This document shows, piece by piece, positions 1 through 32,000 of a DNA stretch of 32,000 nucleotides. Made by a program: the position numbers and the translations under genes. The notes beneath the pieces are model-generated. The model saw only the letters and a list, made by a program, of their open reading frames with translations. It had not been told where the DNA came from and made no database searches. The DNA comes from Alphaproteobacteria bacterium. GTDB lineage: Bacteria > Pseudomonadota > Alphaproteobacteria > Rs-D84. Each line of letters opens with the position of its first letter. Positions within the stretch are counted from its first letter, which is position 1. The stretch is taken from NCBI GenBank assembly GCA_017475605.1, contig JAFVFD010000002.1, positions 150,001 through 182,000 of the forward strand, written 5' to 3'.

Positions 1-2
1 AT

Positions 3-3000
3 GAAATTCGTATCAACGAAACCCAATGCGCACGAACCAAGTTCAGAATTAACACAACGTCTGATGCCGACGAGTTTTTAATCTATATCGGTGCCGCGGG
101 AACATTCTATATCGATTGGGATGATGGTTCCGCACCAAGTGTAATTACACATGCGACACCAATTGCGGTACCGTATTCCCATAAATATACAACGGTGCAA
201 TCGCGAACGATTCGCATTGGCGGTTTGGCAACGGAATACCCACCATTGAATATCAACCCCGCCATATCATTTTTCTATAACAACATTTCACACCCCAATT
301 ACATACACAGTGTTTCCGGTTCGTTGGGCGAATTGTTCCCCAGTTATGGCACTGCCGTTGGGCAAACACCACGATTTCGCAACACATTTCTGTATGCGAC
401 TAATATGTACACAATTCCGAACACTTTATTCAGCGGGATAAGCAACGGTTCGGGAACCGTTGCGCCGATATCAAGTATGTTCGAAGGAACGTTTAAACAC
501 TCCGGTCTGACCGAAATACCGACGGGTCTGTTTGCCGAAATTGGGGGCGCACCGGCCAACAGTATGTTTGAAGAAACGTTTTATATGGCGGAAAATCTGG
601 CTGGCGAGATTCCATCGGATTTATTCGCCGGCATTCGCGGCGCACCGGCGGAACAAATGTACGAACGCACATTTGGTAGCACAAAATTAAGTGGCGAATT
701 GCCTGATTATCTGTTTGGCAATTTGAATGGTGCGCCACAATATGCGATGTTCATGCAAACATTTGTCAACGACACGGGGCTAACGGGACAAATTCCGGAT
801 CATTTGTTTGGCGATTTGACTGGTTCAATTGATGTTCGCTGGGCGTTTTATGAAACATTCAAGGGGTGTTCTAAACTAACCGGATATATACCATCAACAT
901 TATTTGGCACCGTCACGGGCAATGCCGGCGATGGAACATTTAGCGACACATTCACTGGAACTGGCTTGTTGGAAAATATATGCCCCAGTAATTTTCATCC
1001 ATATCCCACCTATAACAACCGATTTGCAACATATTGGGATGGCCATATTGCATGCGAAGCCGATGATGCGATTCCTGCTGACCCGGCGCTGGGCACGTGC
1101 ACCGACGCAGAAAATGAAATTGTCGTTGGCGATGGCAAATGTGTTACATCAAAATTCATTGTCGAAACAAAATCTGTAAGTAAAGTGGTATTTTCAATCA
1201 GTGCCGCCGGTATATTCTATTACGATTGTGGCGATGGCAAAGGGGGGCATGTAATCAACCGTACCGATGACACAACACCGCGTACATATTATTGCAACTA
1301 TGACACCACCGGCAAATACACTGTCCGATTTGCCGGCACTGCAACTGGTTATTCAACCGACGAACAGACCGCCGCAATAAGCTTCAATTATAACGAATCA
1401 GATTCGTCAAAGTGCGACATCACATCAATCACAGGCTCGTTGGGTTCCGTATTTCCAAGCATTGATTCCACTGGCACTAATGGCAAGACTCCGCGTTTCA
1501 CTAACACATTCAAGTATTGTGGGCTTGACTCCATTCCCGAAAACCTGTTCAGTGGCGTAAATGGACAACCAGTATCATATATGTTCATGGGAACATTTAG
1601 CGGCGCAAAGGCAACGTCTATTCCAGCCGGATTATTCAGTGGTATAAACGGCACGCCCACACCCCACCTGTTTGAAGGCACATTCAGTGGCATGACACTG
1701 TTAAGTGGCACCATAAGCTCTGATTTATTCGCGGGAATCCGTGGCGAACCAGCACCGTATATGTTCAAATCCACGTTCCAAAATTGTTATGATAATTTTT
1801 ATAAACGGTCTTTTTCAATTGATGACGATTTATTCAGCGGAATATCTGGCGCACCCGCGACAAGCATGTTTGAAAGCACATTTGAACACACAACATTGAA
1901 CAAATTACCACCGCGCTTGTTCCGCCGTATATCCGGCGCACCGGCGACAAAAATGTTCGCACATACGTTTGATGGAACATCGCCATATGAGGGTGGTACA
2001 TGCCTTATGACAACAACACCAACCGAAACAGGCGGACACTTTGTCGCCGACAACTTCTTTGGCGATATACGCGGGGATGCCACTGTTGATATGTTTGCGG
2101 GGACATTTAACAACTGTCATAAAATGACTGGTGCGATTCCGCAGAATCTGTTCGGTGGGCACAACCTGACCGGCGCTGCACAAGAAGGGGTATTTAGCAG
2201 TACTTTTGAGAGCTGTTCTGGGCTGACCGGCGAAATCCCAGATTACCTGTTGGGACAATTGTCCGGTGATGCACAACCATGGGCGTTTAACAGCACATTC
2301 TATGGATGCAGCGGCTTAACTGGTACGGTTCCCGAACATCTGTTCAGTGGTATCACTGGTGATATACATATGTCGTTTACATACACGTTCCGCGGCACTG
2401 GAATAACAGCCATTCACCGAAATTTGTTCAGTGGTCTGAATAAAATAACAACAAATATGTTAAACAATACATTTGAAGATTGTACTGGGTTGACTGAAAT
2501 ACCGGCGAACCTGTTTGCCAGTTTGAATGGAAAATCTGCAACCGATGCCAATGTTACATACCACAATGGGAAACGAAATGAATATTCCATTGGTGATATA
2601 TTCGAAGAGACATTCAAAGGGTGTACGGGTCTCACATCTTTGCCAAACAAATTGTTTGCCGGCATATCTGGGACCGTTGCTGGAATGTTCTGGGGCACAT
2701 TTGCTAATACTGGTATTACGTCAATTCCCGCAGATTTATTCTATGATGCCACGACGGGAACTGGTATATCGGGCGCGACAACAGAAAGAATGTTCAAAGA
2801 AACATTTGCGGGTTGTACGAACCTGGCCAGCATACCGGCCACGCTGTTCGCCGGCATATCGGGTGCGCCTGCAAAATATATGTATTCCGGCACGTTCCAG
2901 GGATGCACCGGACTGACCACATTACCTGCAACAATGCTGTTCGGCAACATATCGGGGGCACCCGCAGAATATATGTTCCAAAACACATTTATGGGATGCA

Positions 3001-6000
3001 CAGGCCTGACATCATTACCGGACGCACCATTATTCGGAATCATCGGCCCACACACCCAAGATGGCACGGGCACAACCCCAACCGCCGCATATATGTTTGC
3101 GAACACATTCCGTGGGTGCACATCACTTGCCGGCTTTATCCCAGCCCAAATGTTTTGGTATTGGAACACAGACAAATTTAGTGCTGCCGATGGTATGTTT
3201 TCTAACGTGTTTACTGATACGAAATTAACTGGCAAGTGTCCAACCGGATACAAGCAATTTGTAACAAATTTTGAAAAGCACTGGGGTTGGACCAGTGCCG
3301 GCGTGTACCCCCAGACATATCGTGTCGCATGCGAACGTGATTCTTCGTGTGATTTGGGCTATGTGTGGAATGGGTCAGAATGCGTAGAATCCACAAACGG
3401 CACCCCGAAAACATGCACCGCCGGAGCCGAAGATGAAATAAAAATAAATGACACCCAATGTGTTAAAAATAGTTTTTATATAACAACAAGCCCAACCAGT
3501 TCGTTTGATTTCAATATCAGTGCCGCTGGTATATTCTATGTCGATTGGGGTGACGGCAACGTTCAGACCATTAATCGCGAAAACAACGTTACACCAGCCG
3601 ACATATCGCATACATACGCCAGCGAACAGGAACGCGTGATAAAATTTGGTGGTATTGCAAACGGATATAACAGTGTCTATTCCACAGCTGCGATATCTTT
3701 TAATGCCATTAACAATTCTGCATATGACAAGATAACCGGAATTGGTGGTTCGTTGGGCGCAATATTCCCAGCGGTTGGCCCAGGCAGCACACACATACCA
3801 TCATTTTATGGAACATTCAGTGGATGCAAAAACATCGAAAGTGTTATTCCATACGACTTGTTCGCAGGCAGTTTGAACTCATCGCCACGATCGGGTATGT
3901 TTACCGGTACATTTTATAACTGCAAGAAACTTGTTGGGTTTATACCACAAAATATGTTTGGTAACATCAGCACCATACCGTCAAATGCAGATATATTTGA
4001 AAACACATTCGGGAATTGCGACAATCTTGCAACCGAAACCACTGGCTGTGGCGCAGATGGATACGCACAATATATCAGTGGATTCGAATCGCAATGGAGT
4101 AATCACATTATGTGCGGCAGCACCTACAGCAGTGGCACATGGAATGGATATATATCGGCATCCCCGATAAATTGTTCAGCATCTGAACACAAATATTTCA
4201 ATGGATTCTTCAATAAATGTATGTGTGATGTTGGATATTATGAATACATACCGAATCGTGGAACATCAAACGAAGGTACCCCAGAGTGTGTTCCATATGA
4301 TTCATATGGAATGGCATTATGTACCAAAGAAAAACAATATGTGTGTTACAACATAAATAGTCTTGGGAACGTAAGCTTGCTGTCAAATTCAGATTATGAT
4401 TATACGCGGCTTGTTGGACATCAAATGGCGGCGATGAAAAATAATGGTACCCAAGTTGGCCGGTGTATCGCATATGTTGGCACTGGTTCCGACAAGCAAC
4501 TTGTTGATGCTGGATATGACGCGTACGATTGGAACAAAAATAATTACGGACGGACAAAATATTGTGGCAATTCTAATGACTATTTGTTCAAGATTAAATT
4601 CCAGGACCAAAACGGCGCCCCAATCAGTGTTCATATCAACGGATTGTTTGATGAGCCGGTTGATCACATTATCATTAATCCAAACATTGATTATTCATCC
4701 GTCATACCAGGCTATACACATCGTTGGCGTTACCCGAACGAAGATGTAAATGATTTGTTACGCGTGATAAAGGCCGATCCGGCAAACGCGACACTGTTCA
4801 GCAATTACATCATGGAATCCCGTATCAAATCCAATGGTAACACCAATGGCGAACAAGGGTACAACACTGGCGAATTGTATTTCCCAGACAATGTTCGTGC
4901 CGAACCTGCGTTTGCCAGCGACGATGGATATTATCCAACAGAATACTATTTGACATTTAATTCAATAACATGTGCTGAAAATCAGTTCGCCACAAATGGA
5001 AGCTGCGTTGATTCTAAATTCAGTGTCATCACCACAAATAACACAAACAGTTTGATATTCAGTTTGGGCGCCCAAGGAACATTCTTTGTTGATTGTGGCG
5101 ACGGTGGCACATTGACGCAAGCCGCCAATTCGCATGGCACAATTTCCGGCAAGCAGATTACTCGCAGTCTTACCTCTGAAACAACATATACATGCACATG
5201 GTCGTCCGCGGGCGAGCATACGATACGGTTTGGCGGCGAAGCAACTGGATATGGGGATAATAGTACAATATCATTTTATCAGCAATCTAACGGCACCCAA
5301 GATAAAATCAAATCTATCAGTGGGTCATTGGGGGCAATATTCCCAGTGGTTGGTGGTGTGGTACCTAAATTTAGCTACACATTTTATAGCACAAGGATAA
5401 CATCGATACCAGCCAACTTGTTCAGTGGCATTGACACGTCATCAGCAACAAATACATCTGATATGTTTAGTTATACTTTCAACAATACAAACATAACATC
5501 AATTCCATCTGACTTATTCAGCACAATTAATACATCTTCAGCAACAAATACGGACAGTATGTTTTTGGGCACTTTTGGATATACAAACATAACAGAAATA
5601 CCAGCCAACTTGTTCAGCACAATTGACACATCATCTGCGACCAATACATCTCATATGTTTAATTCTACTTTCAACAATACAAACATAACATCAATTCCAA
5701 CTGGGTTGTTCGGAACAATCAATACATCTTCAGCAATACAACTGTACCAAATGTTTTTTTCAACGTTCCAAAGTACAAAAATAACAGAAATACCCGTTGG
5801 ATTATTCGACACAATTAATACATCATCTGTAACAGACCCCGAAGATAATGCACGCACTATGTTTGCTAATACATTCTATGGCACACCAATAACAAAGATA
5901 CCAGCTGGATTATTCCAAAATATTACCGTTGCAGGCAACTACATGTTCTCTGACACATTTGCCCGTTGCAGCAACCTATCTGGATATATACCGTATAGTG

Positions 6001-6167
6001 CATTCAAGGGCCTTATTGACGCTGATTCACCAATCGCAGATAAAATGTGGAAGGGCACATTTGATTCTACACAGTTGATTAAAACAGTATGTCCATATAA
6101 CACAACACCAGTTTCAACCCAATATGAAACAGAATGGGGCGGTTACGTGGTGTGCGAACCGAATTAA
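3..6167 (+). CDS. Giant modular repeat protein, 5'-partial (2,054 codons inside the window). It consists of reiterated super-modules: Cys loop, PKD-like domain, GSLG motif, LRR-like repeat array, Cys cap.
   Basis: Frame 3 is open from nt 3, with no stop before the GTG at 195 that the ORF track used as a start, so the true start lies left of the window. It is a single ORF ending at TAA 6165-6167. The motif 'AAG(I/T)FY(I/V/Y)D(W/C)(G/D)DG' recurs at nt 78-125, 1190-1237 and 3510-3557, with a variant 'GAQGTFFVDCGDG' at 5060-5105. Each copy is followed by 'GGxATGY', 'AISF', 'GSLGxxFP' and many 'IPxxLFxGIxGxPxxxMFxxTF' units. Confidence 0.85.
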   Translation, partial: EIRINETQCARTKFRINTTSDADEFLIYIGAAGTFYIDWDDGSAPSVITHATPIAVPYSHKYTTVQSRTIRIGGLATEYPPLNINPAISFFYNNISHPNYIHSVSGSLGELFPSYGTAVGQTPRFRNTFLYATNMYTIPNTLFSGISNGSGTVAPISSMFEGTFKHSGLTEIPTGLFAEIGGAPANSMFEETFYMAENLAGEIPSDLFAGIRGAPAEQMYERTFGSTKLSGELPDYLFGNLNGAPQYAMFMQTFVNDTGLTGQIPDHLFGDLTGSIDVRWAFYETFKGCSKLTGYIPSTLFGTVTGNAGDGTFSDTFTGTGLLENICPSNFHPYPTYNNRFATYWDGHIACEADDAIPADPALGTCTDAENEIVVGDGKCVTSKFIVETKSVSKVVFSISAAGIFYYDCGDGKGGHVINRTDDTTPRTYYCNYDTTGKYTVRFAGTATGYSTDEQTAAISFNYNESDSSKCDITSITGSLGSVFPSIDSTGTNGKTPRFTNTFKYCGLDSIPENLFSGVNGQPVSYMFMGTFSGAKATSIPAGLFSGINGTPTPHLFEGTFSGMTLLSGTISSDLFAGIRGEPAPYMFKSTFQNCYDNFYKRSFSIDDDLFSGISGAPATSMFESTFEHTTLNKLPPRLFRRISGAPATKMFAHTFDGTSPYEGGTCLMTTTPTETGGHFVADNFFGDIRGDATVDMFAGTFNNCHKMTGAIPQNLFGGHNLTGAAQEGVFSSTFESCSGLTGEIPDYLLGQLSGDAQPWAFNSTFYGCSGLTGTVPEHLFSGITGDIHMSFTYTFRGTGITAIHRNLFSGLNKITTNMLNNTFEDCTGLTEIPANLFASLNGKSATDANVTYHNGKRNEYSIGDIFEETFKGCTGLTSLPNKLFAGISGTVAGMFWGTFANTGITSIPADLFYDATTGTGISGATTERMFKETFAGCTNLASIPATLFAGISGAPAKYMYSGTFQGCTGLTTLPATMLFGNISGAPAEYMFQNTFMGCTGLTSLPDAPLFGIIGPHTQDGTGTTPTAAYMFANTFRGCTSLAGFIPAQMFWYWNTDKFSAADGMFSNVFTDTKLTGKCPTGYKQFVTNFEKHWGWTSAGVYPQTYRVACERDSSCDLGYVWNGSECVESTNGTPKTCTAGAEDEIKINDTQCVKNSFYITTSPTSSFDFNISAAGIFYVDWGDGNVQTINRENNVTPADISHTYASEQERVIKFGGIANGYNSVYSTAAISFNAINNSAYDKITGIGGSLGAIFPAVGPGSTHIPSFYGTFSGCKNIESVIPYDLFAGSLNSSPRSGMFTGTFYNCKKLVGFIPQNMFGNISTIPSNADIFENTFGNCDNLATETTGCGADGYAQYISGFESQWSNHIMCGSTYSSGTWNGYISASPINCSASEHKYFNGFFNKCMCDVGYYEYIPNRGTSNEGTPECVPYDSYGMALCTKEKQYVCYNINSLGNVSLLSNSDYDYTRLVGHQMAAMKNNGTQVGRCIAYVGTGSDKQLVDAGYDAYDWNKNNYGRTKYCGNSNDYLFKIKFQDQNGAPISVHINGLFDEPVDHIIINPNIDYSSVIPGYTHRWRYPNEDVNDLLRVIKADPANATLFSNYIMESRIKSNGNTNGEQGYNTGELYFPDNVRAEPAFASDDGYYPTEYYLTFNSITCAENQFATNGSCVDSKFSVITTNNTNSLIFSLGAQGTFFVDCGDGGTLTQAANSHGTISGKQITRSLTSETTYTCTWSSAGEHTIRFGGEATGYGDNSTISFYQQSNGTQDKIKSISGSLGAIFPVVGGVVPKFSYTFYSTRITSIPANLFSGIDTSSATNTSDMFSYTFNNTNITSIPSDLFSTINTSSATNTDSMFLGTFGYTNITEIPANLFSTIDTSSATNTSHMFNSTFNNTNITSIPTGLFGTINTSSAIQLYQMFFSTFQSTKITEIPVGLFDTINTSSVTDPEDNARTMFANTFYGTPITKIPAGLFQNITVAGNYMFSDTFARCSNLSGYIPYSAFKGLIDADSPIADKMWKGTFDSTQLIKTVCPYNTTPVSTQYETEWGGYVVCEPN
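5397..5885 (+). repeat. In-frame tandem repeat of 96 nt (32 aa). There are four regular units, followed by a longer, more diverged unit (5781-5885), inside the last super-module of the giant gene.
   Basis: Units start at 5397, 5493, 5589, 5685 and 5781, each beginning 'ataaca(tc/ga)a(a)t(a/t)cc'. The peptide units are 'ITSIPANLFSGIDTSSATNTSDMFSYTFNNTN', 'ITSIPSDLFSTINTSSATNTDSMFLGTFGYTN', 'ITEIPANLFSTIDTSSATNTSHMFNSTFNNTN' and 'ITSIPTGLFGTINTSSAIQLYQMFFSTFQSTK'. Long identical nucleotide runs are visible between units. Confidence 0.85.
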
Positions 6168-6182
6168 CAGGAGATAAAAATT

Positions 6183-6737
6183 ATGAAACACACAATGATT
6201 GTTATGATGGGGGGCCAGGGCGCAGGCAAGGGCAGTTTGGCAACCATAATGAAATCTGAACACGAATATAAACATATTGAAAGTGGTGCGCTTTTTCGCG
6301 CATTGCCGGCGGATTCTGAAATCGCAAAAATCATCGCGCGTGGCGAATTGGTACCTGATTCCGAATTGTTTAAATTAATGCAATCACAAATTACGAACGA
6401 TTCGGACATTATTTTGGACGGATTCCCCCGCACATTACCCCAGGCACAATGGTTGGTCGCCGAATATGCCGACAAATTCGATATTCATGTTCTGTACCTT
6501 AACCTGTCCGAAGAAATTATGATGTTCCGCATTAATAAACGCATTAAAGAAGGGGGCGGTCGTGCCGATGATGCTGACACTGCCGCTGTGCGTCGTCGCC
6601 TGGATACATTCTGGAAAATAACAGTTCCGGCAATTGAATGGTTGCGCACCGCCGATGGTATTAAATTCAGTGATATTGACGCATCACAAACACTGGATGG
6701 TAACATGGAACAGATACGCGCCGCACTTGCCCGGTAA
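6183..6737 (+). CDS. adk: Adenylate kinase (short, lid-less form)
   Basis: It has a P-loop 'GGQGAGKGS', 'ILDGFPRTLPQAQ' and 'GRADD...RL', is 184 aa long, and has an AGGAGA Shine-Dalgarno sequence just upstream of the ATG. Confidence 0.8.
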   Translation: MKHTMIVMMGGQGAGKGSLATIMKSEHEYKHIESGALFRALPADSEIAKIIARGELVPDSELFKLMQSQITNDSDIILDGFPRTLPQAQWLVAEYADKFDIHVLYLNLSEEIMMFRINKRIKEGGGRADDADTAAVRRRLDTFWKITVPAIEWLRTADGIKFSDIDASQTLDGNMEQIRAALAR

Positions 6738-6765
6738 CATATTGCCGCACAATCACACAATAAAA

Positions 6766-6787
6766 AACGCCCGGTTGGGCGTTTTTT
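6766..6787. terminator. Bidirectional intrinsic terminator shared by the convergent adk and corA genes
   Basis: The sequence is 'aaaaaacgccc-ggtt-gggcgtttttt', a GC stem flanked by an A-tract and a T-tract. It overlaps the corA stop codon. Confidence 0.7.
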
Positions 6788-7676
6788 ATCTTTTCCTGCG
6801 TTGAATAATACCCAATGCCGCATATCCAATCAGCAGGGTAAATATCATTATCAAAATAACTATCGCGGTCCAATCATATTCCGCCCCAGGCAATTTCATA
6901 TTCATACCGTAATATCCAACCACAATGGTTGGGGCAATCAAAATAATGTTCCACATAGTCAAGCGATTAATGTAAGTGTTCGAATCCATATTAATAACAC
7001 TTTCAAATGTTTCTTTGATTGCCTTTAACATTTTACTGTACGATGTAACAACCTCGGTCGCCTGGGCCAATTCAATGCGGGCATCTTCGGCTAATTCTTC
7101 GGCTTCATCTGTTTTAACAAAGCCACGCAACTTGTCCAATTTATCCATCACCGCAATGTTGCCCTTAATTCCAGCCATATAGAGTGTATAACTGTTTTCC
7201 ACATCCAGCAACGACAGCAATTCCGGTTTGCGTATCCGCTGGGACAGGGCATTTTTCGCACGCATAACGCGCTTGTTAAGTTCTTTCAGGCTGCGCAAAT
7301 AAGATTCCGCAATATAGTAAATTATGTTCAAAATGAACTCTTCGCGGGTGGCTTTTTCATCGCGTTTGATTTTATCCAACAAATCACAGCGTTTACGGCA
7401 TACAGTAATAACATTATCACGCGAATAAATAATAGACAATGGTTCGGTATGCCATGTCGTTTCTATTTCGCGGTTCACGATTGGGAATCGCACAATTATA
7501 ACCTTGTAATCATCTTCAACCTCGAAACGTGGCTGTTCGTCGGGGTCCAAAATGTCGGATATTGTATCTTCATCAATTTTATATTCGTTCTGTAATCTTT
7601 CGAAATCTTCGTGATCGGGATTACCAACATTTACCCAAGAGAATGTTTTTAATTTTTCAGTGTCAAACATCGCCAC
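6786..7676 (-). CDS. corA: CorA-family divalent-cation (Mg2+/Co2+) transporter
   Basis: It has the C-terminal 'YGMNMKLP' GMN signature between two hydrophobic helices, and an acidic soluble N-terminal domain. Length is 296 aa. Confidence 0.85.
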   Translation of the reverse strand: MAMFDTEKLKTFSWVNVGNPDHEDFERLQNEYKIDEDTISDILDPDEQPRFEVEDDYKVIIVRFPIVNREIETTWHTEPLSIIYSRDNVITVCRKRCDLLDKIKRDEKATREEFILNIIYYIAESYLRSLKELNKRVMRAKNALSQRIRKPELLSLLDVENSYTLYMAGIKGNIAVMDKLDKLRGFVKTDEAEELAEDARIELAQATEVVTSYSKMLKAIKETFESVINMDSNTYINRLTMWNIILIAPTIVVGYYGMNMKLPGAEYDWTAIVILIMIFTLLIGYAALGIIQRRKR

Positions 7677-7853
7677 TCTCCTTTGGTTCTGAACAATTTT
7701 TAACGCCGTCGATTTTAACCGACAATTTTAGAAAAAGCAAATGTTTTAGGTAAAAAAAATCAAACAAACCACACTTTATTAAAACACTTAATTATTTACT
7801 TGCTTAATAATTATTTTTCTGAAATAATGTGATTACAGACAAAGGAGTAACAC

Positions 7854-8141
7854 ATGAAAAAAGCATTAATCGCCGGGCTCTGCGTGGCATTTTTAACAAC
7901 TGGCGCGATGGCAAAACCATCAAACCACCACACACCGCATCACAACGGGGGACACACAACAGTTCAGGTAATTAACACATCTTCGCACCATGGCGGACGT
8001 TCGCATTACGCATCGCATCATCGTCCGTCGCATCATGTCGCGTACAGCGCGCCACGTCGCCATCACCACAGCCACGATAATTTGAATCTGCTGGGCGATG
8101 CGCTGATTGCGTTTGCGATATTCGCGGCAGCCGCACAATAA
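7854..8141 (+). CDS. Histidine-rich exported protein (95 aa) with a hydrophobic C-terminal tail
   Basis: AAGGAG lies 7 nt upstream of the ATG. The signal peptide is 'MKKALIAGLCVAFLTTGAMA'. The mature part contains 16 His in about 55 residues (HH, HHH runs). A terminator follows directly. Confidence 0.75.
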   Translation: MKKALIAGLCVAFLTTGAMAKPSNHHTPHHNGGHTTVQVINTSSHHGGRSHYASHHRPSHHVAYSAPRRHHHSHDNLNLLGDALIAFAIFAAAAQ

Positions 8142-8160
8142 ACAATTAAACAATAAAAAC

Positions 8161-8188
8161 ACCGCCGGAAACGGCGGTTTAATTTTTT
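8161..8188 (+). terminator. Intrinsic terminator after the His-rich gene
   Basis: The hairpin is 'accgccg-gaaa-cggcggt', followed by 'ttaatttttt'. Confidence 0.7.
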
Positions 8189-8264
8189 GGTCGGGGTGAC
8201 AGGAATCGAACCTGCGACCCCTTGCACCCCATGCAAGTACTCTACCAGGCTGAGCTACACCCCG
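8188..8264 (-). tRNA. tRNA-Pro (anticodon GGG)
   Basis: The reverse complement folds as a cloverleaf: acceptor CGGGGTG/CACCCCG, D arm GCTC...GAGT, anticodon arm CTTGC-ATGGGGT-GCAAG (U33, GGG, G37) and T arm GCAGG-TTCGATT-CCTGT. CCA is encoded. Length is 77 nt. Confidence 0.9.
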
Positions 8265-8361
8265 ACATGCGTTCTATACTAGCCCACCCACACGCAAATT
8301 ACAAATATTTTTTAAGGTATTCATACATATTGTTGGGGCGGGGCGGGTAATGTAAAATATT

Positions 8362-8375
8362 TTTGTCCGGACAAA
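8362..8375. promoter_or_regulatory. Perfect 14-bp palindrome, a candidate operator upstream of the micro-ORF
   Basis: 'tttgtccggacaaa' is its own reverse complement. It lies 39 nt upstream of the ATG at 8414, in an AT-rich region that looks like a promoter. Confidence 0.4.
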
Positions 8376-8413
8376 TAAAATAACAACCAATATTTAAACA
8401 AGGGAGAACTATT

Positions 8414-8527
8414 ATGTCTAAAACAGAACATGGAAAAAACTGTAAGTGTAAAGAATGTACCAGCATCGTCGCAAATCATGAACACGACAGAAAACACCCA
8501 GGTAAACCAGAAAAATGCGACAAGTAA
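8414..8527 (+). CDS. Cys/His-rich micro-protein (37 aa), absent from the ORF track
   Basis: The ATG is preceded by 'aagggagaactatt' (GGGAGA Shine-Dalgarno). The peptide is 'MSKTEHGKNCKCKECTSIVANHEHDRKHPGKPEKCDK', ending at TAA 8525-8527. A clean intrinsic terminator sits 10 nt downstream. Confidence 0.6.
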   Translation: MSKTEHGKNCKCKECTSIVANHEHDRKHPGKPEKCDK

Positions 8528-8536
8528 ATTAACCAA

Positions 8537-8561
8537 CACCGGCAAACAAGCCGGTGTTTTT
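8537..8561 (+). terminator. Intrinsic terminator after the micro-ORF
   Basis: The hairpin is 'caccggc-aaacaa-gccggtg', followed by 'ttttt'. Confidence 0.75.
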
Positions 8562-8654
8562 ATTATGTTTTTTTCATGCTTAATTTTATACTTGCACGAA
8601 TCGGAAAAAAGTTACTAGTATTCGCATAGATGTAAAACCAAGGAAGGACATACT

Positions 8655-9038
8655 ATGATTATTGGTATTGGAATAGATTTGGTGGAAAGTGGCCGTTTTC
8701 TTGATTGGTCTGCTTTCAAAAAGCAACGCATATTTACAAAAAAAGAACTTGAATATGCCGACAACGACAACGCAAATGCAGAAAAGCATTTGGCAAATTT
8801 CTGGGCCGCACGCGAAGCATGTTTAAAGGCATTGGGCACCGGCTTTGGTGATGATATCGCTTTTTCTGATGTATCGGTTGTTCATAACGATTCGGGATGT
8901 CCAGAATTATTAATCGCCGGCGGGGCACGCGCCGCATTAAAAGAATTGGCGGGCACATCCGCGCGCGTTCATCTGTCTATCACAGACCAGGGCGATTATT
9001 CCGCCGCAATGGTTGTAATCGAAGGCGATGAAAAATAA
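8655..9038 (+). CDS. acpS: Holo-[acyl-carrier-protein] synthase (4'-phosphopantetheinyl transferase)
   Basis: The N-terminus 'MIIGIGIDLVE', 'FTKKELEY', 'AAREACLKALGTG' and 'HLSITDQGDYSAAMVVIE' are typical of AcpS. Length is 127 aa. AAGGAAGGA is the Shine-Dalgarno sequence. Confidence 0.85.
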   Translation: MIIGIGIDLVESGRFLDWSAFKKQRIFTKKELEYADNDNANAEKHLANFWAAREACLKALGTGFGDDIAFSDVSVVHNDSGCPELLIAGGARAALKELAGTSARVHLSITDQGDYSAAMVVIEGDEK

Positions 9039-9060
9039 ATAAAAAACGCAATTAAAAAAA

Positions 9061-9080
9061 CCGCCACATTGGCGGTTTTT
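9061..9080. terminator. Bidirectional intrinsic terminator between acpS and the convergent 712-aa gene
   Basis: The sequence is 'aaaaaaa-ccgcc-acatt-ggcgg-ttttt'. Confidence 0.65.
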
Positions 9081-9138
9081 ATTTTATACCGTTTTACTGT
9101 AACGGCGGGAAACAATCGCCATCAACACAACACATATA

Positions 9139-11277
9139 TTAACCAGATGTGTACATATATGTTTCACCCGCACAACACCCATTTGCATCCGGTGCCGCAC
9201 CGTCCGAACAAGTTTCCACTTCACCCGATACAACATCAGATTCCAGAACCTCGGACGCGACTATTTCAGGCGCACCACCCAGTGTTGCCACCGGCATCGG
9301 CTGGACATCTGTATCCGGCGAATAATTCGATTCGACAACGGTTTCCGAATCATATTCAGGGGCCGCAACAAACATCTTTTCGTTTTGCGAAACACTGTAT
9401 CCCGGTTTGCGTGCCAATATTTCTTCTTCGGTTGGAATCGGTTTCTTTTCAGGTTCATAATTCGCGACCGTACGCAAATCAACAAACGGACTTTCCACCG
9501 AAATATTATCCGGTTCCGGTGTTGCGACAACCGCAACTGGTTCTGGTTCCGGTTCCGCCGCAATCGGTTCCGATTCGATTTCAGACACCGCAACCGCAAC
9601 AGGTTCAGGTTCGACAACCGGTGCTGGCTCTTCCTGGGCTATTGGTTCCACAACCGGTTCTGGTTCAGATACCGTCGCAGGTTCCGCCTGGTCCACAGTC
9701 GGATTAACAAACGGACTTGGGATATTTGTTTCGTTATTCTTCTTGGTATCAGTTGCCGGTTCCGCTGTTTCCGATACTGTCGTTGTTGTGGTCGCCGCCA
9801 AATCTGGCAACACCGCACCATTCTTTGTTTGATACAGCCACAATGTAAATATCGACAGCGCAATCAACAGTATCAACATAATGTAATATATAAACGTCGG
9901 CTTCTTGGCATAATGTACATCCGTTTGCGTAATTGTGTTTCCGGTTATAGGCGACACCGGACGCACAGGCGCAATCGGTTCAACCGGCGCAACGGGCTCT
10001 ATCGTTTCTATTTCGGCAACCGGTTCCGGCATTTGTGCTGCGGTCCCAACCGGTTCATTATTAACATCCGCCGGGGCAGGTTCCACAGCCGGTTCCACAA
10101 CAAACGTATTTTCCAATTCGGCCGGTTGTTCCACAGGTGTCAAACTGTCCAACATTGGTACAGATGTTTCTTCTGTATCGTTTTCAGACACAGGCGCACT
10201 TGATGTTGGTGGGGTAAATAACAGCGGTGCAGGTGCCACAGGTTCCGAATAAGCCGGCGATGGTTCACTACGTGGCGCACTGTTTACCGGCGCATCAAAA
10301 TCAATAGGCTTGAACGCAATATTATCGTCCAGTATTTCAGGGTCGCGATCAAACAATGGTTTTACGGCATCGTTATATGGCATTTCTTCGTCCGCCGCCG
10401 AATCGTCTTCTTCATATGTGTCTTCTATATAATCATCGGCATAATTTGAATCATTTTCTTCGTCATCGGTGTAATCGTCCGTTTCTTCTTCATCTTCCAC
10501 AACAGGCTGAGTAACGACAGGGCGATGTGTTGTCGCGTGCGATGTTTTCGTTGTCGTGCGACGTGGCGCATCAAAATCCGTATGGCGCGCCAAAATTGCG
10601 CGCGCAATTTCTGCATCATCTTCGGCAACGACAAGGCGACGCTGTGCACTGTCCAAACGTTTTTTTGCGCGTGCCAACTTTTCATTGGTTGCATCTATTT
10701 GAGCCTCGGTCTTTAAGATTTTAGCCGCAGATGATTTAGTCGGTTCGCGCCCAATTCCACGTCTTTGTTCAGACAATTTTGAACGCAAGGTTTTAATACG
10801 ATCGCGCAATTCTGAAATGGTTTCGTTGGTACGTTCAATCGTTTCGCGGGCCTTGGCCGCGGCATCTTCTGCGGCATCAAGGCGTTCGCGTGCCGCGCGA
10901 CGCACCGACATAATGCGAAAACGTTTCAGGTTTTCAAGTGGCTCTTTCAAACTTTCTTCGGCATCATATGCATCAAAAAGTTCGGAATACACATCCAGTC
11001 CACTATATTCAATATCCAGTTTTTGATATTTATTATCCCGCTTTGGACGCACAGTTTCTAAATCAATACCGTAATCATTGGACAAAATATCGTCCCATTT
11101 ACGATCGTCAAAAGAATCAATAACCAGCAGGACATTTGGTTTGTCTGCATTAATCGTCTCGTCAAGCACAAAAATCAATTCGTGCGCACCATCATAATAC
11201 GCCCGAAAATCGTTGCCTTTGATATTATATTCGACAACTTTTATTTTTTTTGAACGGTTTTCTCTCTCGCGTGGCAT
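9139..11277 (-). CDS. Bitopic membrane protein with a coiled-coil N-terminal domain, an acidic tract, one TM helix and a Pro/Glu/Val-rich C-terminal region. Function unknown.
   Basis: It is a long ORF. The ATG at 11277 has an AGGA 7 nt upstream, whereas the track start at 11298 is a TTG. The Arg/Ala/Glu-rich segment 'RRAARERLDAAEDAAAKARETIERTNETISELRDRIKTLRSKL' is predicted coiled coil. The TM helix is 'PTFIYYIMLILLIALSIFTLWLY'. There are 'EPEPVVEP/EPEPEPVAV' repeats, and the C-terminal end reads 'CSDGAAPDANGCC'. It starts 24 nt after the gcrA stop. Confidence 0.75.
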   Translation of the reverse strand: MPRERENRSKKIKVVEYNIKGNDFRAYYDGAHELIFVLDETINADKPNVLLVIDSFDDRKWDDILSNDYGIDLETVRPKRDNKYQKLDIEYSGLDVYSELFDAYDAEESLKEPLENLKRFRIMSVRRAARERLDAAEDAAAKARETIERTNETISELRDRIKTLRSKLSEQRRGIGREPTKSSAAKILKTEAQIDATNEKLARAKKRLDSAQRRLVVAEDDAEIARAILARHTDFDAPRRTTTKTSHATTHRPVVTQPVVEDEEETDDYTDDEENDSNYADDYIEDTYEEDDSAADEEMPYNDAVKPLFDRDPEILDDNIAFKPIDFDAPVNSAPRSEPSPAYSEPVAPAPLLFTPPTSSAPVSENDTEETSVPMLDSLTPVEQPAELENTFVVEPAVEPAPADVNNEPVGTAAQMPEPVAEIETIEPVAPVEPIAPVRPVSPITGNTITQTDVHYAKKPTFIYYIMLILLIALSIFTLWLYQTKNGAVLPDLAATTTTTVSETAEPATDTKKNNETNIPSPFVNPTVDQAEPATVSEPEPVVEPIAQEEPAPVVEPEPVAVAVSEIESEPIAAEPEPEPVAVVATPEPDNISVESPFVDLRTVANYEPEKKPIPTEEEILARKPGYSVSQNEKMFVAAPEYDSETVVESNYSPDTDVQPMPVATLGGAPEIVASEVLESDVVSGEVETCSDGAAPDANGCCAGETYMYTSG

Positions 11278-11301
11278 GTGTGTATCCTGGGGTTTCAAGT
11301 A

Positions 11302-11937
11302 TTATTTCTTTTTCGGTGGTGTAAACTGATACGCCAATCTGCAATGTTCATAGCAATATGGTTTGCCGGTAAACACCTGTTTTCCACAGAAGTGGAAATT
11401 TTCAGAATCTGGATCACCAATCGGCCAACGGCACTGATTCGGTTTAAGATTCGCCAATTCCAACGAATGTTGAATTATGCGTTGATGCATCGCCAATGTT
11501 TTTGACGAACTTTTAGTCGATTTTGTCGCTGTTTCCTTGGGTGCTTCTGTTTTTACCTTTGCCGCCGGCTTTTTAGATTCCACCTTGGTCGGTGCCTTTT
11601 TCTTTTGTGCCGGGGCGGTCGTTGCCTTCTTTTCAGATTTGGTTTTTACGGTCGCAACAGGCTTCTTGGCCGGTGCCTTTTTTGCCACCGTTTTAGTTGT
11701 TTTTGTTGCGGTTGTCTTCTTGATAGTTACCGATGGTGCAACATCCTTCTTGGCAGGCTTGGCCGTTTTGGCATTTGTTGATGCGCCCGCCTTGGCATTC
11801 CAGCCCATACGATTTAATTTACCAACAACCGCATTCTTGGACAGACCCAAACGTTTACCAATTTCGGACGTGGACAAACCCTTGCCCATAAGGGCTTTCA
11901 GTTTTTTTAATGTTGCGTTATCCCAACCTTTACTCAT
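11302..11937 (-). CDS. gcrA: GcrA cell-cycle transcriptional regulator
   Basis: The N-terminus 'W..ATLKKLKALMGKGLSTSEIGKRLGLSKNAVVGKLNRMGW' and the C-terminus 'QCRWPIGDPDSENFHFCGKQVFTGKPYCYEHCRLAYQ' match the two conserved GcrA domains. They are separated by a Lys/Ala/Thr-rich linker. Confidence 0.9.
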   Translation of the reverse strand: MSKGWDNATLKKLKALMGKGLSTSEIGKRLGLSKNAVVGKLNRMGWNAKAGASTNAKTAKPAKKDVAPSVTIKKTTATKTTKTVAKKAPAKKPVATVKTKSEKKATTAPAQKKKAPTKVESKKPAAKVKTEAPKETATKSTKSSSKTLAMHQRIIQHSLELANLKPNQCRWPIGDPDSENFHFCGKQVFTGKPYCYEHCRLAYQFTPPKKK

Positions 11938-12013
11938 TTTACAAATTCCTTGTTATCATTTATCATATAATAAGTGTATCATAGTTCCGATTCGAAACGC
12001 AAGGGAGAAAAAT

Positions 12014-12487
12014 ATGATTTTTTATTTATTTTTAGCATTATTATTTGCCGGTGCCATTGGGTGCGCGGTGGCGATTTCTGTGGCAGATTTTCGCCGTCGC
12101 ATAATACCAGATGCGTATTTAATACCGTTATTTTTGATTGGGTTGATGGTTGTTAATTTTGTACCAAACTGGATATGTGGTCCACGCACAGCGGTTGTCG
12201 GGGCCGTATTGGGTTATGTACTGGGGGCGGGGGTAGGCTTTGTTTTTGATATTATACGGCAACGAAAAAATCCACGTTCCGATGCGCCGATTGGCATGGG
12301 CGACATAAAATTATTAGCGACCGGCGGTTTATGGTTGGGTCCAAATGGTCTGGCAATTGCGTTGGTATTATCGTGCCTTTTCGGTGGCGTATGGGCATAT
12401 GTTAAAAAGCAACAATTTATCCCATTCGCACCATTCTTTATTGCGGGTGCAATTTTGTCTTTAATTACAACCGCATTTTTGTTATAA
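12014..12487 (+). CDS. Prepilin-type aspartic peptidase, family A24 (CpaA/TadV-like, with no methyltransferase domain)
   Basis: GGGAGA Shine-Dalgarno precedes the ATG at 12014. The protein is polytopic and 157 aa long, with 'ADFRRRIIPD' and 'GMGDIKLLATGG', the two catalytic-Asp motifs of Peptidase_A24. The track ORF starting at 11537 is an artefactual extension antisense to gcrA. Confidence 0.75.
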   Translation: MIFYLFLALLFAGAIGCAVAISVADFRRRIIPDAYLIPLFLIGLMVVNFVPNWICGPRTAVVGAVLGYVLGAGVGFVFDIIRQRKNPRSDAPIGMGDIKLLATGGLWLGPNGLAIALVLSCLFGGVWAYVKKQQFIPFAPFFIAGAILSLITTAFLL

Positions 12488-12509
12488 TAAGAAAACAGTA
12501 GGGATAAAG

Positions 12510-13412
12510 ATGAGAATAAAACACAGCATATTTTTCACACTATGCGTTGGTACATTTGTATCGGCGACAAACGCGGCACCGATTGCGCAAAACCCTACAT
12601 CTGTGCAGCCGATATCGCAATACGGCCTTATACAGAATGTACAAAATTATTCGTCTAATCCGTTTTGGAATCCCAATGGCCCATATAATCAGCGTATGCC
12701 CCAACCGGTATATGTCCAGGGTGCCGATTTAAATACCGCCGATTGCCAACGTACCGTTGGTACACTTGTCGCATCATATTGTGTTGATAATAATAACTGT
12801 GTCGGCATGCGGATAAGTGATATTCGCCCGGCGATGATGTTACAACTGGCGCGGTTGCCGGGACATAATTATGCGACGTCTTGTGCGGGGTTCATTGATT
12901 CTGAATTTGAAAGTTATGTTTCAAAATATTCAAATGCGGGGCCGTCCAATTCTTATGTTGCTTTTCCAAATGCGACCACACCTAATCCGGCAATTTATGA
13001 AACAGAATATGAAATACAAAACCCATATCAAATAAAAAACCGTACTTGGAACGGCGAGGAATGGGAAAAAGAAAAAAAGGAACGCATTCGCGAACTTGAT
13101 GAATTACAGGCACAGAACGGCGCAAACGATATTAAATTAGCGCGCGCTGATTTTCCAACCACTATTGACGATTTGTCATTTGATGAACGTATGGAATTGC
13201 AGGCTGCTGGATACGAACCATGGAAAGATGCCACACCATATCAGCAGATAAAGATTGAACGCGAAGAAGATTATTATAATCGCCGCAACGGTGGCACAAC
13301 CACGGTTTCAGATGCATCAACACCAAACGCACCAACAAAACCCGGCCAATCAACTGTTGTTTATCCAAATGTTCCGGGATATGACGGCGCAAAACTTGTT
13401 TATCTAAGATAA
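12510..13412 (+). CDS. Exported protein of unknown function (300 aa)
   Basis: The signal peptide is 'MRIKHSIFFTLCVGTFVSATNA'. There is a Cys-containing N-terminal half and a charged 'WEKEKKERIRELDELQ' segment. The gene lies 22 nt after the A24 peptidase gene. Confidence 0.75.
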   Translation: MRIKHSIFFTLCVGTFVSATNAAPIAQNPTSVQPISQYGLIQNVQNYSSNPFWNPNGPYNQRMPQPVYVQGADLNTADCQRTVGTLVASYCVDNNNCVGMRISDIRPAMMLQLARLPGHNYATSCAGFIDSEFESYVSKYSNAGPSNSYVAFPNATTPNPAIYETEYEIQNPYQIKNRTWNGEEWEKEKKERIRELDELQAQNGANDIKLARADFPTTIDDLSFDERMELQAAGYEPWKDATPYQQIKIEREEDYYNRRNGGTTTVSDASTPNAPTKPGQSTVVYPNVPGYDGAKLVYLR

Positions 13413-13416
13413 CGTT

Positions 13417-14415
13417 ATGAACAGATTTTGTCTTGCTTTTTTATTCGCATTTTTAGGCATTGTTTCAAATGCGACCGCCGCGAATCTGCAATGTTTGGCA
13501 GACATTGGCGCGAACGATGCGACATTTATAACCCCGATGTATAACGATGTGTTGGCGGGACAAGCACCGACCCAGGAAAACATTGATGCAAATAAACCAA
13601 AAATGTTCGGTCTGGTTGCGGCAAATGTTATATTACAATGCCTTAACGGCCCGGACAGAAATGATTTCCAAACCGTCGCAGACAGCAAAGAATTCATTAT
13701 TCCGTTCACTTATAAAGATAAAGTTAAATATAAGTTGCAGGTTGACACGGCAAAATTGTTTGACTATGTCAATTTGCCAACCGGTTTTTTAGTTGTCAAC
13801 AAACGCACATATATTCCAGGCGATGTTATAAAAAAATCTGATATGCCAACCGATTATTTCTTTAGCAGCGATTGTTCAGATCACTATGTTCGCCTTAATT
13901 TGTCAGATGACGCTGGGGTGAACGTGGCGGGTCAATCGGCATTTGCCGCATATGGTGGCAAAGAAAACGAATATTTCCTGGATTTTCCGGTTGAAAAAAA
14001 TTGCCGTGCATTCCCCGGTTTGGTATTGGGGGACTTTGGCGGATGGGGTGCCCCTGAAAAAATCATTGCATACACAAATTATCTGGATGCCCAGGGGGCC
14101 GCTGAATCTTTTGCCAAGGCATTACAAAACACATCATGCGCGAATCAAAACCTGGCCGTATATTTGGTATCACTGGAATCAATGCCGGCACAAAAGGATG
14201 GCACAACGGGCATAGTTATCGGCGCAGGTGTTGGTGGTGGGGCGGCGGCTGCAACATTAACCGCTGTTTTGGCATCTAATCCGGTTGGGTGGGTTGTTGG
14301 TGCCGTTGGTTTGGCGGTTGGCGGAATTATTGCCGGGGTATCTTCGTTGTTTTACAAAGACCTGGCCGATATTCAACAGGTGGTCGTTCTTAAAGGGCCA
14401 TATATAGTAAAATAG
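13417..14415 (+). CDS. Exported protein with a C-terminal glycine-zipper membrane hairpin (332 aa). Function unknown.
   Basis: The signal peptide is 'MNRFCLAFLFAFLGIVSNATA'. The C-terminus reads 'GIVIGAGVGGGAAAATLTAVLASNPVGWVVGAVGLAVGGIIAGV'. The start lies 4 nt after the previous stop. Confidence 0.75.
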   Translation: MNRFCLAFLFAFLGIVSNATAANLQCLADIGANDATFITPMYNDVLAGQAPTQENIDANKPKMFGLVAANVILQCLNGPDRNDFQTVADSKEFIIPFTYKDKVKYKLQVDTAKLFDYVNLPTGFLVVNKRTYIPGDVIKKSDMPTDYFFSSDCSDHYVRLNLSDDAGVNVAGQSAFAAYGGKENEYFLDFPVEKNCRAFPGLVLGDFGGWGAPEKIIAYTNYLDAQGAAESFAKALQNTSCANQNLAVYLVSLESMPAQKDGTTGIVIGAGVGGGAAAATLTAVLASNPVGWVVGAVGLAVGGIIAGVSSLFYKDLADIQQVVVLKGPYIVK

Positions 14416-14416
14416 T

Positions 14417-16279
14417 ATGTATGAAATTGTTGCGGTTTTATTTTCTGTGATTTTTATTGGTTCCGCATATTCTGCGGAACAACTTGTTCCAACGCAAAAT
14501 ATTGACACCCCCGGTTTTCGCACGGCCGATGAAATATTATATGCCAACCCCGATGATACAAGGTGCGCGACCGCGGTTTTTGCAAATGCATTGGCGACAA
14601 CGGCAAACGCTGTATCCGAAGATGACGATGAACAAACAATTCAGCAATGGATATATCAGACATTTTCAGTCCCAGATGTATTAAATGCGGTCTTACGGTG
14701 TCCCGAATTTCAAAACATTGCCGATGACGACAGTGTGCGTTTTTTACCAATAGAATATAATTTTCCCGGTGGCCGACAAATCGTTGTAAATTATGAAACC
14801 CAACCAAAGATTCTGAAACAACGTATAAACCTGGCATCTAAACGCAATGTGGCCGAATTAAACGACCCGAACCCACGTATAGGCGCGATTGACGATGAAG
14901 CGGTTTGGACTAATACTGACCCGGCATGGTATGCGATTATGGTTGTGCAACACGGAACACTGGATAACTTTGTCGGCCCCGATAAAAACAACACAATATC
15001 TTTAAAATACATAAATGACAATATTGACACACTGTATCCGCACGGGGCAATGTGTACCAGTAAAAGCGCACTGGCCAACGATAATGACATAATAAACATT
15101 GCCACACATAACACGGTTGGCATTGACGATGATTCCAATGATTACTATGTGGCGGGCGATGTTAATTTGCAATGGATTTCATACGCCGAAATTGCACTGG
15201 ATGTTGTAATCACGGTTGTAACATTTGGGGGTGGGGCAGCCGTTAGTGGCGCGACCAAGGCCGCCCGTGCATCAAAAACGGTTAAAAACCTGTCCCGCGG
15301 TATCAAGGAACTATCAAAAATTGATACTGTCAAAGATTACATTGTTCACACATCTAAATTGGCCCGCGCCGAAGGGAAATTATCACGCATCCGCGAAGTG
15401 CAACGACTGGAAAGCGAACTGGCCAAATTGGACCGGGTAAAAAATGCAAAAAAATATGCCGAAAAGGCCAAGGAACTGGAACACGCAACCACCCGCCTGC
15501 GCGAAGTGGATAAAATAACCGATGCATCCAAATATGGCAAAACTGAAATCACGGCAATGGAAAAAAACATTTCCGAAATGAAACAGGAATCTGAACGAAT
15601 GATACGGGCCGATAAAAATGTTGCCCAATATGCAAAATCAACCGAAGAACTTAAAAATGTTGAAAAGTATGCCCAGGCATACCGTACATTAAAGACCCAA
15701 AAAGCAGGTAATATTGCCACACGCGCATGGCGCGCGTTCAAGGCATCGCGTACCGGCGGCAAAACATTAAATCGCGGCGCGCGTGTTGCCAGGCAATCTA
15801 TGAAATCGGGGCGTGTGCGCGATTGGTTGTTTCAATCAACAATGCGCAATCTGGGCAAACTGGGTAAATTGGAATCGGCGGGCGGGGTGCTCTATGGTGC
15901 GTTAAAATTTGCCGGCGATATGTATGATTGGACCGAAACCAGCACTGGCGATTTTACAAGCGGAATTGAATTTAAGCCACTGTTATTGTTGTCCGCCGAC
16001 GATTTAGAAGGCCAGGAAAATGTCGTAAATTACGGCATGTGGCTTATGTGGGCGGGCGATGCAACGACCGCCGCCGATGATGATGCCGCATATTTACAGG
16101 CCTTTGATTTTGCAGACAAGTTCCATATGGACCTGCTTGAAACAATGGACGACAAAAACAGCACTGCATGTAATGTTGATATTTATGTCGTGCGCCCCGT
16201 ATTGCGAAACCCCAGCGGCGACAACCCGGAATTATATTATCTTGTTATGAACGACCAACCATGGACGACCGCCGAATGA
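14417..16279 (+). CDS. Membrane protein of unknown function (620 aa) with an N-terminal signal or anchor, a central TM helix, a Lys/Glu/Arg-rich coiled coil and an acidic C-terminal domain
   Basis: The N-terminus is 'MYEIVAVLFSVIFIGSAYSA' and the TM helix is 'IALDVVITVVTFGGGAAVSGA'. A long segment 'KLARAEGKLSRIREVQRLESELAKLDRVKNAKKYAEKAKELE...' follows. The start lies 1 nt after the previous stop. Confidence 0.75.
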   Translation: MYEIVAVLFSVIFIGSAYSAEQLVPTQNIDTPGFRTADEILYANPDDTRCATAVFANALATTANAVSEDDDEQTIQQWIYQTFSVPDVLNAVLRCPEFQNIADDDSVRFLPIEYNFPGGRQIVVNYETQPKILKQRINLASKRNVAELNDPNPRIGAIDDEAVWTNTDPAWYAIMVVQHGTLDNFVGPDKNNTISLKYINDNIDTLYPHGAMCTSKSALANDNDIINIATHNTVGIDDDSNDYYVAGDVNLQWISYAEIALDVVITVVTFGGGAAVSGATKAARASKTVKNLSRGIKELSKIDTVKDYIVHTSKLARAEGKLSRIREVQRLESELAKLDRVKNAKKYAEKAKELEHATTRLREVDKITDASKYGKTEITAMEKNISEMKQESERMIRADKNVAQYAKSTEELKNVEKYAQAYRTLKTQKAGNIATRAWRAFKASRTGGKTLNRGARVARQSMKSGRVRDWLFQSTMRNLGKLGKLESAGGVLYGALKFAGDMYDWTETSTGDFTSGIEFKPLLLLSADDLEGQENVVNYGMWLMWAGDATTAADDDAAYLQAFDFADKFHMDLLETMDDKNSTACNVDIYVVRPVLRNPSGDNPELYYLVMNDQPWTTAE

Positions 16280-17394
16280 ACATAAAAAAACATATTTTTT
16301 TGTTCGGAATAATACTTGCTATATGCGGCAATGTGTTCGCGGTGTCTCCCTATGCGACTACGATTGGACAGAATTTGCCAAAAAAATCTTTTTTAACAGC
16401 AACTTCATTTCCAACGACCATATCCGATGTGTCTTTTGTCGCCAGAATGGAAAACAAGCGCGAAGGATATTTACCATATTTTAACCGTTCTGCATTTGCC
16501 GATTTGTCATTGGACGAACAAGACGAATTGGAACAAATGGCATCTCGCGCCGATGTGGAACGACGGGAAACACTTAAAAACAACCCATCAAAATATTGTT
16601 CGTTTTATCCAGATGATTCTGGCAGGTGTGGCACACACCCAACGGAACCGGTAATACCACAGGCACAGACAACAGTACAACCCGATTCTATATACCCAAT
16701 CAGCCCATCAATCCAGATTGTGTCGGCTTATCCCGCCGGGCGTTATATGAACGCGGCGTTAACCCCGGAAAACATCGCAAAATACAACTTGCGCGCATAC
16801 AATGGTGGGTGTACGCCGCCGGAACGCAGCAATCATTGGCGAAACACCATTTTAACATCTGGACGGTACCAGTATTCGCACCCCGCATTTGAAAAATTTA
16901 TGATTACATCTTTCCGCAAGGAAGGCAGTTGTGGAAATCATCCGAACGACCATGGTGGCTATACTTGTTATGGGTGCGCATCAAAGGGCCTTTGTTCCGG
17001 GATAGATATGAGCCAGGTTACACGCCCCCTGGTCGAAGATTTGTATTATCAAAAGGTGTACACAAAATACAATGTTGCCAAATTACCCGATGCATTCCGC
17101 GGATATTTGCTGTGGGGGATGTCGGGTTCGGGCTCTGTAACCGGAATAAAGCAATTTCAGGGAACACTTGGTGTGCCATTGACTGGCAAAATAGATGCCG
17201 CAACCATTGCCGCCGCCGAAAATTATACTGGCGATTTTGCCGCCGCATACACTAAAAACAGAGAACAATTTTATCGAAATATTGTTGCCCGCGATTCAAC
17301 ACAACGCGTGTTTCTTAACGGCTGGCTGAACGGATTACAATTGTTACAACCGTCTGGTTGCCATGTCGTACCAACAAACCCGATTTACCGATAA
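16276..17394 (+). CDS. Exported lysozyme-like protein with a GH108-type N-acetylmuramidase core, a PG_binding_3-like C-terminus and an N-terminal extension of about 200 aa
   Basis: The ATG at 16276 overlaps the upstream TGA (ATGA coupling) and gives the signal peptide 'MNIKKHIFLFGIILAICGNVFA'. 'FRKEGSCGNHPNDHGGYTCYG' resembles the GH108 'EGGY.N.P.DPGG.T.YG' motif. The C-terminal 'FYRNIV......FLNGWLNG' resembles PG_binding_3. Confidence 0.6.
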   Translation: MNIKKHIFLFGIILAICGNVFAVSPYATTIGQNLPKKSFLTATSFPTTISDVSFVARMENKREGYLPYFNRSAFADLSLDEQDELEQMASRADVERRETLKNNPSKYCSFYPDDSGRCGTHPTEPVIPQAQTTVQPDSIYPISPSIQIVSAYPAGRYMNAALTPENIAKYNLRAYNGGCTPPERSNHWRNTILTSGRYQYSHPAFEKFMITSFRKEGSCGNHPNDHGGYTCYGCASKGLCSGIDMSQVTRPLVEDLYYQKVYTKYNVAKLPDAFRGYLLWGMSGSGSVTGIKQFQGTLGVPLTGKIDAATIAAAENYTGDFAAAYTKNREQFYRNIVARDSTQRVFLNGWLNGLQLLQPSGCHVVPTNPIYR

Positions 17395-17455
17395 AAATCT
17401 CATTGTTTTTAGGATACAAAAACTGTATAATTACAGGGAAGGCAAGGGGACAAAA

Positions 17456-17773
17456 ATGAAAAAATTATTACTTTCTGCACTGATTGTATTTTTAACGACA
17501 TTGTCGGCAAACGCATATCAGGTTTTATCATCCAAGGAATTGGGGCAACTGGATGCAAAAAATCAAAATGTTGTTGTAAAATGCACAACCGACACCGGCA
17601 AGGTATCGAATCAAACATGTTCACTGCGCCGCTATGCAAAATGTTCCGGCGCGGGCAGTACAAAAAAATGTTCCGGCTGGCAACCGTGGACCGACCTGCG
17701 AACACCGGGCAAACAATATTCTGATTGGAAAACCGCCGCATCTGCATGTTGTCGTGCGATGGGCTTGCGGTAA
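17456..17773 (+). CDS. Small Cys-rich secreted protein (105 aa)
   Basis: 'aaggggacaaaaATG' provides a strong Shine-Dalgarno sequence. The signal peptide is 'MKKLLLSALIVFLTTLSANA'. The mature part has 7 Cys. The track start at 17363 has no such support. Confidence 0.7.
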   Translation: MKKLLLSALIVFLTTLSANAYQVLSSKELGQLDAKNQNVVVKCTTDTGKVSNQTCSLRRYAKCSGAGSTKKCSGWQPWTDLRTPGKQYSDWKTAASACCRAMGLR

Positions 17774-17779
17774 ACATAT

Positions 17780-18091
17780 ATGGCATCCAGTAAAGATTTT
17801 CTAGATTTTGTTTTAGAACAATTGTCGGCATTGCCTGACATTGATTGTCGTGCAATGATGGGTGAATATATAATTTACTTTCGTGGGCGGATTATTGGCG
17901 GCATATACGACAATCGTTTTCTTGTTAAACCAACTGCAAATGCCAAAAAGATTATACCAAACGCTCCGATGGAAATACCATATTCGGGTGGCAAGCCAAT
18001 GCTTATGGTAACCGATATTGAAAATCGGAAATTGCTAGAAAAACTTTTTATCGCGATGTATCCAGAATTGCCTGATAAAAAACAAAAATAA
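17780..18091 (+). CDS. TfoX/Sxy N-terminal-domain protein
   Basis: 'DFLDFVLEQL....RAMMGEYIIYFRGRIIGGIYDNRFLVK' matches the TfoX_N pattern (R.MFGGYG.Y..GK.FA.I.DD.LYLK). Length is 103 aa. The start lies 6 nt after the previous stop. Confidence 0.6.
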   Translation: MASSKDFLDFVLEQLSALPDIDCRAMMGEYIIYFRGRIIGGIYDNRFLVKPTANAKKIIPNAPMEIPYSGGKPMLMVTDIENRKLLEKLFIAMYPELPDKKQK

Positions 18092-18092
18092 A

Positions 18093-18118
18093 ATCGGCAT
18101 TTTGCCGATTTAATTTTT
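18093..18118 (+). terminator. Intrinsic terminator ending the 12014-18091 gene string
   Basis: The hairpin is 'atcggca-ttt-tgccgat', followed by 'ttaattttt'. Confidence 0.7.
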
Positions 18119-18119
18119 G

Positions 18120-18196
18120 TGGTGGATGTGGGCGGACTCGAACCGCCGACCCCTACGATGTGAACGTAGTGCTCTAACCAACTGAGCCACACATCC
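18120..18196 (-). tRNA. tRNA-Val (anticodon CAC)
   Basis: The reverse complement is GGATGTG-TG-GCTC-AGTTGGTTA-GAGC-A-CTACG-TTCACAT-CGTAG-GGGTC-GGCGG-TTCGAGT-CCGCC-CACATCC-A-CCA. Length is 77 nt. Confidence 0.9.
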
Positions 18197-18234
18197 TAAA
18201 TCGGTGGTCTGCCACACAAAGCCTTGACAAAGTG

Positions 18235-18321
18235 TGGTGGGGATAGTGGGACTTGAACCCACACGGTCGCAATGACCAAAGGATTTTAAGTCCTCAGCGT
18301 CTACCATTCCGCCATATCCCC
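18235..18321 (-). tRNA. tRNA-Leu (anticodon UAA)
   Basis: The acceptor is GGGGATA/TATCCCC, the anticodon arm is GAGGA-CTTAAAA-TCCTT, there is a long variable arm, and the T arm is GTGGG-TTCAAGT-CCCAC. CCA is encoded. Length is 87 nt. Confidence 0.9.
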
Positions 18322-18334
18322 GGACTTAACTTTT

Positions 18335-18355
18335 AAAACGCGCGCTTTGCGCGCG
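18335..18355 (-). terminator. GC hairpin plus U-tract inside the tRNA cluster. It could be a terminator or a processing signal.
   Basis: The minus strand reads 'cgcgcgc-aaa-gcgcgcg-tttt'. It lies between tRNA-Ala and tRNA-Leu(UAA). Confidence 0.45.
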
Positions 18356-18361
18356 GAAACT

Positions 18362-18437
18362 TGGTGGAGCTGATGGGACTCAAACCCACGACCTCTACGA
18401 TGCGAACGTAGCGCTCTATCAACTGAGCTACAACCCC
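18362..18437 (-). tRNA. tRNA-Ala (anticodon CGC)
   Basis: The acceptor GGGGTTG/CAGCTCC contains the G3:U70 Ala identity pair. The anticodon arm is CTACG-TTCGCAT-CGTAG and the T arm is GTGGG-TTTGAGT-CCCAT. CCA is encoded. Length is 76 nt. Confidence 0.88.
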
Positions 18438-18453
18438 AAAACTTTCATTCATA

Positions 18454-18540
18454 TGGTGGGCATAAGAAGACTCGAACTTCCAAGGTATTGCTACCACTAG
18501 TACCTGAAACTAGCGCGTCTACCAATTCCGCCATATGCCC
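18454..18540 (-). tRNA. tRNA-Leu (anticodon CAG)
   Basis: The acceptor is GGGCATA/TATGCCC, the anticodon arm is CTAGT-TTCAGGT-ACTAG, there is a long variable arm, and the T arm is GGAAG-TTCGAGT-CTTCT. CCA is encoded. Length is 87 nt. Confidence 0.9.
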
Positions 18541-18693
18541 GACAATTGTAAAGCGTTCCACATAATAACGCAACACAAATCTTTTTGCAACAAGAAAATC
18601 TGTTTAGGGACATAAAAAAGTTTAATATTTTCGTTTTTTTTACCATATTTTGCTTGCCCTGATTTTGCGAATTTTGCTAAACTTTTAACAGAG

Positions 18694-21408
18694 ATGAAGA
18701 ATATCCTGATTTTTATTATTGCGATTGCAATGTCTTTGTCGCACGCAAACGGTGCTGTGCGTGATGGCAACACATTGTCGCGCGGCACACAAAAACGGAT
18801 TACGACCACACCGGCTGTTGAACGCACAACAACCGCACGAACAACCGTCTTGAAACCGACAAAAAGCACGACAAATCGGGGCGTTTCAAATGTTACACAA
18901 CGCGGCAACAATCAGGCAAATATCGTCAGCCGGACCGCAACCACCCAAAATGTTACGGCACGCGCCACCACACAGAACCAATCACTTGTAACCGAAACCC
19001 GCACTGGCGCGGCCTATGAAACCTGTAAATCGGCATTTTTTACATGTATGGACCAATTTTGCGCACTAAAAAATGATGATTACCGCCGTTGTTCGTGCAG
19101 CAAACGTGTATCAAACCTGGAAAAGCAACGCAACACTTTGACAGATGCGGGCGAAAAACTTACTGTGTTTACGGAAAATCTTGATGTTGTTGGCTTAACC
19201 GCGGCCCAGGCAACAGCAATGCGTACCGCATCCGAAGGGGAAAACGCGCTGGCATCAGACACATCTGCATCCAAGGCATTATTACAAGCCATAATGAATT
19301 CTATTTCGGGGGGCGACACATCTGTTAGTGGCAAATATTCTGACCTAAACACAATAAATATGTCGTACGATTTGACAACGGCATTTGGATCCGATGCAAA
19401 CCAAATCGTCGCTTCCTATAACGGCCAGGAATTGTATTCGGCGGTATATCCACAATGTCGTCATGCCGTTGCCGATGATTGTAATACAGCATCGTTACAA
19501 CGCGCAGTAAACGCATACCTTATGGCTATTGAACAAGACTGTAATACCGTACAAACCGCAATTATTGAGAAACAATCACAAATGAAATCCGCCATCCGCG
19601 AAGGTAGCGCCATGTTGGATCTGGCACGCGTTGAAAATCGTCGTAAACATAATTCTGACGATATTACCACATGTATAAACAATGTAGAGGCCGCAATTTT
19701 AAGCGAAGAAGTTTGTGGCGCAAATTATCATAAATGCTTGGACAACGGTGAATTTATCGATATATCGACAGGCGCACCCATCACAGGTGTTGTAAAGTTT
19801 TACGAGTTGGGTAAATTATTAACTTTTGCCCCGGGTGTTGATGCCGCCAACCAACAATTGTCAAAGCGGCCAAATAATCGTACATTTGTTTTAAACTTTG
19901 AAAAACGCACAAAGAAATTCGCAGAACCGGCATTGGACAAGTGTACCGATATCGCGGACGAAGTATGGTCCGAATACCTGGACAAAGCGATGTTGACAAT
20001 TTATTATGCCCAGCAAACCAAGGTTTCTGATATTAAACAGGCCTGTTTCGATTTAGTGTCAAAATGTTACACCGACAGCGACACATCTATTACCGCGGCG
20101 ATGTCGGAATTGGTCGGTTCTGGTCTAACAATTTTGGAACCAGACAAAATCGCACTTACCACACAAATGTGTGTCGATTATGTTGATTCTTGTAACAACA
20201 TGTTTGATGGTAATATTGTTGCCGAATATGTTAATACCCGTCAAGACACAGATACACTTAGTGCATGTCGTGCCGTTGTAAAACAATGTTTTGATAAATA
20301 CGGTGGCACAGGGTATGAAAACTTCTACTATCCATACAGTGGCTTGTTTCAAGCAGGCGAAACATCCGACCCCAACATTGTTCGGGCGGGTGATTGGTTC
20401 ACACTTTATGACAAAACAGGGCGCACGCTAACGGCATATAAATCACCCTGTGCAAAACAGTTGGCAACTATTGACGCATGTAAAGGCATCGTAGAAGAAG
20501 CATTTGGTGGATTTGATTTAATGTACACACAAAAGGGTACGGACGAAACAGACCAATTGTCTTTTGAAATTTTGTCATCAAGTGGAACACCACGTTATGG
20601 TATCGCCCAAACAGAAAACAAAATGCGCAATCGTGTTTTACGTCCAACGGGTGTTGCCACCGAGGTTTACAATCAAATTATCGATACACTTACCACACAG
20701 TGCACCAATATCAAAGGACGGTTTGTTGAACGCCAATTTATCAAAGAAAATATATACGGTGGTAAAAACAAAGACAACATCTGTCTTTGGTACCCCCAGG
20801 GTAGCGAAGATAATTCAGAAGGCCAAAACGAATCTTCATTGTTCAAGAATTATAAAATATTGGCAACATTGTACGGCATATTTACAAATGACCCCCAACA
20901 ATCAACCATAAGTATTCCAGACGATTTTATCGGCGAAAATATGTGCCCACGCGATTATAACATTAATGTTGATACTGCTTTCTGGGGGGCATGTTTATGT
21001 TGGGAAAATGGTGCCCGCCGCAGTAAAAATGGGCGAAATGCAACCTGTGTTGCAGAATTGCCTGTATTACCAAAAGAAACGACCGATGACACCACAGGCG
21101 AAACGACAACAACACACGCAAACGATGGGGTATGTTACAATATAACCAAGGACGAAACAACCAACGAAGAAACACTTGAATGGCTGTATCCACTTGCCAG
21201 CAGTACAAATTCAACATCGAATTTCTATGATTGGTGCCAACAGCAATCTATCAATTCCGCAGATCAGGTTTGTCCATATGGCTATACGGCGGGGGATAGC
21301 CCTGATAAACAATCAATAATATGTGTTGATGCCGATGGTAAAGCGTTTGAATCAAAAGAAAATCAATACTATGAAGCGTATAAATTGTTGCCAGAACCAC
21401 TTAAATAA
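18694..21408 (+). CDS. Large exported Cys-rich protein of unknown function (904 aa)
   Basis: The signal peptide is 'MKNILIFIIAIAMSLSHANG'. It is followed by a Thr/Arg/Asn-rich low-complexity tract ('RTATTQNVTARATTQNQS') and then about 800 aa with many cysteines ('CKSAFFTCMDQFCALKNDDYRRCSC'). A terminator follows. Confidence 0.8.
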   Translation: MKNILIFIIAIAMSLSHANGAVRDGNTLSRGTQKRITTTPAVERTTTARTTVLKPTKSTTNRGVSNVTQRGNNQANIVSRTATTQNVTARATTQNQSLVTETRTGAAYETCKSAFFTCMDQFCALKNDDYRRCSCSKRVSNLEKQRNTLTDAGEKLTVFTENLDVVGLTAAQATAMRTASEGENALASDTSASKALLQAIMNSISGGDTSVSGKYSDLNTINMSYDLTTAFGSDANQIVASYNGQELYSAVYPQCRHAVADDCNTASLQRAVNAYLMAIEQDCNTVQTAIIEKQSQMKSAIREGSAMLDLARVENRRKHNSDDITTCINNVEAAILSEEVCGANYHKCLDNGEFIDISTGAPITGVVKFYELGKLLTFAPGVDAANQQLSKRPNNRTFVLNFEKRTKKFAEPALDKCTDIADEVWSEYLDKAMLTIYYAQQTKVSDIKQACFDLVSKCYTDSDTSITAAMSELVGSGLTILEPDKIALTTQMCVDYVDSCNNMFDGNIVAEYVNTRQDTDTLSACRAVVKQCFDKYGGTGYENFYYPYSGLFQAGETSDPNIVRAGDWFTLYDKTGRTLTAYKSPCAKQLATIDACKGIVEEAFGGFDLMYTQKGTDETDQLSFEILSSSGTPRYGIAQTENKMRNRVLRPTGVATEVYNQIIDTLTTQCTNIKGRFVERQFIKENIYGGKNKDNICLWYPQGSEDNSEGQNESSLFKNYKILATLYGIFTNDPQQSTISIPDDFIGENMCPRDYNINVDTAFWGACLCWENGARRSKNGRNATCVAELPVLPKETTDDTTGETTTTHANDGVCYNITKDETTNEETLEWLYPLASSTNSTSNFYDWCQQQSINSADQVCPYGYTAGDSPDKQSIICVDADGKAFESKENQYYEAYKLLPEPLK

Positions 21409-21412
21409 AAAA

Positions 21413-21436
21413 GGGCATCACAAAATGCCCATTTTT
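21413..21436. terminator. Bidirectional terminator between the 904-aa gene and the convergent lpxB
   Basis: The sequence is 'aaaaa-gggcat-cacaaa-atgccc-attttt'. Confidence 0.7.
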
Positions 21437-21440
21437 ATAT

Positions 21441-22571
21441 TTATCTGAAAGATTTTAAATCGTTTGCAATAATTTTTGCGGGTGCACCATCTGCCTTTTG
21501 CCAAAGTCCATCCGCCATTGACAAATCTTGTATCATTTTTTTACGAACAGATGCATGTGTCAGTTTATCAAATTCCGCCAATATGTTTTTTACGGTTGCG
21601 TCCGGACCCAACAATTCTGGATAAACCCCACGATTTAGCAAAATATTAACCAACGATACCCAGCGAATACGAATAACACAACGGGCCAACCACACAGTTA
21701 CCGGGTTCATACGGTAAACTATTATCGCAGGTGTATGAATCATTGCCATTTCCGCAGATACAGTGCCACTGGCGGCAATTGCGATAAATGCGTTTTTATA
21801 TACATCATACCGCTTGTCCGATTCGACAAGTTTAATCGGCACAGACCAATTTTTTATCGTATTTTCAATATATTCGCGCGTTGTTTCAACGGTTGGAATA
21901 ACAAACTGGTACCTTGGCGATTTTTTATGTATCGATTCAACAACATCCCGAAAAACCGGCATTAACTTTTTAACCTCGGACATACGACTGCCTGGAATAA
22001 TTGCGATTGTTCCTGACTTTTCGCCATTATATTTCATACCAACCATCCCATCTGAAATCGGATGACCAACCGCCAATGTATCAAGGCCGTATTTGGTAAA
22101 ATAGGGCACCTCGAAATCAAAAAAGGCATATAATTTATCAAATATTTCTGCGTATTTTTTTGCGCGTCCGGGTCGCCATGCCCAAACCTGAGGGGCGACA
22201 ACATGATGAAAACGCATACCGGCCGCAATCAATTTTTTCCCATCCGATGATTTGCGTAATTTACCAATTACACTGCGTGCGAAACCAGGGGAATCTATTG
22301 TTAAAACAAAATCGGGTCTGGCATCTATAATAGCATTTACGGTTTGCTTTATACGACGGGTCAATGTACGTGCATGGGCCACAACCTCTATCGCGCCCAT
22401 AACCGCCAAATCAGACATCGGAAACAGCGACTTTAACCCGGCATGCGTCATATTTTCGCCGCCGATACCAACGAACGTCGCATTTGGCAATTCACGCATA
22501 ATGCGCGCCCCCAAAACGTCGCCTGATACTTCGCCGGCAATAATAAATATTTTAAGGTTTTTATTCTGCAT
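21441..22571 (-). CDS. lpxB: Lipid-A-disaccharide synthase
   Basis: 'KIFIIAGEVSGDVLGARIM', 'VGIGG..M...G', 'DSPGF' and 'LIPGSR..EV' are LpxB-like. I prefer the ATG at 22571 (MQNKNLKIF...). The track start at 22610 would overlap lpxA by 50 nt. Confidence 0.85.
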   Translation of the reverse strand: MQNKNLKIFIIAGEVSGDVLGARIMRELPNATFVGIGGENMTHAGLKSLFPMSDLAVMGAIEVVAHARTLTRRIKQTVNAIIDARPDFVLTIDSPGFARSVIGKLRKSSDGKKLIAAGMRFHHVVAPQVWAWRPGRAKKYAEIFDKLYAFFDFEVPYFTKYGLDTLAVGHPISDGMVGMKYNGEKSGTIAIIPGSRMSEVKKLMPVFRDVVESIHKKSPRYQFVIPTVETTREYIENTIKNWSVPIKLVESDKRYDVYKNAFIAIAASGTVSAEMAMIHTPAIIVYRMNPVTVWLARCVIRIRWVSLVNILLNRGVYPELLGPDATVKNILAEFDKLTHASVRKKMIQDLSMADGLWQKADGAPAKIIANDLKSFR

Positions 22572-23364
22572 TTTGCGATGTGCCAATTCCGCGTTTAGAA
22601 CGATTTTCAATAAAGTCTATTGCGTCCATGGCATATTTATTATTTTTGACTTCCTTGCGAACCTTGGCCAAACGTTCCGAAACAGTACCTTCGGTTCCAT
22701 GGAAAACCGCCGAATACACCGCATGTATAGCATGCATATCTTCATTAGTAAACCCATGACGCATCAACCCGACACGATTGATTGTACGATAAACAGCACG
22801 CGGCGAACCTTCGTATATGGCATACGGCAAAATGTCATTTGTAACCCCGGTCATACCCGCAATAAATGCGTTACGACCAATGCGTGAAAACTGTAAAACC
22901 ATAACCCCACCAGACAAAATAACGAAGTCTTCAATCTCTACATGTCCGGCAACCTGTACCAGGTTAGACATAACCACACTGTTTCCCACCTTGCAATCAT
23001 GGCCCACATGGGCATTAACCATAATCTGACAATCATCGCCAATTTCTGTTCCGTTTGATGCCGGTGTCCCAGAATGAATTGTTACATATTCGCGAATACG
23101 ACAACGTTTACCAATGCGAAGACCTGTCATCGCGGCCTCATCTTGCCATTTTAAATCCTGGCTCATTACACCAAGTACGGCGAATGGATAAACGATAGTA
23201 TCATCACCAATTGATGTTTTCCCGTCCACGATAACATTAGACATTAATTCTACACGATCGCCCAATACGACATTTGGCCCAACAATACAATTTGGTCCGA
23301 TTTTACAATCTGCGCCCAAAACGGCACCATCGTGAATAATAGCAGTTGGATGTATCACACTCAT
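22561..23364 (-). CDS. lpxA: Acyl-ACP:UDP-N-acetylglucosamine O-acyltransferase
   Basis: 'MSVIHPTAIIHDGAVLGADCKIGPNCIVGPNVVLGD' and later segments form hexapeptide repeats, followed by a helical C-terminal domain. Length is 267 aa. Confidence 0.88.
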   Translation of the reverse strand: MSVIHPTAIIHDGAVLGADCKIGPNCIVGPNVVLGDRVELMSNVIVDGKTSIGDDTIVYPFAVLGVMSQDLKWQDEAAMTGLRIGKRCRIREYVTIHSGTPASNGTEIGDDCQIMVNAHVGHDCKVGNSVVMSNLVQVAGHVEIEDFVILSGGVMVLQFSRIGRNAFIAGMTGVTNDILPYAIYEGSPRAVYRTINRVGLMRHGFTNEDMHAIHAVYSAVFHGTEGTVSERLAKVRKEVKNNKYAMDAIDFIENRSKRGIGTSQNAE

Positions 23365-23445
23365 TTTATTACTCTTTTTTATACCTTTATCACGTAAAAT
23401 GATACATAAACAGGCATAAAAATGGTATTAAATAAATATAACGAA

Positions 23446-24426
23446 TTATAACAAACGCAGAAAATCCCGTCCAAAATCAGAACGCGGCAAATTAGCAAAA
23501 TATATTATACCTATTGCTGTTATTGCCGGCATTGTTGTCAGGACCCCAAACAATATTATTGATAGCGCAAAAGCCCATTCATCCAGCGCATCTGGCAATT
23601 CCGTTGCGTGCCAAACGGACAACGCAACCAAAACAAATGCCGCCGCCGCTGTCCCTAAAAACACCGGTACAGATTCCGTCATAACGAACAATGCCACACC
23701 AAGCGCAACGACAAAACGTATCATCCACTTTATTTTTATATATGCACTGTCATGTATGCGCCCACATGGCTTTATATTACGCAATGCTATTGTTGACACT
23801 GCAAATATACCAAATGCCATAACAAACAATAAATGTACCCATGTAAGATTGCCCAATTGACCGAATCGAAAATATTCCGGCTGCATCAGCATAGCAGTTA
23901 TTGTCGCCCCAGATATTAACAACACCCCCGGTACCGCAGGCATTTCCATTCCGGCGCGTCGCCCCAGGACGAAACCAGCCATTGCGGAACCAATCTGTAA
24001 CAACGGGCCCCACCACGCATGCATATCAGACAGGCCCAGTGCCATAAGCACCAATATTATATATACCAGGTTTTCACGACGGGCATATTTAATGTCGCGG
24101 GTATAGGACCCAATAAATAATGACGAAACAAATACTATTGCCGCAATCATAAATGGCAGTGTTGACGTATCATCACGCAACACACCATAATTACCACCAA
24201 ACAATACTATCCAACCAAATGTGATTATCACTGTCCATAATGAAGCACGCATTAATATATTTCCACGCGACCAGCGCAAATAGTCCGCAATTTTTCCACC
24301 GAATGCCCACACTAACCAATACAAAGGTAATGTAAGCAACGCCGACCACAAAAAAGCAGGGGCCACCAATGCGGCATTATTAAACGCACTTATTGCACTT
24401 TGAACTATTATTGCATCATCAAACAT
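23446..24426 (-). CDS. Polytopic inner-membrane protein of unknown function (326 aa, about 9 hydrophobic segments)
   Basis: It is a long ORF made of hydrophobic helices. It lies directly upstream of lpxA-lpxB on the same strand. Confidence 0.7.
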   Translation of the reverse strand: MFDDAIIVQSAISAFNNAALVAPAFLWSALLTLPLYWLVWAFGGKIADYLRWSRGNILMRASLWTVIITFGWIVLFGGNYGVLRDDTSTLPFMIAAIVFVSSLFIGSYTRDIKYARRENLVYIILVLMALGLSDMHAWWGPLLQIGSAMAGFVLGRRAGMEMPAVPGVLLISGATITAMLMQPEYFRFGQLGNLTWVHLLFVMAFGIFAVSTIALRNIKPCGRIHDSAYIKIKWMIRFVVALGVALFVMTESVPVFLGTAAAAFVLVALSVWHATELPDALDEWAFALSIILFGVLTTMPAITAIGIIYFANLPRSDFGRDFLRLL

Positions 24427-24442
24427 AACTTGCCTTTTTCTT

Positions 24443-25153
24443 TTGTTGGATTATTATACAGGCATGCCTGAAAAACAAGACATTTTTACCATGCTGGGTG
24501 GGCGCGTACGCTTTTACCGCGGCCCATATAATCCAACATCCGATGCGGCATGGTTGGCCGCGTTCGTTGCGCATGGCAAATACAAGTCTGTTCTTGATGT
24601 TGGTGTCGGAACGGGCGGGGCGGTATTATGTTTATTGGCAAACACAACACCCGAAAATGTAACCGGCATTGATATATCTGACACTATGTTAAAGGCGTGC
24701 GCGAAAAATGCCGAACTTAACGGCCGCAACATTGAATTGATAAATGCCGACATAATGAATTGGCGCACCACACGTACATTTGACCTGGTTATAACCAATC
24801 CACCGTATTTCAAGGGAACACCAGCAGCGCACAACGCACACCACAATGCCGATTTAATCAAATGGACCAAAAAATCTGTGGCGCGGGTGCGTCCCCATGG
24901 CACATTTTGTACTATTGTTGATGCGGCCGCGGCATCTGGGGTTATTTCGGTATTAAATGCCGTCTGTGGCGACGTGGCAATATTCCCGCTGTTCAGCAAA
25001 AAACATACCGCAGAACGCGTGATTATCCGCGCCCGCGTTGGAACCCGCGGCGGCACAGCCGTATATGATGGGCTTTCCATGAATTGTGAAATGGTTTTAC
25101 GTGATGGCTTGACTATTTATGATACTTTGGCTAAACTGGACACACAATGTTAA
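24443..25153 (+). CDS. Class I SAM-dependent methyltransferase with an NPPY motif (TrmN6/YfiC- or HemK-like)
   Basis: 'VLDVGVGTGGAVL' is SAM motif I, and 'FDLVITNPPYF' is also present. The start is uncertain, either TTG 24443 or ATG 24464. Confidence 0.7.
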   Translation: MLDYYTGMPEKQDIFTMLGGRVRFYRGPYNPTSDAAWLAAFVAHGKYKSVLDVGVGTGGAVLCLLANTTPENVTGIDISDTMLKACAKNAELNGRNIELINADIMNWRTTRTFDLVITNPPYFKGTPAAHNAHHNADLIKWTKKSVARVRPHGTFCTIVDAAAASGVISVLNAVCGDVAIFPLFSKKHTAERVIIRARVGTRGGTAVYDGLSMNCEMVLRDGLTIYDTLAKLDTQC

Positions 25154-26424
25154 GTTTTATTGCACGTTATTTTTCGTCGTTATGGTCGCTGATAACATCG
25201 CCTTTTCGGGCGTTGTGGCGCGTTATATCACGCATTTTTCCACCACGTGAATTTACGGTTATGGACACACCGCGCGGTAATGTTTATACATATCAGCAAA
25301 GCAGTTTTTGGCGTTTTACTAAATTCGTTGGCAAAATAGGACTTATTATTTGGGCATCATGGTCAACATATGTATTTATATACCACCGCCCAATGTTACA
25401 GAAACGCACCGCCCAACTGGAAGAAATGCGCGCAACCCACGATCGCCATATGGCCGATTTACAGACGTACCTGACTAAATTTAACGAATTGACCCGAAAC
25501 CTTAATGTAACCGACGACAAGATTTTACATGCGGATAAATTGACCGACGCACAAAAGGAAGAATTGTTAAATGCCCGCCTTAAAAACTGGGGGGAACTGG
25601 ACTTTTTACGGACTCGTTTAACAGAAATGTTCACAAACGCAGACTATGCGCCGGAATACACAAAATTGGCGGAATTGTCGGCGGAATATGAAATAACACG
25701 CGCCGAAAACGAAGTGTTGCGCAAACAAAGCGACCAAATTGCTGAAAATGTCCAGCAAATTGCCGATGCCGACACGAAAATTGTTGATACGGTATCAAAA
25801 ATGACAAATGAAAACGTCGAAGAATTGCGCAAGAATCTTAAACGCATAAACGGCACAATTGCGGCATTGGGCCTTAATGAAAAAGAACTTGTGGAACGTG
25901 CAAACAAATACGCGAATTCATTGGTTGGGGCGGCATTCAACCCATTGGAAATGGATAAAGACATGGACCCAAAATATCAGAAATTGGCGGACGGATTGGA
26001 ATTATGGAACGGCCTGTCAAAAATGTCGCGTGTTTTGCCGTTGGGCGCACCATTAAAGGAAATGCGTGTAACATCTAATTATGGCACGCGCAAGGACCCG
26101 TTTACCGGCAAGCCCAAGAAGCATCGTGGAATTGACTTTGCGGGCAAAATCGGAACCGAACTTATGGCGGTTGCGCCGGGACGTGTTATATCGGCTGGCG
26201 AACGCGTTGGGTACGGTTTGACGGTTGAAATAGACCATGGACTTGGGTTCACAACATTATACGCACATTTATCCAGGGCAACTGTTGCCCGCGGCGATTG
26301 GGTTCGTCCGGGAACCGTTGTTGGATTGGGGGGCTCGTCTGGACGTTCAACGGGGCCACACTTGCACTATGAAATTCGGTACAAGGGCGACCCATTTGAC
26401 CCCAGCAAATTTGTAAAGGAATAG
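25147..26424 (+). CDS. Membrane-anchored M23 (LytM-domain) metallopeptidase with a coiled-coil region
   Basis: The TM helix is 'IGLIIWASWSTYVFIY' and a long helical region follows. The C-terminal 'HRGIDFAG...GYGLTVEIDHG.GFTTLYAHLS...GRSTGPHLHYEIR' carries the HxxxD and HxH M23 motifs. The start overlaps the upstream stop (ATGTTAA). Confidence 0.85.
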   Translation: MLSFIARYFSSLWSLITSPFRALWRVISRIFPPREFTVMDTPRGNVYTYQQSSFWRFTKFVGKIGLIIWASWSTYVFIYHRPMLQKRTAQLEEMRATHDRHMADLQTYLTKFNELTRNLNVTDDKILHADKLTDAQKEELLNARLKNWGELDFLRTRLTEMFTNADYAPEYTKLAELSAEYEITRAENEVLRKQSDQIAENVQQIADADTKIVDTVSKMTNENVEELRKNLKRINGTIAALGLNEKELVERANKYANSLVGAAFNPLEMDKDMDPKYQKLADGLELWNGLSKMSRVLPLGAPLKEMRVTSNYGTRKDPFTGKPKKHRGIDFAGKIGTELMAVAPGRVISAGERVGYGLTVEIDHGLGFTTLYAHLSRATVARGDWVRPGTVVGLGGSSGRSTGPHLHYEIRYKGDPFDPSKFVKE

Positions 26425-26427
26425 GAG

Positions 26428-26781
26428 ATGTTGGCATTTACTAATTCAGAAGAGAAGCAATCGCCGACCGTAATTGGCGCGGGATGCAAAGTAACGGGTG
26501 ATATCAAAACCGATCACACCGTTCAAATTCATGGTTCTATTGTTGGCGACATTACCGCCACAACAGTCGTAATCGGGCGGGGTGGCGTTGTTGATGGGGC
26601 GATTGTTGCGGATAACCTGTTTTTGCACGGCACATTAAACGGGCCGGCAACCGTGAACAATGCCAATATGTTCAGTGCGGCCCAAATGCATGGCGAATTG
26701 TCATATCGCACGCTTAACATTACCGCAAACACCGCACTGGAATGCAAATTAACCAAACGCAAAGACAAAGATAAAAAATAG
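26428..26781 (+). CDS. Bactofilin (polymer-forming cytoskeletal protein)
   Basis: 'VIGAGCKVTGDIKTDHTVQIHGSIVGDITATTVVIGRGGVVDGAIVADNLFLHGTLNG' has the bactofilin beta-helix repeat pattern. An AGGAG Shine-Dalgarno is present. The start lies 3 nt after the M23 gene. Confidence 0.8.
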   Translation: MLAFTNSEEKQSPTVIGAGCKVTGDIKTDHTVQIHGSIVGDITATTVVIGRGGVVDGAIVADNLFLHGTLNGPATVNNANMFSAAQMHGELSYRTLNITANTALECKLTKRKDKDKK

Positions 26782-26790
26782 GGTAAAAAC

Positions 26791-27237
26791 ATGAACAAAA
26801 CCGTTTCAAAAGTTTATATCGCGGCCGATCATCGTGGGGTGGGGTTGAAATTATACCTTATTGAAATGTTGAACGCGGCGGGTTATATGGTTGTGAACCT
26901 GGGCACAGACGACATTAACACACCGGTTGATTTTCCGGATGTAGCGGAAAAATTAGCGGATGCAATGGCGGACGATGCAAAATCACGTGGCATTATTATT
27001 TGTGGCACCGGCGCGGGTGTTATGATTGCAGCGAATCGGTATCGCCACATTCGTGCATCGCGTTGCGACCGTCCAGACCAGGCACGCGATGATCGTTTCC
27101 ACGATGACATCAATGTTTTAGCATTGGCGGCCGATGATATTGATATTGAAATGGCGTTTGTTTGTGTCCAGACTTTCCTGGAAAGCCCATTTGACAATTG
27201 CGAACGCCGCATTCGCAGAATTCAAAAGATTTCGTAA
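26791..27237 (+). CDS. rpiB: Ribose-5-phosphate isomerase B (RpiB/LacA/LacB family)
   Basis: The motifs 'IAADHRG..LK', 'GIIICGTGAGVMIAANR...IRA' and 'HDDINVLAL' are present. Length is 148 aa. Confidence 0.8.
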   Translation: MNKTVSKVYIAADHRGVGLKLYLIEMLNAAGYMVVNLGTDDINTPVDFPDVAEKLADAMADDAKSRGIIICGTGAGVMIAANRYRHIRASRCDRPDQARDDRFHDDINVLALAADDIDIEMAFVCVQTFLESPFDNCERRIRRIQKIS

Positions 27238-27264
27238 TTAGCGGCAGTTACAATCGTTTTAAAA

Positions 27265-27287
27265 CCGCCCGTTTGGGCGGTTTTTTT
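27265..27287 (+). terminator. Intrinsic terminator after rpiB
   Basis: The hairpin is 'ccgccc-gttt-gggcgg', followed by 'ttttttt'. Confidence 0.8.
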
Positions 27288-27365
27288 GTTCTCATCTGAA
27301 AAAAACATCCAAAGCCCCGCCACAATCCACGAGCGGGGAATAAAACCACAAATTTTTAAATTAAA

Positions 27366-27536
27366 AAAATCGGCGTTTTGTGCCGTGAAATCAATATGTT
27401 ATGCAAAATAAAAGTGGCCTAATTTAAACGGCCGTTTTGTTTCGGCCATCCGACAATCTCATTTTACCCGGTTTTCCGGGACTTTGTCAATCACAAAAAT
27501 GGCCGAATCAAAACGGCCGTTTTGTTTCGGCCACCC
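27366..27536. repeat. Three copies of a short hairpin-forming element. The last two are 27-nt direct repeats, and the last sits in a 34-bp near-perfect palindrome.
   Basis: 'aaacggccgttttgtttcggcca(t/c)ccg' occurs at 27426-27452 and 27510-27536. A related 'atcggcgttttgtgccg' occurs at about 27369-27385. 'tggccgaatcaaaacggccgttttgtttcggcca' (27499-27532) equals its reverse complement except for one symmetric mismatch pair. Confidence 0.7.
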
Positions 27537-27579
27537 GCAGAAACATTGGCCCGCCGGGCCAAAGGGAAAGGGGACAAAA

Positions 27580-28374
27580 ATGAAACACTATTATTCATCA
27601 TTTATATTTTTCAGCATATTATGCACAATTTCGCAATCGTATGCCGCACCAAATTGTGGGAGCGGAACATGCCGATCGTACACATGGATTAGTGGGCAGA
27701 ATGTGTTTTCTTGTCCGATAAGTATGGGCACATGCAGTTGTTGCAACATATCCGGTAGTGGTTGCGGTTACTATGATTGCGGTAGTGCCGAAAAAGAAAT
27801 AGATGATGGCGATTGTGAGCAAGGTTTTTATCTTTCAGGCACGGGTAGTCTGGCATCGTGTCAGCAATGTCCAAACGCAAGTTTTTATACAGATGCCGCA
27901 TTGTCGCAAACAGCCAGTGTCATTAGTGGCAACGTATCATCCAACAACGCCATTACCGGCATCGGGGGATGTTTCGTTACAAACAATTCTTCCTATTATG
28001 ACAATACCGGGCAATTCAGCCTGAACAGTGCGTGTTTCTACAGCACAGACAACGAACAAGAACCCGTTGAGGACGATGAAGAAGAAGAAGATTCAGGTGC
28101 AACCCAGGGCAGCATACCATATCAATATTGCACACAAACCCAGGTCCAACAAAAGTTAAAAAGCCTGGCTGCTGAGCAACTGAGTGGGATGGACGCGGAC
28201 GAAATTAATATATACGCCAACCTTATGACCGATTACGGGATGGACTCTTTGGGGTTCGTGGAGATGATGTTGGATGTAGAAGACGAATTTGGCATAGATA
28301 TTAACGAGTCAGACTTTGTCAACAAACGAACAATTGCAGAAATTACAGATGTAGTTTTAGACAGATATTGTTAA
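27580..28374 (+). CDS. Fusion protein of a signal peptide, a Cys-rich domain, an acidic linker and a C-terminal acyl/peptidyl-carrier (PP-binding) domain (264 aa)
   Basis: 'aaggggacaaaaATG' sits at 27580. The signal peptide is 'MKHYYSSFIFFSILCTISQSYA'. The next roughly 165 residues contain 16 Cys, and the linker is 'EPVEDDEEEEDSG'. The C-terminal 'LMTDYGMDSLGFVEMMLDVEDEFGIDINESDF' has the ACP 'DSL' phosphopantetheine-attachment signature. A terminator follows. Confidence 0.75.
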   Translation: MKHYYSSFIFFSILCTISQSYAAPNCGSGTCRSYTWISGQNVFSCPISMGTCSCCNISGSGCGYYDCGSAEKEIDDGDCEQGFYLSGTGSLASCQQCPNASFYTDAALSQTASVISGNVSSNNAITGIGGCFVTNNSSYYDNTGQFSLNSACFYSTDNEQEPVEDDEEEEDSGATQGSIPYQYCTQTQVQQKLKSLAAEQLSGMDADEINIYANLMTDYGMDSLGFVEMMLDVEDEFGIDINESDFVNKRTIAEITDVVLDRYC

Positions 28375-28396
28375 AACGGGCCCCGTATCCACAAAA

Positions 28397-28429
28397 ACCG
28401 CCAAAAACGGCGGTTTTCTGCGGTTTTTT
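28397..28429 (+). terminator. Intrinsic terminator after the ACP-fusion gene
   Basis: The hairpin is 'accgcc-aaaaac-ggcggt', followed by 'tttctgcggtttttt'. Confidence 0.7.
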
Positions 28430-28838
28430 AAGGGTCTTATTGCGTTTTTTAGGTCAAAATCATGGTCCAAAAGCCCGAAAATCCGCCATTTTTTGGTGGT
28501 TTTTTTCAAAATTCGGGGCGGGAAAGGGCGCAAATCGCAAAAAACCTGTGCAAAACAACACAAATAAGTAAAACAGCGGGTATCTGGTTAATTAACACGG
28601 GGCCAAGCATAACAAAACAAACATATGAAAAGCATATCAAGATTTGTAACAAATAAAACCATCGTGAACAAATCTGAAAAACATTTTGAAACAAAATTAA
28701 AAATACAATCATAGAAATGATAACATTTTGATATCACAAACAATTTCGCACAATTATACACAAAAGCACTCTTTTCGCCCACCTTTCAACCCTAAACTAT
28801 ACATAATATACATTATGCGCCTTTTGTATATAGATTCC

Positions 28839-28856
28839 CCCGCAGATTTCTGCGGG
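28839..28856 (+). other. Stable hairpin in the gene-free gap. It may be the 3' end of an sRNA or a weak terminator.
   Basis: The hairpin is 'cccgcag-attt-ctgcggg', followed by 'tttc'. The arm 'cccgcagaaa' recurs at 27534 and 29079. Confidence 0.35.
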
Positions 28857-29205
28857 TTTCGCGCGATTCATATAAAATTATTATAATTTTATCCCCCATA
28901 GGCAACACAAGTAACCACATTTTATAGATTTTTTCGTAAAATCATATTGTTTTACGAATATTTTTATAAATTATTTTAATCTTTTGGCTGCCACACCCCA
29001 CTATGCCTGCAACGCCCGGTTTTCCGCCACTTTTCGAAAAAACACCACGAATTTTGACCATGCCAAGAACCGCCCCGACCCGCAGAAATCCGCGCGTTTT
29101 ACGACTTTTTATACCAATAAACACATACCACCAAACCATCCAAACAACCACAAAACCGCCATTTTTATCAAAAACCACCACAATTATCACACAAAACCAA
29201 CCAAT

Positions 29206-29230
29206 AAAAACACCCCGAAACATCGGGGTG
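29206..29230 (-). terminator. Intrinsic terminator of mscL
   Basis: The minus strand reads 'caccccga-tgtt-tcggggtg-ttttt'. It lies 33 nt downstream of the mscL stop. Confidence 0.75.
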
Positions 29231-29262
29231 TTAAAATTAATTCGCTTTATTATAAAAACAAA

Positions 29263-29769
29263 TTATTTCTTTGATTTTGCCGGTTTTTTGATTTTAGCTG
29301 CCAATTTGGTTACACTGTGTAATTTCTTGGCTAAATCGCTTTCTTCAATGCTACCCGTTTCCACAGGTTCAACATCACTGCAGCAATATGGGCATTTTGT
29401 TGCCGCGTTGCTGATTGTCGATTGACAATATGGACATGCGTGTGTTGTCGCTGGTTTTTTCGCCTTGGCCTTGGCCGCCAAACGCACAATAAGGAATATT
29501 GCAAACATAGTAATCAAGAAACTGATAACTGTGTTCAAAAATACACCGATGTTAATTGTTGCATCCGTACCAAACCCCAGTGCAATTTTCCAGTCTGAAA
29601 AATCAACACCGCCAACGACCGCACCTATTGGTGGCATAATAACATCTTTTACCAACGAATTAACAACGCTGGTCATAACAGACCCAACGATGATACCGAC
29701 AGCCATGTCGATTGCATTTCCCCGATTGATAAATGCGGCGAAATCTTTGATAAAGTTACTTTTTGCCAT
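29263..29769 (-). CDS. mscL: Large-conductance mechanosensitive channel MscL with a C-terminal CPYC...CPYC zinc-ribbon-like extension and a Lys-rich tail
   Basis: 'FIKDFAAFINRGNAIDMAVGIIVGSVMTSVVNSLVKDVIMPPIG' is the conserved MscL TM1 region. AAAGGAAA Shine-Dalgarno precedes the ATG at 29769. The track start at 29883 lies inside aroK. The C-terminus reads 'HACPYCQSTISNAATKCPYCCSDV...KIKKPAKSKK'. Confidence 0.85.
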   Translation of the reverse strand: MAKSNFIKDFAAFINRGNAIDMAVGIIVGSVMTSVVNSLVKDVIMPPIGAVVGGVDFSDWKIALGFGTDATINIGVFLNTVISFLITMFAIFLIVRLAAKAKAKKPATTHACPYCQSTISNAATKCPYCCSDVEPVETGSIEESDLAKKLHSVTKLAAKIKKPAKSKK

Positions 29770-30325
29770 TTGTTTTCCTTTCGTTTGTGTATGTTTTGAT
29801 TGCGTCCACCACTTTGTTAAGTGTTTTTCGCAGACTTTCATCTTTGGTTTCGACGGTAATGTCGGCCAACGCATAGATATCATAACGTTCTTTTATCAAC
29901 TGCGCCAGTATTTTTCGACTGTCGGTGTGTAACAACTGGGGCCGCGTATCGCGAAAATTGGTTCGCTTGACCAGCAATTCCAGGTCGGCACGCAACCAAA
30001 CTGAAATTGCCCGTTTCAAAACCATTTCACGCACAGCCGGTGTTATAAACGCACCCTCGCCCGTAGAAATTACTTTACACGCAGGTGGCGTATCCAGTAA
30101 CCGTTCCATAACGCGAAGTTCTACGCGACGAAATTCTGCCTCGCCATAAATGGAAAAAATATCAACGACACTGCACCCGGCGGCCGCTTCTATTTCTTTG
30201 TCTGAATCAACGAACGGAATTTTAAGTCGACGAGCCAACGCGCGACCAATACTGGTCTTGCCCGCCCCCATCAGCCCGACCATTACAATCGGACGATCTG
30301 ATAAAGATAATGTTTCCTTATCCAT
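29756..30325 (-). CDS. aroK: Shikimate kinase
   Basis: 'IVMVGLMGAGKTSIGRALARRLKIPFVDSDKEIE...G.SV.DIF...GE..FR..E' matches shikimate kinase. I prefer the ATG at 30325 (MDKETLSL). The track TTG at 30364 would add a hydrophobic leader that is not expected here. Confidence 0.85.
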   Translation of the reverse strand: MDKETLSLSDRPIVMVGLMGAGKTSIGRALARRLKIPFVDSDKEIEAAAGCSVVDIFSIYGEAEFRRVELRVMERLLDTPPACKVISTGEGAFITPAVREMVLKRAISVWLRADLELLVKRTNFRDTRPQLLHTDSRKILAQLIKERYDIYALADITVETKDESLRKTLNKVVDAIKTYTNERKTNGKK

Positions 30326-30460
30326 GCTGAAAACTATGATAATGAAAAAAACAAAATTGAACAATAAAAATTTATATTTTTCTTTTGTAATGCGTTTTTA
30401 TCGTTTTAAAACACCCCTTAAATATGATATAATAAAAACATAAAAAAGAGAGAGATTCAC

Positions 30461-31621
30461 ATGAAACATATATCATTGTTATCTGTATTTGTCGCCGCGG
30501 CGGGCGTGGCAACATCGGCACACACCGCGCCAATGGGTGCATACGCAAACGGTATCGCAACACACAATATCGCGGTTATTCAACATTCTATTATGATGAC
30601 AACTTTTAATCCGTTGGATATTGCGCCGGCCGGCACCCCATCGACACAATGTGCGGGTCATTTTGTTCGCCATACACATGACGAAAAAACGGCTGAAAAC
30701 GACAAGACGGTTGTGGATCCATCGCTGTACGGGAAAATGCCAATTTATGGCGAAATGAAATACTATGGCGAATATGGCGACGATGGTTCGTTAAAACGCA
30801 AATCTGGGCGCAGCGGTGGCGACGAAGAAGAATCAGCACCCGCGGAAACGGAACGTCGTTTTGTTGGCAACCTTACTGTTGGATGGCAACATTTTGATGA
30901 CCAGGTGGAATTTGACAACGTGGCAAAAACAGATTCTAAATACGATTTAATTTCATTGAACCTGGTTGGTGGTCGCAATCAATTAAGCGGCGGTGTATCT
31001 GAATGGGGACTTTTTGGTGGTTTCATCAATTCTGACGAAGAAGCAGATTCGTTAACCACGGCCGAAAACGGCGGGTACATCGGTTTATACAAGGGGTATT
31101 CGTTACATGGTGTTGGTTTATCAATGGGTGTCAATGGCGGTATATTACGTAACAAGGGCGAAATGCCCGCCGGCACTGATAAATTCAACAACAAATGGTT
31201 GGGTGCCGCGTTGAACATAACATACAACATCGCGCTGACGGATTCATTTTCGCTTCAACCCGGTGCTTATGCTGGATATACATGGATAAAGTCTGCAAAT
31301 TACACATCCGTAACCGGCGATAAAATTGAAAACGATAACCTTAAAATGTTTGAAATGTCCTATGCCCTGCGCGCGATTACGCATATTGGTAATAATTGGT
31401 ACGGTATATTGTCCGGTCGTTATGTTATGAATATGGCGAACGATGCGAACATCACCGTCGCAGGTGCCGCACTGCCGGAATTGGAACTGGATAATTATTG
31501 GGAATACGGCATTATGATTGAAAAGAATATAGACCGATTCAACATTGGGGTTTCAATCAATCGTCGCGATGGCGCACGCACCGGTTGGAACGGCGGTGTC
31601 ATATTGAAATATATATTCTAA
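30461..31621 (+). CDS. Outer-membrane beta-barrel protein (autotransporter-beta-domain-like C-terminus, very short N-terminal part)
   Basis: The signal peptide is 'MKHISLLSVFVAAAGVATSAHT'. The C-terminal half has alternating aromatic/Gly beta-strand patterns and ends 'GWNGGVILKYIF' with a terminal Phe. A terminator follows. Confidence 0.55.
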   Translation: MKHISLLSVFVAAAGVATSAHTAPMGAYANGIATHNIAVIQHSIMMTTFNPLDIAPAGTPSTQCAGHFVRHTHDEKTAENDKTVVDPSLYGKMPIYGEMKYYGEYGDDGSLKRKSGRSGGDEEESAPAETERRFVGNLTVGWQHFDDQVEFDNVAKTDSKYDLISLNLVGGRNQLSGGVSEWGLFGGFINSDEEADSLTTAENGGYIGLYKGYSLHGVGLSMGVNGGILRNKGEMPAGTDKFNNKWLGAALNITYNIALTDSFSLQPGAYAGYTWIKSANYTSVTGDKIENDNLKMFEMSYALRAITHIGNNWYGILSGRYVMNMANDANITVAGAALPELELDNYWEYGIMIEKNIDRFNIGVSINRRDGARTGWNGGVILKYIF

Positions 31622-31634
31622 ACGAAATAAAAAA

Positions 31635-31661
31635 CACCGCCCAATTGGGCGGTGTTTTTTT
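31635..31661. terminator. Bidirectional terminator between the OMP gene and the convergent prfA
   Basis: The sequence is 'aaaaa-caccgccc-aatt-gggcggtg-ttttttt'. Confidence 0.8.
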
Positions 31662-31674
31662 GTTTCTTTTTTTA

Positions 31675-32000
31675 TTATTCCAAATTCGCCAATTGTTCCA
31701 ATTGGTCTGCGGCTATTAATGCATCTATCATTTCGTCTAATGCCGCCCCACCCGCCAAAATATCATCCAATTTATACAATGTTAATTTGATACGATGGTC
31801 GGTTACGCGCTGTTCCGGGAAATTATAGGTGCGAATTTTTTCACTTCTGTCGCCAGAACCAACCATAGAACGACGCGATGCGTTTGATGCGTTCATTTGT
31901 TCCATACGCTGCTTTTCATAAAGTTTTGAACGCAGAACCGCCATGGCCGTTGCCTTGTTCTGAAACTGCGAACGTTCGTTTTGGCATGTAACAACTATAC
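31675..32000 (-). CDS. prfA: Peptide chain release factor 1, C-terminal part only. The gene continues beyond the right edge.
   Basis: The minus frame is open to nt 32000. '..[27 protein letters not shown]...[37 protein letters not shown]' matches the conserved RF1 C-terminus. Confidence 0.85.

Follow-up and report, generated by a model that had tools for sequence, protein, structure and literature searches.

Reiterated modules of BspA/DUF285-related leucine-rich repeats in a giant, putatively adhesive protein of a gut alphaproteobacterium

Leucine-rich repeat (LRR) proteins of the BspA/DUF285 type are surface proteins with tandem units, which are about 23-26 aa long in the Pfam LRR_5 and DUF285 families. 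Named examples are Tannerella forsythia BspA and Mycoplasma bovis MbovP0145. BspA binds fibronectin and fibrinogen, MbovP0145 binds beta-actin, and DUF285 is distantly related to LRRs (PMC8707762). We describe here a gene in which whole modules are reiterated; it comes from a gut alphaproteobacterium with a small genome, a relative of Candidatus Enterousia. The sequence comparisons set out below show these modules to be a diverged branch of the BspA/DUF285 surface-protein kind, and the protein is most likely a multivalent adhesin and not a new protein type.

The window, i.e., the whole stretch of 32,000 nucleotides that was analyzed, opens inside this gene. In the window ORF list the frame is open from nt 3 to a stop codon at 6165-6167, and open-frame analysis assigns to 3..6167 on the + strand the C-terminal 2,054 codons and the stop of one ORF. 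The gene is ~8.5 kb long and its full product, P0001, has 2,823 aa. The first 769 aa lie to the left of the window, as does the true N-terminus, which a preliminary description of this DNA had correctly placed outside; the recorded start may be truncated. That description had counted four super-modules. Four do lie in the window, but leftward extension revealed a fifth block upstream, so P0001 has five modules in total and the count of four is an effect of the window edge. Every block has the same order: a Cys-closed hairpin, a beta-sandwich head with a WGDG or CGDG motif, a GSLG..FP junction, an array of units, and a two-Cys cap. The recurrence of this ordered block was borne out by segment-versus-whole BLASTP, in which the blocks match one another at E=3e-36 to 1e-21 with 35-43% identity, a similarity far beyond chance. 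GSLG recurs at window-protein aa 106, 478, 1249 and 1774 and the W/C-G/D-DG motif at aa 39, 409, 1182 and 1698.

All features lie on the + strand, and the Cys loops are found where they had been reported (at the window start and from 1098, 3414 and 4971). In module 1, the window starts within the hairpin, and the beta-sandwich head (3..341; IDWDDG...SHKY, W/H type) terminates in GSLGELFP. It is followed by an LRR-like array of about 6 units of 30-34 aa (369..980; IPxxLFxGIxGAPAxxMFxxTF..LTG) and by a two-Cys cap (981..1058; CPSNFHPYPTYNNRFATYWDGHIACE). The hairpin (1098-1142) and head of module 2 together span 1098..1457, are of the C/C type (YDCGDG...YYCNY) and terminate in GSLGSVFP. The array of this module has about 18 units, some of which carry insertions (1491..3236), and its cap reads CPTGYKQFVTNFEKHWGW...YRVACE (3237..3335). 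A short Cys-rich spacer, CDLGYVWNGSEC, separates modules 2 and 3 (3336..3413) and has no Pfam match; Pfam Ephrin_rec_like (PF07699) is recorded for some homologues as whole proteins. Module 3 has a hairpin and head of the W/H type (3414..3770; VDWGDG...SHTY) that terminate in GSLGAIFP, an array of only 2-3 units (3798..4046) and a cap (4047..4115; CGADGYAQYISGFESQWSNHIMC). The hairpin and head of module 4 are of the C/C type with an inserted loop (4971..5345; VDCGDGGTLTQ...YTCTW) and terminate in GSLGAIFP. Its array has 7 units of a DUF285-like subtype (5364..6089; IPxxLFSxIDTSSATNTSxMFxxTFNNTNITS), with a 96-nt tandem periodicity in the DNA at 5391-5870, and its cap (6090..6158; CPYNTTPVSTQYETEWGGYVVCE) stands two codons before the stop codon. 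Unit numbers per array are thus very unequal, being about 6, 18, 2 and 7 in modules 1-4.

The protein is made of reiterated super-modules whose parts have the order that had been claimed. A stretch of 285 aa between blocks 3 and 4 (4116..4970), Cys-rich in its N-terminal part, belongs to no block. A Pfam search of window:4122-4970 yielded no family at E<=10, and no relatives of the insert were found in the PDB, among database proteins or among family members. Its stretch YLFKIKF...PGYTHRWRY gives an impression, and only that, of the Flg_new (Listeria-Bacteroides) repeat PF09479, for which there was no match at E<=10. LRR domains are the targeting parts of some effectors, and the insert, present in P0001 alone and placed between modules, could be the active payload of a secreted effector or toxin carrier whose LRR modules target a cell. 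We consider this improbable. The insert lacks any Pfam, PDB or database match, polymorphic toxins normally have their toxin at the C-terminus whereas P0001 ends in a module cap, and no immunity-like small ORF follows the gene, with adk starting 16 nt downstream.

Since the source is a metagenome-type contig and repeat-rich genes misassemble easily, the gene model itself could be unreal. The ORF could be the product of misassembly, a chimera made of paralogues, or a pseudogene in decay, and GC drops from 0.46 to about 0.40 over the last 2 kb. Such an origin is very hard to reconcile with the data. The frame is open throughout its 2,054 codons in the window, predicted structures have very high AlphaFold confidence, and the multi-module layout recurs in homologues, whose many contigs are independent of one another and include a closed chromosome of 958,618 bp. 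Because the DNA of the blocks has only short, 60-88% identical motifs in common, and the modules are 35-43% identical as protein, there is nothing to collapse or duplicate, and the reiteration did not arise through collapse or expansion of a repeat during assembly. These identities are what argues against the artefact that had been named as a threat to the fourfold reiteration.

The preliminary description had set the repeat unit apart from the BspA/LRR_5, Pmp and RHS families. For the latter two this stands: neither the window protein nor full P0001 has a Pfam/NCBIfam match to Pmp GGA(I/L/V)-FxxN or RHS/YD repeats, nor to an autotransporter C-terminal beta-barrel or RTX nonapeptides. The separation from BspA/LRR_5, and with it the novelty of the unit, did not survive profile searches. 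No Pfam/NCBIfam model matches the window protein, which together with its separate modules also gave no match to LRR_5 (PF13306) or DUF285 (PF03382) at E<=1; in Pfam only module 2 left a trace, to LRR_5 at E=1.6. The family assignment is therefore built on transitive and profile-profile evidence. P0013 exceeds the DUF285 cut-off (34.1 bits versus 25; E=2.5e-8) at residues 557-677, within its second module, which is 46% identical to window module 4 (BLASTP). Among 24 modules, four match LRR_5 and three match DUF285. With hhalign, the module profile aligns to the array of a Klebsiella phage Tail_P2_I fusion (99.2%, E=2.4e-19) and to that of an E. coli phage WPEC6 tail protein (99.2%, E=1.5e-19), and the family array aligns to that of Synechococcus phage S-SKS1 (89%, E=2e-6). 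The Klebsiella phage homologue is over the Pfam cut-offs for LRR_5 (40.7 bits), DUF285 (30.4) and LRR_8 (28.1), and the WPEC6 and S-SKS1 arrays match DUF285 only below cut-off. Thus the unit is a long-period derivative of the BspA/DUF285-type LRR and not a new repeat class.

The cores ...F..C..LT.IP... and ...DTS..TN...MF... are common to the window units and the BspA/DUF285 type, and both kinds are proteins of host-associated microbes that are exported, presumably so in the case of the window protein. They differ in period. Window units have 28-36 aa (with modes of 29 and 31 aa in about 2,975 units family-wide), whereas the DUF285-type phage array used for comparison has units of 24 aa, and the surplus is made up of about 5 residues (xxLFx) that follow IP and about 4 that precede MF. 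In addition, a PKD-like head with its GSLG junction precedes each window array and a two-Cys cap follows it, and the module as a whole is reiterated. Positional entropy reaches 3.4-3.8 bits flanking MF and TF, versus about 0-1.4 bits at core positions.

In the AlphaFold model of module 4 the module is one rigid body (pLDDT 96.6, pTM 0.92). This confidence, together with single-module homologues of about 400-690 aa that bear N-terminal signal peptides, bears out the idea that a super-module is a complete unit, and the stand-alone homologues are those for which a survey had been proposed. Searched against the PDB, the module profile matched consensus, VLR and repebody LRR chains (4psj 2e-9, 5a5c 3e-8). 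The top PDB matches of the module 4 model in Foldseek were LGR5, LGR4 and designed LRR (E=4e-4 to 6e-3), with TM values of only 0.14-0.23. The best whole-module structural match in BFVD was the S-SKS1 protein M4QPG4 (E=8.7e-9, TM 0.48/0.52, 369 columns). In the classical extracellular LRR proteins (VLRs, LGR5, LRRTM, internalin-type repebodies), L..LP.G.F..L is the consensus with which LT.IP..LF..I aligns, and in both groups a solenoid, putative in the window protein, would be closed by caps that contain Cys. However, the caps are unrelated in sequence, and the two groups also differ in how long the unit is and in its second half (MF..TF..C in the window unit).

The head of ~115-120 aa carries the PKD-like signature WGDG...H.Y...G.Y. 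The full form, WxxGDG...HxY...GxYxV, is complete in module 3 (VDWGDG...SHTY), and the other heads are variants, with CGDG and a change of H to C in modules 2 and 4 and WDDG in module 1. The WGDG-type motif that had been assigned to each block is therefore found in modules 2-4 only. On the four window heads, Pfam PKD (PF00801/PF18911) gave no match at E<=0.01, a threshold at which PKD matched 8 and PKD_4 6 of 43 family heads. The homologue P0019 scores 33 bits for PKD versus a cut-off of 23.5 (6e-8), with its best stretch on the head, and the head profile matched 4xed_A (E=0.0015) and 1wgo_A of SorCS2 (E=0.48) in the PDB, both of which we take to be PKD domains. In contrast, Foldseek of the module 3 head model (pLDDT 93.5) against the PDB returned no PKD in the top 50 (best E=0.068, TM<=0.36). 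The resemblance to PKD that had been noted is thus real at the level of sequence, and among these top hits the confidently predicted fold matched no solved PKD structure. The signature WGDG...H.Y...G.Y.(I/V) is common to both; the window head has in addition a hairpin at its N-terminus, putatively closed by a disulfide, and a GSLG strand at its C-terminus.

Hairpins and caps have conserved Cys pairs, and we suggest that the modules are disulfide bonded. At the xGDG/xTY head positions, the W/H and C/C states covary across the family (377 heads W,H; 226 C,C; <10 mixed). A scan for the cap pattern C...[YFW][EDNS]..[WF]...C upheld the two-Cys cap as the close of each block. The full protein has five such caps, of which the window contains four, as against about 0.65 matches expected in shuffled sequence. 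One extra match lies within the insert.

Judging from its sequence relatives, the module also occurs on phage tail and baseplate proteins. In PHROG, phrog_9915 (annotated unknown function) matches the module 1 array at E=4.2e-12 and module 2 at E=6.4e-41. By tblastn, module 2 matches phage tail proteins, with identity of only about 28-32%, and module 4 has no match in phage genomes. A protein of the Klebsiella P2-like phage Kp4861-1 has Tail_P2_I at its start, and its C-terminal part is a head-like segment (FTVDYGDG...YTITV) followed by an array of the window-type unit. In an E. coli phage WPEC6 protein, named 'tail protein' by annotation, the C-terminal part is the array alone. The C-terminal ...L(S/D)DY..(I/L)P..(W/Y)... 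of both resembles the second cap type of the family. M4QPG4 ('PKD domain-containing protein'), which was equated with SWZG_00142 by ORF length (353 aa), has a WGDG...HTY...GDYTITI head, matching the family profile at 98.1% (hhalign), and then DUF285-type units. Its unit is 24 aa long, lacking the IPxxLF insertion, and it has neither the Cys hairpin nor the two-Cys cap. In phages the module is single and terminates a virion protein, following Tail_P2_I or RCC1-like and Big_2 domains, whereas the window gene is chromosomal, has five modules, and has no phage genes among the window's called genes. Since the same head and array, or the array alone, are borne by phage tail proteins, a binding role is suggested.

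The family numbers 1,780 clusters (50% identity) at E<=1e-30 and is concentrated in MAGs of Candidatus Enterousia and related uncultured gut Alphaproteobacteria. Some homologues consist of one module preceded by a Sec signal peptide, others have chains of up to 24 matched stretches, and others are the phage tail and baseplate fusions. Other expanded families, BspA-like or of variable lipoproteins, have been proposed to form a variable surface coat. Likewise, the expansion and module mosaicism seen here could mainly diversify the cell-exposed surface, and the family would then provide variation in antigens or phage receptors and not adhesion. The number of clusters would fit this, as would the several loci per MAG among the 78 loci listed (at least four each in JAFSDI, JAZLDK and JAAVBP), the range of 2 to about 18 units per array within one protein, and the fact that sibling modules are never mutual nearest relatives (ranks 28-230 of 236). 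Nevertheless, we find a coat the less likely function. No invertible promoter, homopolymer tract or retroelement is among the window's called genes, with the promoter region lying outside the window, and binding is indicated both by the hypervariable strand-flanking LRR positions and by the use of the module on phage tails. One protein could serve both roles.

We therefore return to adhesion. More probably than not, in our judgment, P0001 is a binding protein of the beads-on-a-string form, exported, multivalent and stabilised by disulfides, and the ORF encodes its distal two-thirds. Many giant homologues begin with typical signal peptides, and P0001 can be aligned at its N-terminus to P0009, which has there a hydrophobic signal or anchor and then a Thr/Arg-rich linker. 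Pfam/NCBIfam gave no outer-membrane translocation or anchoring device in P0001 (autotransporter barrel, RTX/T1SS signal or sorting motif). P0001 would be exported, displayed on the surface and adhesive. Each bead would be an autonomous module of four parts, in which the Cys-closed beta-hairpin and beta-sandwich head form the N-terminal cap, the GSLG..FP junction comes next, and a solenoid of 2 to about 18 LRR-like units is closed by the two-Cys C-terminal cap. The variable positions adjoining the conserved MF/TF pairs may be the ligand-binding face. Enterousia is placed in the order Rs-D84, with genomes of 0.75-1.0 Mb that lack respiration and standard transporters, and a dependence on partner cells has been proposed (PMC12306168). 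The five modules, of different and anciently diverged types, could provide several binding specificities or high avidity in one protein, and partner-cell surfaces, host mucus or particles are the targets that we propose.

The giant protein is a chain of capped, probably solenoid modules. Its forward-strand frame is open from nt 3 of the window until the stop at 6165-6167, giving 2,054 codons within the window. A database search retrieved the complete product, a protein of 2,823 aa (P0001) on a 231-kb contig, in which residue 770 corresponds to residue 1 of the window protein; its N-terminal part consists of a hydrophobic segment followed by a Ser/Thr/Gln/Arg-rich linker of ~130 aa. The reiterated super-modules and their named landmarks, as proposed in the preliminary description, are present. 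Whole-protein self-BLAST gave the identity match only, and the internal repeats emerged when overlapping 200-aa segments were compared with the full sequence by BLASTP. This aligned residues 101-294 of the window protein with 473-664 (E=3e-36), 1-200 with 1145-1343 (E=4e-33) and 9-193 with 1668-1858 (E=6e-27), at 35-43% identity between blocks. Cys-bounded loops start at nt 1098, 3414 and 4971 as noted earlier, the GSLG motif is found in each block (aa 106, 478, 1249 and 1774), and the cap pattern ends every block, with one additional match within the insert between modules 3 and 4 (0.65 matches are expected in shuffled sequence). The WGDG motif holds in the looser form W/C-G/D-DG (aa 39, 409, 1182 and 1698), but module 1 reads WDDG. 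The arrays are very unequal in size, with ~6, 18, 2 and 7 units in modules 1, 2, 3 and 4. The count of four modules was too low, as P0001 has a fifth at aa about 320-655, upstream of the window. The blocks follow the order described, and the 285 aa encoded by nt 4116-4970, between modules 3 and 4, lie outside any block.

The module is an autonomous unit. In the AlphaFold2 model of module 4 (nt 4974-6164), the whole module forms a single rigid body (pLDDT 96.6, pTM 0.92), and the head of module 3 alone reaches a pLDDT of 93.5. An HMM built from the five heads found one to seven heads in 76 of 79 first-round homologues, and a profile of 24 aligned modules (A1) retrieved 148 further proteins. Many of these, at 400-690 aa, have just one head behind an unmistakable N-terminal signal peptide; they are the stand-alone homologues that the preliminary description had suggested looking for. 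In several of them, the mature protein starts at the Cys hairpin itself. Many single-module members (P0117, P0130-P0165 and others) carry a conserved N-terminal domain of ~90 aa (AEMVNVEYIHQYLNARWGI...ANMEYLL), and many have a second cap type ending in ...LSDY..IP..WK, an ending also seen on phage tail proteins. In other family members, the C-terminus is formed by a different domain (...ICY.PL..G.GG...N....Y H...).

The modules of one protein are old and divergent. Assembly artefact and recent tandem duplication were rejected because of the 35-43% protein identity and the DNA that the blocks share, which amounts only to motifs of 34-44 nt at 60-88% identity. Together with the confident model of module 4, these values also make it very unlikely that the gene is an artefact or a pseudogene. 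The sole tandem DNA periodicity in the giant ORF is a 96-nt (32-aa) repeat in module 4 (5391-5870, 61-78% identity). Recent tandem duplication is further contradicted by comparison with other proteins: each of the five modules is 44-56% identical to modules from other genomes versus 32-41% to its siblings, which rank 28th to 230th among 236 modules. The closest relatives of module 4 are likewise modules in other organisms' proteins (54-56% identity). Because the modules are nearer to those of other genomes than to their siblings, the giant protein is a mosaic of old module types.

The preliminary description did not recognise the repeat as a classical LRR or as BspA/LRR_5; four independent lines of evidence place the units in the LRR world, in the BspA/DUF285 branch. 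The window protein and most of the family members tested are without a Pfam or NCBIfam match, and searches of four profile libraries yielded no named function for the module. The first line is that, in the PDB, the module profile matches LRR chains of the consensus, VLR and LRRTM types (4psj, 2e-9; 5a5c, 3e-8) through a shared LT.IP..LF..I motif; top PDB matches of the module 4 model in Foldseek were LGR5, LGR4 and a designed LRR, all weak (E=4e-4 to 6e-3, TM <=0.23). Second, Pfam DUF285 matches residues 557-677 of the homologue P0013 at 34.1 bits (cut-off 25). This stretch lies within the second module of P0013; in BLASTP against window module 4, that module has 46% identity and the first module of P0013 has 49%. 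Among the 24 modules, four match LRR_5 and three match DUF285. Third, the best whole-module structural match anywhere is M4QPG4 of Synechococcus phage S-SKS1 (E=8.7e-9, TM 0.48/0.52). In the 353-aa ORF of this phage, equated with M4QPG4 by length, a WGDG...HTY...GDYTITI head precedes 24-aa units (CTNLTSFPLIDTSSVTNMSNAWSG) with a weak DUF285 match, and over 84 columns hhalign aligns its array with that of the family (89% probability, 49% identity). By this alignment, the family unit is a DUF285-type unit with ~5 residues (xxLFx) added after IP and ~4 before MF. The fourth line is the hhalign match to phage tail proteins, described below. Across ~2,975 units of the family, lengths have modes of 29 and 31 aa and the consensus is IPxnLFaGIsGAPAxxMFxxTFxGCSGLTGs. 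Thus, the repeat is a long-period variant of a described kind, neither a new class nor categorically new. The variant module combines it with a fixed PKD-like head, a GSLG junction and Cys caps, is reiterated into giant proteins and has expanded in this lineage.

The likeness of the head to a PKD domain is borne out for the sequence signature; a structure search of the PDB did not confirm it for the fold. Pfam PKD matches the homologue P0019 at 6e-8 with its best stretch on a head, and at E<=0.01 PKD and PKD_4 match 8 and 6 of 43 family heads, respectively; none of the window's four heads matched Pfam PKD at that threshold. Two PDB chains, both of them PKD domains, are matched by the head profile: 4xed_A, across WGDG...HTY...G.Y (E=0.0015), and 1wgo_A (E=0.48). 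By contrast, no PKD structure is among the top 50 Foldseek matches of the head model in the PDB, which are assorted jelly-roll or sandwich domains (best E=0.068, TM <=0.36). The head is therefore PKD-like in motif, with a confident predicted fold for which there is no solved match. At the xGDG and xTY positions of 644 heads, W pairs with H in 377 and C with C in 226, while mixed pairs number fewer than 10. Modules 1 and 3 of the window protein (heads at nt 3-341 and 3414-3770) are of the W/H type and modules 2 and 4 (1098-1457 and 4971-5345) of the C/C type. This clear covariation speaks for a genuine contact that is conserved in three dimensions, and the pattern implies that a disulfide may stand in for the Trp-His contact.

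Relatives of the module also form the C-terminal parts of phage tail and baseplate proteins. In tblastn searches of phage genomes, the module 2 array matched 51 phage records and was alone in giving matches; module 4 gave none. Profile scans of IMG/VR viral contigs found no relatives. In the Klebsiella P2-like phage Kp4861-1, a 1,008-aa ORF combines Tail_P2_I (3.7e-38), Big_2, a head-like segment (FTVDYGDG...YTITV) and a long array that scores above the Pfam cut-offs for LRR_5, DUF285 and LRR_8. This protein aligns with A1 at 99.2% probability (hhalign, E=2.4e-19) over 239 columns, head included. A protein of E. coli phage WPEC6 annotated as 'tail protein' ends in the same array type (99.2%, E=1.5e-19), and phrog_9915, a PHROG of unknown function, matches module 2 at E=6.4e-41. 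Receptor binding is a common task of C-terminal domains in phage tail and baseplate proteins, and the link to them hints independently at a recognition role for the module. The S-SKS1 gene SWZG_00142 (locus L081, 3784-4845, reverse strand), whose product, judged by its 353-aa length, appears to be the best structural match M4QPG4, sits between prohead protease and capsid assembly genes; because of these neighbours, its product may be head-associated and not a tail protein.

The insert (nt 4116-4970) is Cys-rich at its start and has no relatives in Pfam, PDB sequences, an index of 5.8 billion proteins or other family members. An impression that it is Flg_new-like was not borne out, as there is no Pfam match. 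The idea that the giant protein is an effector with this orphan insert as its payload has no positive support, since the insert lacks Pfam, PDB and database relatives. GC over the insert and module 4 (window 4001-6000) is 0.41 and 0.395, against ~0.46 upstream.

Head and module HMMs found no more family members among the other large unannotated ORFs of the window. An adenylate kinase gene (6183-6737, forward strand) starts 16 nt past the stop of the giant gene, and the two may be co-transcribed because this gap is too small for a terminator. In a related MAG (locus L073, JAAVBP010000003.1, compared with window 6900-9023), a family member adjoins corA and acpS on the opposite strand with a tRNA cluster adjacent, an arrangement that suggests a recurrent insertion or rearrangement site. 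The window's own four-tRNA cluster (18120-18540, reverse; Val-CAC, Leu-TAA, Ala-CGC, Leu-CAG) is 92-97% identical to L073 DNA, and a lone tRNA-Pro(GGG) lies at 8188-8264 (reverse). Four co-directional ORFs of 300, 332, 620 and 377 aa (12510-17394, forward) all have signal-peptide-like N-termini. Three of them matched no family, the last, of 377 aa, has weak Glyco_hydro_108 and PG_binding_3 (muramidase-like) matches, and the group may be a secreted cell-wall-active cluster. A 904-aa ORF without a family match (18694-21408, forward) starts with a signal peptide and includes a low-complexity, Thr/Arg-rich stretch; over 53 aa, this stretch is 45% identical (E=1e-4) to the giant protein's N-terminal linker, which it resembles. 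A 386-aa ORF (30461-31621, forward) has a signal peptide, a C-terminal autotransporter beta-domain (Pfam E=7e-7) and a passenger of just ~150 aa. Directly upstream of gcrA (11302-11937, reverse), a 719-aa ORF without a family match (9139-11298, reverse) shows only a faint coiled-coil-type likeness to SMC and Rad50.

Genes for GcrA, LpxA, LpxB, bactofilin, Adk, CorA and AcpS lie in the window, whose corA and acpS DNA is 75-78% identical to loci of a Candidatus Enterousia MAG and one other MAG, both of which carry the family. A scan of one genome per species, with a profile from an alignment of four sequences, confirmed 143 family stretches, nearly all in Candidatus Enterousia or other Alphaproteobacteria/proteobacteria MAGs, from sources including rumen, goat, sheep, yak, buffalo, and human and mouse gut. 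There are several loci per MAG, and one locus is on a closed chromosome of 958,618 bp. An exhaustive profile search of 1.84 billion representatives, clustered at 50% identity, gave 9,929 proteins at E<=1e-3, of which 4,512 remain at E<=1e-10 and 1,780 at E<=1e-30. The longest has 7,626 aa, and up to 24 matched stretches occur in one protein. Their database names are 'hypothetical' and occasionally 'PKD domain-containing' or 'InlB B-repeat-containing'.

We think it most likely that the giant protein is an exported binding protein. The N-terminus of P0001 aligns with that of the homologue P0009, in which a hydrophobic signal or anchor precedes a linker rich in Thr and Arg, and this alignment and the signal peptides on homologues suggest that it would be exported by Sec. 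The many paired cysteines would then form disulfides outside the cytoplasm. For crossing or anchoring in the outer membrane, Pfam and NCBIfam searches found no barrel, RTX or sorting signal in the giant protein. Variability peaks directly on either side of the conserved MF and TF pairs, at 3.4-3.8 bits versus at most about 1.4 in the core, and these positions could serve each solenoid as its recognition face; with five divergent modules, binding might be multivalent or multispecific. Among proteins with related repeats, reported ligands are fibronectin and fibrinogen for BspA and beta-actin for a DUF285 protein of Mycoplasma bovis (PMC8707762). A variable surface coat against immunity or phage is also compatible with the data, in that it fits the family expansion and the module mosaicism, and it may coexist with adhesion.

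Binding to other cells is of interest in this lineage. Enterousia belongs to the order Rs-D84, whose members have genomes of 0.75-1.0 Mb, are fermentative and lack standard transporters, and dependence on, or living off, partner cells has been proposed from their genomes (PMC12306168). As factors that might mediate the interaction, that study mentions only 'hypothetical membrane-bound proteins', and it identifies no machinery for attachment or uptake (PMC12306168). Rs-D84/Enterousia occur widely in the guts of ruminants, humans, mice and birds. A far-reaching version of our proposal, which we think rather improbable as a whole, is that the family is the main cell-to-cell attachment apparatus of these partner-dependent bacteria, that the module shares its origin with the receptor-binding modules of phage tails and baseplates and was possibly exchanged with them, that each module type addresses a different partner or host surface, and that the head is a new fold with only a PKD-like motif. 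The module definition (head, GSLG junction, long-period DUF285-like unit and two cap types) would help to annotate thousands of 'hypothetical proteins', and the modules are small, autonomous, confidently modelled domains that can be expressed for ligand screens. With ~1,800 clusters and several copies per small genome, the family is an obvious candidate for the partner-cell interface.

Follow-up and report, generated by a model that had tools for sequence, protein, structure and literature searches.

A six-gene operon in the window, by which is meant the whole stretch of 32,000 nucleotides analysed here, is best explained, in a tentative way, as encoding a multiprotein envelope complex of the Rs-D84/Enterousia lineage, with the protein P4 as its scaffold and with a role at the cell surface or across the envelope. 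The operon is conserved and combines an A24 peptidase with the looks of an orphan, a cell wall enzyme (P5) and four exported proteins that belong to no known family (P2, P3, P4 and P6), and from this follows that it looks like an envelope machine that has not been described. The novelty lies in the assembly as a whole and is reached by exclusion; both enzymes are ordinary members of known families, while the core proteins of the cluster form new families without a recognisable fold.

Gene Order and Encoded Products

The genes of the cluster and the elements that bound it are listed in Table 1. From the A24 gene to the TfoX_N gene the intergenic gaps are 22, 4, 1, -4, 61 and 6 nt, in agreement with the coordinates and spacings of the original prediction, which was made from the DNA letters alone.

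Table 1. Genes of the cluster and elements at its borders, in window coordinates
Feature	Position	Strand	Remark
Divergent gcrA/A24 intergenic region	11938..12013		Promoter-like site and conserved leader
A24 peptidase gene	12014-12487	+	ORF call
P2 gene	12510-13412	+	ORF call
P3 gene	13417-14415	+	ORF call
P4 gene	14417-16279	+	ORF call
P5 gene	16276-17394	+	ORF call; ATGA overlap with P4
P6 gene	17456-17773	+	ORF call
TfoX_N gene	17780-18091	+	ORF call
Terminator-like hairpin	18091..18111		Bidirectional, intrinsic type, 9-bp stem; closes the operon

All products and the flanking proteins were scanned with sequence profiles (Pfam, NCBIfam, PHROGs and PADLOC). The only real matches are to A24, GH108/PG_binding_3, TfoX_N and GcrA, and the A24 and GH108/PG_binding_3 assignments that had been made beforehand score above their Pfam cut-offs. 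P2, P3, P4 and P6 have no significant family in Pfam, NCBIfam, PHROG or PADLOC, and by sequence profile they match nothing recognisable, neither a housekeeping nor any other known family, as had been claimed. Matches to DnaB, OppD, LmuB, JetC, tape-measure and LeoBC proteins in these scans are coiled-coil or low-complexity noise, a defence system was rejected as a reading, and the Rfam scan returned nothing but tRNAs. All five products other than the peptidase (P2 to P6) start with a hydrophobic segment that resembles a signal peptide.

Conservation among Relatives

The window stems from an uncultured alphaproteobacterium that is Rs-D84/Enterousia-like. The cluster was compared with 83 related loci, each from species-representative genomes and all from one order (Rs-D84). 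The genes for A24, P2, P4 and P6 are all present in 74 of the 83 loci and collinear in 73, a shared gene order that is beyond chance, and in most of the loci where a core gene is missing the contig ends at that place. The expectation that the genes travel together is in this way met by essentially every relative. What is conserved is the order A24-P2-(variable slot)-P4-P6; the full unit of six genes does not generalise, since the GH108 gene is found inside the block in only 17 related loci. From this follows that the cells either can do without the cutting of peptidoglycan or have another source of it.

The flanking genes gcrA, cc719, lpxB and lpxA are, in related neighbourhoods, as syntenic as the cluster itself. 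When the flanks are equally syntenic and every relative comes from a single order, co-occurrence by itself cannot separate function from inherited order, and the tie of A24 to the remaining genes is then positional only. Vertical inheritance of the cluster and its restriction to the Rs-D84/Enterousia lineage are part of the best explanation as a whole, and are proposed with the same caution.

The A24 Peptidase

The first gene encodes a GXGD aspartyl peptidase of prepilin type with 157 aa and, according to a hydrophobicity scan, about 5-6 TM segments. It has the short CpaA/TadV-like form, in which the N-terminal methyltransferase region is absent. The PF01478 score is 57.5 bits with a cut-off of 26.5 (E = 2.1e-15), no NCBIfam model matches, and the NCBI annotation is 'prepilin peptidase'. 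Both catalytic Asp motifs (..PD.. and GxGDxK) are in place, and RIIPD and IGMGDxKL, the latter reading IGMGDIKL in the window copy, are invariant in 72 orthologues; judged by these residues, the enzyme is catalytically intact. It thus resembles CpaA/TadV (A24, PF01478) in its size of ~157 aa, its polytopic form, its two catalytic Asp residues in D and GxGD motifs and its lack of a methyltransferase. The locus differs in that no Flp/pilin, CpaF/TadA ATPase, secretin or TadB/C gene adjoins the peptidase gene, and in that the genes after it encode ordinary Sec-type exported proteins.

The A24 enzymes characterised so far are all known to cut class III signal peptides, and no protein of the cluster has one. 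There is therefore a serious, if rather doubtful, possibility that A24 is a passenger, which processes Flp/Tad, type IV or competence pseudopilins from loci in other parts of the genome and does not belong to the unit that the other genes form. It would then come first in the operon because of inherited order or of regulation in common, and what remains of the best explanation could stand. That the housekeeping flanks are as syntenic as the cluster means that adjacency does not discriminate in this question; A24 takes part in no fusion, and this genome has a TfoX-like gene after the cluster, both in favour of a passenger. The substrates that such a passenger calls for do not appear in the DNA at hand. 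There is no class III (prepilin/Flp) signal, defined by G at -1, E at +5 and a hydrophobic helix, in the six frames of the window, and no prepilin-like gene in ~90 related loci of up to 21 kb each, flanks of at most 10 kb per side included, where seven loose matches to the prepilin motif are internal fragments of other ORFs. The gene tables of three related neighbourhoods, like those of the ~50 kb surrounding the window, contain no pilus or secretion Pfam family, and among the scanned products and the called genes of the ~50 kb and of the related loci there is no pilin or pseudopilin, secretion ATPase, platform protein or secretin. With no such genes around the window or in related loci, the view that this is not a Tad, T2SS or T4P locus is upheld. 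According to a published survey of Rs-D84 genomes (PMC12306168), type IV pili are reported from another lineage only. Further against a passenger, the A24-to-P2 spacing is mostly kept at 16-50 nt (70 loci), while insertions are tolerated directly downstream of P6.

An invariant segment before the TM helix of P4, G247-DVNLQW, is loosely similar to a G/XXXXEY site; it was rejected as a cleavage site because it would face the periplasm.

P2, P4, and Their Fusions

P2 is an exported protein of 300 aa with a conserved helical N-domain, which contains four Cys and the motif YGLIQNVQNYSSNPFWNPN..PYNQRMPQPVYVQGADL, with a further motif, FPTTIxDLSFxxRM....GYxPW, and with a low-complexity tail; its 444 homologues are all unnamed. 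P4 has 620 aa and more than 814 homologues, also unnamed throughout, and its family comprises only 130 representatives after 50% clustering among 1.84 billion proteins. Along the P4 chain, a signal peptide is followed by an acidic N-domain, by one clear internal TM segment (residues 254-277), by a basic coiled coil of varying length (~285-470), by a second and weak hydrophobic segment (485-499, with a KD of 0.87 over 15 residues) and by an acidic C-domain, so that the net charges along the chain are -21, +25 and -17.

In AlphaFold models, the N- and C-domain blocks of P4 have pLDDT values mostly between 77 and 94 and the TM region is of low confidence, while residues 70-130 of the P2-like region, modelled as part of a fusion protein, reach 87-96. 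This P2-like region has no PDB or BFVD match, and the P4 model has no PDB match better than E = 0.07, those found being coiled coils only. Profile searches of the PDB with alignments of P4, the P2-P4 paralogue and P6 found nothing. According to the models, then, P2 and P4 have confidently predicted domains without a PDB or viral match, and the absence of a fold match for both was also the outcome of the check on models named in the original prediction.

Natural fusions bring the products together in another way. About two dozen 90%-identity clusters contain P2 joined to a P4 paralogue; P4 and GH108 form a single chain in the protein P0052, as do P2 and GH108 in P0434, P0438, L021 and L031, so that all three pairings of P2, the P4-type protein and GH108 are covered; neither P3 nor P6 occurs in any fusion. 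In addition, the FPTT motif is common to P2 and P5 and occurs nowhere else in the window. At the level of sequence, the fusions and the common motif link P2, P4 and the muramidase by evidence that does not depend on how the genes are ordered. The P4-GH108 fusion lacks its own signal peptide, which would place the C-domain of P4 in the same compartment as the muramidase, i.e., in the periplasm.

P2, P6 and most slot proteins are rich in Cys, as expected of extracytoplasmic proteins. P2, P5 and P6 each end in Arg in this genome, but a C-terminal sorting tag common to them was rejected, as it is not conserved among P2 homologues.

The Leader and a Possible Cell-Cycle Link

The gcrA/A24 intergenic region contains a promoter-like site at 11938-11966, a -10-like TATAAT, a near-invariant leader, a palindrome (TCCGATTCGAA, 11986-11996) that includes a GANTC site, and then an AGGGAGA Shine-Dalgarno sequence. 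A 40-nt core is 91% identical across 76 loci, to be compared with ~55-60% for the flanking proteins, and in 77 of 78 loci the GANTC site lies at one and the same place.

A near-invariant GANTC leader next to the gene of the cell-cycle regulator GcrA, an M23 peptidase-bactofilin pair and lpx genes nearby, and universal retention of the cluster in reduced genomes are what would be expected if the products formed a housekeeping complex for peptidoglycan remodelling or division, in which P4 controls P5 with the cell cycle as in FtsEX-EnvC-amidase, PcsB and SteB-RipA. The likeness to EnvC-FtsEX, PcsB and SteB-RipA is that a membrane-linked coiled-coil protein is encoded together with a peptidoglycan hydrolase and, in one relative, fused to it. 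P4 differs from them in having neither sequence similarity nor significant fold similarity to them, no ABC transporter partner, and a charge distribution that would put its coiled coil in the cytoplasm rather than in the periplasm. Weak fold matches to the peptidoglycan hydrolases or regulators Cg1735 and SteB-RipA (E ~0.5-1) are not significant and involve the coiled coil only. In most species, moreover, the block has no hydrolase gene, and a slot filled by four unrelated and fast-evolving families is unexpected in a division machine. The GANTC sites of the window are not depleted (89 observed versus 73 expected), and for this reason a CcrM-type logic is hypothetical. Taken together, these observations make a division complex unlikely.

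The Muramidase P5

P5 is an exported protein of 372 aa and a GH108 muramidase of the TtsA/NMB1012 type with a PG_binding_3 domain, both domains being found within residues ~201-372. Glyco_hydro_108 (PF05838) scores 27.7 bits with a cut-off of 21.2 and PG_binding_3 (PF09374) 27.8 bits with a cut-off of 24.6, and the closest solved relative is NMB1012 (PDB 2ikb/2is5, E = 1e-6; 1.2e-6 for 2ikb). An N-terminal extension of ~200 residues carries a Sec signal and an FPTT motif as in P2. In the triad E216/D225/T230, the Glu and the Thr are present in all of 18 sequences and the Asp in 17 of them, and the Glu-to-Thr distance of 14 residues is that of E14/T28 in TtsA (PMC6996933). With its triad conserved, P5 is predicted to be an active muramidase.

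NMB1012 is a structural homologue of the secretion muramidase TtsA (PMC6996933), a GH108 protein with PG_binding_3 that moves typhoid toxin through the cell wall (PMC6996933, PMC13284979); in type 10 systems such an enzyme enables proteins to pass the wall while the cell is not lysed. Since P5 is of the same class, with a Glu-Asp-Thr triad spaced as in TtsA and followed by the helical PG_binding_3 domain, and since the other products are all Sec-exported, one may consider a type 10-like secretion system, in which P5 opens the wall for a Sec-exported cargo (P6, P2 or the slot protein) on its way to the outer membrane or the medium. Type 10 systems combine a holin, and often a spanin, with a peptidoglycan hydrolase without signal peptide and with a cargo. 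In contrast, P5 has its own signal peptide within a 200-residue extension that also carries a docking-like motif, no holin or spanin family is found in the Pfam and PHROG scans, and the muramidase gene is facultative, missing from most blocks while the putative cargo stays. A secretion system of this kind is for these reasons improbable.

Another comparison is with SpmX, a GH24 protein with an N-terminal muramidase domain and C-terminal TM segments. P5 differs from SpmX in being a Sec-exported GH108 enzyme with a conserved triad and unrelated partners. The likeness is that SpmX of Caulobacter/Asticcacaulis (bioRxiv 10.1101/418723) is a membrane-associated alphaproteobacterial protein in a cell-cycle-regulated setting, whose phage-type muramidase domain has been co-opted for a non-lytic role as a developmental scaffold.

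The Variable Slot and P6

P3 is an exported protein of 332 aa with a C-terminal Gly-rich (glycine-zipper) hairpin at residues 266-308, where repeated GxxxG and a helical hairpin are seen in the sequence. Orthologues of P3 are detectable in only 14 of the 83 loci, at 31-47% identity. The slot is hypervariable and filled by at least four unrelated families (M1-M4), which have nothing in common but a signal peptide and Gly-rich hydrophobic segments. The glycine-zipper families of Pfam (PF13488, PF13441 and PF13436) each match 3-5 of 64 slot proteins, weakly (E from 1e-4 to 2e-3), and none of them matches P3 of the window. The N-region of P3 is similar to that of the P4 paralogue (hhalign probability 72%, E = 3e-5).

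P6 is, by comparison of its orthologues, the most conserved product of the cluster. It is a secreted protein of 105 aa with a basic mature part of ~84 aa and with no Pfam or PDB match. Its orthologues are 64-87% identical to the window copy, and in 44 of them the mean column identity is 77% and 42 positions are invariant. These include its 6 Cys; a count of 7 was the only observational error in the original prediction.

A stronger claim may be made for A24, namely that it is a true orphan in genomes of ~0.9 Mb without any pilins, and has taken on a new substrate, a non-pilin membrane protein from the same operon, which it cuts at the cytoplasmic face. It would then mature a trans-envelope apparatus of a kind not known before, composed of a wall-cutting enzyme and membrane-inserting hairpin proteins, with which these metabolically dependent bacteria would attach to or tap partner cells. 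A candidate site is Gly-Gly in P4, after an intensely basic stretch and before the second hydrophobic segment in N-in/C-out orientation, and the glycine-zipper slot proteins are other candidate substrates. We consider this more improbable still than type 10-like secretion. A domesticated prophage, gene transfer agent or tail-like remnant, in which the glycine-zipper protein would be tape-measure-like and P5 an endolysin, is suggested by weak PHROG matches of the P3 hairpin to tape-measure proteins (E ~1e-3) and by the match of P5 to endolysins (PHROG, E = 1.4e-18), but is rejected as highly improbable, since P4 has no relative in IMG/VR or among INPHARED phages (the latter by tblastn), the model of the P2-P4 paralogue fusion has no BFVD match below E = 0.4, the window contains no capsid, portal, terminase or integrase, and synteny with housekeeping chromosomal genes is fixed across an order.

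The Proposed Complex

To see how an envelope complex built on P4 might work, consider first the scaffold itself. After removal of the signal peptide, the acidic N- and C-domains of P4 would both reside in the periplasm, joined by the membrane helix, by a cytoplasmic, basic and antiparallel coiled coil of variable length, and by a second, weaker membrane crossing. P2 would dock onto P4, and so would P5 where it is present, probably by way of the ~35-residue motif FPTT...GYxPY that is common to the two. P5 would cut glycan strands locally, so that the assembly could lodge in the sacculus or traverse it. The slot protein, here P3, may insert its glycine-zipper hairpin into a membrane and be the exposed, fast-evolving part of the complex, while P6, small, disulfide-locked and very conserved, may be a core structural subunit or a ligand. 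A24 would be co-transcribed with the others from the strongly conserved GANTC promoter and leader that adjoins gcrA.

The complex may serve dealings with the outside world, e.g., contact with partner cells or uptake. Rs-D84/Enterousia bacteria, common in the guts of humans, ruminants and poultry, have genomes below 1 Mb that lack flagella, the TCA cycle, respiration, standard transporters and parts of glycolysis; they have been proposed to live in dependence on partners (PMC12306168). An outward-facing role is suggested because the lineage is without ordinary transporters and central metabolism; the evidence for it consists of the hypervariable slot and of the lifestyle proposed in that one paper. 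The cluster is retained in Rs-D84/Candidatus Enterousia genomes of ~0.75-1.0 Mb, and an operon of six genes that almost every species keeps in spite of such reduction is a strong candidate for a function central to the lifestyle. Two leads of more general kind are an intramembrane protease of prepilin type that may function where there are no pilins, and a muramidase of the TtsA class that may be tethered, and is sometimes fused, to a membrane scaffold.

Downstream End of the Operon

The TfoX_N protein has 103 aa, consists of the N domain only, without TfoX_C, and scores 29.9 bits for PF04993, just below the cut-off of 30.1. Its gene is co-oriented with the cluster in this genome and is detected in only one of the 83 related loci, so that TfoX_N, earlier taken together with the cluster, is not a conserved member of it. 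The terminator expected after this gene was found as the hairpin in Table 1, and four tRNA genes on the minus strand (18120-18540) converge on it from the other side.

Gene content and conservation of the cluster

The six same-strand genes, the TfoX_N gene that trails them and the terminator lie where the original prediction had placed them, with successive intergenic spacings of 22, 4, 1, -4, 61 and 6 nt. The two enzyme assignments also stand, since Pfam finds Peptidase_A24 in the 157-aa product with E=2.1e-15, and Glyco_hydro_108 with PG_binding_3 in the C-terminal half of the 372-aa product, each above its gathering score; TfoX_N scores 0.2 bits under the cut-off. The 300-, 332-, 620- and 105-aa products (P2, P3, P4 and P6), annotated as hypothetical at NCBI, have no meaningful match in Pfam, NCBIfam, PHROGs or PADLOC. 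A signal-peptide-like segment opens each of the five non-peptidase products, the C-terminal end of P3 is a Gly-rich helical hairpin, P4 has a single clear internal transmembrane segment, and P6 carries six cysteines instead of the seven first counted, which is the sole slip found in that reading.

Features of the window (positions from its first nucleotide; strand where reported)
Feature	Position	Strand	Description
Giant ORF	195-6167		2825 aa; start ~2.3 kb upstream of the window
Overlapping ORFs	9069-10252	both	several long ORFs in other frames over the 719-aa gene
719-aa gene	9139-11298	-	N-terminal coiled coil, one TM, acidic Pro-rich tail; no Pfam family
gcrA/A24 spacer	11938-12013		76 nt, divergent
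Palindrome	11986-11996		TTCGAWTCGAA, GANTC inside
A24	12014-12487		157-aa prepilin-type peptidase
P2	12510-13412		300-aa exported protein
Motif in P2	13152-13290		~35 residues
P3	13417-14415		332-aa slot protein
P4	14417-16279		620-aa scaffold candidate
P5	16276-17394		372-aa GH108 muramidase
Motif in P5	16408-16540		~35 residues
P6	17456-17773		105-aa Cys-rich protein
TfoX_N gene	17780-18091
Terminator	18091-18111		bidirectional
Four tRNA genes	18120-18540	-	Val-CAC, Leu-TAA, Ala-CGC, Leu-CAG
904-aa gene	18694-21408	+	exported, Cys-rich; no Pfam family
M23 peptidase gene	25147-26781		coiled-coil N-region; position of the pair with the bactofilin gene
386-aa gene	30461-31621		autotransporter beta-domain (E=7e-7)

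The window stems from an alphaproteobacterium of gut or rumen that has not been cultured (locus tags IJ866_), and its relatives, labelled Candidatus Enterousia or "uncultured Alphaproteobacteria", belong to the order Rs-D84, whose 0.75-1.0 Mb genomes are without flagella, TCA cycle, respiration and standard transporters, and whose members have been proposed to live in dependence on partners (PMC12306168). When one genome per GTDB species was scanned for relatives of P4, 184 stretches were found and 80 loci fetched; these loci, with contigs from an exact protein look-up, form a comparison set of 83 distinct related loci. A24, P2, P4 and P6 are all present in 74 of the 83 and are collinear on the same strand in 73, the loci that lack one of them being mostly contigs that end. 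Compared with the window, A24 has a median identity of 55%, P2 of 51%, P4 of 55% and P6 of 73%. The flanks, with the 719-aa gene and gcrA on the left and the 904-aa gene, lpxB and lpxA on the right, are equally conserved, and the relatives all come from one order. From this follows that gene order by itself does not prove a functional unit. Between A24 and P6 only members of the cluster's own families occur, including slot proteins, GH108 and fusions, and directly after P6 inserted genes (DpnI, MatE, a hydrolase) are tolerated.

Of the six-gene unit originally proposed, A24, P2, P4 and P6 remain as a core, but the GH108 muramidase is not a constant member, as only 17 loci have it within the block; additional tblastn "hits" of P5 in relatives reflect a short motif in common with P2 and are not GH108 genes. 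TfoX was found in one relative only. The slot between P2 and P4 is hypervariable, and an orthologue of P3 is detectable there in 14 loci, at 31-47% identity. Its occupants fall into four families that neither BLAST nor hhalign joins: one with a Gly-zipper and a Cys-rich C-domain (M1, 40 loci), a P3-like one (M2, 11 sequences including P3 of the window), one of ~500 aa (M3, 9 loci) and a 505-aa paralogue of P4 (M4, 3 loci). Common to them are a signal peptide and Gly-rich hydrophobic segments, and a few match Gly-zipper Pfam families.

Links between P2, P4 and the muramidase

In a library of 1.84 billion proteins, the farthest relatives of P4 are fusions of a P2-like N-terminal half to a P4 paralogue, which make up about two dozen 90%-identity clusters at the same operon position. 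P4 is joined directly to a GH108 domain in one relative (P0052), and P2 is joined to GH108 in four cases (P0434, P0438, L021, L031). Among loci L021, L031, L029, L049 and L084, the P2-GH108 fusions have 531-560 aa and are sited after P4, and the P2-P4 paralogue fusions have 669-729 aa and are sited after A24. Domains are shuffled inside the cluster in this way, and the modules have thus been recombined repeatedly within the order. P2 and P5 also have in common, uniquely within the window, the motif FPTTIxDxSFxxRM.....GYxPY, which the fusion proteins retain and which may serve as a docking peptide. Both the fusions and the common motif point, in classic Rosetta-stone fashion, to physical cooperation among P2, P4 and the muramidase, and they are independent of gene order. 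No fusion or shared motif connects A24, P3 or P6 with other cluster proteins.

In P4, an N-domain of net charge -21 and a C-domain of -17 are separated by the transmembrane helix, a basic coiled coil (+25) of variable length and a weakly hydrophobic segment. The P4-GH108 fusion has no second signal peptide, which places the P4 C-domain in the same compartment as the muramidase and supports an out-in-out topology. AlphaFold models the globular parts confidently (pLDDT mostly 77-96); for these models Foldseek gave nothing significant in PDB or BFVD, and sequence-profile searches of PDB gave no match. With only 130 representatives at 50% clustering of the same library, the P4 family is lineage-restricted.

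A proposed lineage-specific envelope complex and its alternatives

The best-supported reading is a lineage-specific envelope complex with P4 as scaffold. P2 and a tethered TtsA-type muramidase would dock onto P4, a fast-evolving membrane-inserting protein and a small, highly conserved disulfide-rich subunit would complete the assembly, and an intact A24 protease would be co-expressed with it. The gene set fits no known kind of system, so that its newness is argued by exclusion. Prophage origin and a role in anti-phage defence were rejected.

Across 72 orthologues, A24 keeps its catalytic motifs without change. No class III signal peptide was found in the window or in about 90 related loci, and no pilus, secretin or ATPase genes within ~50 kb around the cluster, which upholds the earlier statement that the cluster has no pilin-type substrate, secretin or ATPase. 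A pilin set remote from the cluster in the genome is possible, and that A24 is a passenger whose substrate pilins are encoded elsewhere has an appreciable, though minority, chance of being right.

A wall-remodelling role of the complex, timed to the cell cycle, is unlikely; the gcrA/A24 spacer bears on it.

Of this spacer, a 40-nt core has 91% identity over 76 loci, far above the flanking proteins, and fits a conserved promoter or leader. The palindrome lies at a constant distance from the A24 start codon, with the GANTC position fixed in 77 of 78 loci. This hints at CcrM/GcrA-type control, in which the palindrome may be an operator that governs either the operon or gcrA; GANTC depletion was, however, not seen within the window.

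P5 aligns with E=1e-6 to NMB1012 (PDB 2ikb), whose structure is homologous to that of TtsA, a secretion muramidase (PMC6996933). Of the catalytic residues of P5, E216 and T230 are kept in 18 of 18 sequences and D225 in 17. That the cluster is a type 10-like secretion route is rather improbable.

Neighbouring features

The four tRNA genes converge on the terminator of the operon. The 719-aa and 904-aa proteins are restricted to the related loci, where they flank the cluster in most relatives, and could be part of the same envelope biology. The ORFs that overlap the 719-aa gene are repetitive and of low complexity, and look like by-products of biased Pro/Glu-coding sequence, not genes. The giant ORF (L091 1508-9985), without Pfam family, sits between rpsA and an adenylate-kinase-like gene; in L084, L086 and L088, the three loci whose gene tables were read, these two are adjacent, and the giant gene therefore looks like an insertion that is missing there. 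The M23 peptidase gene is directly followed by a bactofilin gene, and the pair looks like a cell-shape module. The 386-aa autotransporter-type protein has only a short passenger region.

What the first reader, a model, noticed from the sequence alone, without database searches (positions are those of the whole stretch)
27580..28374. Acyl-carrier (PP-binding) domain fused behind a Sec signal peptide and a Cys-rich, eukaryote-like domain
The C-terminal roughly 80 residues ('VQQKLKSLAAEQLSGMDADEINIYANLMTDYGMDSLGFVEMMLDVEDEFGIDINESDFVNKRTIAEITDVVL') have the helix pattern and 'DSL' serine of ACP/PCP carrier domains. Carrier proteins are normally cytoplasmic and are loaded by cytoplasmic PPTases; acpS is at 8655. 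This one follows a canonical signal peptide ('...CTISQSYA|AP'). Next come about 165 residues with 16 Cys, including 'CEQGFYLSGTGSLASCQQCP', a spacing reminiscent of furin-like/GCC-type Cys repeats. A poly-acidic linker then connects to the carrier domain. There are three possibilities: an exported carrier protein, which would be unusual biology; an uncleaved N-terminal segment with the Cys-rich part binding metal in the cytoplasm; or a PP-binding fold co-opted as a non-carrier module. No synthase, ligase or acyltransferase gene is adjacent.
Basis: partly seen in the sequence, partly recalled or inferred. Interest (0 to 1): 0.72.

Follow-up and report, generated by a model that had tools for sequence, protein, structure and literature searches.

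The report
Exported cysteine-rich protein carrying an ACP domain
A gut alphaproteobacterium encodes a secreted, disulfide-rich protein whose tail is a normal-looking acyl carrier domain, a module otherwise known only inside the cell, and no other protein with this combination turned up in billions of public sequences.

Summary
Window 27580-28374 (+) encodes 264 aa in four parts:
- a Sec-type signal peptide (residues 1-22)
- a Cys-rich domain (23-155)
- an acidic linker (156-183)
- a PP-binding/ACP domain (184-264; Pfam 48.4 bits against a cut-off of 20.8), with the DSL serine aligned to solved ACPs

The Cys-rich part belongs to no known eukaryotic family. It belongs to an undescribed family of about 110 small proteins from uncultured gut Alphaproteobacteria. 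Nearly all have a signal peptide, most have an odd number of Cys, and most end 2-4 residues after the last Cys. Only this protein continues into an ACP.

Homology to the family reaches upstream of Met49, the start used in ENA/Logan gene calls, so ATG 27580 is the real start. No in-frame start codon could yield a separate intact ACP. The carrier domain must therefore follow the Cys-rich domain across the membrane.

Engineered preMBP-ACP and preYebF-ACP are phosphopantetheinylated in the cytosol and then exported by Sec (PMC3418276), so a holo-carrier outside the cell is feasible. acpS lies at 8655-9038.

The fusion is a singleton with no diverged orthologues. Whether the domain acts as a carrier, a passive acidic appendage or a neutral fusion is unresolved. 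I rate it a new variant of a known kind, of moderate to high interest.

The parts
27261..27284 (+). Intrinsic-terminator-like hairpin ending the upstream rpiB gene; marks the fusion gene as a separate transcription unit
   Evidence: 10-bp stem, 6 GC pairs, T-run
27410..27537 (.). Two copies (27410-27452, 27495-27537; 88% identical) of a 43-nt palindromic element in the 5' region. Possible operator or 5'-UTR hairpins; function unknown
   Evidence: 3 matches in the window, all here; 0 expected by chance
27570..27574 (+). Shine-Dalgarno-like GGGGA, 5 nt upstream of ATG 27580
27580..28374 (+). Complete CDS, 264 aa plus stop. Identical to NCBI MBR2285995.1 'MAG: acyl carrier protein [Alphaproteobacteria bacterium]'
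27580..27645 (+). Sec (SPase I) signal peptide, residues 1-22, MKHYYSSFIFFSILCTISQSYA; predicted cleavage A22|A23
   Evidence: Sequence inspection. Family-wide N-terminal signal peptides. Alignment to P0003 across the cleavage site. The family profile matches the STII signal peptide of a Fab construct (weak)
27646..27801 (+). Variable N-terminal part of the Cys-rich domain (residues 23-74; 8 Cys). It includes family-conserved C26, C31, W36 and C45, all upstream of Met49
   Evidence: AF2 pLDDT < 50
27802..28044 (+). Conserved C-terminal module of the family (residues 75-155; C79, C94, C97, C131, C152; 'CxxG[FY]Y..C..CP...GC[FY]...YYD.TG.F.L.S.C.Y'). In homologues the protein ends here
   Evidence: AF2 pLDDT 84-95, small beta-hairpin fold
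28045..28128 (+). Acidic linker, residues 156-183 (11 D/E, no K/R); predicted disordered
   Evidence: pLDDT 34-54
28129..28371 (+). ACP / PP-binding domain, residues 184-264. Predicted helices 186-201, 206-218, 223-237 and 249-263. Flanked by C184 (28129-28131) and C264 (28369-28371)
28246..28248 (+). Codon of Ser223 in the D-S-L motif, the candidate 4'-phosphopantetheine attachment site at the start of helix II
28393..28428 (+). Terminator-like hairpin(s) just after the stop codon
   Evidence: (I12)
8655..9038 (+). acpS (holo-ACP synthase, 127 aa), the cytoplasmic PPTase that could load the domain before export. It is not linked to the gene (19 kb away)
   Evidence: PF01648, 52.5 bits against 25

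Best explanation
The gene encodes a Sec-exported fusion protein.

Shown or strongly inferred:
- Translation starts at ATG 27580.
- Residues 1-22 form a cleavable Sec signal peptide.
- Residues 23-155 belong to an undescribed family of secreted, disulfide-rich proteins from gut Alphaproteobacteria.
- In this lineage alone, the family's normal C-terminus continues through a 28-residue acidic linker into a sequence-typical ACP domain.
- There is one hydrophobic segment and no internal start for the ACP, so the ACP domain must cross the inner membrane behind the Cys-rich domain.

Inferred mechanism:
- The signal peptide is only moderately hydrophobic and the ACP is the last part synthesised and translocated.
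- The domain could therefore fold transiently in the cytoplasm and receive 4'-phosphopantetheine on Ser223 from AcpS.
- SecA/SecYEG would then unfold and export it, as demonstrated for engineered preMBP-ACP and preYebF-ACP.
- Outside the cytoplasm it refolds, and a C184-C264 disulfide may staple its adjacent termini.
- It would then display a Ppant thiol, or whatever was loaded on it, in the envelope or extracellular space.
- There it would act as a single-use covalent tether, not as an iterative carrier.
For: - ACP identity: PF00550 at 48.4 bits; about 46 bits to several NCBIfam ACP models; 88 solved ACPs hit, with the DSL serine aligned; a PHROG ACP family.
- The helix II recognition residues are retained: D222, S223, L224, E228, E234, D235, E236, F237 correspond to E. 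coli D35, S36, L37, E41, E47-49, F50 (E. coli sequence from memory).
- AF2 predicts four helices with Ser223 at the N-terminus of helix II.
- Export: n-h-c signal peptide. The family search found 110 proteins. 102 of 104 homologues have signal-peptide-like N-termini.
- Homology to P0003 spans residues 9-101 and crosses the cleavage site, SYA|APNCGSGTC against AYA|QPDCITGSC.
- There is no in-frame start codon between codons 108 and 204, so an intact ACP cannot be made separately.
- Feasibility of holo-export through Sec: PMC3418276.
- acpS is present in the window.
- Both halves have native composition: GC 0.44 and 0.43, GC3 0.42 and 0.44, against 0.35-0.49 for neighbouring genes.
- Two Cys sit exactly at the ACP domain borders. 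E. coli ACP has no Cys (sequence from memory). This fits adaptation to an oxidising compartment.
- The same locus appears in at least three ENA/Logan records, and the 264-aa product is also an NCBI MAG protein.
Against: - No diverged orthologue of the fusion exists in 5.8 billion proteins or 1.84 billion representatives. Conservation of Ser223, C184 or C264 therefore cannot be tested.
- No loading enzyme, acyltransferase or acceptor gene is nearby.
- Known extracytoplasmic acylation systems keep their carrier in the cytoplasm (my own knowledge).
- No natural exported ACP turned up in the literature library.
- In the engineered system, only a fraction of the exported ACP was holo unless AcpS was overexpressed.
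- All NCBIfam ACP scores are below their curated cut-offs.
- The D38-equivalent residue is Gly225.
- The AF2 confidence for the ACP part is only 66-79, and the full-length model did not retrieve ACP structures by Foldseek.
- SignalP could not be run.
Confidence: 0.4

Rival explanations
1. The protein is exported, but the ACP domain is not used as a carrier. It travels as a very acidic, highly soluble, fast-folding appendage. It might keep the Cys-rich precursor soluble and export-competent, or act as a binding module for a partner in the envelope or host. Ser223 would be unmodified or irrelevant.
For: - ACP fusion is a known solubility and stability tag (abstract of PMC10006060).
- The linker and the ACP are both strongly acidic: D+E against K+R is 11 to 0 in the linker and 17 to 5 in the ACP domain.
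- Four family members carry other C-terminal tails; the one read in full is acidic and Ser-rich (P0031). The family therefore tolerates C-terminal appendages.
- There are no partner enzymes nearby.
- Export through Sec competes with cytosolic modification.
Against: - The DSL motif and the acidic helix II patch are fully retained, although there is no time-scale to say they should have decayed.
- AcpS enzymes are permissive, and engineered C-terminal ACP fusions do become holo before export. Some modification is therefore hard to avoid.
Confidence: 0.3
2. The fusion is a recent, lineage-specific accident. A stop codon was lost, or a small deletion occurred, between a Cys-rich family gene and a downstream stand-alone acp gene. 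The product has no selected function and may be mildly deleterious or on its way to decay.
For: - It is a singleton: only 100%-identical copies exist.
- Family proteins normally stop 2-4 residues after the last Cys.
- The 28-codon linker has the length of a typical intergenic spacer and contains purine-rich, SD-like sequence (GAAGAAGAAGAAGATTCAGGTG).
- Composition is native in both halves.
Against: - The reading frame is intact over 264 codons.
- The ACP is already far from housekeeping AcpP (37 bits to TIGR00517 against a cut-off of 70), yet it keeps the functional motif.
- Cys residues sit precisely at both domain borders, which suggests adaptation after fusion.
- No homologous locus with separate genes was found: family members at other loci have no acp neighbour.
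Confidence: 0.2
3. The protein is cytoplasmic. Either translation begins at Met49, as in the ENA/Logan gene calls (216 aa), or the N-terminal hydrophobic segment is not a signal. In that case the Cys cluster binds metal and the ACP works as an ordinary cytoplasmic carrier.
For: Automated gene calls in three ENA/Logan records start at Met49. An ordinary cytoplasmic ACP would need no special explanation.
Against: - Homology to family members covers residues 9-48, including nearly invariant C26, C31 and W36.
- ATG 27580 has a GGGGA Shine-Dalgarno-like motif 5 nt upstream, while Met49 has none.
- NCBI annotates the 264-aa form.
- 102 of 104 homologues have signal-peptide-like N-termini.
- The conserved module models as a small beta-hairpin Cys-rich fold whose only, sub-threshold, resemblances are extracellular receptor modules.
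Confidence: 0.05

Closest known systems
Type II fatty-acid-synthase acyl carrier proteins (AcpP-like; Pfam PF00550 PP-binding)
   Same: An ~80-residue acidic helical domain. The D-S-L serine sits at the start of helix II, and the acidic helix II recognition patch is present. It shows significant sequence similarity to 88 solved ACPs.
   Different: The domain is fused to the C-terminus of a signal-peptide-bearing Cys-rich protein. It scores below every NCBIfam ACP cut-off and is about 28% identical to E. coli AcpP. Cys residues sit at both domain borders. It lies outside any fab, pks or lipid gene cluster.
Engineered preMBP-ACP and preYebF-ACP fusions (Chen et al. 2012, PMC3418276)
   Same: The order of parts is the same: Sec signal peptide, secreted passenger, flexible linker, C-terminal ACP. 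Those fusions were shown to be phosphopantetheinylated by cytosolic AcpS and then exported by Sec.
   Different: Those are laboratory constructs in E. coli. This one is a natural chromosomal gene, and its modification and export are untested.
Carrier-dependent envelope modification systems that keep the carrier inside (DltC/DltB D-alanylation, AlmF/AlmG)
   Same: A small PP-binding carrier serves a reaction whose product ends up outside the cytoplasm (my own knowledge).
   Different: In those systems the carrier has no signal peptide and stays cytoplasmic, and a membrane enzyme passes the group across. They are encoded in operons with a ligase and a transferase. None of that is seen here.
Eukaryotic Cys-rich receptor repeats (Ephrin_rec_like/GCC2_GCC3, TNFR, furin-like, Giardia VSP)
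   Same: The spacing C-x2-G-[FY]-Y-x8-9-C-x2-C-P is shared. The small disulfide-rich beta-hairpin module gives only sub-threshold fold matches, to CaSR, 4-1BB, DR5 and EphB2.
   Different: This protein gives no such Pfam hit even at E <= 10. Only 1-2 of 68 family members give weak hits. All fold matches have E > 1. The family is bacterial.
Organelle-targeted ACPs of eukaryotes (apicoplast ACP with a signal plus transit peptide; mitochondrial ACP)
   Same: An ACP is preceded by an N-terminal targeting sequence and crosses membranes unfolded (my own knowledge). Mitochondrial ACPs are among the best PDB sequence hits.
   Different: Those are delivered to a compartment that contains a PPTase and a FAS. 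Here the destination is the bacterial periplasm or exterior, where no such enzymes are known.

Membership tests
PP-binding / acyl carrier protein superfamily (PF00550) | Profile match above the curated gathering score | tested here: met
   48.4 bits against 20.8, E 1.2e-12, residues 192-258 cover profile positions 2-66 of 67
PP-binding / acyl carrier protein superfamily (PF00550) | Conserved serine in a (D)SL motif at the N-terminus of helix II | tested here: met
   D222-S223-L224 aligns with DSL of 6lvt, 1x3o and 7b0n_U. The AF2 helix 223-237 starts at S223
PP-binding / acyl carrier protein superfamily (PF00550) | Four-helix ACP fold | tested here: inconclusive
   AF2 predicts four helices in the expected order, but pLDDT is only 66-79 because no ACP sequences could be added to the alignment. 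Foldseek with the full model did not retrieve ACPs. The fold is inferred from sequence homology
PP-binding / acyl carrier protein superfamily (PF00550) | Actual 4'-phosphopantetheinylation of the serine | not testable with these tools
   Needs mass spectrometry (+340 Da). acpS is present at 8655-9038
Housekeeping AcpP (NCBIfam TIGR00517 / PRK00982 equivalogs) | Score above the equivalog cut-off | tested here: not met
   37.2 bits against 70.45 for TIGR00517. The best score is 46.8 against 71 for NF002148. All 19 models are below their cut-offs
Sec / signal peptidase I secretory proteins | N-terminal n-h-c signal peptide with small residues at -3 and -1 | tested here: met
   K2; hydrophobic core residues 6-16 (Kyte-Doolittle 1.87); S20-Y21-A22|A23. 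The same layout is seen in 102 of 104 homologues. This was a heuristic only: SignalP and DeepTMHMM were not available
Bacterial lipoproteins (SPase II) | Lipobox [LVI][ASTVI][GAS]C | tested here: not met
   The only Cys in the leader (C15) is preceded by S-I-L, and Leu at -1 does not fit (sequence)
Tat substrates | Twin-arginine motif in the n-region | tested here: not met
   There is no Arg in residues 1-22
Ephrin_rec_like / GCC2_GCC3 / furin-like / TNFR Cys-rich repeats | Significant profile or fold match | tested here: not met
   No Pfam hit at E <= 10 for this protein. Isolated weak hits occur in 1-2 of 68 homologues. The family profile against PDB sequences finds nothing. The best Foldseek E-value is 1.2
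Undescribed secreted Cys-rich family of gut Alphaproteobacteria (this work; P0002-P0111) | Conserved module C-x2-G-[FY]-Y...C-x2-C-P...C...Y-D-x-T-G...C-x-Y with invariant C79, G82, C94, C97, C131, G144 | tested here: met
   phmmer E 1.6e-5 to P0002 and 1e-4 to P0003 against 1.84 billion proteins. The profile search gives 110 members. Invariant columns are listed
Undescribed secreted Cys-rich family of gut Alphaproteobacteria (this work; P0002-P0111) | Protein ends 1-4 residues after the last conserved Cys | tested here: not met
   98 of 105 alignment rows end 1-4 residues after the last Cys. Here 112 more residues follow C152

The most novel reading that the evidence does not exclude
This would be a natural extracytoplasmic carrier protein. 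The ACP domain would be converted to the holo form, and perhaps acylated, in the cytoplasm, then threaded through SecYEG. It would work outside the cell as a covalent thiol or thioester handle. One possibility is that it pairs its Ppant thiol with the unpaired cysteine implied by the odd Cys count in 64 of 68 family members. Another is that it donates an acyl group to an envelope or host target. Either would be a mode of carrier-protein biology not described in bacteria.
Probability: 0.2. Interest if true: 0.85.

Novelty: new variant of a known kind. Interest (0 to 1): 0.6.

Why it matters
Carrier proteins are treated as strictly cytoplasmic. Every known envelope acylation system works around that by passing the group through a membrane enzyme. 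A natural protein that takes an intact, motif-bearing ACP domain through the Sec pathway would show that nature uses the route demonstrated only in engineered E. coli fusions. It would also give a simple test object for three questions:
- whether phosphopantetheinylated chains pass SecYEG in vivo
- whether a Ppant thiol has a role in an oxidising compartment
- what the large, undescribed family of secreted odd-Cys proteins does in reduced-genome gut Alphaproteobacteria

If the fusion is neutral instead, it is still a clean example of domain accretion by stop-codon loss. It also shows that automated annotation hides unusual architectures: NCBI names it plainly 'acyl carrier protein', and other pipelines truncate it at Met49.

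Tried and rejected
- A homologue search with the ACP domain alone returned no candidates, not even the protein itself. The nearest ACP relatives and any other fused ACPs could therefore not be listed, and no ACP sequences could be added to the AF2 alignment.
- The genome-contig scan returned only an unrelated Sphingobium ACP (33% identity over 55 residues), so the organism is not among the species representatives scanned.
- Two metagenome-contig scans, one with the single protein and one with the family alignment, found nothing.
- An exact look-up of the 264-aa product found no contig on record.
- The family profile against PDB sequences matched only the STII signal peptide of a Fab construct.
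- Paper searches for sample accessions and for phrases such as 'periplasmic/secreted/exported acyl carrier protein' found nothing.
- No paralogue of the Cys-rich family exists elsewhere in the window or in L001.
- No Rfam family lies near the gene.
- The alternative TTG start at 27484 was rejected. It would place the second palindromic repeat inside the coding region and push the hydrophobic segment to residues 37-52.
- Horizontal transfer was rejected because composition is native.
- Model coordinates are not exposed, so the C184-C264 distance could not be measured.

Full report
**1. What is in the sequence**

Window 27580-28374 (+) is an uninterrupted ORF of 264 codons. An rpiB terminator-like hairpin (27261-27284) precedes it, and a hairpin terminator (28393-28428) follows immediately. 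It therefore looks monocistronic. A GGGGA Shine-Dalgarno-like motif lies 5 nt upstream of ATG 27580.

The product has four parts:
- Residues 1-22: MKHYYSSFIFFSILCTISQSYA.
- Residues 23-155: 13 Cys.
- Residues 156-183: TDNEQEPVEDDEEEEDSGATQGSIPYQY, with 11 acidic and no basic residues.
- Residues 184-264: the carrier domain.

**2. The carrier domain is real**

- Pfam PP-binding matches residues 192-258 at 48.4 bits against a gathering score of 20.8 (E 1.2e-12), covering 65 of 67 profile positions.
- NCBIfam ACP models score up to 46.8 bits, but all fall below their equivalog or subfamily cut-offs. It is a divergent ACP, not a copy of housekeeping AcpP.
- A PHROG ACP family also matches.
- Against PDB sequences, 88 distinct ACPs match (best 6lvt, E 2.6e-9). 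D222-S223-L224 aligns with the DSL motif of the solved proteins.
- Compared with E. coli AcpP (sequence from memory; 20 of 71 identical), the helix II residues D35, S36, L37, E41, E47-49 and F50 are all matched. D38 is replaced by Gly225.
- AF2 had family sequences covering only the N-terminal half. It predicts helices 186-201, 206-218, 223-237 and 249-263 at pLDDT 66-79, with S223 at the start of helix II. The full-length model did not retrieve ACP structures by Foldseek, so the fold rests on sequence homology.

**3. The Cys-rich domain belongs to an undescribed bacterial family, not a eukaryotic one**

- A full HMMER search of residues 1-186 against 1.84 billion representative proteins found three things. 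These were the protein itself, two small proteins (P0002, 133 aa; P0003, 205 aa) and one repetitive protein that is probably spurious.
- A profile of the three real sequences then retrieved 110 proteins of about 130-320 aa. None carries any precomputed Pfam domain apart from this protein's own entry.
- Source names, where present, are mostly 'MAG: hypothetical protein [Alphaproteobacteria bacterium]'. Others carry Muribaculaceae or Lachnospiraceae labels, which I suspect are mis-binned MAGs.
- Several genomes hold multiple copies. For example, five members lie on one 473-kb contig.
- All members share the C-terminal module 'YRCAAGYYGSSTNGTSGCTQCP..GVYT....RGTS.AG.TAITGCY...GTYYD.TGTF..T.NC.Y'. 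In this protein C79, G82, C94, C97, C131 and G144 are the invariant positions.
- 98 of 105 alignment rows end 1-4 residues after the last Cys. Only four have longer, apparently low-complexity tails.
- The number of Cys downstream of the first conserved Cys is odd in 64 of 68 members. This implies one unpaired or intermolecularly bonded Cys.
- Pfam gives this protein no Cys-repeat hit even at E <= 10. Among 68 members there are only isolated weak hits: VSP in two, and Furin-like_2 and TNFR_ELAPOR1 in one each.
- AF2 models the conserved module with pLDDT 84-95 as a small beta-hairpin structure, while residues 24-73 are not confidently modelled.
- Foldseek against the PDB finds nothing significant. 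The best sub-threshold matches (E 1.2-7) are extracellular Cys-rich modules of CaSR, 4-1BB, DR5 and EphB2.
- The 'furin/GCC-like' spacing is therefore a resemblance, not membership.

**4. The protein is almost certainly exported, with the ACP attached**

- The leader has a basic n-region (K2), a hydrophobic core (Kyte-Doolittle mean 1.87 for residues 6-16) and S-Y-A|A at -3 to +1. It has no lipobox and no twin arginine.
- A simple n/h/c heuristic finds the same layout in 102 of 104 homologues.
- The only PDB sequence that the family profile touches is the STII secretion signal of a Fab construct (weak, E 3.7).
- BLASTP against P0003 aligns residues 9-101 across the predicted cleavage site, SYA|APNCGSGTCRSYTW against AYA|QPDCITGSCNDYTW.
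- The nearly invariant family positions C26, C31 and W36 lie upstream of Met49.
- The 216-aa gene model used in ENA and Logan records (P0001) is therefore truncated. The 264-aa NCBI model (MBR2285995.1, 'acyl carrier protein') is right.
- There is only one hydrophobic segment.
- No ATG, GTG or TTG lies in frame between codons 108 and 204, and a start at M204 would delete helix I. An intact ACP can therefore be made only as part of the exported chain.

**5. Is it an artefact or foreign DNA?**

- The same locus, with identical synteny (lpxB-lpxA ... M23 peptidase-bactofilin-rpiB-X-mscL-aroK), occurs in at least three ENA/Logan records, and the 264-aa product is also an NCBI MAG protein. Some of these may derive from the same reads.
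- GC and GC3 of both halves (0.44/0.42 and 0.43/0.44) match the neighbouring genes.
- The window is alphaproteobacterial, with GcrA at 11302-11937.
- The record tag 'XIEF21-1' suggests the ruminant gastrointestinal MAG study of Xie et al. 2021. That study highlights reduced-genome Alphaproteobacteria of the order RF32 (PMC8199421). This link is my inference.

**6. How it most likely works**

Shown or strongly inferred: the start codon, the signal peptide, membership of a secreted Cys-rich family, the genuine ACP sequence, and obligatory co-export.

Inferred:
- The leader is only moderately hydrophobic and the ACP is the last segment made and translocated. It can therefore fold briefly in the cytoplasm and be phosphopantetheinylated by AcpS (acpS at 8655-9038).
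- It would then be unfolded and exported by Sec. Chen et al. 2012 demonstrated exactly this sequence of events for preMBP-ACP and preYebF-ACP in E. coli. They used urea-PAGE, MALDI (+340 Da) and an S36A control (PMC3418276).
- Outside the cytoplasm, C184 and C264 could form a staple. They lie just before helix I and just after helix IV. In the up-down-down ACP topology these two ends are adjacent (established ACP structural knowledge; not measured here).
- The domain would then display a Ppant thiol, or its cargo, in the envelope or exterior as a single-use covalent handle.

I give this 0.40.

**7. Rivals**

(a) The ACP travels as a passive acidic, solubility-giving or partner-binding appendage (0.30). 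ACP is a known solubility and stability tag (PMC10006060 abstract). Four family members carry other C-terminal tails, and the one read in full (P0031) is acidic and Ser-rich.

(b) The fusion is a neutral, recent product of stop-codon loss (0.20). This fits its singleton status and the 28-codon linker, which resembles an intergenic spacer. Arguing against it are the retained motif, the border cysteines and the absence of any acp neighbour at other family loci.

(c) The protein is cytoplasmic, made from Met49 or with an uncleaved leader (0.05). Section 4 contradicts this.

**8. Comparison with what is known, and novelty**

- The carrier domain is a member of the PP-binding superfamily but not of the AcpP equivalogs.
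- The architecture matches engineered Sec-ACP fusions. It contrasts with DltC- and AlmF-type systems, which keep the carrier inside the cell.
- Three literature searches found no natural exported ACP. This covers only the held library.
- Searches of 5.8 billion and 1.84 billion proteins found no second protein that combines the Cys-rich family with an ACP domain.
- I classify it as a new variant of a known kind: a known domain in an unprecedented topological context, attached to an undescribed secreted family.
- Interest is 0.6. The architecture is real and surprising, but with no diverged orthologues its function cannot yet be separated from accident.

Noticed in passing
window 27410-27452 and 27495-27537: Two 88%-identical copies of a 43-nt palindromic element (core TGGCCGAATCAAAACGGCCGTTTTGTTTCGGCCA) sit between the rpiB terminator and the start codon. 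They occur nowhere else in the 32-kb window, with 0 matches expected by chance. They could be an operator pair or 5'-UTR hairpins.
   Followed up: partly
window 28375-29262: About 900 bp downstream of the gene has no convincing ORF. GC falls to 0.31 and GC skew is strongly negative (to -0.43). The stretch contains several degenerate copies of an AAAACCGCC...GGCGGTTTT hairpin motif. It has no Rfam match. A 93-aa ORF on the minus strand is called as a gene in public records but has no Pfam hit.
   Followed up: partly
window 27580-28374 versus P0001 (L001 10001-10651): ENA and Logan gene calls start this gene at Met49 (216 aa), which removes the signal peptide and three conserved family residues. 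NCBI calls the full 264 aa but names it simply 'acyl carrier protein'.
   Followed up: yes
family P0002-P0111 (alignments A2, A3): The secreted Cys-rich family has an odd number of mature cysteines in 64 of 68 members (mostly 15, 17, 19 or 21). Its C-terminal end is near-invariant, C-x-Y-x-x followed by the stop. It is multi-copy in single MAGs. No Pfam family covers it.
   Followed up: partly
L005 8001-8402 and L010 6001-6717: Two family members from different MAGs (P0002, P0025) occupy the same syntenic slot, secA - 111-aa ORF - X - dnaE - rsmH. At least some family loci are therefore vertically inherited. One of the MAGs is labelled Muribaculaceae, which looks like a mis-binning.
   Followed up: no
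window 195-6167, 9139-11298 (-), 18694-21408: Three very large ORFs (1990, 719 and 904 aa) have no Pfam match at E <= 0.001. The 719-aa and 904-aa ORFs also have no PHROG match; the 1990-aa ORF was not scanned against PHROGs.
   Followed up: partly
window 12510-17394: Four consecutive same-strand ORFs are involved. Three (300, 332 and 620 aa) have no family match. They are followed by a 377-aa protein with GH108 and PG_binding_3 domains, which matches the PHROG endolysin family phrog_315. This may be a phage or tail-like remnant.
   Followed up: partly
window 18120-18540 (-) and 8188-8264 (-): A cluster of four tRNA genes (Val-CAC, Leu-TAA, Ala-CGC, Leu-CAG) and a separate tRNA-Pro-GGG.
   Followed up: no
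window 30461-31621: A 386-aa ORF has only a weak precomputed Autotransporter (PF03797) hit. It may be a small outer-membrane beta-barrel protein, two genes downstream of the fusion gene.
   Followed up: no
alignment A3 against PDB chain 9yfu_C: The only PDB sequence touched by the family profile is the STII secretion leader (MKKNIAFLLASMFVFSIATNAYA) left on a recombinant Fab light chain. This is incidental support that the family N-termini are Sec signal peptides.
   Followed up: yes
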